Below, piece after piece: positions 1 to 41,248 of a DNA stretch of 41,248 bases. Made by a program: the position numbers and the translations under genes. Source of the stretch: Octopus bimaculoides (taxonomy: Eukaryota); NCBI RefSeq assembly GCF_001194135.2, contig NC_068999.1, forward strand, positions 52,567,893-52,609,140. Direction: 5' to 3'. Below the pieces are notes generated by a model. The model had not been told where the DNA came from. It did not search any database and was given only the letters and a program-made list of their open reading frames with translations. Positions within the stretch are counted from its first letter, which is position 1. Each line of letters begins with the position of its first letter.

Positions 1-335
1 ACTTTCATTGTGATTTCTGCAATGTGGTGCATAAATTGTCAAGTAAATGAGACGCATCTTTGCCTCCACTGATTCACTTGCAAAGTGTTGAGTAAAATTA
101 TTTCGTTGCAGACCTCCTTTGGGTCTTTTTATTATCACTACGACACACATAGTCCCCAGTTGGTAACATTGATTTCAAGGCCCTCCTGGATGAGACACTG
201 GCATTCCACTTAATGTCTATGTTCTATGCTGGCATGGATTGGAGAGTTATTAATGTAGAAATATGGTATCGTAGTTACTAACAGTTGAGGGTTGCGTAGT
301 CTAGACGGCGTTTTTAGATTTCATTATTCTCTTTA

Positions 336-364
336 ACCCGGGCAAAGCCGGGTATTTCTGCTAG
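336..364 (+). mobile_element. Helitron-like 3' terminus (hairpin + CTAG)
   Basis: ACCCGG-GCAAAG-CCGGGT hairpin followed 7 nt later by CTAG|T, the classic Helitron 3' end. 5' end not identified. Confidence 0.55.
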
Positions 365-490
365 TATATATTATATATGTTATTTTTGAAGCATATGCCT
401 TTGATTTCCACCCTTATTACTGATCACCCCACTCTCTCTCTCTCCCACACTTCACATCATCTCCCTATTTCTTGTTTATAATGTTTTATT

Positions 491-1095
491 ACAATGCTGC
501 TCTACACCCACTCCCTTGTTTTTGAAATCCACTTGTCACCTCTTCCTGCTTGACCCACTCTTATTTCCTTCACCTTCCCCCAAACTGACATTCATTGTTG
601 GATACTGATCATGCTCCTTCCCTTGTTTACTGTTCACTGAATCACCTATACTCCCTATCTCTAGCCATTTATCACTCACCTCAGTGAGCTGGCAGAATCG
701 GTAGCATGCTGGACAAAATGCTTAGTGGTATTTCACCCATCGTTACGTACTTAGTTCAAATTCTGCTGAGATCGACTTTACCTTTCATCCTTTCGGGGTC
801 AATAAATTAAGTATTTGTTGCATACTGGGGTCAATCTAATCAACTGGCCCCCTTCCCACAAAAATTTCTGGTCTTGTGCCTATAGTAGAAAGGATTTGTC
901 ACTCATCTCACAATGCTGCTCTCTGCCCACTCCCCTGTTTTGTAATCCACTTATCACCTCCTCCTTCTTGATCCCCTCTTTCTCTTTCACCATCCCCAAA
1001 ACTGATATTGACCATTAAATATTGAATATCGACCATACCTCTCTTCTGTTTTCTGTTCACTGCATCACTTATACTCGCTACCTCTAACCATCTCT
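491..1095 (+). repeat. Diverged ~190-bp direct duplication (491-680 and 910-1095) separated by a SINE
   Basis: Both copies read CAATGCTGCTCT...CCCACTCCC.TGTTTT..AATCCACTT.TCACCTC...CCCCAAA(A)CTGA.ATT...CTGTTCACTG.ATCAC.TATACTC.CTA.CTCTA.CCAT. Confidence 0.7.
684..895 (+). mobile_element. tRNA-derived SINE, family 1 (abundant octopus-type SINE)
   Basis: Head GAGCTGGCAGAATCG.TAGC, B-box-like GTTCAAATTC, core GACTTT.CCTTTCATCCTTTCGGGGTC.ATAAA.TAAGTA, tail CTTGTGCCTATAGTAGAAAGGAT. Many diverged copies in this window. Confidence 0.8.
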
Positions 1096-1872
1096 CACTC
1101 TCTCACAGACTCACCTGATCCTTTGTCCCAAACTCCTTTACATTTACCCTTTTGTGTCTTGAGGGTATGTCCCGAAATTAAGTAGTTGCAAAACAAGTTT
1201 GTCAACCACACAGCCATGGGGAAATATGAGAAAAGTAAAAAGTGTTTATGAATGATGTGTTTCAGAGTGAATTCAACTATAAATAATAGTTCAGAATACA
1301 TTAGATCTGAAAGAAGAGAGAAAGCTACCTGACTCTTTTTGGAGGCGTGGCAAGGAGCCGAATCTTGCTGCTACACAATGATCTCCCAGCAGTGACCATT
1401 CTCTAGCCTAACATTCTAACCAGAAAGTCACAAGTGTTCATTTAAAAAAATATGAAAATGTGACAATTGGGTGTGACTGATTTGGCATGGCAGGCTGGAG
1501 ACTGAACCTGTTTTAGTGGCATTACATTTTGGTAATAGAGGCTATCACACACACTGACGCACAGAAATGTATGTATATAGATGAACAGGAGTGAGAGATT
1601 AAAATTCATTAATTGTCCCCTCTCCTCATGAAAAGTAATGTGCTCACACATATAAGCAAAAAGAGAGAGAACAAGTGAAACACCTGATATCAAATAAGTC
1701 ACTGTAGACTTACTGATGCCAAGTAGGCTGTGCGAAATATGTAGCTACACTTCATTTTCTATGTAAATATTTTGACTTTGTTTTCCTGTTTATAAATCAG
1801 CCTTTTTTAAATACTATTTATATGTTGATATATTTCTTTTATTTACATGGATTTAATAATTTAATCATGAAG

Positions 1873-2040
1873 GTGAAATATGTGACAGTTGTGGTAATTT
1901 TTATGAATATTTAATGAAATGTGGCCAGTGCAAGAATGCAAAATATTGCTCAAAATCTTGTCAGAAATCTGCATGGCCTCATCACAAGAAATTGTGTACA
2001 TCTTCTAACAACGCAAATACTGAATCTTCAAGACTCATAG
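1873..2040 (+). CDS. Gene A, MYND zinc-finger exon (phase 1-1, 168 nt; internal exon, upstream start not found)
   Basis: Translates EICDSCGNFYEYLMKCGQCKNAKYCSKSCQKSAWPHHKKLCTSSNNANTESSRLI, a full C-x2-C-x9-C-x2-C-x5-C-x3-C-x7-H-x3-C MYND pattern. Donor G|GTAAGT at 2041. The first AG after a ~70-nt AG-free stretch is at 1871-1872, and there is an in-frame TAA at 1857-1859. Missed by the ORF track. Confidence 0.85.
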
Positions 2041-2102
2041 GTAAGTTCTAAGTTTTTAAAGCCTTGGTTGGTCTCTTCCATGTGTACATACACACATATA
2101 TA

Positions 2103-2246
2103 GTAAGCTTCCATCATATTCTATCCACCCTTTCAGCCTGAGGTAATAGTAGAAGATATTTGTCCTTTATGCCGTGTAGTGCAACAGATCCTAAGACCAC
2201 TTGATTCCAAAGAAAACATCTTAACCACACAGCCACACCTGCACCT
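2103..2246 (-). mobile_element. Degenerate SINE family 2 head fragment
   Basis: Similar to the reverse complement of the head of the 39880-40295 element (TAGTAGAAGA.A.TTG..C...CTTAACCACACAGCCA). Confidence 0.55.
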
Positions 2247-2364
2247 GTCTATTCAGATACTGAATCTGAAAGAAAATTGCTTATATCTGCAGTCATTTTA
2301 CTTCTAGCATAATTTATTCCTTCTTTCTGTCATATAATTTCAATTTCTAAACTTTATATTTTAG

Positions 2365-2543
2365 ATAATTTCCAGAAAGCTATACATGAAGCAGAAAGGA
2401 GATTTCCCTGCCATAATAAAATTACAAGATTTTATGAGGTTTCAGCCGGATGTATGCCTCATCTTTCCGAAAGAAATAAACTTCTTGTTGCTTACATTTT
2501 AGAAGTAGGATTCCACTTCTTTAGGCCTTCTTTTTTCATCCAA
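2365..2543 (+). CDS. Gene A, exon 2 (phase 1-0), N-terminal half of an uncharacterised beta-rich domain
   Basis: Acceptor TTTTAG|, donor |GTAAGT. Open frame DNFQKAIHEAERRFPCHNKITRFYEVSAGCMPHLSERNKLLVAYILEVGFHFFRPSFFIQ. Phase-compatible with both neighbouring exons; homologous exon at 15861-16036 (-). Confidence 0.85.
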
Positions 2544-3032
2544 GTAAGTATATTTCAATCATTTAAGGAATTTCTATTTCTTTATTTTCTCCATTTATTG
2601 TTTCTCTAAGTATGATTATGTGTATACAAGCAAATAACAATCACTGTTGAGTGGTAACATATTTAACAGCTGCAGTGGTAGGCATGATACACAAGTGTAT
2701 GCATATGTGTGTATGTATGTGTGTATATATATATATATATATATNNNNNNNNNNNNNNNNNNNNNNNNNNNNNNNNNNNNNNNNNNNNNNNNNNNNNNNN
2801 NNNNNNNNNNNNNNNNNNNNNNNNNNNNNNNNNNNNNNNNNNNNNNNNNNNNNNNNNNNNNNNNNNNNNNNNNNNNNNNNNNNNNNNNNNNNNNNNNNNN
2901 NNNNNNNNNNNNNNNNNNNNNNNNNNNNNNNNNNNNNNNNNNNNNNNNNNNNNNNNNNNNNNNNNNNNNNNNNNNNNNNNNNNNNNNNNNNNNNNNNNNN
3001 NNNNNNNNNNNNNNNNNTATATATATATATAT

Positions 3033-3300
3033 ATCGAAATTGAACCAAATTCGATGACTGGCACCCATGCCAACCTTCCTTCATTGGACACTAAATTCAG
3101 CTTGCGAAGACCTGTTGGGGCAAGTGAGATCGAAACTGAACCAAATTCGATGACTGGAACTTGTGCCAGTGGAGCACTAACAGCACCAACTGAGTGAGAT
3201 CACTGCCAGAGCAGCGGTCTCGCTTCCGTGCCGGTGGCACGTAAAAAGCACCATTTGAGCGTGATCGTTTCCAGCTTCGCCTTACTGGACCTCAGAACTC
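3033..3300 (+). mobile_element. Fragment of repeat family 3 (GTGCCA.TGGCAC palindromic subrepeats), with internal 29-bp direct repeat
   Basis: Matches the reverse complement of 8400-8720 (GCTTGCGAAGACCTGTTGGGG, CCAGTGGAGCACTAAC, GCACCATTTGAGC.TGATCGTT). ATCGAAA.TGAACCAAATTCGATGACTGG occurs twice. Confidence 0.7.
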
Positions 3301-3304
3301 TCTG

Positions 3305-4660
3305 GCCCACAATGTATTTGCAGTGCCAGTACTCATATCAACATTTGGGCTACTTGATTGGTCACTTGATGAGATCCAAGCCATTGATGTGAAAACCCGG
3401 AAAATACTAACAAGGACACATAATTTCCACATAAACAGTGATGTAGACTGCCTCTACCTAAAACAGAAACAAAACGGCAGAGGTTTAACATTGATCTGAA
3501 ATGCCTTTGAATGTCGCATCATATCCCTTCGGCAACATCTTTTAACCATCAAGTGTTGAAGTGCATCTCTTGAACAAATTTGCATACATGAGGCTGATAA
3601 CATCATAAGACTTGGAAAGCAGCTCCTTGAGCAACATTCCTTTCGTGATAACTTTAAATACATACCCAAAGAAGTCACATGACTCTACCACAACATATCA
3701 GAAGATTATGCATGGGTTAGGGTTAGTAGAAAGCTCTGAGATGATAGTAAGATTTATCATGAAAGCAGTCTATCATGGACCAATAGTCGGATTACTACCT
3801 CTCACTTCGAAGGGTATGAGTTTGCAATCCAGGAACAGGAAATATCAACCAAATACCTGATCCACAAAAGGGATAGAAATTCAGGAAAAGCAGTAAAATG
3901 TGACAACCAATGCAGACTTTGTGGAGTTAATACAAAATATATCACCCACATCATAAGCAGTTGTCTGAAAATGTCATCACAGTATTATCTACCGATGAGA
4001 CATGATGTTGTGGCTAGCAATGAACTCCATTTAAAGGATAACCCCAAGGACAAAGCCACTCATAATAAAATGGAGTACTGGGTGGAATGTCCCAGTGAAA
4101 ACCTCAATAAAATGTAAGCACAACAGGCCTGTTATGATTTGGGATAGAGAAATTAGCTGCCCATTGGATGTTAACATAAAGCTGAAGATCAGTGAGAAAG
4201 AGAACAGCCACACTGAACTATTGAGAAATCTGCAGTTACTCTATCCAGATTACAAGTTCAGGTTTATACCTGTAATTATTGGGGCCCTAGAATATGTAAC
4301 ACACTGTCTAAATACCAATCTTGAGGAATTAGGCTTTTCAAAACCAAAAAAGGAGAAAGTTAATTTGAAAACTACAGATCCAATCCATCACTGGAACTGT
4401 AAAAATCTGTAAAACTTTCCAGAAGCAGGTCTACATATGCAACTATATGCATGAGAATTCATACACAAAACAAAATATACAAATCTGCACATATATTTAC
4501 ATACATAAATGTGTGCGTGTATATGTACATACATACATACCCACCCTGTTGTTGATGTTGAAATTCCAATGAAGGAGTCTTGGATCTAGGTTAGAAACTG
4601 GTTCTTTCTCTGTTGGCAAGAAATCTTGAAACAAAACTGAATAATAACATACAGATATAT
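3305..4660 (+). mobile_element. Degenerate R4/Dong-clade (restriction-like endonuclease) non-LTR retrotransposon, 3' part
   Basis: Broken frames give NVFAVPVLISTFGLLDW..EIQAIDVKTRKILT...SDVDCLYL...GRGL, a CCHC finger CRLCG....ITHIISSC...RHDVVA, and an RLE-like region HNRP..IWD...IPVIIGAL. Stops and frameshifts throughout. Confidence 0.8.
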
Positions 4661-4699
4661 AAATTTGAGCAAAGTCAACTCCAACACATTGGCACCAAC

Positions 4700-4921
4700 T
4701 TCATGCAAGCATGAAGGCATGCTGACAAAACACTGCTCCTCTAAATCAAAAGCTTACCTGTCATTGTGGTTCTGTGGTACAAAGCATCTAGCTATCTACT
4801 CAAGAAAACACCGAGTAAATGATCCACAAGCACTCAAGCAAACTGAGTCCTCAACTTGTTCCATTTGTCAAAAGGCTTGCAAGGCTCCAGCAGGCCTCAA
4901 GAGACACATTAGTGTCCATAG
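4700..4921 (+). mobile_element. Probable LINE ORF2 C-terminal remnant with single C2H2 motif
   Basis: TCSICQKACKAPAGLKRHISVH is a lone C2H2 finger of the kind ending RTE-type ORF2. It has no neighbouring fingers or linkers and ends near a (TA)n. Confidence 0.4.
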
Positions 4922-4971
4922 AACGCTTTATTTTATACTGAACCCTAATTTGTCGTTCAGAACAAGAGAAT

Positions 4972-4976
<5 letters not shown>

Positions 4977-5034
<58 letters not shown>
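4977..5034. repeat. (TA)n microsatellite
   Basis: ~29 TA units. Similar runs at 2725-2744/3018-3033, 10865-10887, 27783-27824 and 38016-38062. Confidence 0.95.
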
Positions 5035-5039
<5 letters not shown>

Positions 5040-6420
5040 CTCGGAGGAGAAAGATGTGTGGGGATACCATTATGAAAGGTTATTAAATCTGCTGAATGAC
5101 TGGGAGAAGGAGAGTCTTTCAAATATCAAACCAATTGAGGGACCAGCCATCAGAGTTGATAGCAGTATAATAGATAAGGCAATTAAGAATATGAAAACTG
5201 GGAAAGCCGAGATGCACTTGCATAGTTAATCAGGTTATTCAGGAAGGTGTTATCCTAAAAGACTGGTGTAGCAGTATTATAGTTAGCTGCTACAAGGGTA
5301 AAGGTGATGCAGTAGATAGAAACGATTTTAGAGGTACCAAACTGTTAGACCAGGTCATGAAAATTACAGAGAGTTATATCTCAACATCTCAACTGATTAG
5401 GGATATAATTAAACTAGATGAGATGCAGTTTGGTTTTGTTGCAGGGAGAAGTACCACAGATGTCATCTTCATAGTGAGACAGTTGCAAGAAAAGTATTTG
5501 GCCAAAAGTAAACCATTGTATTTAGCCTTTGTTGACCTGGAGAAAGCTTTTGACAAGGTTCTCCACTCTCTTATCTGATGGTTCCTAAGGAAGCTAGGAG
5601 TAGAGGCGTGGCCTGTTAGAGTTGTTCAAGCCATGTACAGTGATGCTGTCAGTAAGGTGAGAGTCGGTCTGGAATATAGTGAACAGTGATGAATTTAGAG
5701 TAAAAATTGGAGTTCACCAGGGATAAGTTTTTAGTCCATTCTTATTCATCATAGTTCTCCAGACCATAACAGAGGAATTCGAAACTTGATACCCATGGTA
5801 ACTACTATATGCTGATGATCTTGCTCTCATTGCAGAATCTGAAGCAGAATTGGAGAAGTTCCGAGTTTAGAAGTAAAACCTGGAATCAAAGGGCTTAAAG
5901 TTAACTTAGCATAGACTAAAGGTGTTGTTAGCAAGAAAGCAGATAAGACTCTCCTTCCATCAGGTAAATGGCCCTGCTCAATATGTAGGAAAGGAGTGCG
6001 TTGTAATTCCATTTGATGCACCAAATGTAAGCTATGGATGTATAAGAGATGCAATGGAATCATAGGAAGATTAACAGATAAGGTCACTTTCAGGTGTGGA
6101 AGATGCACAGGAACAATAAGGACTAAGAGCACGAGGGAGGGACTTAAACTCTCTCAAATGCCCAGGAGGTTCTTTTGAGGTAGAAGATAGTTTCTGCTAT
6201 TTAGGTGACCAAATTAGTAATGGTGGTGGATACTCTGAAACTATTGTTTCTAGAATAAGAATAGGATGGAGTAAGTTCAGAGAACTACTACTTCTGTTGG
6301 AAGCAAAAGGACTCTCTCTCTCAGAGTGAAAGGTAAATTGTATGATGCCTGTGACAATGGCTATATTCCATGGTGGTGAGACATGGGCTTTGACTGCAGA
6401 GAATATGTGTAGACTGGACA
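5040..6420 (+). mobile_element. Degenerate RTE-type LINE reverse transcriptase fragment
   Basis: MQFGFVAGRSTTDVIFIVRQLQEKY...AFVDLEKAFDKV, GVHQG...SPFLFIIVL, LLYADDLAL, WPCSICRKGV. Multiple stops and frameshifts. Confidence 0.9.
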
Positions 6421-6959
6421 CTGAAAGTTATGGTATCCAGGGCAAGAAATAAAATTACATCCAGTGGTGAAACTCCAGCTCTTGATTTCAGGAGTTTGGG
6501 GAAGTATGGAAATGCCCCTTTAGTTACCACTACTTCTAAGTTTGTGCTGGCTTAGGATATTATTCCTTGTCAAGGTCTCCAGTTATAGGTCAAATGGTAG
6601 AAGATGGTTGTGTGATGTGGAAGTGAACTGGTCCCCTAGACACATATCTCATGAGCACCCCACTCCATCACTACCTGTGTGTGGACATACCCTGATGTCA
6701 TGTAAACCACCCCCAATGTTTAAAGGTTAAATAGGTCTTATGCTTCAAGGGTGAGCTTGGGAAAGAAGGAGATGAGCAGAGTGGACTATAATTTAATTGG
6801 CAAAACAACAGGAATTCACTGTTGTATCCTTCCCAAGAAAAATTATGAATCTTCAGATTTTGGTATGAATGTCTATGACCACTGATGCCTGTAAGTATGC
6901 CACATGAAGAGAAAAAGATGTTGTATGAATGTAGTTACATGCATATTTTCATTTTATAA

Positions 6960-7155
6960 TAATTTCAAATTTTGGCACAAGGTCAGCAATTTTGAAGGTA
7001 AGTCAAGTACTACATTGACTGTAGTACTTGACTTACCCCCAAAAGATGGAAACAGTGTTGATTTTAGTGTAATTTGAACTCAGAATGTAAAGAGAAAGAA
7101 GAAATGGCACTTACGATTTTGTCTGATGTGCTAAAGATTTTGTTAGCTCACGACC
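6960..7155 (-). mobile_element. SINE family 1 copy
   Basis: Reverse complement of the 684-895 family (TTTTGGCACAAGG.CAGCAATTTT...ATTTGAACTCAGAATGTAAAG). Confidence 0.7.
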
Positions 7156-7198
7156 TAAATTATCATTAAATAATAATAAACTTTTCTTCCTTTTTCAG

Positions 7199-7384
7199 GA
7201 TATTGAAGGTCGCATATGTAGTCTGATATTTTATCACAAAGAATCAGATCCTCATCCATATTTTTCCTGGGACCAATTGAAAGTTGGGAAATATATTTGT
7301 ATCTTGGAACCCGAGATTCATTTTTTTCTTGATGGACAAGTTGGTTTTAGAATTAATTCTACTAAGGATGTTAGGGTTTTATAA
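7199..7384 (+). CDS. Gene A, terminal coding exon (phase 0 to TAA), C-terminal half of OB-fold-like domain
   Basis: Strong polypyrimidine tract CTTTTCTTCCTTTTTCAG|. Translates DIEGRICSLIFYHKESDPHPYFSWDQLKVGKYICILEPEIHFFLDGQVGFRINSTKDVRVL*. AATAAA at 7402-7407. Homologous exon at 11459-11635 (-). Confidence 0.85.
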   Translation, partial: DIEGRICSLIFYHKESDPHPYFSWDQLKVGKYICILEPEIHFFLDGQVGFRINSTKDVRVL

Positions 7385-7529
7385 AATGTTGGGTTAAAAG
7401 AAATAAATCTATTTTTCAAGTATTTATTGTTAATAAATTTATTTTATCAAGTATTTATTGTTATTTCTTTAACTATTTCATCTGCAAAAACTCTGTGGAA
7501 GCTTGTTGTGTATGTGTCTACATGTGTGC

Positions 7530-7750
7530 ATGTGAACACCGGACTGCCTTTATGTTTGTCTCCTTGTCACCACTTGACAACTGGTGAGGTTTGTTTACAT
7601 TCCTGTAAGTTAGCAATTCAGCAAAATAGACCGGTAGAATAAGTACAAGTCTTGAAGAAATGAATACTTGCCTTGATTTGTTTGACGAAACCCATCAAGA
7701 TAGTATTCCAGCATGGCTACAGCTCAATGACAGAAACAAGATAAGAGATA
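7530..7750 (+). mobile_element. SINE family 2, 3' half
   Basis: CTTGACAAC.GGTG...GTTTACA..CC.GTAA.TTAGC..TTC.GCAAAA.AGACCG.TAGAATAAGTAC...TCCAGCATGGC.ACAG...AATGAC.GAAACAAG, as in 40100-40295. Confidence 0.7.
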
Positions 7751-8299
7751 ATGTGTTTTTTTTTTTTGTGTATAAATTAACGTGGTTTTAAGGAAGGGAG
7801 TTGAGAACTGTTCATTTAGCTGTTTTCTATTTTGAGCTGCACTGTTTTCTTTGATATTCAAGCAATTGGATGTATTTGAAGCAAAAGAAAAAGAGAAGAA
7901 ACAATTGTAAGGAGAATAAAAATATTTTGATGTGGTGATGATTATTGATTTTATCACCATCAATGTTATGACCACCATCGCCTTTCTATATTCAGGTTAT
8001 TCCCCAAAGGATGAGAAATTGTGGCAATTGATAAAAAACAGAATCTCTCCTGTTAATACTCACATGCTTATGTATGTAAACCTACATACCAGATATACAA
8101 AGATGGAAAATTTAACTATTTCTCCATAGACTGAAAAAACTGGCAAACAGCCTTAGCTCATTAGTATTTAAACTGGCTATATCTGGCCATCCCCCCATCC
8201 AAAGAAAAGAAGTGTCCCCTTATAAATAATGTTATTATGCCCTTTTCTCCTGGAATTGTATTCCCTTCTGACCTTGTGCCCTCCCTTTGAAAAATTCAT

Positions 8300-8720
8300 G
8301 AAACCATGCCTGGATAACTGATTTGGCAGAGTTTCTATGGCTGGATACCCTTCCTAACGCCAACCACTCCGTGAGTGTAGTAGGTGCTTTTATGTGCCAC
8401 CGGCACGAAGGCCAGTTAGGCGGTACTGGCTCAAAATGGTGTATTTTACGTGCCACCTGCACAGGAGCCAGTCCAGCGGCACTGGCAACGATCTCGCTCG
8501 AATGTGTTTTCACGTGCCACTGGCACAATTACCGGAAGGCGACGCTAGTAACGATCATGCTCAAATGGTGCTATTTATATGCCACTGGCACGGAAGCCAG
8601 ACAGCTGCTCTGGCAACAATCATGCTCGGACGGTGGTGTTAGTGCTCCACTGGTACAGGTACCATCACGATTTCGCCTTCACTTACCCCAACAGGTCTTC
8701 GCAAGCCGAGTTCAGTGTCC
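8300..8720 (-). mobile_element. Repeat family 3 copy with LINE-shared 3' tail
   Basis: Contains TTTGGCAGAGTTTCTA.GGCTGGAT.CCCTTCCTAACGCCAACCAC (reverse complement of 30170-30215) and four GTGCCA.(T/C)GGCAC/GTGCCACC subrepeats. Confidence 0.75.
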
Positions 8721-8724
8721 AATG

Positions 8725-9230
8725 AATTCTTTTTTGATGCGATGTGTGAGTTCATTAGAGTAACTCTCTAGCCAGAATTGAACTGCCTCTATTCCTAGGC
8801 TGTGGAGGATATTAGAATAGAGGTTGACTACTTTGAAGGATACTAGTAGGGTGTTTTTGTTTGTTTTAGGGAGATGATTGAGCATATCCAGGTCATCCCT
8901 TATGTAGCTTTTGATATGCTTGAGGAATGGTTTTAAGAGGGTATCTAAAAAGTTACTGAGGCGGTGGGTTTCACATGCAAGACCTGCTATTATAGGACTT
9001 AATTTGAGGTCATTAGGAGTAGGGAGCTTGATTATTATGGCTGTGGCTGTCCTTCATGTGTTACTTATTTTCTCATGAGGTAGAGCGTGTGAATTAATGT
9101 TACATGTGGGTGGAATACACAGTGCTTCCAGAGCTCAGTATTGCTGAGATAGACTTTCTACATCTTCATAAATATGCATCATTTGTTCGCTTTTTACAAG
9201 AGAGCATGTGAAAGATAGACAGACAGGGAA
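8725..9230 (-). mobile_element. Penelope-like element reverse transcriptase fragment
   Basis: Minus frame LKLSPIIAGLACETHRLSNFLDTLLKPFLKHIKSYIRDDLDMLNHLP...LLVSFKVVNLYSNILHSLGIEAVQFWL matches PLE RT motifs (RPII.G...TH..S..LD..L; SFDV..LYTNI). Confidence 0.8.
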
Positions 9231-11370
9231 TGTTTTCACCATAGTAACTAATAAGTTTTGTCAACATAACAACCTGCCATTATAGTGACAGTATTTTTTT
9301 AAAGTCTGTGTTGCATTGTCTGAATCTTGTTTTGCAATGTGTGCTAAAAAAATAAATAAATAAAAAAGGGTGGGGAAATTCCAACTTATATGGAACAGCA
9401 ATTTCAAAAGTCTGCTTTTCTAATTTCTAGTAGGCGGTTGTGGAGTGCAATGAGTAATATTTACTGCATTTTTGACTTTGAGAAAAATTTTTTTTTTACA
9501 AATGTTCACCACCTTACAAAAACTATATCAGCGAAGCAAATCAGAGCATATTAAAAGCAAATTTAGTTGGGGCAAAATGAGTAAGACAAGACAAGGTGAC
9601 TTTGCCTCTTCACTTCTCCAGAATTACATATGACAAAAAAAGTCAATATCCATAGACATCAAAATTGCAACACAAATTAAAAATATCCAGGTTACATGGA
9701 AGAGGATCATGGAAAAATGGCACATATGAAATTCAACTAAACCAAACATTTTAACATAAAATTTTCTTAGTAATTTCTTCACGGTCTGTTGGAGTTGCTC
9801 TCTTCCTGATACATTTATGCAGCAAGCAGTTAAAACAAAGAAATTAAAATTAGTCATTACTCATTTTTCCCCAGTCCAACAGAAAAAAGAATATTGAATG
9901 TTAAACACCAAAAATTATTCAGATATTTTATTAGCAACCTCAAGTACAATCGGATCAAAGTTGAGGAAAATTTTCATGAAAAAAGTACCTGTCACTTGAC
10001 TATGTTTCAAACTCTTAACATCAGCAGCAACTATGTTGAACAAATTTTACTCCCAAAATGATGCAATACTTGCAATGTAATGGTTTCAAACAGATAAGGA
10101 GAAAATAACAAGAAATCAGAAACTACTTAATTTGTCCCACTCTCTATGGTAATTTTAATTTAAGTATTTGACAAATTGAAATGAAAAAAAATCAGAAAAA
10201 AAGAATACAAAATGAAAACATGGAAAAAAGAAAGAACAAGGTTTGATTTAACAAAAAACATTTGAACAAAAATTAAATAACTCTGAAGCTGGAAAAAAAA
10301 AGGTTTAGCTGTTGAGATATCTAATTTTATAATTAAAAACTAAATTCAAAATTTACATTTTGGAACAAATTTCTTACTTGCTCTTTCATAAACTAAGACC
10401 AAAGTTTTTGGTGCCTCATTAAAATAACAAAGTTTACAAGTAGTGATATATGCATGCTTGTGTGTGTGTGCACCTTTAATCACAAGTGGTCAATCTAAGG
10501 TCATTTCTCAGTCATGCTTCTTTCGCTCAGTCTATTCTTTATGTATCTTTGTATACATTTATACTTACACACAAAAACTCTCAGATACATCAGTTATAAT
10601 TGTTTCCAAGAATGCTTTCCTTTTCTCTGTCTTTATATTAATTCCCTAGGGAATTGTTTGACCAACTGCTTTACCTAATTGTTTCATTGGAGGGGGACTC
10701 CACCGGCTATTCAGTCCCAAAATACCTTAGTCAGCTCACTGAACTTTGGTATGGGAAAAATTTACAACCTTTATGTCAATAAACTATTGTTCCTGAAAGT
10801 TGTTTTTTAATACCTTCCATGGACTGCTTGAAGCTTACTAACTTCCTACACCTTGACCCTTGGATCTTACTTTTACATATTACTATATATATATATATAT
10901 ATATATAAACTTTATAGTTGTTACATGAACTATTAATTTTAAAAACAAGAGTTTAATGCAAGTTCATATGTATTTATATGTGTGTATGCATGTGTGAAAT
11001 TCATAAAAAAAAGTAAACTTGTGATAAAAATTTGCAGTTTTATTTTTTATTAATACACCAGTTATTTCAGAGCAAAACCTCTCACTACAGTTTGCATCAG
11101 ATTTATTTATTTTATTGCAGCAAAAACATTTTAAATGCAAGACATCAAATATTTCTGCTGCCAGTTAGAAGAGGTAAAAAAATAGTGCATTGTTTCTTTG
11201 AAAGTGCTTTATATCATTAAAAAAAATTTTCTGCAGTTGTAATCCTACTTTACAACACCTTGTAAATCACACTTATCAATGAATGACTGAGTGAGTGGGA
11301 GTGTGTATGTAAGTAAGTGAAAGAGAGAGAGAGAGAGAGATAAACGATTTCTTTTTTTTTTTGATGTTTT

Positions 11371-11417
11371 CATAGATATTTTTCATAGATATTTTTCATA
11401 GATATTTTTCATAGATA
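11371..11417. repeat. 13-bp tandem repeat (CATAGATATTTTT) x~3.6 in gene B 3' UTR region
   Basis: Direct reading of the sequence, ~40 nt downstream of the gene B stop. Confidence 0.85.
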
Positions 11418-11458
11418 AGTAATAATAAAGCTTGATAAAAATTTTAATTTCTTATATT

Positions 11459-11635
11459 TTATAAAATTCGAATTTGTTCAGCAGAATCAATTGAAAGAAT
11501 ATTATTTTCTAGACAAATTTTAGGATTCAAGATACAAATACACTGACCAACTTTCAGTTGGTCCCAGGAAAAATATGGATATGGATCAAAGTCATTGAAA
11601 TGAAATAACAAAATTCTCTGCTTATCATCAGTATC
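11459..11635 (-). CDS. Gene B, terminal coding exon (exon 9), paralogue of gene A last exon
   Basis: Long U-tract then AAAG| acceptor. Translates DTDDKQRILLFHFNDFDPYPYFSWDQLKVGQCICILNPKICLENNILSIDSAEQIRIL*, sharing PYFSWDQLKVG and ICIL with gene A. Confidence 0.85.
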   Translation of the reverse strand, partial: DTDDKQRILLFHFNDFDPYPYFSWDQLKVGQCICILNPKICLENNILSIDSAEQIRIL

Positions 11636-12374
11636 CTTTAAAAAAAAAAAAGAAAAAAAGTTTATTATTATTTAAATGAAAATATGCATGTAAATACATT
11701 ATTTAGTACCTAGCTTCTAACAACAGTTGTATTCTATCCAATACTGTCAAACACAAAATACATATTGTAGGATAGATGATCGAATAAAATATTTTCTTTA
11801 TGAAAGAACTTCAGTTTTTATGCTTTTACAACTTTTTTACTGCACTGCAAATATTTTGAAGGTCTATCATAACCATCTTTTATAGTCTGTAGTGAGATTT
11901 AAGAATAGCTCCAAAATTAATAAGTTTTTTGTTAGATAATGTATAAAGCATTAAATATAGAATTTTCCAAAAATCCAAGTTAATGAAATATGTTGCCAGC
12001 CCTATGATCCACACTCCAAAATAGCTTTAATAAATCAAAATTATCATATATAAGAGGGGATAGATTTGTACATTGCAGCAGTAATCTTTGTACCATAGGT
12101 CACAACAACTTTGTGATAACTTACAATCTCTTTATTATTCAATAGTTTCAATGATGTAAGAGCTATTGAAAACAACTGGATCTGTTGAATTTAGCCCTTC
12201 CATTTGTACTTGTTCAGGATTGCTATCTTACTTTAAGCAATGACATGTCATAAAAGTAATCATAAGAAACAAAACTTAGAGGTCTACACACATATAAAGA
12301 CATAAACTCTAACATGCATACTTTCTCTTGAGCTACAAGTTCTTTTATATCAGTTTCCAATTGCAGCTACCTTT

Positions 12375-12416
12375 GGGGTGGAGGTAAAGGACATGGACTG
12401 CACCCCCTTTCGGTCA

Positions 12417-12447
<31 letters not shown>

Positions 12448-12713
12448 TTTTTCTACAGAAACCCCACCTTTTCAACTGCAGAGATTGTGAATTCCCCACC
12501 TAACTTTTCACTTCTTTTAGAAGTGTTTTTTTGGCAAAATATATAGAAAAATATGGAGATTATGATTCTGAAAAAAAATTTTGGTAAAATTTCACTTTTG
12601 AAATGCCGATTTTTTTGCGGATTCGGAATCACTGCAGTCGAAAAAGTGGGTTTCTGTAGAAACTGCTCCACCCACCAAAATGGGGTGTGGTCTATGTCCT
12701 TTACCTCCACCCA
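12375..12713. mobile_element. MITE with ~32-bp TIRs and internal sub-TIRs
   Basis: Left GGGGTGGAGGTAAAGGACATGGACTGCACCCC vs right reverse complement TGGGTGGAGGTAAAGGACATAGACCACACCCC. Inner arms TTCTACAGAAACCC..CTTTTC.ACTGCAG.GATT. Both flanks read CTTT (candidate TSD). Confidence 0.8.
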
Positions 12714-13331
12714 CTTTCAGTTACTGTTGTCAAACTACACAGCTGCTCTGAGCCATGTTAAAGAGATCCAACTGATCAGCTTCTCTACATCTTAGGTGGC
12801 ACATCAAAGGATACAATGCATTTCTCTTTAAACAATACATCAGTCAAATACTGAAGAAATTGCAGTCTTTGTTATTTAGGACTGGCCAATACTATTCAAA
12901 TGAATTATTTTTTTTAATATATTTCTTCTGGTTGTGTAAATTCCAATTGAAAATAATCCCATCTCTTAAACCTCATCTGATCTTTTTGATTCCCCACTAA
13001 AAATATTCCTACCAATACGAAGAATTCTCCCCTCTTTTTCTTCTCAAATATGATGCTTCTTTAATCAGTACTCCCAGAGAAATCCTCCATACTTATTGCC
13101 CAGTCTATGTCGACATCCAAACCATACAAACTAGATAAAGCTTCTTCAAAACTATTTCTTTCTACTTCAACAGACTTGCCAATCTATATACACTAAGTGT
13201 ATACATATACACTAAGTGCATATATACATCATGTTCTATCGAGATTATAATCATCCCTGATTTGTTACAACATTTAGTATCTGAGTATGTGTAATGTAAA
13301 CAACAATAAGATTGAAGTTGAAAAATGGATA

Positions 13332-13381
13332 ATGGGGATATATGCCATATTTCAGTTCTTGCGCCTTCATCAGCACCCCAT
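13332..13381 (-). ncRNA. Degenerate type I hammerhead-ribozyme-like motif (copy 1)
   Basis: Minus strand ATGGGGTG-CTGATGA-A-GGCGCAAGAACT-GAAA-TATGGCAT-A-TATCCCCAT. Stem I pairs; stems II and III are mismatched. Confidence 0.4.
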
Positions 13382-13727
13382 CCAACCCATTAACCATCCA
13401 TGAACTCATTGCTTAAATAGTCACTAAATATAGCAGTGTAACATTAGTGAATATACTAATTTTACATATTAAACACATTCCTGAAAGTTGGTATGTAAAT
13501 ATTAATGACCTAAAGGGACACTGTATTTTGTTATGTGACTATAATATAAAAGTGTTTAATATACTTTATAATATAAGACAATACTGTGTTAGCAGTGCTA
13601 CTACATCACTTGTTAAGGTTGCCTCTACAGATATTCTATAGAAATTATAGCCAGCACTGATTTGATATGACATTTTATATCTGAATATGCCTAATGTAAA
13701 CAACAAGATCAAAGATGAAAAATGGTT

Positions 13728-13781
13728 ATGGGTGTGTATGCTACATTTCAGAAACTCTTGCTCCTTCATCAGCACCACATC
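13728..13781 (-). ncRNA. Type I hammerhead-ribozyme-like motif (copy 2)
   Basis: Minus strand ATGTGGTG-CTGATGA-A-GGAG-caagagt-TTCT-GAAA-TG-tag-CAT-A-CACACCCAT. Stem II is 4 bp with wobbles, stem III ATG/CAT, putative AUA cleavage triplet, stem I only partly paired. Confidence 0.5.
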
Positions 13782-14229
13782 CAACCCATTAACCATTCAC
13801 GAACTCATTGTTTAAAAAACCATTAAATAGAGAATCTGTAGAGATAACCTTAACAGGTGATTTTATAGCACTGCTAACACAGCAGAAGACAGTATTGATT
13901 TATAAAGCATTTAATATACTTTGTAGTATATTATGGTTGCATAACGAAATAGAGTGTCCTTATCATGTATGAAGGTACCTCTGGTCACTTCAAACCAACA
14001 AAGCCACTGGCCCTAACAATGTTCTTTCTATTATCATTAATCAGTACTTTATATACTGTGTTCAAATTCTGAGATTGGCTTGGCCTTTCATCATTTCAAG
14101 GTGGATAAAACAAGTAACAATTAAGCAGTGGGGGGGGGGGGTTAATGTATTTAACTAACCACTCCTCTTAAAAAGGCTGGCCTTGTGCCAAAATTAGTAT
14201 GAATTATTTTTAAACAGTTCACCCAAGAG

Positions 14230-14760
14230 ATACTCCTTAGATTCATCAAATTCTTTCTCTCTTTCTCCCCAGGGACTATCACAATCTCTGGAAACAAAAC
14301 ACACAACAGTCTGTCCCATTTCCTCAAATGACAATCCCACAGACCATGTCAGCTATCATCCTATTTCACTCACTTTCAACATCTTTACAACAACCACTTT
14401 TTCCAATAGCTAACCATCCAGTGCAGCTTTTGTAAAGTTAGATCTACAGGAGACCCAGTGTCACTCACCCTTGAGCCATTTAGTAAAACCAGTGTTATTG
14501 CTTTTGCCATTGCAAAGCAATCAACTGGGCTTGGCATGCAAACTTCCTGACAAAACTGTCTGCCTGTTGGCTTCATCGATCTCTTATGTCTTGGGTCTGA
14601 CAGAATGCACTATCATAGTGAGTGTTGATGGAGCTCTCTGACTATACAATGACTCTGGTGTGCTCCAAGCTTCAGGTTTATTACCCAATACTCTTCTTCT
14701 AGTGTATCAGTGTGCTGTCATCCACAACAATATCAATTCATATACATATACCTCCTTTCA
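14230..14760 (+). mobile_element. Highly degenerate CR1/Jockey-like LINE RT fragment
   Basis: Remnant motifs NPTDHVSYHPISL (cf. NYRPISL), AWHANFLTKL, VDGALS and SGVLQ (cf. SGVPQG). Broken frames. Confidence 0.55.
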
Positions 14761-15646
14761 TTTCTTCTTAACCTTCCACAATTAAATATCATCCGTGATC
14801 AGCCTAGACACCTCAAGTAACATGAACACAGACCTCAAAAACGTTCTCTAATGAGATCATGCCATTCTTATCTCTTTCAACAGCAAAAAGATACAATCAC
14901 TTCACATATCAGGAAAACAATATTCAAACTACATGGATTCTGTTGAAAGTAATACGCAAGAAGGTATTACCTTTGTATGCATTAACTAAATATCCGAGAA
15001 ATTACATACCCTTCATATGGCCAACTCTATTCAAATAGCTCAAAACCTATTCCTTGTTTTTCTATATAAATGGTCTATTTCATTACTAGTTAACTTAATA
15101 CTTTTCACTATTGTAAATGCAATTCATTTTGAATTGTTGAGTTAAGAGAAATTCTACAATATCACTGAAATTAATGTACAAGATTCTAGGTAACCTCTCA
15201 ACCTATTCAATGTAACAAGCAAATTTCCCTTTAGAAAAATATTTAGTGATTTTATGATAAATAGAAACCATATGTTTAAAGCTTAAACCCTTTCAGTATA
15301 TAAAGTCAGGATAGGAACAAACAGAAATTCCAATGAAATAGTAATTTTGAATGCAATATATTAGATTTCATTGATTACTGTGCTTATAAAGACATTTTGT
15401 AAATTATTTACTGCCATTTGATTATTTCACATTTTGATACTTTTAATAAGTTTGACTTAACTCTATCTTCCATTCACATTACTCCAAAATAATTGATATA
15501 TATATATATAAATAAACTATTGCAGCAGATTTAACACATAAACTTCTGAGCAGTGATTGTTCTCTGAACATAGACATAATCATATTTAGAAAAAAGGAAT
15601 GAGTGGAGAATGATAGAAACAAAAAAAACAAATAAATGGGAATGGG

Positions 15647-15702
<56 letters not shown>

Positions 15703-15746
15703 TGNNNNNNNNNNAGAAACAAAAAAAACAAATAAATGGGAATGGG

Positions 15747-15804
<58 letters not shown>

Positions 15805-15860
15805 TGTTCATATATAATTAAAAATATATAAATTGAATAAAAGACTACAAATATACTCAC

Positions 15861-16036
15861 TAGAATTAAATAATTTGGTTTATAATAAAAATATTCTTCT
15901 TTTAGTATGAAAGCAACAAGAAGAACATTTCCTTTCTGAATAGCTTTATCTTCCATCATAAAATCAATGAATGTAGTAACTATTTTAAATGAAGGAAATA
16001 GCGCTTTTGCGTAGTGTAGAGTTTTGAAGAAATTAT
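15861..16036 (-). CDS. Gene B, exon 8 (phase 1-0), paralogue of gene A exon 2
   Basis: Acceptor TTTTAG|, donor |GTGAGT. Translates (Y)NFFKTLHYAKALFPSFKIVTTFIDFMMEDKAIQKGNVLLVAFILKEEYFYYKPNYLIL and aligns to gene A exon 2 (NF.K..H.A...FP; N.LLVA.IL). Confidence 0.85.
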
Positions 16037-17499
16037 CTAAAAGAAAAATTTAGAAATTGAAATTATACAATAAGAATAAATCAAAGAAGTAAAAATATGA
16101 GAGCCATAGCCCATTTCAAGTTGAAATCGGTGTTAAGTATATAGTAGAGATGGCATAGACAAACAAGATAGATATATTGTCCTATTGAGTTAAGTAAGTC
16201 CTGTTCTAAGTTGAAACTCATCAAAATTGACTTTTTCTCTAATATGAAGAAAATAAGTATCAGTATGTACTGTAATCTATTCAATTATATATATATATTT
16301 TTTTTGTAACATACTGGACACATGACTTGGTTTTTAAAAAAATCACTTCTTCATAAGCTTTTTTTATATTTGAGAAAGTGTCCTTTGAACTCTTTGGAAT
16401 GAGTGTTGAGGTAGAAAGAAATATATATAGAATATATTATAAGAATATATATGGACACTAGTACTTGAGCAGTACTTAATTTTATGAACTCCAGAAAAAT
16501 GGGAAGTGAAGTTGAGCTAGGTAAGATTCTGACTCAGAATTTAAATGAAGTAGCTAAATATTGCAAAGCAATTTTGTCTGTTTCTCATTTCAGTCAATCC
16601 ACAGCCTTGCTCTTTGGCATTTATATATATAGAAAGACAATTTACCCAAGTTTAGAAATTGTATGATAATATTAATCTATATATTAATAAGAATGGCGAA
16701 TGAATGTCAGTTTGGAGTAGCTCAGAGTTGACCAGCGGTACAGAAATGGGGATATGAAATGGTTTGGAGTGGGAGGGAGGCAGTGAGAGATGGATAAAAC
16801 AGGGATAGAGAGAACAACGGTATAAATTATGGTAAATATGGGTGGGAGTGATAATGGGTTCATGGGAGGACCCAGTTGTCTGGATGTGGAAAAGAAGATA
16901 AAAAGAAGCAGGTATAGACTTGGCAAAAACACGAGGTGAAGAAGCCAGTTGTGTGCATATACAATATGTCCTGGCACCTTGTTAACACTACCTTTAACTC
17001 TCTTTGTGGTACTACTCCTTACTGGCTCTGTACCACAAGGGTAAGCACAGGAGAGAAGACGACTAGCAGAATAAACGGTTAAAAGAATCAACAGGAAAGC
17101 CAATGGTGTAGCCTTCCTCAAGAAAAACTATCTTCAGACTTTGTCATTCAGATTCATGGTCACCAATGCCTATTGGCATGGCACATGAAAAAAAACAGAC
17201 ATATTTGAGAGTCAGTATGAGTGGTAGAGTAAGAGAGTTGGCAGAGAACAAGATTAAATGCTGTTCCATATTGAGTTCTATCCAGGTGTACCAAGTTTGA
17301 ATGCTTCCTGGCTTAATTGCGCTTTTCAGCTTTCTGAGATCAATGAAATAAGCAGGAACATACCATTAGTGGTTCAATGGCCTGTATGACTTACCTACAA
17401 ATTAGTGGGCCTTGGAGCCTGTGTGATAAATCAATAAATGTAAGATATTCACTGTTTTAATATACTTATTCCAAAATTATTTCAAAACATAGAACTTAC

Positions 17500-17658
17500 A
17501 TCTGAATGTTTCTTTTAAGTTGTTAGAAGATGTACATAATTTCTTGTGACGAGGCCATGCAGATTTTTGACAAGATTTTGAGCAATATTTTGCATTCTTG
17601 CACTGACTACATTTCATTAAATGTTCATCTAACTTTCCACAGTTAGCACATTTTTCAG
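17500..17658 (-). CDS. Gene B, exon 7, MYND finger 8 (phase 1-1, 159 nt); direct paralogue of gene A MYND exon
   Basis: EKCANCGKLDEHLMKCSQCKNAKYCSKSCQKSAWPRHKKLCTSSNNLKETFR. Donor T|GTAAGT. The acceptor AG is the first after an AG-free stretch and aligns with gene A's. An in-frame ATG at 17671 is an alternative (unspliced) start. Confidence 0.85.
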
Positions 17659-18139
17659 CTTCATAAATCATGGAACCAACCAATGCATGTAAATAAAAGA
17701 TATACATCAACATATACAAAGGATTATTTTTTTTAAACAGATCTCATAAGAATGACAAAACAATGTCAGTCTACTTACATAGAAAATCAAATGTAATTTA
17801 TATTTTTGGTTGTTTCTTCTAACAAAAAAATAAGACAAAACAGTAATTAGATGATGTTATTTAATCATGTATTGAATGTTAATTATTGGATTAAATTAAT
17901 TTGTTTAACATCTGTTTTTCCATGGTAGCCACAGGTTGGACAGAAACATATTGAAGCTAGATTTTATGGTCAGATGCTCTCCCTGTCCCCATTCCTTACT
18001 TTTTTCTCAACTAGAGGTTTTCTCACAGGTCTTTAAAGGTGCAGACTGATCAATGAAAATATCAACAAGGGATGTTAAATACTATTCACTGTTTCACTCA
18101 AGTGAAACCATAGGATGTCAACATTCATGCATACACACT

Positions 18140-18295
18140 GTACACATAGGCTTCCTATAGTTTCTGTCTACCAAATTCATTCACAAGGCATTGGCCAGCC
18201 AAGAGATATAGTAGAAGACATTCATCCAATGTGGGACTGAACCTGAAACCTCATAGTTGTGATACAAACTTCTTAAGCACATAGCCATGCCTGCA
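18140..18295 (-). mobile_element. SINE family 2 head fragment
   Basis: AGTTTCTGTCTACCAAATTCA.TCACAAGGC.TTGG...ATAGTAGAAGACA...CTTCTTAA.CACATAGCCATGCCTGCACC. Confidence 0.7.
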
Positions 18296-18439
18296 CCATT
18301 CCATGATTCATCTTACCCCTGTATGTCCTGAAAACAAATGCTGCCTGTTATTCATCTCACTGAAATATATAGAATAAGTACCAATATACGGGATCTTTCA
18401 AATGACTACCATTTGCTTACCAATTCGTGACCTTGAAAC

Positions 18440-19300
18440 AATGTGATGTGATGGGGTACCCAAAAGTGACCAGACATGTTCTCTGTGGGACAAGCCATTG
18501 TAGTTCAGGCTTCCACTGCCAGAAGCCATTTGATGCAACCCTCAGGCATCAGTCTGCTGACCAGCAGCATTGGCTGATGTTGTACTACCATGTGATGTGT
18601 CTTTATTTGGCAGTGCTTCTCCACTGGCCATCGATTTTTGTGATGGTTGAAATGAAGGAACAGTGTGTTTCTGTGAATTCCTGTTTACTACGGGGAAAGC
18701 AGCAACCAAAACAGTTGTCATGCTTCAAACAGTTTACAAGTATTGTTTTCATGCTTTAGGAATGGTCCCTTGTTGCTTGAAGATCAATCTTATTCAGGGT
18801 GACTGTCAACCTCCTGAACGAATGAAAACATCACAAAAATTCATGAACTGATCTTGTGGGGACTGTTGCTGAACGATTGACAAACTTGTTGGTATGACTG
18901 GTGTGTCCTGGAGCTCCTGCCAAAGAATTTTGAGTGAGGAATTGTGAATGAAAAGTGTTGCAGTAAAATTTGTGCCTTGCTTGCTCTTGGAAGATCAAAA
19001 ACAATCATGACTGAATGCGTGTCGTGAACTGAAAGAACGGTTGGAAGTTGATTCGGACCATTTTTTGAAGGTCATCCCTGGTGATGAAAGCTGCTGCTAT
19101 GGTTACAACATGGAAATGAAACAGCAATTAAGTCAATTGAAGCATTCAATGTCACCATGCCCCAAAAAAGCGCATCAAGAGAAGTCCAATGTCGAGATGA
19201 TGCTGGTTTGTTTCATTGATGCGAAAGGAATTGTCCACGCAGAATTTGTTCCTCCTGATCAAACTTTTAACCAAATCCAAGTTCAAACTCTTCCATAGTA
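18440..19300 (+). mobile_element. Mariner-family transposase pseudogene (internally deleted, 3' truncated)
   Basis: MVEMKEQ..VNF....GKAAT.TVVMLQT, KFVP.LL, GDESCCYGY..E.KQQ.SQ.K...SP.PKKA...KSNV..ML.CF.D.KGIVH.EFVPP.QT.NQ, with the first catalytic D (GDES) visible. Frameshifts and stops. Confidence 0.9.
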
Positions 19301-20742
19301 AGTAAAATTATGATAATTCTGTTATGTTAACCTTTTTGTTACTATATTTATTTTGAGATGCTCTGTGTTTCTTTCAATTACTTTAAATATAACATAGAAT
19401 TTAGTAAAATAATTTAGTTATCATTCAGCTAGTGTTAGGAACATAAATTGTGACCAAGGTTTGGTGGAAGATTTTAATTCAAAACTTATGAAAACAAGAC
19501 ATTTGTATTCAGAGCCAGAGCTGGTTTCAGCCAAGTTGGTAACAAAATGGTTAAATATCTAAAAAACTGATACAATTCCTTGTTTGATTTGATGCATTCA
19601 ATGAATTAACTTGGTACTATAGGCTACCAAGCAGTAATAGCAATAATATAGAATCATTGATGCTCAAGGTTGAGCATTCCTCTGCACATACCAGAAGTTT
19701 TGAGGGAGGCTGGCAGTTGCCCATGCATAAATGCAAGCCTCCCCTTTTCATGCCATGAATATTTATCCAAGAGAAAGGCTACCGAGTTAGACTAATATAG
19801 CTTGGTACCAGTACTGTCACAAGCCAGGACAATATTTTTTTGAAGAAGACATGCATGAAAGTCTCTCCTCTCACTGCTATTGATATTTATCCAAAGGATT
19901 GCTTTGGGCTGATACAACTTGACACCAGTGTCACTGCAGGCATTACTACCAGAACATAGAGAGTTGGAACAGATAAAACATCTTAACTGATCCTCTGACA
20001 ATTCTGCCAATCCATTCTCCTAGATTGGTACATTTTTTAATCAATCCTGAAAGGCAATATTGACCTCAGCAAGATTTGAAATCAGAATGCAGAGAGATGA
20101 CACATACCATGATGCATGGTATCCAATACTCTACTACCTCTGTCAAGTCACCACCTTTATAGTTATAATAATTATATACCTTTTACTAGGACAGACTGTG
20201 ACATTTTATCCACAGACTCTTCCTTACTGTGTAACACGATTTTTGTCCTTGGGTAGCAATTGTTATTTCCTATTTGCTTACTCCTAGAAAGTATGAAAAA
20301 TGGTTAATATTTCCTTCAAACTTTGCTTTTGTTATATTTACTCAAACCCGAAAGAATCCCTCTCAACACATGGCTACAATGCTCTCTCACCACTCCTCAT
20401 GATCAGAGATGCTCACATTGTCAGCCATTAAGGGACATGCTCAAACGGTTAAGGTTAAGCACTTGAAAAGCAAATCAGTGGCATTGAGTAGAATATTTGC
20501 TAAAATGATATTTATGCTTCAGCAACTCAGCACAGAATCTGTCTGGAATATAATGGAAAATAAGTCAGCTTCAAAACCTTGAGTGCAGGTCACAAAAGCA
20601 AAGTGTGAAGGGAATAGTAGTCATTTCCTTTGATTTCTAGAAAGGAGTATATAGGAAATAACACTTATTAACTACCCCACCCTTCAAAAGAAAAAAAAAA
20701 TTCTTACACAGTGTTATTGTTATTATTGAATCTGTCACTCAC

Positions 20743-20916
20743 CTTTGACTGATTCTTTAATGGAACTTTTATCATCTTTAGACTTTGCAGTTTTGCATGA
20801 ATTCTTGTGATGTTTCCAGTCAGCTGTTTGACAAGTTTTGGAACAATATTCTATTTTGTTGCAAGCAGAACATTTTTTCAACACTGCATCTGTCCTTTTA
20901 CACCTGGCACATTCAC
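20743..20916 (-). CDS. Gene B, 174-nt MYND cassette exon 6 (phase 1-1)
   Basis: AAACAG| ... G|GTGAGT. GECARCKRTDAVLKKCSACNKIEYCSKTCQTADWKHHKNSCKTAKSKDDKSSIKESVK, no stops. Missed by the ORF track. Confidence 0.85.
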
Positions 20917-21014
20917 CTGTTTACAGAAATGAAAATCAGAAATTATCAAACACATCTATAATATAGGTGATATTATATTGAAAAGTGTTAACATTACGAT
21001 AGCTAAGGAAAAGA

Positions 21015-21445
21015 TGGCAAGGTGGCAAAATCGTTAGTACATGCTGTTAGTTTTTCTGGTTCGTTATATTCTAAGTTCAAATCTCACAATATCACATTTG
21101 TCTTCCATTGTTCTGGAGTCAATAAGATAAGTACATGTCAAGTATTTAAGTCAGTGTAATCCAATGATGTCCTCTATCTAAAATTGCTGGCCTTGTGCCA
21201 AAATTTGAATCAGTTATTATAAGAAAGGATGGTGAATTGGTAGAATCATTAGAACTTTAGAAAAAAATGCCTTGACATAGCTGTTCTTGCTTTTAGATTT
21301 TGAGCTCAAATCCTGCTCAGGTCAACTTTGCTTTCATACCCTTCAGGGTTGATAAAATAAACTATCAGTCAAGAAGTCAGGGGGATCTATTTACCTGACA
21401 AATCCCCTCTAACAAATTTCAGATCATGCGCTTAAACCAGAAATA
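21015..21445 (+). mobile_element. Two adjacent degenerate SINE family 1 copies (21015-21210, 21228-21445)
   Basis: Both show head GG..AG.TGG.A.AATC.TTAG, AGTTCAAAT/AGCTCAAAT and core ...GTC.ATAA.ATAA. The first ends GGCCTTGTGCCAAAATTTGAA. Confidence 0.65.
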
Positions 21446-21717
21446 NNNNNNNNNNNNNNNNNNNNNNNNNNNNNNNNNNNNNNNNNNNNNNNNNNNNNNN
21501 NNNNNNNNNNNNNNNNNNNNNNNNNNNNNNNNNNNNNNNNNNNNNTAATATAAGGTGTTTGTTCTTAGTTGGTGTTGTGTGGTAAAAAGTTTGCTATGTA
21601 GTGGTGGTAAATCTTAAGTAATAGAGGAATATTTTTATGTAATGGGAGTATATATTTATGTGGTGGAAATCTAAAATGGTATTGTTGAAAAATAAATTTC
21701 TTACTTCTGTCACTTAC

Positions 21718-21891
21718 CTTTGACTGATATTTTACTGGAACTTTCACCATTTTCAGTCTTAGCAGTTTTGCATGAAGTCTTGTGATGTTTCCAGTCAGCT
21801 GTTTGACAAACTTTGGAACAATATTCCACATTGTTGCAAGCAGCACATTTTTTCAATGCTACATCTGACTTTTTACACTTGGCACATTGAC
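21718..21891 (-). CDS. Gene B, 174-nt MYND cassette exon 5 (phase 1-1)
   Basis: CAACAG| ... G|GTAAGT. GQCAKCKKSDVALKKCAACNNVEYCSKVCQTADWKHHKTSCKTAKTENGESSSKISVK. Confidence 0.85.
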
Positions 21892-22901
21892 CTGTTGGGG
21901 GAGATGGAAAACAGAAAATATCAAACACTTCTACCACATGTATGATTAAGTTTTAATGTTGTTATTATGGATAAAGTGTTTATTTGGGATAACTGCAATA
22001 ACCTTAAGGGTATCAAGTGGTTAAATAAAGATATTCCCCTCTTTTTCAATATTTTTAGGTTGTAACTCTTAATAATTATATTAATACCGTTAATGTAGGG
22101 ATTAGTTTACATNNNNNNNNNNNNNNNNNNNNNNNNNNNNNNNNNNNNNNNNNNNNNNNNNNNNNNNNNNNNNNNNNNNNNNNNNNNNNNNNNNNNNNNN
22201 NNNNNNNNNNNNNNNNNNNNNNNNNNNNNNNNNNNNNNNNNNNNNNNNNNNNNNNNNNNNNNNNNNNNNNNNNNNNNNNNNNNNNNNNNNNNNNNNNNNN
22301 NNNNNNNNNNNNNNNNNNNNNNNNNNNNNNNNNNNNNNNNNNNNNNNNNNNNNNNNNNNNNNNNNNNNNNNNNNNNNNNNNNNNNNNNNNNNNNNNNNNN
22401 NNNNNNNNNNNNNNNNNNNNNNNNNNNNNNNNNNNNNNNNNNNNNNNNNNNNNNNNNNNNNNNNNNNNNNNNNNNNNNNNNNNNNNNNNNNNNNNNNNNN
22501 NNNNNNNNNNNNNNNNNNNNNNNNNNNNNNNNNNNNNNNNNNNNNNNNNNNNNNNNNNNNNNNNNNNNNNNNNNNNNNNNNNNNNNNNNNNNNNNNNNNN
22601 NNNNNNNNNNNNNNNNNNNNNNNNNNNNNNNNNNNNNNNNNNNNNNNNNNNNNNNNNNNNNNNNNNNNNNNNNNNNNNNNNNNNNNNNNNNNNNNNNNNN
22701 NNNNNNNNNNNNNNNNNNNNNNNNNNNNNNNNNNNNNNNNNNNNNNNNNNNNNNNNNNNNNNNNNNNNNNNNNNNNNNNNNNNNNNNNNNNNNNNNNNNN
22801 NNNNNNNNNNNNNNNNNNNNNNNNNNNNNNNNNNNNNNNNNNNNNNNNNNNNNNNNNNNNNNNNNNNNNNNNNNNNNNNNNNNNNNNNNNNNNNNNNNNN
22901 N

Positions 22902-23042
22902 TTTCAGTCTTAGCAGTTTTGCATGAAGTCTTGTGATGTTTCCAGTCAGCTGTTTGACAAACTTTGGAACAATATTCCACATTGTTGCAAGCAGCACATT
23001 TTTTCAATGCTACATCTGACTTTTTACACCTGGCACACTGAC
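22902..23042 (-). CDS. Gene B, MYND cassette exon 4 (3' end lost in assembly gap; expected end ~22869 if 174 nt)
   Basis: AAACAG| then GQCARCKKSDVALKKCAACNNVEYCSKVCQTADWKHHKTSCKTAKTE then N-gap. Two nt differ from exon 5 over the visible part. Confidence 0.75.
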
Positions 23043-23849
23043 CTGTTTGGAAAAGGATAAAAAGCAGAAAAAAAATCAAACACTTTTGCAACATGTATTA
23101 TTTAAAATTCTTAATATTGTTACTGTGGATAAAGTGTTTATTTGGGATAACTGCAATAACCTTAAGGGTATCAAGTGGTTAAATAAAGATATTCCCCTCT
23201 TTTTCAATATTTTTAGGTTGTAACTCTTAATAATTATATTAATACCGTTAATGTAGGGATTAGTTTACATATTTTCTCTCTTTATATATAAATGGAATAT
23301 TTTGGAGTTGTCAGTATTGTTGTGTTCTTGTCAAAAGATGACCTGTGTGGTGTTTATTGATTTAAGGTCCTCCATTCAGTTCTCACAGGTGGTATGGTGT
23401 ACATACACACACACATATATATATAGATCTGTATATATACACATGCACACACTGATATATTTATATGCCTTTTAACCTTTGCATGTACACACACATATAT
23501 GCATACATACATTTGTACATATGTATACACACATACATACATTCTTTCAAATATATATAATATTGTACTGCACATATATATATATATATATACATATGGT
23601 GGTTGTCTACTCCTTATGCAGAGTCTGCCCACCTCTTGTACTTACACTTTAGATACATCATTGTGTCTGATGTGGTTTTTTAAAACCAGACAATGTACTG
23701 AAAAGACACTCATGTAGATTGCATATCTGATTTGGACAACCAAGACCTGCAGTTAAGTTCAGATCTTTGTGGATCTTAAACTGTCTTTTGAGGCATCTGT
23801 TAGATTTGCAGAGCTTATGGCATAATAAATACAAGATTTTCACACAGTC

Positions 23850-23955
23850 TCCATCTACCAAATTCACCTGCAAGTCTTTAGTAGAAGACACTTGCCCAAG
23901 GTGCTATGCAGCAGGTCTGAAACTAAAACTACATGGTTGCAAGGGAGCTTATTAA
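23850..23955 (-). mobile_element. SINE family 2 head fragment
   Basis: TCTACCAAATTCAC...CAAG.CTT.AGTAGAAGACACTTGCCCAAGGTGC.ATGCAG. Confidence 0.65.
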
Positions 23956-24081
23956 TTATTCAGCTAGAGCTATATGGGTATAACAGATATATAATGTTGC
24001 ACAGTGGACTTATATGTATTTATGTAGTTGAAATATAAAATGGTTTAGTTAAGGGAAATATTTCCTGTTTGTATTACTAAC

Positions 24082-24255
24082 TTTTGACTGATTTTCCATT
24101 GGAACTTTTATCATCTTTAGTCTCTGAAGTCTTGCATGAAGGCTTGTGTTGTTTCCAGTCAGCTGTTTGACAAATTTTGGAACAATATCGTACATTGTTG
24201 CAGCCAGAACACTTTTTCAGCACTACACCTGACTTCTTACACCTGGCACATTGAT
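24082..24255 (-). CDS. Gene B, 174-nt MYND cassette exon 3 (phase 1-1)
   Basis: AAACAG| ... A|GTTAGT. DQCARCKKSGVVLKKCSGCNNVRYCSKICQTADWKQHKPSCKTSETKDDKSSNGKSVK, no stops. Missed by the ORF track. Confidence 0.85.
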
Positions 24256-24659
24256 CTGTTTGGGAAGATGAAAAGCAGAAATATCAAACACCTCTTCAAC
24301 ATGTATGTTCCATTTAAAAGTGTTTACATTGTTAATGTGAGTCAGAAATTTGTTTATAGTTGGGAGTTGATATTGTTTCTATATCGTAATATGTTTTGAA
24401 ACAAAAGTAATACTTGAGTAACTGGAGGTAATCAAATGAGAAAATTTTACAATCATCATTTAATGCCCACTGTTCCATACTTGCATGGGTCAAACAGATT
24501 TTCTATGGTACCTTTTTTGTTGCCAATACTTACCTCTTTCTAAGCAATATAACATTTCCCCATGGCCAAATGTCTTCCATAGAGGACTGGAAAGGAACAA
24601 CATCTCTTGTATGATTGTGATACTTGTTTACAGCCATCGTGTGATGTCAAGACGGGTAC

Positions 24660-24800
24660 AAACACATACAACAGAGAATTCCACTCACAAGGCTTTGGTC
24701 AACCCAAGGCTGTAGTAGAAGACACTTGCCCAAGGTGCCATACAGTGGGACTGAATCCAAGACATGGTTGGGGAGCAAGCTTCTTAACCACACACGCAGC
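24660..24800 (-). mobile_element. SINE family 2 head fragment
   Basis: CCACTCACAAGGCTTTGGTC.ACCC.AGGCT.TAGTAGAAGACACTTGCCCAAGGTGCCA...CTTCTTAACCACAC. Confidence 0.7.
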
Positions 24801-25093
24801 TAAGCTAGCCGCATTTTATCTATTGATAAGTTATAAATATATTATATTTGGTTATGACATGTGGAGAAAGCAGAAGAGGATTTGGTAATAATTTCGTTTA
24901 AGTGTCTAACACAAAAACCAAGGTTTTTAGACATTTAGATACAGATTGCTAATATATTATAATGTGATATGCTGTGGTAGTGTAGCAGAGACATATTTTT
25001 GTATTGGAGATGGTACAGTTTATGTATAGTGTGATATAGCATGTTGTATTAAGGCTTTAGTAATCAAATAATTTGCCTGCTTCTAGCACTCAC

Positions 25094-25267
25094 CTTTATC
25101 TGAGCTTGTGCTGAAACTTTCATCATCTCTAGTTTCTGGAATCACACAGGAGAGCTTGTGATGTTGCCAGTCCATAATTTTACAAAATGTGGAACAGTAT
25201 TCTACCTTGTTGCAGGATGAACATTTTATTAATGCTACATCTGATCTGTCACATCGAGCACAATGGC
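25094..25267 (-). CDS. Gene B, 174-nt MYND cassette exon 2 (phase 1-1)
   Basis: AAACAG| ... G|GTGAGT. (R)HCARCDRSDVALIKCSSCNKVEYCSTFCKIMDWQHHKLSCVIPETRDDESFSTSSDK, no stops. Missed by the ORF track. Confidence 0.85.
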
Positions 25268-25597
25268 CTGTTTTAAGAGACAGGGGAGAGAAAAAAAAAC
25301 TACAATATCAAACACTTCTACATCATGTGTGATGGTGTTTGATTTATAAGTTTTAATGCTGCTTAATGTAATAAGTTTGGTTTGTGTATAGTGGAAAACC
25401 AATGACAAATGATCCTCATATAGTATTGTACCAAACATGCTTTACAATAAATATAATGTCTGAACTAATGACAGTAAATCTATGTGAAAAACTTACAGAA
25501 AATAATGGTTTCAAATTTTGGCAAAAGGCCAGCAATTTCAGAATGATGAAAGTTAAGCTATTACATTGACCTCAACTTGTACTTATTTTATTGATCC

Positions 25598-26606
25598 TGT
25601 AGCGTACTTCTCTCTCTTTCTGTTATATATACATGGATGCGGACGTAGTGGATAACAGCTAGCCTTCGACTGCACTTTTGGATCCTGTTGTGTCCACCAC
25701 TCTGATTGGTTGGTATTGGCGCATTTTGTCTCCTGTTCTATTCTGTGCCAAGATGCAACCCAACCAATCGCAGCCTTCAGATAAGGTCGCGTGGGACAAT
25801 TTTCTGAATCCCAGTTTAAGCCGATAGAATATTATAAATAGCTACCTTTTCACCGTCACAGTTTTGTCAGCCTTCTCAGCTCCAGACCTTCTGAGGTCTA
25901 GCCGCTGACCACAGAGCACACAGCCAGTTCCAGCGACGACAACAGCTGCTTCATGGAGATTCAACACTTAGTTCAGCAGCATTCAGGACACTCCATCTTC
26001 GTCTTGACTACGCCNNNNNNNNNNCACTTAGTTCAGCAGCATTCAGGACACTCCATCTTCGTCTTGACTACGCCAACTTCTCTACGTACACACCACCTGC
26101 ACAGATTCTATAACCTCACTGTTTGTGAATTACTTCACCATGGTTAACAGTGAATACAACCTGTGAGACCTCATGTACCAAGTAACCGGCCGCAGCATTG
26201 AAGCCTCAACTTCTTACATGACATGTGTCTCTTCCCGGCTCTGCATTGCCACCACATCTTCTTGTTACAGCACCTCAACCACCGTGTACCTTGAATACGA
26301 ACTGGTATTTACCATCCTTGTGTCAGGACTTTCTTCTAACGTCCTTATAGACTCTTTTCTATGCTCTGTATTTCCCGCATACACACTTTGTTTGCATGAT
26401 GGCCTGTCTATTATTGTGTTTATATGTTGCACTCACACACACAGACATACATGTTGACATATCAAAATCTTCTCTTAAACCTTTTACCAGTTGTGTCTCT
26501 CTTTACCTTTTGGCACTCATACTCATTTATCCTCTTTTCGTATTTTTTATTTGTATCGACTGTGCGATGTGCTAAAGGAGCCATTCCTCGTCGCACGGTT
26601 GTTACA
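25598..26606. mobile_element. Solo LTR (TGTA...TACA) with 4-bp TSD ATCC, inserted into a SINE family 1 copy
   Basis: Removing it restores the SINE core TACTTATTTTATTGATCC|TGAAAGGATGAAAAGCAAAGT. ATCC at 25594-25597 and 26607-26610. No coding remnant; CCAAT-like and TATAAATA motifs inside. Confidence 0.75.
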
Positions 26607-26958
26607 ATCCTGAAAGGATGAAAAGCAAAGTTTTTTTACTTTCTGCATTTTCTATATAATGCCTTCTCAGTTTTTTCACATTTCTTCTATTATTCAATTT
26701 TTTTAGTTTGTTATATGCGATTTGTGCCTGAAGAATAAGTTTGAGTATTTCTCAACATATATATATTCCTTTTTAGTATCAGTCCAAGGACTGTAGCCAT
26801 GCTGGGGCAGTGCCGTTTGCTTTGCTATACTTTCACTAAACTGCCTCTGATATGTGACATTGGTGGATGAAGGAGTTCGACGTTACTGCCCTCATCTGCT
26901 GGGGTTTTTGCACCAGGTTCCAAACCTGGTACTTATTCTATCAATCTCTTTTGCCGAA

Positions 26959-27132
26959 CCGCTGTTGCAGGGACGTAAACACATCAGCATCGGTTGTCAA
27001 GCGATGGTGGGGATACAAACACAGACACACAAACATATATATACGACGGGCTTCTTTCAGTTTCCGTCTACCAGATCCACTCACAAGGCTTTGGTCGGCC
27101 CGAGGCTATAGTAGAAGACACATGCCCAAGGT
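26959..27132 (-). mobile_element. SINE family 2, central part
   Basis: Reverse complement of 39945-40150 (CGACGGGCTTCTTTCAGTTTCCGTCTACCA.ATCCACTCACAAGGCTTTGGTCGGCCCGAGGCTATAGTAGAAGACA). Confidence 0.85.
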
Positions 27133-27162
27133 CCCACACACACACACATATATATATATATA

Positions 27163-27289
27163 CAGGGTGTTCACAAAGTCTGGGTACATAGGGATTAACA
27201 CATACTTTAAGAAATTATTATTTCTTATATTTAATTGTTTATGTTATGATTTTATTTACTCCAAGTAGCCAGACTTTGTGGACACCCTG
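27163..27289. mobile_element. 127-bp Tc1/mariner-type MITE with TA TSD
   Basis: TA|CAGGGTGTTCACAAAGTCTGGGTAC ... GTAGCCAGACTTTGTGGACACCCTG|TA. Confidence 0.85.
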
Positions 27290-27470
27290 TATATGTTTGT
27301 GTATCTGTCCTCCCACCATCGCTTGATGTCCCCGTAACTTAGTGGTTCAGTAAAAGAGACCGATAAAATAAGTACTAGCCTTACAAAGAATAAGTTCTGG
27401 GGTTGATTTGTTCGACTAAAGGCGGTGCTCCAGCAGGGCCACAGTCAAATGACTGAAACAAATAAAAGAA
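27290..27470 (+). mobile_element. SINE family 2, 3' half
   Basis: CCATCGCTTGA...AAAGAGACCGATA.AATAAGTACT...GGTGCTCCAGCA.GGCC.CAGTCAAATGACTGAAACAA.TAAAAGAATA. Confidence 0.8.
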
Positions 27471-27489
27471 TAGCACTGCATAGTACCGA

Positions 27490-27690
27490 AAATCTCAACA
27501 TTACTATCAGGTTACAGAACCAGATACTGCATCAGCTTAGACTTCAAAGGCCCACAGTTCTTCAAAATCCTCCCCTGAGAAACCTGTATGGCATTGATGT
27601 AGGCCTTTTCAAAACAAAACTGGATCTTCTTCTGTCAAGAGTTCTGGATGAACCTACCTCAAGGCAAGAAACACAGATGAGGGCAGCATA
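27490..27690 (+). mobile_element. CR1-type LINE 3' fragment
   Basis: Frames give YCISLDFKGPQFFKILP and LRNL.G..VGLFKTKLDLLLSRVLDEP, resembling the CR1 ORF2 C-terminus. Confidence 0.6.
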
Positions 27691-27777
27691 GATGGGGTTT
27701 AGTGAAAGTGTAACAAAGTAAAAGATGGTGTCCCAGCATGACTGCAGTCCTTGGACTGAAACTTAAAAAGGAAAAAG

Positions 27778-27829
<52 letters not shown>

Positions 27830-27925
27830 GCACACACATGCCTCTGACCATATATAATTACATCGAAAAGCATTAAGCAAATTTAACACATTATCTTAAT
27901 ACAATATAAAGATATATGTACGTAC

Positions 27926-28535
27926 GTATATTTAGTGCTTGGCACAGGAGTCTATGAATTGGATAATGAATCAACAGACACCACTGAGAACAGTAACTCA
28001 CTTGCCTGCATCTTGGGCAAAAAATATGCTGGAATTTGAAATCTTTGCAACGGGGACATATCAACGGGTGATCAAAAAATAAAAATGGATTAGTAATGAA
28101 GCTGAAGAGGTCGAAGGGGTTAATGACTGGAAAGGGGTTGATAATATCTTCCAGATCAATAAAGCCTGTTGCCCCATCATCATCATCATCATCATCATCA
28201 CCATCATAATATTCAACGAAGCCTGTTGCCCCATCATCATCATCATCACCATCATAATATTCAACGAAGCCTGTTGCCCCATCATCATCATCGTCACCAT
28301 CATTATCTTTCTCAAGAATTGCAACCTGTTCTTCCTTCTTGAATCTAATATCTTGTTCATCAAGTTGAGCATTAGCAGAAGCTACAGTATTTACAGAGCA
28401 CACTCTGCTATGTTCAACGCTGTCTTCCATTTCACAGATGTCAGAACAATAAAAGACAACTTTACAATGCTTGCAATTTTGGAGTTGAGAATCACTTTTG
28501 CCACAATTTTGGCAGCAATTATTAATATTCACCAT
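27926..28535 (-). CDS. Gene B, first coding exon: MYND finger - acidic tandem repeat - 3xNPF - MYND finger (unspliced ORF continues to stop at 27891)
   Basis: ORF 27891-28535 holds two complete MYND patterns (CQNC...HSRVC; CPRC...HRLLC). The ATG is preceded by an in-frame TAA and by an upstream TTTCAG acceptor (5'UTR intron). A phase-1 donor C|GTACGT at 27925 matches the downstream phase-1 exons. Linkage to the downstream exons is inferred. Confidence 0.7.
28161..28302 (-). repeat. Coding tandem repeat, 48-nt unit (DGDDDDDGATGFVEYY) x3
   Basis: AAGCCTGTTGCCCCATCATCATC... occurs three times; the third unit has 3 extra GAT codons. Confidence 0.9.
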
Positions 28536-28676
28536 AGTGTTTTAAATTGATGGAGTTGTAGTCTTGAAACTGAAATAATATAAGAAAAAAAAAACAATTA
28601 TAGGATGAAAGAAATACTACAGAATTTAATTTTCTTTCTTCTCTATGTGGAATTATTAGTTTAAAAGATATAGATT

Positions 28677-28885
28677 TTTATCACATCAACAAATATAGGT
28701 TGGTATCATACAGTCAAATATAGCTTATCACACCATCAAATATAGTATATTATCACATGATCAAACATAGCTAGTTATCACATCATCAAATATGCTTTAC
28801 TATCACATCGTCAAATATAGCATATTATCATACCATCAAATATTATTTGTTATTATGCTATCAAATATAGCAAGTTATCACACCA
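28677..28885. repeat. Minisatellite, ~26-bp unit (TTATCACATCATCAAATATAGC..) x~8
   Basis: Repeated TATCA(C/T)A....CAAATATAG cores. Confidence 0.8.
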
Positions 28886-28933
28886 TTATTGTCAAACAAT
28901 AAATAATAATAATAATAATAATAATAATGATAA

Positions 28934-29535
28934 TCCTTTCTACTATAGGCACAAGGCCTGGAATTTGGCAGGGGTGGGTGGAGGCGTTAGTCAATTGCAT
29001 TGACCCCAGTGCTCAGCTGGTACCCATTTCATCAACCCTGAAAGGATGAAAGGCAAAGTCAACTTCAGTGGAATTTGAACTCAGAATGTAAAGACAGATG
29101 AAATGCCACTAATGATTCTGCCCAGTGTGATAACAATTCTTGCTGTCTTTGAATAATAATAATCCTTTCTACTATAGGCACAAGGCCTGGAATTTTGAGG
29201 GAGGGGACTAGTTGATTACATCGACCCCAGTGACTCACTGGTACTTAATCTATTGACCCCAAATGGAAGAAAGGCAAAGTTGACCACAGTGGCATTGGAA
29301 ATCAGAATGTAAAGTCGGGCAAAATACTGCTAAGCATTTTACCCGGCATGCTAATGATTCTGCCAGCACACCACCTTTGAATAATAATAATAATAATAAT
29401 AATAACAATCCTTTCTACTATAGGCACAAGGCTTGCAATGTTGGGGGAGGGGAATAGTTGATAACATTGACCCCATACTCAATAGGTACTTACTTTATCA
29501 ACCCTGAAAGGCAAAGTTAACCTCAGTGAAGTTGC
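28934..29535 (-). mobile_element. Three head-to-tail SINE family 1 copies separated by (AAT)n
   Basis: TCCTTTCTACTATAGGCACAAGGC at ~28934, ~29163 and ~29409; the third copy is truncated. Confidence 0.85.
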
Positions 29536-29544
29536 AGAGGTAAA

Positions 29545-29835
29545 AGAAAAGAACTTTGTTGCCGTTAAATGTTTTTATGTTTTAAAAGAAAAGGAAACTG
29601 TGTTGTTGAATGTTTTTAAAAGAAAAGGAAACTGTGTTGTTGAATGTTTTTAAAAGAAAAGAAAGAGAAAAGAACTTTGTGTTGTTAAATGTTTGAAAAG
29701 AAGAAAAAGAACTTTGTGTTGTCAAATGTTTTAGAAGAAAAAAACTGTGTTGTTAAATGTTTTAAATGTGGTTCTAAAGAAACAAAAGAAAAAAACAGAA
29801 CTTTCCAAAGAACTGTCTTTGTTGTTAAATGTTAA
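29545..29835. repeat. Minisatellite, ~34-bp unit (AAAAGAAAAGGAAACTGTGTTGTTGAATGTTTTT) x~8
   Basis: Repeated (AACT/ACTT)TGTGTTGTT(G/A)AATGTTT cores with A-rich spacers. Confidence 0.85.
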
Positions 29836-30075
29836 AAAAAAAAAAATTTATTTTGACCATGCAATATTTTGTGTTTTTTTTTTGTTGTTGCCGGCTATTC
29901 TGGCTTCGTTTCACTGCTTCATTTGTTCCAGGGCAGATTTCTGATTTACTGAGCATTGGCACATGCAAACTTCTCTGGACTAGCAAACTGCGGGCTGTTT
30001 GTGTAGGAACCCGTGGTAGTATCAGAGGGTCGCATGCAGTGTAACAATACATATATACATAGTATATATATATAT

Positions 30076-30322
30076 GACTGGCTCTTGTGCAGGTGGCACA
30101 TAAAAGACACCATTTCGAGCGTGGCCGTTTTCGTGCGGGTGACACGTAAAAGCACCCACTACACTCTCTGAGTGGTTGGCGTTAGGAAGGGCATCCAGCT
30201 GTAGAAACTCTGCCAAATTAGATTGGAGCCTGGTGTAGCCATCCGGTTGCACCAGTCCTCAGTCAAATCGTCCAACCCATGCTAGCATGGAAAGTGGACG
30301 TTAAACGATGATGATGATGATG
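30076..30322 (+). mobile_element. Repeat family 3 copy ending in (GAT)n tail shared with RTE LINE
   Basis: GGTGGCAC.TAAAA subrepeats, then GTTAGGAAGGGCATCCAGCTGTAGAAAC ... GTCCAACCCATGCTAGCATGGAAA..GGACGTTAAACGATGATGATG. Confidence 0.8.
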
Positions 30323-31044
30323 ANNNNNNNNNNNNNNNNNNNNNNNNNNNNNNNNNNNNNNNNNNNNNNNNNNNNNNNNNNNNNNNNNNNNNNNNNNNNN
30401 NNNNNNNNNNNNNNNNNNNNNNNNNNNNNNNNNNNNNNNNNNNNNNNNNNNNNNNNNNNNNNNNNNNNNNNNNNNNNNNNNNNNNNNNNNNNNNNNNNNN
30501 NNNNNNNNNNNNNNNNNNNNNNNNNNNNNNNNNNNNNNNNNNNNNNNNNNNNNNNNNNNNNNNNNNNNNNNNNNNNNNNNNNNNNNNNNNNNNNNNNNNN
30601 NNNNNNNNNNNNNNNNNNNNNNNNNNNNNNNNNNNNNNNNNNNNNNNNNNNNNNNNNNNNNNNNNNNNNNNNNNNNNNNNNNNNNNNNNNNNNNNNNNNN
30701 NNNNNNNNNNNNNNNNNNNNNNNNNNNNNNNNNNNNNNNNNNNNNNNNNNNNNNNNNNNNNNNNNNNNNNNNNNNNNNNNNNNNNNNNNNNNNNNNNNNN
30801 NNNNNNNNNNNNNNNNNNNNNNNNNNNNNNNNNNNNNNNNNNNNNNNNNNNNNNNNNNNNNNNNNNNNNNNNNNNNNNNNNNNNNNNNNNNNNNNNNNNN
30901 NNNNNNNNNNNNNNNNNNNNNNNNNNNNNNNNNNNNNNNNNNNNNNNNNNNNNNNNNNNNNNNNNNNNNNNNNNNNNNNNNNNNNNNNNNNNNNNNNNAA
31001 ATATATATATATATATATACATAATATATATATATACACAATAT

Positions 31045-31145
31045 ATATATATTCTTTTACTTGTTCCAGTCATTTGACTGCAGCCATACTGGAGCACCAC
31101 ATTTAGCCGAGCAAATCGACCCCAGGACTTATTCTTTGGAAGCCT
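31045..31145 (-). mobile_element. SINE family 2, 3' tail
   Basis: TTCTTTTACTTGTT.CAGTCATTTGACTGC.GCCAT.CTGGAGCACC, the reverse complement of the family tail. Confidence 0.7.
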
Positions 31146-31154
31146 CGTATGGAA

Positions 31155-31410
31155 AGACTTCCTCCAGTCTCCCTACCATTTTCTCGCAAATCATTTAAAA
31201 AAAAATTTTTTTTTTTTTTTTCGCTCATAACCCACATTTTCAGATACGGAGATTGCAGAAAAGCAAAAAATCGTAATTTTGAAATTTTTTGTCCTCCCCA
31301 CCCTACAAATTCTTCATTTTTTAACTTTTTATGTAAACCTAACCCTAACCAGAAAATTTTTTGGAAATATGCGGAAAAATACAGCGATTATAATTCTGAA
31401 AAATAGGACG
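31155..31410. mobile_element. MITE-like remnant related to 12375-12713, with CCTAACCCTAACC
   Basis: GAAAAATA..G.GATTAT.ATTCTGAAAAA and TTTTCA.....GAGATTG segments are shared with the 12.4-12.7 kb MITE. TIRs not resolved. Confidence 0.35.
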
Positions 31411-31414
31411 AAAC

Positions 31415-32430
31415 CCATGGGAACTACTATATGCCTATGATCTGGCTCTCATAGCAGAATCTGTAAATTACAGTGTAACAAAATTAGAAAAGAAATTCCA
31501 GGTATGGAAAGAGAACCTGAAATCAAAGAGTCTTAAAGTTAGCTTAGCAAAGACCAAGGTGCTAGTAAGCAAGAAATTGGACAGGACTCTTCATCCTTCA
31601 GGTAAATGGCCCTGCTCAATATCTAGGAAGGATGTAGGCAGAAATCTGATTTGGTGCACCGAGTGCAAGCTCTGGACACACAAGAGGTGCAGTGGAATAG
31701 TAGGAAATTTAACAGGTAAAGTGGTTTTTGTAAATGGAAAATATGTAGGAGCCATAAACACCACCGATACACAGTAAACTGATTTTCTCAAATGCCCTGG
31801 AGGCTCTCTAGAAGTTGTTAATATTTTCTGCCACCTAGGTGACCAAATTAAAAAGTGTAATTGCTAGAATAAGAATATGATGGAGAAAATTCAGAGAGCT
31901 TTTACCACTGTTGGCAACCAAAGGTCTTTCTCTCTGTGTGAAAAGGATGATATGATGTATGTGTAGATTGAAATGCTACATGGTAGTGAAATGTGGGCCC
32001 TGAATGCAGAGATCATGTTCTGCTGGATGGGCAATGTCACTGTACATGTGCAACAGAGCACAAGTGTATTGAGTATAAAAGTTAGGCATAAGAGGAATTA
32101 TATGCAGTATCCAAGAGAAGAGACTGTGCTGGTTTGGTCACAAGATGCAAATAGATGAGGATAGTTGCATAAGTGCCGATCACTTAAAGTGGAGGGAAGT
32201 TGTGGAAGAAGAAAATCCAGAAAGCTGATCTCAAAACACTGAGCTTTATGAAGGAGATAACAGAGGACTGAAATATGTGACATGTAAAAAACACACAGTA
32301 GACGCTGTAGAGTGTTTGGTGTTAGGAAGGGCATTCAGCTGTGGAAACTAAGGCAAAATTGACTATGGAATCTGGTACAGCCCCTGGCTTTGCCGTCCAA
32401 CCCATGCCAGCGTGGAAAACGGACGTTAAA
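31415..32430 (+). mobile_element. RTE-type LINE 3' fragment (same family as 5040-6420)
   Basis: CCCATGGGAACTACTATATGC..ATGATCT.GCTCTCAT.GCAGAATCTG and GGTAAATGGCCCTGCTCAATAT match 5795-5990. Ends GTCCAACCCATGCCAGCGTGGAAAACGGACGTTAAATG. Confidence 0.85.
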
Positions 32431-32773
32431 TGTGAGTGAGCTAAAAAAAAAAATTCAGGATTAAAATTTTTTTTTTTTTTTTACAGAAATTGCCAAATAG
32501 GTGAAACATTATTTTCATTTTCGTGGATCGCATTTTATTTAAAGTTCAAATTTACACTGATCGTCACGGGTAGGATGTCTGATAATAAAGTCAAAACTGA
32601 CGAGGAACTAGATGACTAGCGATTGACATATCATAGCAAATGAGTAATCCTCTACGGTCATTTGATTCTCTAGAAACAGCAGCGAAACCATAACTGAAAT
32701 GTCTACGATAGTCTACCTAGAAGCACAATTTCGCAGTAAAAGCTGTTATCTAATGTGTCATAGTTAAAAAAAA

Positions 32774-32990
32774 ATACGGGTTATCTTTCGATCTTTAAAC
32801 ATATTTATGACAATGAATCAAAATGAAAGATAAATAAATACTAATAATAGGCATGACTACACATGAATACCACACCCCCAAAAATACCTGTTATCTTTCG
32901 ATCTTTAAACATATTTATGGCAAAGAATAAAGTATAACAAACTGAAAACGCAAAGAATCAAAATGAAAGATGAATAAATGCTAATAGTGA
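32774..32990. repeat. Imperfect direct repeat, period ~110 bp
   Basis: GTTATCTTTCGATCTTTAAACATATTTATG starts at 32780 and at 32890; each copy is followed by GAATCAAAATGAAAGAT.AATAAAT.CTAATA. Confidence 0.85.
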
Positions 32991-33910
32991 TTATGACGAC
33001 ACATTCGTGTCCCACCCTCGAATCTATCTTCTCATAACTTTCGGAAAAAAGATATATTTATAAATCATCTAAAATTTCAATAAACAAAGTCGACACAGGT
33101 AAGACCAAAAAGACAAAGATCTTTTAGCTTTTTACTTGTTGTACCACCTCGATTCCTGTACATTTATTTATTTTTAAGTCTGGTACTTATTGTTACGGTC
33201 TCATTTGCCGAATCGATAGCTTACGAGAAAGTAAACAAATCAACACCGGTTATTTGTTAAACGGTGGGCGTGGAGTTCTTCCAGTTTTCGCCGACTGAAT
33301 ACGCTCACAAGGCTATTATAGTAGAATACACTTGCCGACAGTGCTACGCAGTTGGACAGAACCCGAAACCACGTGAAAGCAAACTACGCTCTAGAAAATA
33401 CATTCATGTAAATTGTTATTTAAATATATGAATTTTTAAAGAAAGTTACGAGGAAAAAAAGCTGCGTGTGTGTATTTCTAAAAATGACACGTACACATCC
33501 ATACTGACTCATCAAAATGTTTTCGCAATTTCTAGTTTTATTTTGTAGATATTCTTGTGATGTGTGTCAACTACGTGTGCTGTCCACCGTTGTTTTTTTC
33601 ATGTTAACTTCTGATATAACCATAATCTTACACAATCAGAAATTACACCATATGAAGCGTATTTGTAGATTTCATGTTGGGGAATTCTTGCTTAGGTATG
33701 CTCCACTTCGTTAATATTTTTATAGTAATTATAGACTCCGTTTTAGACGACGTATGAGCGTCAGCTTTTGCCGAATGACCTGCACAAATGATTTGTTTAT
33801 AGCTATCAAATGTTCGTGCCGTACATTAGCTCACTCGCTCCATCAAATCGATGTTGTCTGAACAGGTGCACTGTGTACCACGCGTCAGTTGTCAGAATAA
33901 CAACAACAAA

Positions 33911-34190
33911 GCCGGAAATTTTGAGGGAGGGGGCAAGTCAATTACATCGACTTAAAGTGCTTGACTAGTACTCATTTTACCAACTCCGAAAGGTTGAAAG
34001 GCGAAGTCGACCTCGGCGGAATTTGAACTCACAACGCAGCGACGGGCGAAATACCGCTAAGCATTTCGCCTTGATGATAATATTCTCAGGATTTGTATGA
34101 TACTTTATTTTATCGACCCTTAAGACGGATGAAAGGCAAAGTCGCCCTCGGTTGGGTGTGAATTCCGAATGAAAATAGCCGGAATTTAAA
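33911..34190 (-). mobile_element. SINE family 1 copy plus second partial copy
   Basis: GAAAGGCGAAGTCGACCTCGGCGGAATTTGAACTCA.AACG.AGCGACGGGCGAAATACCGCTAAGCATTTCGCC. Confidence 0.8.
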
Positions 34191-34789
34191 TATATCAAAA
34201 GCACTTTACATAAGATCGGAGGCAGTTCGCCCAGTAAATCTTTTTCACTTTCATTCGTTTACTTGTTTCAGTTAGTTTCACTTTGGTGTTCGCCATTTTT
34301 TTTTTATATCAACAATCGAAAAAATTCCTGAAATCTGTTAAGGTAACTCTGTCCAATAGGACAACCATAAGTTGCTTTTTTTTTTGGTTTTTGTTTGTCT
34401 AAAGAAAGGAAAAAAATTCAAGAGTTGTCACGGTTGAAGCACTTTAAAAATTAATATTGGAATGATCACAGATGGAACATTTTTGACTGGCCGAATCTCT
34501 ATCATGTCAGACAAAATGCCCAAAGGAGTTTTTTTTTTTCCAGTTTTTCGCATTCTAAGTCAATTAGATCGCCTTAAACTTGAATATTTAAGAACTTGTG
34601 CATAATTAATTATTCATAATCAGTATAATAGATTTTGGATAATTTCTTATTTTGACGTTTGTAAAATCATAGTGCTCCGAAAAGTTTTTTCAACAAAACA
34701 TTTCGTAATCATATGTGGTACACAGCGAACAGCGAGTAAATAGCGAGGAAAAATGTTACTTATTTTGAATAGAGTTTCGCCCTGGGCCC

Positions 34790-34890
34790 AAGAGTTCTTT
34801 AACAATACACGTCGGGCACACCAAGCAATACAAGTTGCTGAGTCTGACAAAAATTGAGCCAGTGTCATAACTGAATGCCATTCATTCATT
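34790..34890 (-). mobile_element. Possible Merlin/ISXO2-like transposase N-terminal remnant
   Basis: MNEWHSVMTLAQFLSDSATCIAWCARRVLLKNSW resembles the 'L.D...CI.W....GLL.N' leader that precedes the zinc ribbon in Merlin transposases (from memory; no search run). No DDE domain seen. Confidence 0.3.
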
Positions 34891-35411
34891 ATCTGTTGAT
34901 CTGTAAGTATTTTGTTGTGATTCACAATAAAGCGAAGAGCAACAAGGCGTCCATGAGACATGCTAATCGAGTTGAAATGAAATTGAAACTAAAACAAATT
35001 CGATTATACGAACGTCAAATAGGAAATTACTTAGGTTTGACAGATTTCTTAAATTTACCGCGTTTATATTAAAAATGACAAAAAAGAAAAAGAAAAACAC
35101 GAGAAAGAAAATGTAAGTCAAACTACTCGAAGTTAAAAACATTTTGTTGAATGTTCAAAATCTTAGCTGCTTATCACAGAAAACAATCTCTCTACGCCTT
35201 ATCAGAGACACACTTTCGTTTTCCTCTTACTTTTTTCCAGTATGAGTATGTAGACTAAAAGATGCAAAAAGGACATTGATTATTGGTTTGTATGTCCCTG
35301 TATTAACCTGTTTTTCATTAGTTTCCTAAGCATTAATATAGTCTTTTTCAACACCCCTTCTATTCTCCCACTACGGACCGATTTTGTCCAATTTTTTTTT
35401 GCACTACGTAC

Positions 35412-36201
35412 TTAAATTGGTGGACATTGGGGTACTAAAGCAGCGCGGACCCGAACGCGCAGTCGCGCGTCCGCGCTAGCTAGTCTTGAGTGGTCGATCC
35501 TAACCCTAACCCTATCCCGCGTGTGCAAATGAATACGTGTTTAGGGTTAGGGTTAGGAATAGGGTTAGGGTTAGGATCGACCACTCACGCAGCTAGCGCG
35601 GACGGGTCCGCGCTGCTTTAGTAGTACCGACATTGGAATTAGACACTGAGGGAAAATGGCTGTAACTTTTTTATTTTTTAAGTTAGGCGATTTTCGTTTT
35701 CGATAATGTGTTCTATATGTCCCGGTCATNNNNNNNNNNNNNNNNNNNNNNNNNNNNNNNNNNNNNNNNNNNNNNNNNNNNNNNNNNNNNNNNNNNNNNN
35801 NNNNNNNNNNNNNNNNNNNNNNNNNNNNNNNNNNNNNNNNNNNNNNNNNNNNNNNNNNNNNNNNNNNNNNNNNNNNNNNNNNNNNNNNNNNNNNNNNNNN
35901 NNNNNNNNNNNNNNNNNNNNNNNNNNNNNNNNNNNNNNNNNNNNNNNNNNNNNNNNNNNNNNNNNNNNNNNNNNNNNNNNNNNNNNNNNNNNNNNNNNNN
36001 NNNNNNNNNNNNNNNNNNNNNNNNNNNNNNNNNNNNNNNNNNNNNNNNNNNAAAGTTCTCCCACGAATTCTCAAAAATTTTTTTTAGGGGGAATCGCATG
36101 ACCGGGACATATAGAACACATTATCGAAAACGAAAATCGCCTAACTTAAAAAATAAAAAAGTTACACCCATTTTCCCTCTAATTCCAATGTCCACCCTTA
36201 A
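35412..36201. mobile_element. Non-autonomous DNA transposon with ~100-bp TIRs, TTAA-flanked (Kolobok-like)
   Basis: Left arm GGTGGACATTGG/AATTAG..GAGGGAAAATGG.TGTAAC...GTCCCGGTCAT is the reverse complement of 36098-36197. Right end CCC|TTAA. Interior is mostly N-gap. Confidence 0.65.
35431..35628. mobile_element. 198-bp palindromic MITE with 8-bp TSD GACATTGG and internal telomeric repeats (Merlin-like)
   Basis: TSD at 35423-35430 and 35629-35636. TIRs GGTAC(TAC)TAAAGCAGCGCGGACCCG. Inner arms GAGTGGTCGATCCTAACCCTAACCCTAT / ATAGGGTTAGGGTTAGGATCGACCACTC. Confidence 0.85.
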
Positions 36202-38014
36202 ATTTGATAAAGCTTTTCCTGTAAAACAAAAAAAATTTCAAACGAAAAAATGTGTGAATTAACGGAGATTTAGCTGTTGTTTCTAGCACATTGTACGACC
36301 GCTTGGTACCTTCCTCGTTTCTTTGTCACTCTGACATGTATTGATGTTTTTCAATATTTTCTTCCCATAAACACAGTTTATGGTATGGTGATACGGAAGT
36401 AACTCATGGGTTTTGTTTAGCTCAAAGGTGGCCCATTGCTGGGATTCAAGCAATAACAACAACAAAAAATTGTAATTTAAATTTTAACATAGCTCTCAAA
36501 TCAAGCGAGTCTGTGTTGTGTTTAGCAAAAAACATATTTACTTCCAGAAAAGCATACAATTTCTATGTGTGTGTTTAAGGAAAACATATTTATTAACAGA
36601 AAATTACACTATCAAAGTAAATTATCTTTCATATAGCTTTTTAAAAGGCAATGTACATCTATCAAAAGATTGCCTTTTAAAATCAATTGATAAGTCCTAG
36701 CAAAACGACTTTATCAGGCTCTCCAATATTTCAAAATTAGAAACAGAAAGAGGTGGAGGTTGAAAAAAAGAATCATAAATTTAAAATTTATTTTTAATAC
36801 CTTACTTTTGTTAGTAAATGCTTTTCCTTATACACATACACGGACTCACGTGATGGAGGGGGAGAATAAACTAGGAACGGAGCAGGTGATGGTGACATTT
36901 GCTAGACACAACAGCTAAATCTGAAAACATTTACATGTTTTTTTCCTTTTCCCGAAAAGGCTTCTCACTTCGTTTTTAAGGATGCAGTGTAGGAAGAAAA
37001 AAAAAAAAAGCCTAAATCGGTCCATGACGGGAGGAGAGGACCGAAAAAAAAAAAAAACAATTTGAAAATAAAATCTTTTCATAAAAACTAAATCCCTCTA
37101 CCATCNNNNNNNNNNNNNNNNNNNNNNNNNNNNNNNNNNNNNNNNNNNNNNNNNNNNNNNNNNNNNNNNNNNNNNNNNNNNNNNNNNNNNNNNNNNNNNN
37201 NNNNNNNNNNNNNNNNNNNNNNNNNNNNNNNNNNNNNNNNNNNNNNNNNNNNNNNNNNNNNNNNNNNNNNNNNNNNNNNNNNNNNNNNNNNNNNNNNNNN
37301 NNNNNNNNNNNNNNNNNNNNNNNNNNNNNNNNNNNNNNNNNNNNNNNNNNNNNNNNNNNNNNNNNNNNNNNNNNNNNNNNNNNNNNNNNNNNNNNNNNNN
37401 NNNNNNNNNNNNNNNNNNNNNNNNNNNNNNNNNNNNNNNNNNNNNNNNNNNNNNNNNNNNNNNNNNNNNNNNNNNNNNNNNNNNNNNNNNNNNNNNNNNN
37501 NNNNNNNNNNNNNNNNNNNNNNNNNNNNNNNNNNNNNNNNNNNNNNNNNNNNNNNNNNNNNNNNNNNNNNNNNNNNNNNNNNNNNNNNNNNNNNNNNNNN
37601 NNNNNNNNNNNNNNNNNNNNNNNNNNNNNNNNNNNNNNNNNNNNNNNNNNNNNNNNNNNNNNNNNNNNNNNNNNNNNNNNNNNNNNNNNNNNNNNNNNNN
37701 NNNNNNNNNNNNNNNNNNNNNNNNNNNNNNNNNNNNNNNNNNNNNNNNNNNNNNNNNNNNNNNNNNNNNNNNNNNNNNNNNNNNNNNNNNNNNNNNNNNN
37801 NNNNNNNNNNNNNNNNNNNNNNNNNNNNNNNNNNNNNNNNNNNNNNNNNNNNNNNNNNNNNNNNNNNNNNNNNNNNNNNNNNNNNNNNNNNNNNNNNNNN
37901 NNNNNNNNNNNNNNNNNNNNNNNNNNNNNNNNNNNNNNNNNNNNNNNNNNNNNNNNNNNNNNNNNNNNNNNNNNNNNNNNNNNNNNNNNNNNNNNNNNNN
38001 NNNNNNNNNNNNNN

Positions 38015-38065
<51 letters not shown>

Positions 38066-38697
38066 AGAGGGAGTTAAAGTAGACATGAAAAAGCAAACAA
38101 TTTTGCAAGATTGACAAGGACGTTTTATTTAGCTATATGATAAAAACAATGGTATAGTCTCTACCAGCTGTTTCTAAAATATTCCAGCTATTGGAACATC
38201 GTGTCGAGCGAGGATTCCATAGACCAAGTATACAGTGATCGGAGTCACCCAGAGGAAAACTTCACGTATCATATACTTTATATGGGAAGTAATTACAAAT
38301 TGATAGCTCATTTTGAAAAATTAAACATAAATATTATTTGGAAGTTAATCATTTTAATGAAATATAATAACCTGCTTTTAAGGATTTACTCTTATTCCTT
38401 TTACTTACTTTGATAATTGAATACCTCTCCCACAAAGCGAAATATCACTGGCGTTAAAATTTATATCTACCATCAAGAGTATTAATAAAAATAGTTATTT
38501 TCTTTGACATAAGTGACTCTAGAAAGATAAGAACTTGACCAATTTTTCTTTTCATAGTTTAGGGTTGAGTTTATAGCTAAAAGTTGGCGGTGAAAAAATA
38601 AATTTCATTATTACCAAATTGTACGTATCACTTACCAGCAATTCTACAGGGAACGATTCAAAACCAATTTTGCTTTCACTTTCTAATTTTGTATACA

Positions 38698-38805
38698 GAG
38701 TGAGAGAGATAATGACGCAAAAAGAGAGAGACGGTATGTGTGTGTGTGTGAGTGAGATATGACGCAAAAAGAGAGAGACGGTATGTGTGTGTGAGTGAGA
38801 TATCA
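38698..38805. repeat. Short tandem duplication (GAGAT(A)ATGACGCAAAAAGAGAGAGACGGTA(TG)n) x2+
   Basis: Direct reading of the sequence. Confidence 0.8.
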
Positions 38806-39047
38806 CGTAAAAAGAGGTACAATCTAGCAAAAATGTGCGAGGGAGGGAAAGTTAGTCAAAGAGAGACAAAAACACATTGGTCAATATATGTCTGTACGAG
38901 ACGACCTAATTCATAACAGTATGAAAAGAAAGCGTTGCTGCATTCCTTGGAAATCAACATTTCACTTTCACTTTACGTCCATTGTAATGCAATATAGTGT
39001 AGTGCGCTTATACGAATGAATAAAGGTGTGTGTGTGTGTGTGTGTGG

Positions 39048-39235
39048 AGGCTCAATGGCCCAGTGGTTAGGGCAGCGGACTCGCGGTCATAGGATCGCGG
39101 TTTCGATTCCCAGACCGGGCGTTGAGAGTGTTTATTGAGCGAAAACACCCAAATTAAGTACCAGTTGTGTACAGGGGTCGATCTAATCGACTGGCTCCCT
39201 CACAAAACATTTTGGACCTTGTGCTAAAGTAGAAA
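39048..39235 (+). mobile_element. SINE with intact-looking tRNA-derived Pol III head fused to family 1 3' half
   Basis: A-box TGGCCCAGTGG and B-box GGTTTCGATTCC. After AAAACACC the sequence switches to AAATTAAGTACCAGTTG...GGGGTCGATCTAATCGACTGG...CCTTGTGC. Confidence 0.7.
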
Positions 39236-39879
39236 AGAATATTAACAGCAGTGAGATGACAGAATTGTTAGATGGAAAAAATGCTCAATGGCATTTCTTC
39301 CANNNNNNNNNNNNNNNNNNNNNNNNNNNNNNNNNNNNNNNNNNNNNNNNNNNNNNNNNNNNNNNNNNNNNNNNNNNNNNNNNNNNNNNNNNNNNNNNNN
39401 NNNNNNNNNNNNNNNNNNNNNNNNNNNNNNNNNNNNNNNNNNNNNNNNNNNNNNNNNNNNNNNNNNNNNNNNNNNNNNNNNNNNNNNNNNNNNNNNNNNN
39501 NNNNNNNNNNNNNNNNNNNNNNNNNNNNNNNNNNNNNNNNNNNNNNNNNNNNNNNNNNNNNNNNNNNNNNNNNNNNNNNNNNNNNNNNNNNNNNNNNNNN
39601 NNNNNNNNNNNNNNNNNNNNNNNNNNNNNNNNNNNNNNNNNNNNNNNNNNNNNNNNNNNNNNNNNNNNNNNNNNNNNNNNNNNNNNNNNNNNNNNNNNNN
39701 NNNAGGGTTTTTAGAGAAAGTAATCAACTAACTCGCACATTCCAAATACAATCAGTAAGTGGAACAGTGAAAATATGAAAGACGTTTCTCAAGTTTAAAA
39801 TATGGTGTTTTTGTTATCTACATTCCAATGATGGAGCTTTGTGTCTTTGGTAGAAATCAGCTCCTTCCTCAGAGGAAAA

Positions 39880-40037
39880 GGTTAGGTGGTAGAAGCTTAC
39901 TTCCCAACCACATGGTTCCGGATTCAGTCCTACTGCGTGGCACTTTGGTCAAGTGTCTTCTACTACAGCCTCGGGCCGACCAAAGCCGTGTGAGCGGATT
40001 TGGTAGACGGAAACTGAAAGAAGCCCGTCGTATGCAC

Positions 40038-40076
<39 letters not shown>

Positions 40077-40295
40077 GGGAGGGTGTTTTTGTGTCTGTGT
40101 TTGTACCCATCATCATCGCTTGACAACTGGTGTTGGTGTATTTACGTCCCCGTTACTGAGCGGTTCCGCAAAGTATCGATAGAATAAGTACTGGGCTTAA
40201 AAATTAGTTCCGTGGTCGGAATGTTCGACTAAAACCTTGGAAGATGGTGCTCCACCATGGCCGCAGCCAAACCACTGAAACAAAGTAAAGAATAA
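39880..40295 (+). mobile_element. Near full-length SINE family 2 (tRNA head, CORE-like TTGG.CAAGTGTCTT segment, internal (TA)n(TG)n, tail)
   Basis: Serves as the reference for the fragments at 2.1, 7.5, 18.1, 23.9, 24.7, 27.0, 27.3 and 31.0 kb. Confidence 0.85.
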
Positions 40296-41202
40296 AAGAA
40301 TTAAAAAAGAAGAGAACATACATACACACACACACACACACTCATTCATTCATATGCAATACTAAAATGAAAGTAAAGTGAAAGTAGACGTCGTGACGTA
40401 AAATGCCCGCTCTGCTTCTGTCTGTCTCTGACTAACTTTCCCCCTCTCGCACATTTTTGCTAGATCGTACGTCTTCTCTTTGTTTTTGCCTGTACCTCTT
40501 TTCTCCGAAAACTTGCCCAATTTTCTTCGAAATTGCAAGTTTCATTTTGTAGATACATACTGACACGTCGTCACATATATGTATACGATTCCACCAAATT
40601 GTTTTTTTTTACCATATTAAAGTTTTCGGAGAAAGTTTATGAAACGTGAAAGTATTTGTTTGGCAATTTCCGTTAAAAAAAAAAATTATTTCTTAAATTT
40701 CTTTTTGCAGCCGAATCGCTTATGTTTATGTATTTTTTGTGTATGCATGTGCAACACATACATAAAAATGCATACATGCACATAAACACATACAATATAC
40801 TTACATACACAAATATACGTACACAAACACATAATTGAATATCATAGGACCGGGTGCACAACAACTTATAGTAATCTTCCAGTATAGGGAAATAACGGGT
40901 ACTACTAAAGTGTTTGACCCGAGCTCAAAAATAAAAAAAAATAAATTAGTGTAATAGGTGTAAAACAACTTGCTGTGAACGAATATGAAGAATGCGCGCT
41001 CGCGAACGGGTGGGGTGCGGAGAGTACGGATAATACTAGTAAGACGTTAAGTTATTTCCCTTGTATTCTTATTTACTTTTTTTTTACCTCCCGAAACTGG
41101 AAGATTACCTAATAATAATTAATAATAATAATTAATATTAATAATAATAATAAAAACATCGAAAACCTTAGGAATGAGAACCCAGGTTCGAAATTTCCCC
41201 AA

Positions 41203-41248
41203 GGCACCTGATGAAGGCTGGAGGGTATATCAGCCGAAACGTTGTGTT
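41203..41248 (+). ncRNA. Minimal type I hammerhead ribozyme motif (Penelope-LTR type), at window edge
   Basis: GGCAC-CTGATGA-A-GGCTG-gagggtatat-CAGCC-GAA-ACGT-T-GTGTT: stem I GGCAC/GTGTT, stem II GGCTG/CAGCC, palindromic ACGT stem III, GUU cleavage triplet. Confidence 0.65.

Follow-up and report, generated by a model that had tools for sequence, protein, structure and literature searches.

In the solved proteins matched here, DEAF1, ETO, SMYD1/2 and ZMYND10, a single MYND finger is combined with SAND, TAF/NHR, SET or PHD-bromo-PWWP domains, and in DEAF1 and ETO a glutamine and a tryptophan of this finger are reported to contact co-repressors (PMC3555993). The locus described here lies on the minus strand of a window of 41,248 nt from Octopus bimaculoides (contig NC_068999.1) and differs from these proteins in that seven or eight fingers are predicted in tandem, one per exon, together with an OB fold. 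It is most probably a single intact protein-coding gene, orthologous to LOC115222007 of O. sinensis and CAI9736888 of O. vulgaris, with a MYND array and an OB-fold tail. No mention of this gene or of tandem MYND arrays was found in the published literature.

Gene model and layout of the predicted protein

Nine exons on the minus strand join into 1992 nt, a total in which exon 4 is counted with an assumed length of 174 nt, and encode 663 amino acids followed by TAA, with no internal stop codon. All internal exon borders are AG...GT, the phases are compatible across the nine exons, and a stop codon lies two codons 5' of the ATG. The nine-exon model of the earlier note, with its GT-AG borders and compatible phases, was reproduced exactly and at the same positions. 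Its remark that most exons are invisible to the ORF track was overstated, most cassettes being overlapped by ORFs, and its description of the introns as full of decayed transposable elements was followed up by a spot check only, which revealed one mariner-type transposase remnant in intron 6.

The predicted N-terminus consists of two divergent MYND fingers on either side of an acidic repeat, and is encoded by exon 1 (27926-28535, 610 nt; ATG 28535-28533; donor GTACGT; intron phase 1). Finger 1 (28398-28514) and finger 2 (27942-28058) are separated by the acidic region with its 48-nt coding tandem repeat (28184-28303). This exon is identical to the public O. bimaculoides model P0003 and, by tblastn, 62% identical to residues 1-195 of the O. 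sinensis protein P0001 (71% over the aligned part). A modular array with one 174-nt exon per finger is predicted to follow, in which exons 2, 3, 5 and 6 are phase 1-1 cassettes. Exon 2 (25094-25267, finger 3) is the positional orthologue of the finger-3 cassette of O. vulgaris and O. sinensis (80% identical), and exon 3 (24082-24255, finger 4) is 93% identical to its orthologous cassette. Finger 5 is encoded by exon 4, of which 141 nt are readable (22902-23042; 22869-23042 if its length is 174 nt). Exon 5 (21718-21891, finger 6) is 84-88% identical to the finger 7 cassettes of O. vulgaris and O. sinensis, and exon 6 (20743-20916, finger 7) is 79-82% identical to the cassettes of O. vulgaris finger 10 and O. 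sinensis finger 9.

The last finger, finger 8, is of a distinct type (CQKSAW...) and is encoded by exon 7 (17500-17658, 159 nt), the junctions of which agree with '...SVKAEKC...' of O. vulgaris and with the public model P0016. The putative OB barrel is divided between exon 8 (15861-16036, 176 nt), which encodes its first half (N-terminal helix and strands 1-3), and exon 9 (11459-11635, 177 nt), which encodes the second half and the TAA stop (11461-11459). Exon 8 was one of only two open AG..GT candidates of 176 nt in the right phase and the sole one matching the orthologue; it is identical to P0016 and 57% identical to residues 666-730 of P0001, while exon 9 is 67% identical to residues 730-789. 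Downstream of exon 9, ATTAAA is found at 10 nt and AATAAA at 342-414 nt.

The introns preceding five cassettes share a conserved motif, (A/G/T)GTGTTTGAT, located 29-48 nt upstream of the acceptors. One of the five copies lies at 21920-21929 on the minus strand, three others at 25307-25316, 24283-24292 and 23075-23084, and the fifth, 5' of exon 6, is the variant TGTGTTTGAT. The five matches compare with 0.42 expected, and none of 100 shuffles reached five (1/5 on the plus strand). The motif includes a branch-point-like TTGAT.

Assembly gaps and the number of fingers

Four assembly gaps lie within the gene, three of them intronic. The gap in intron 1 (26015-26024, 10 N) has identical 50-mers on both sides and is therefore an unmerged contig overlap; that in intron 8 (15705-15714) lies within a (GA)n run, and that in intron 5 (21446-21545) comprises 100 N. 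The fourth (22113-22901, 789 N) removes 33 nt from the end of exon 4, its donor and most of intron 4, and therefore continuity and frame cannot be demonstrated there. The array is in frame with or without exon 4, and a version lacking exon 5 is also open.

The predicted finger count is seven or eight. The eight fingers counted in the earlier note are all recognised as stretches of Pfam zf-MYND (249.7 bits, E=1.2e-75, cut-off 22.7), but exon 4 is an incomplete near-copy of exon 5: the 362 nt before the 789-N gap (21751-22112) match the 369 nt after it (22902-23270) at 93% identity, both alignments ending at the gap edges. Exon 4 thus arose either by a recent tandem duplication of exon 5 or through an artefact of scaffolding. 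Such an artefact, in which one exon is shown twice on overlapping contig ends that flank an artificial gap, would leave seven fingers and is possible, if rather doubtful. Besides the edge-to-edge match, it is favoured by the demonstrably unmerged overlap at 26015 in the same gene and by the presence of just one cassette of the exon 4/5 type in O. sinensis and O. vulgaris. However, the copies differ by about 25% over a block of 80-100 nt adjoining the acceptor, and at two coding positions, and this block is flanked by 145 and 128 identical nt, a mosaic that suits paralogues with gene conversion better. In addition, a distance of 1151 nt between the two is in line with how the other cassettes of the array are spaced (975-1213 nt), and the gap has a positive size estimate, 789, unlike the 10-N overlap gaps.

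The protein might also possess nine or more fingers, like its orthologues, if extra cassettes were contained in the 789-N and 100-N gaps, both of which lie inside the array and have lengths that are estimates only. The orthologues do carry four more cassettes (O. vulgaris fingers 5, 6, 8 and 9). Nevertheless, this is unlikely, as at the stated gap sizes the spacings between exons 4 and 5 (1151 nt) and exons 5 and 6 (975 nt) already equal the normal period, and there is thus no room for an extra exon with two introns. Moreover, the gapless intron 3 contains no extra cassette where the orthologues carry two, and of the four additional cassettes in O. vulgaris three are shared with the neighbouring paralogue at 97-100% identity, suggesting a lineage-specific gain there.

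The C-terminal domain and selective constraint

The C-terminal domain of about 120 amino acids is confidently predicted to be an OB fold, which makes the barrel of the earlier note more specific. Its AF2 model (pLDDT 90.9, pTM 0.84) is a five-strand barrel with an N-terminal helix, and the top 50 Foldseek matches in the PDB are OB-fold-containing proteins, with E<=0.001 only for the first. The matches listed include MCM10-ID (E=3.8e-4, TMq 0.57-0.60), Teb1, RPA, the LysRS N-domain and PolD DP1 (TMq 0.62). The model superposes on the MCM10 internal domain (3h15, 3ebe), RPA, Teb1, the LysRS anticodon-binding domain and PolD DP1 with TMq of 0.45-0.62, whereas sequence identity to these OB folds is just 7-16%. 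The OB domain of TTC5, which we take to be similar, ranked only 49 among the top 50 matches. The domain matched no Pfam family and, at the sequence level, no PDB chain.

A sequence profile built from octopus proteins only retrieved 51 representative proteins with this domain. Zf-MYND was present in 39 of the 42 scanned, with 0-7 fingers in the representatives searched, and all members with looked-up names (20/20) are molluscan. The OB domain defines an undescribed family, seen so far only in molluscs. The architecture had been regarded as highly unusual and probably lineage-specific; the latter agrees with the names of the family members, while arrays of this kind recur in the family across molluscs, and the present one is no isolated case. 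In this gene and in the orthologues from Octopus, the OB domain is missing several near-invariant residues of the family (the Arg of R-H, and H-x-F-x-D-G-x-x-G-x-R), carries a 3-residue deletion relative to it, and is the least conserved part of the protein between species (61-69% identity).

Constraint on the fingers, suggested earlier from the retention of zinc ligands, is borne out by several comparisons. In the eight C4-C2HC patterns, 64 of 64 ligand positions are intact, and the 8 ligand columns are invariant among the cassettes, whereas 36 of all 57 columns vary (P=1.2e-4). The fingers keep positional orthology across Octopus species, with 74-92% identity, and exon divergence is far below that of the introns. 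The youngest cassette pairs give dN/dS of 0.57-2.0, not different from 1, the value that the earlier note had named as refuting it; formally this result goes against the note. Between exons 5 and 6 dN is 0.16 and dS 0.08, and because this dS is far below the K of the adjacent intron (about 0.59), dN/dS among cassettes is unreliable here.

It could be supposed that the gene is decaying, that is, a young tandem array in neutral drift with a degenerating OB domain and no selected function. A dN/dS that reaches or exceeds about 1 in comparisons of exons 3, 5 and 6, the loss of family-invariant OB residues in this lineage and the low overall identity to O. sinensis (53%) would agree with this, yet it is very improbable given the intact ligands, the low divergence of exons relative to introns and the readable coding sequence, 1.96 kb spread over 17 kb, in which there are no stops, frameshifts or broken splice sites. 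The deletion in the OB domain, moreover, is common to three Octopus species, and the domain is still open and models as a barrel.

Orthologues, modularity and possible function

The gene had been called hidden, which it is not: exons 1-4 correspond to the public O. bimaculoides model P0003 (366 aa) and exons 7-9, with the same junctions, to P0016 (156 aa), so that the unannotated part is limited to exons 5 and 6 and the beginning of exon 7. The end of P0003 ('...KTAKTE') coincides with the edge of the gap and has no stop codon context, and the first Met of P0016 falls within finger 8, which is thereby cut; the two models are therefore artefacts of truncation, and the public models are split by assembly gaps rather than the gene being unseen. 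The union of P0003 and P0016 in one gene is predicted from the orthologues, namely the O. sinensis LOC115222007 protein (XP_036367132/133; predicted, 789/796 aa, 10 intact fingers), which is colinear with all nine exons in order, and CAI9736888 of O. vulgaris (predicted, 792 aa, 11 fingers). In both, a single predicted protein runs from the N-terminus through the cassettes and the last finger to the C-terminal domain, in support of the earlier joining of these exons. The separate standing of the two models in the public annotation could still be read as two genes, one for a protein of 366 aa with four fingers and one for a MYND-OB protein of 156 aa, with exons 5 and 6 as unused relics, but this is the least credible reading, since both models look truncated, exons 5 and 6 keep their frames, ligands and splice sites, and single proteins occur in two orthologue species.

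The single gene has in common with LOC115222007 and CAI9736888 an N-terminal block of two fingers, cassettes of 58 aa, the final finger and the domain at the C-terminus. It differs from them in having seven or eight fingers instead of 10-11, four cassettes being absent from the window, in a possible private duplicate (exons 4 and 5) and in an overall identity of 53%. A neighbouring paralogue carries 9 fingers, and relatives from gastropods and bivalves carry 5-7. In O. vulgaris, fingers 5, 7 and 9 have 100% identical counterparts in the adjacent paralogue CAI9736886, and the annotated isoforms P0002 and P0013 leave out precisely one 58-aa cassette, orthologous to exon 3; Argonauta has at least six cassettes of the same 58-aa period, 87-100% identical among themselves. 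With the symmetric phase 1-1, cassettes may be duplicated, lost, swapped between neighbouring paralogues or skipped while the frame remains intact. Such gain and loss in frame would explain the seven or eight fingers here, the 10-11 in O. sinensis and O. vulgaris and the six or more cassettes of Argonauta.

The closest solved MYND domains are those of DEAF1, SMYD2 and ETO. The fingers have the C4-C2HC ligands of DEAF1 (4a24, 2jw6), ETO/CBFA2T1 (2od1, 2odd), SMYD1/2 and ZMYND10 and the same ...YCS..CQ..DW..H...C signature, in which Gln and Trp make the contacts to PPPLI/PxLxP peptides, while Glu514 of DEAF1 is replaced by Lys. Both contact residues are kept in fingers 4-8 and the Trp also in finger 3; in a sequence comparison they were absent from fingers 1 and 2. 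Each canonical finger may bind a short proline-rich motif of the PxLxP/PPPLI type, as in DEAF1, ETO, BS69 and SMYD. Our best guess, by analogy, is that the protein acts as an OB-anchored multivalent adaptor, which would bring several partners with such motifs to the ligand of the OB domain, either a nucleic acid or another protein, and in which the number of cassettes would set the valency.

In its exon organisation, the array resembles those of EGF and LDLR-A modules, where one domain is encoded per exon with the same intron phase on both sides; equal flanking phases make in-frame duplication, shuffling and exon skipping possible. EGF and LDLR-A modules are mostly extracellular and disulphide-bonded, whereas the module here is a zinc finger and no signal peptide is evident. 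The better-known zinc-finger arrays, those of the C2H2 type, are usually contained within one exon.

Gene structure and public models

Eight complete C4-C2HC MYND patterns were found on the minus strand, at 17.5-28.5 kb, by a regular expression applied to the six frames of the window (G+C 35.7%, nine runs of N). Five of these fingers are encoded by 174-nt units that are preceded by ...ACAG and followed by GT(A/G/T)AGT; the first two bases of each unit complete a codon and one surplus base is left at its end, giving phase 1-1. In the gene, which runs from 28535 to 11459, these units form the cassette exons 2-6 (fingers 3-7), with fingers 1 and 2 in exon 1, finger 8 in exon 7 and the C-terminal domain in exons 8 and 9. 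The stretch from exon 7 to exon 9 offers just two open AG..GT segments of 176 nt that fit the phase, and the segment at 16036-15861 is exon 8. The nine-exon join proposed in an earlier note (1992 nt, 663 aa) was rebuilt exactly, and the 663-aa model was matched by zf-MYND (Pfam PF01753) in eight stretches with 249.7 bits (E=1.2e-75), compared with a Pfam gathering threshold of 22.7. All eight zinc-ligand columns are invariant across the fingers. The gene is real, and the structure first proposed for it is essentially correct.

The same note had considered the gene hidden, which does not hold in the strong sense, as gaps have split it into two truncated public models of O. bimaculoides. UPI000695970A (P0003, 366 aa) is 100% identical to our model and stops at '...KTAKTE', where a 789-N gap begins. 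A0A0L8GJ91 (P0016, 156 aa), which was returned by the C-terminal-domain profile, starts at a Met inside exon 7 and continues through exons 8 and 9 with the proposed junctions and identical sequence. Annotation is lacking only for exon 5, exon 6 and the 5' portion of exon 7, and the two models ought to be combined as a single gene encoding at least 605-663 aa.

Octopus sinensis LOC115222007, isoforms X2 and X1 (P0001 and P0011; 789 and 796 aa), covers 100% of the query at E=0, each exon being matched in order (tblastn), and the fingers of the model and of this protein are reciprocal best matches. By sequence comparison, the studied gene is its orthologue, colinear and with the same domain order. 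Octopus vulgaris has a full-length orthologue (P0012, CAI9736888, 792 aa), two more isoforms (P0002 and P0013, CAI9736889 and CAI9736887; 624 and 584 aa) and a neighbouring paralogue with nine fingers and the same C-terminal domain (P0015, CAI9736886, 678 aa); a partial protein with six cassettes is present in Argonauta hians (P0005). The public databases already contain the orthologues, and an exact-sequence look-up of P0001, P0002, P0003 and P0016 returned no DNA or transcript records. Literature searches for octopus MYND, for tandem or multiple MYND arrays and for the accession numbers gave nothing relevant.

Exon 1 contains a coding tandem repeat (28184-28303, minus strand; 48-nt unit, 2.5 copies, 98% matches) that encodes GATGFVEYYDGDDDDD units; in the orthologues, another acidic sequence takes its place. 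Another tandem repeat, with a 25-nt unit in 7-9 copies (69-75% matches), is located at 28668-28886, 130-350 nt upstream of the start codon.

Assembly gaps, cassette number and cassette evolution

The 10-N gap in intron 1 (26015-26024) has the same 50-mer, CACTTAGTTCAGCAGCATTCAGGACACTCCATCTTCGTCTTGACTACGCC, on either side and therefore represents an unmerged contig overlap, about 60 bases there being artificial. A second 10-N gap (15705-15714, intron 8) is located inside a (GA)n run, and a 100-N gap occupies 21446-21545 in intron 5. The 789-N gap (22113-22901) reaches coding sequence, and the donor and the last 33 nt of exon 4, readable at 23042-22902, are missing.

The two flanks of the 789-N gap (22902-23270 after it, 21751-22112 before it) share 93% identity, both alignments ending at the gap edges, and the exon 4/exon 5 pair may be a scaffolding duplicate. 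The similarity between the two copies is a mosaic: 145 identical nt in the distal intron are followed by some 80-100 nt by the acceptor that contain indels and differ by about 25%, and the coding sequences differ at two of 141 nt. The period of the pair, 1151 nt, is in keeping with the other cassette spacings (975-1213 nt). From these alignments we regard the pair as probably a recent tandem copy that has undergone gene conversion. Since every cassette is in phase 1-1, the reading frame stays open whether exon 4 is included or left out. The eight-finger array put forward in the earlier note is confirmed as an array, but its exact number is seven or eight, because exon 4 duplicates exon 5 beside a gap. 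No further cassette remnants were found in the readable introns by tblastn with the O. sinensis protein. The introns had been described as full of decayed transposable elements; a spot check showed one mariner-type transposase remnant, in intron 6 (19041-19298, + strand; Pfam Transposase_1, E=4.2e-6).

Intact fingers number eight in the O. bimaculoides model, ten in O. sinensis, where an eleventh is garbled, eleven in the O. vulgaris orthologue, nine in the O. vulgaris paralogue and six in the partial Argonauta protein, and a multi-finger array is not unique within molluscs. By position, fingers F1-F4 of O. bimaculoides are orthologous to F1-F4 of O. vulgaris, F5 and F6 both to F7, F7 to F10 and F8 to F11, with a between-species identity of finger cores of 74-92%; four O. 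vulgaris cassettes (F5, F6, F8 and F9) have no counterpart in the window. In O. vulgaris, F5, F7 and F9 of the orthologue each have a 100% identical finger in the adjacent paralogue P0015, suggesting exchange between paralogues. The six Argonauta cassettes, with a 58-aa period, share 87-100% mutual identity, which indicates concerted evolution or independent expansion. Both likenesses suggest that cassettes have often been exchanged or homogenised. In the O. vulgaris isoforms P0002 and P0013, precisely one 58-aa cassette is missing, that orthologous to exon 3, so that in-frame skipping is at least annotated. With one finger per exon in phase 1-1, the gene shows clearly how a zinc-finger array can evolve by exon cassettes, and illustrates duplication, apparent paralogue exchange and concerted evolution, and skipping.

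Between exon 2 and the other cassettes, dN/dS is 0.20-0.33 (Nei-Gojobori; Fisher P=4.5e-4 for exons 2 and 5). Among exons 3, 5 and 6 it is 0.57-2.0, indistinguishable from 1, with only 2.5-8 synonymous differences. Exons 5 and 6 have dS 0.08 and dN 0.16, compared with K of about 0.59 in the 100 nt of intron immediately upstream. As dS lies well below the divergence of the introns, the cassette dN/dS is a weak and unreliable test, and the same comparison means that the exons as a whole are far better conserved than neutral sequence. This conservation is due to constraint, to gene conversion confined to the exons, or to both. Among the cassettes, the eight ligand columns are all invariant, whereas 36 of 57 columns overall vary (P=1.2e-4; P=5.7e-4 within the 40-residue core).

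The motif (A/G/T)GTGTTTGAT, which includes a branch-point-like TTGAT, precedes each cassette acceptor by 29-48 nt (25307-25316, 24283-24292, 23075-23084 and 21920-21929, and in a variant form upstream of exon 6). It is kept even at exon 2, where dS in comparison with the other cassettes is about 1 or higher. This motif may serve as a branch point or help to control splicing, and its conservation is consistent with the cassette exons being truly spliced.

The C-terminal domain and the MYND-OB family

A HMMER profile built from five Octopus C-terminal sequences matched 51 proteins among 1.84 billion representative proteins at E<=0.001, for example in Babylonia (1.6e-26) and Gigantopelta (1.8e-15). 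All 20 named members among the 51 matches are molluscan (gastropods, bivalves and cephalopods), and one decapodiform member occurs on 51 contigs, each about 1 kb long, in sequencing-run assemblies. Of 42 scanned members, 39 contain zf-MYND, the finger counts being 0-7, and no other Pfam family is common to these relatives. Judged by these matches, the studied protein is a member of an unnamed MYND-OB family, in which a domain of about 120 aa is located downstream of the MYND fingers. The family, unstudied and molluscan only as found here, combines a variable MYND number with an OB domain that has no Pfam entry.

No Pfam family matched the last ~120 residues, and at E<=1 only zinc-finger families were found in the model; a sequence-profile search of PDB gave no match even at E<=10. 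Structure prediction from the five sequences alone was poor (pLDDT 65) and was discarded. AlphaFold2 with a 33-sequence alignment of the domain (A4) gave pLDDT 90.9 and pTM 0.84, with an N-terminal helix that leads into a small barrel (strands 45-57, 60-66, 72-77, 98-102, 105-107 and 112-115). In a Foldseek comparison with PDB, every one of the best 50 matches listed contains an OB fold. The best, and the only one at E<=0.001 among the matches listed, is the MCM10 internal domain (E=3.8e-4, TMq 0.57-0.60), and others are Teb1, RPA, the LysRS N-domain, PolD DP1 (TMq 0.62), Stn1/Ten1 and HIN domains. The C-terminal domain is thus predicted to be an OB fold, a five-stranded closed beta-barrel plus an N-terminal helix, and the modelling agrees with the barrel proposed at first reading. 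The TTC5/Strap OB domain, which we had taken the C-terminal domain to resemble, was rejected as a specific relative (2xvs at rank 49, E=0.023, TMq 0.46; no Pfam match). The name TDRD1-like, carried by one scallop family member, was also rejected, no Tudor domain being found in the window protein or in the 42 family members.

Near-invariant residues of the family are R(H), P-x-P-Y-F, G and H-x-F-x-D-G-x-x-G-x-R. The window protein retains D, F, P-Y-P-Y-F-S-W and G of the consensus; K replaces R, and a 3-residue deletion takes out H, D-G, G and R of the family motif. Both changes are also present in the O. sinensis and O. vulgaris orthologues, and the Octopus gene and its orthologues are therefore divergent members of the family. 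Between species, no part is less conserved than the OB domain (61-69%, versus 79-93% for the cassette exons).

A second gene of the MYND-OB family is located on the + strand (1869-7381), tail-to-tail with the studied gene and about 4 kb from it. Its finger exon (~1869-2030), with a ninth complete C4-C2HC MYND pattern at 1881-1997, is very like finger 8 of the studied gene. The OB exons occupy 2367-2543 and 7187-7381 (stop 7379-7381), and the OB domain retains the family consensus (...EPEIHFFLDGQVGFRINS...). This paralogue resembles O. vulgaris CAI9736892 (P0018) and another database protein, P0031, and its 5' exons must be located before the window begins. Fragments of the reverse-transcriptase ORF of a retrotransposon (4641-6449, + strand; RVT_1 match 5195-5575) sit within its last intron, adjoining the N gap 2745-3017. 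Between the two convergent genes there is a 153-aa open stretch of internally repetitive look (8302-8760, + strand), in which no Pfam match was found.

Proposed function and comparison with known MYND domains

The most economical reading, by analogy, is that the protein would serve as a multivalent adaptor, its fingers gathering short proline-rich motifs and its OB domain anchoring it to a ligand, with a valency that might be set by the cassette number. A more specific version seems to us unlikely: that MYND-OB proteins are mollusc-specific adaptors held on nucleic acid by an OB domain that binds single-stranded DNA or RNA, the array recruiting several PxLxP co-repressors or chaperones simultaneously, with valency tuned by cassette gain, loss, paralogue exchange and skipping, and that octopods would stand at 8-11 fingers with a remodelled OB ligand surface.

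The closest solved MYND domains are those of DEAF1, SMYD2, ETO and ZMYND10. In DEAF1, residues Met512, Glu514, Thr516, Gln529 and Trp533, which are shared with ETO, bind the PPPLI peptides of SMRT/NCoR (PMC3555993). Compared with these DEAF1/ETO domains, the equivalents of both Gln529 and Trp533 are present in fingers 4-8 of the window protein, only the Trp in finger 3 and neither in fingers 1 and 2; Glu514 is replaced by Lys throughout the fingers.
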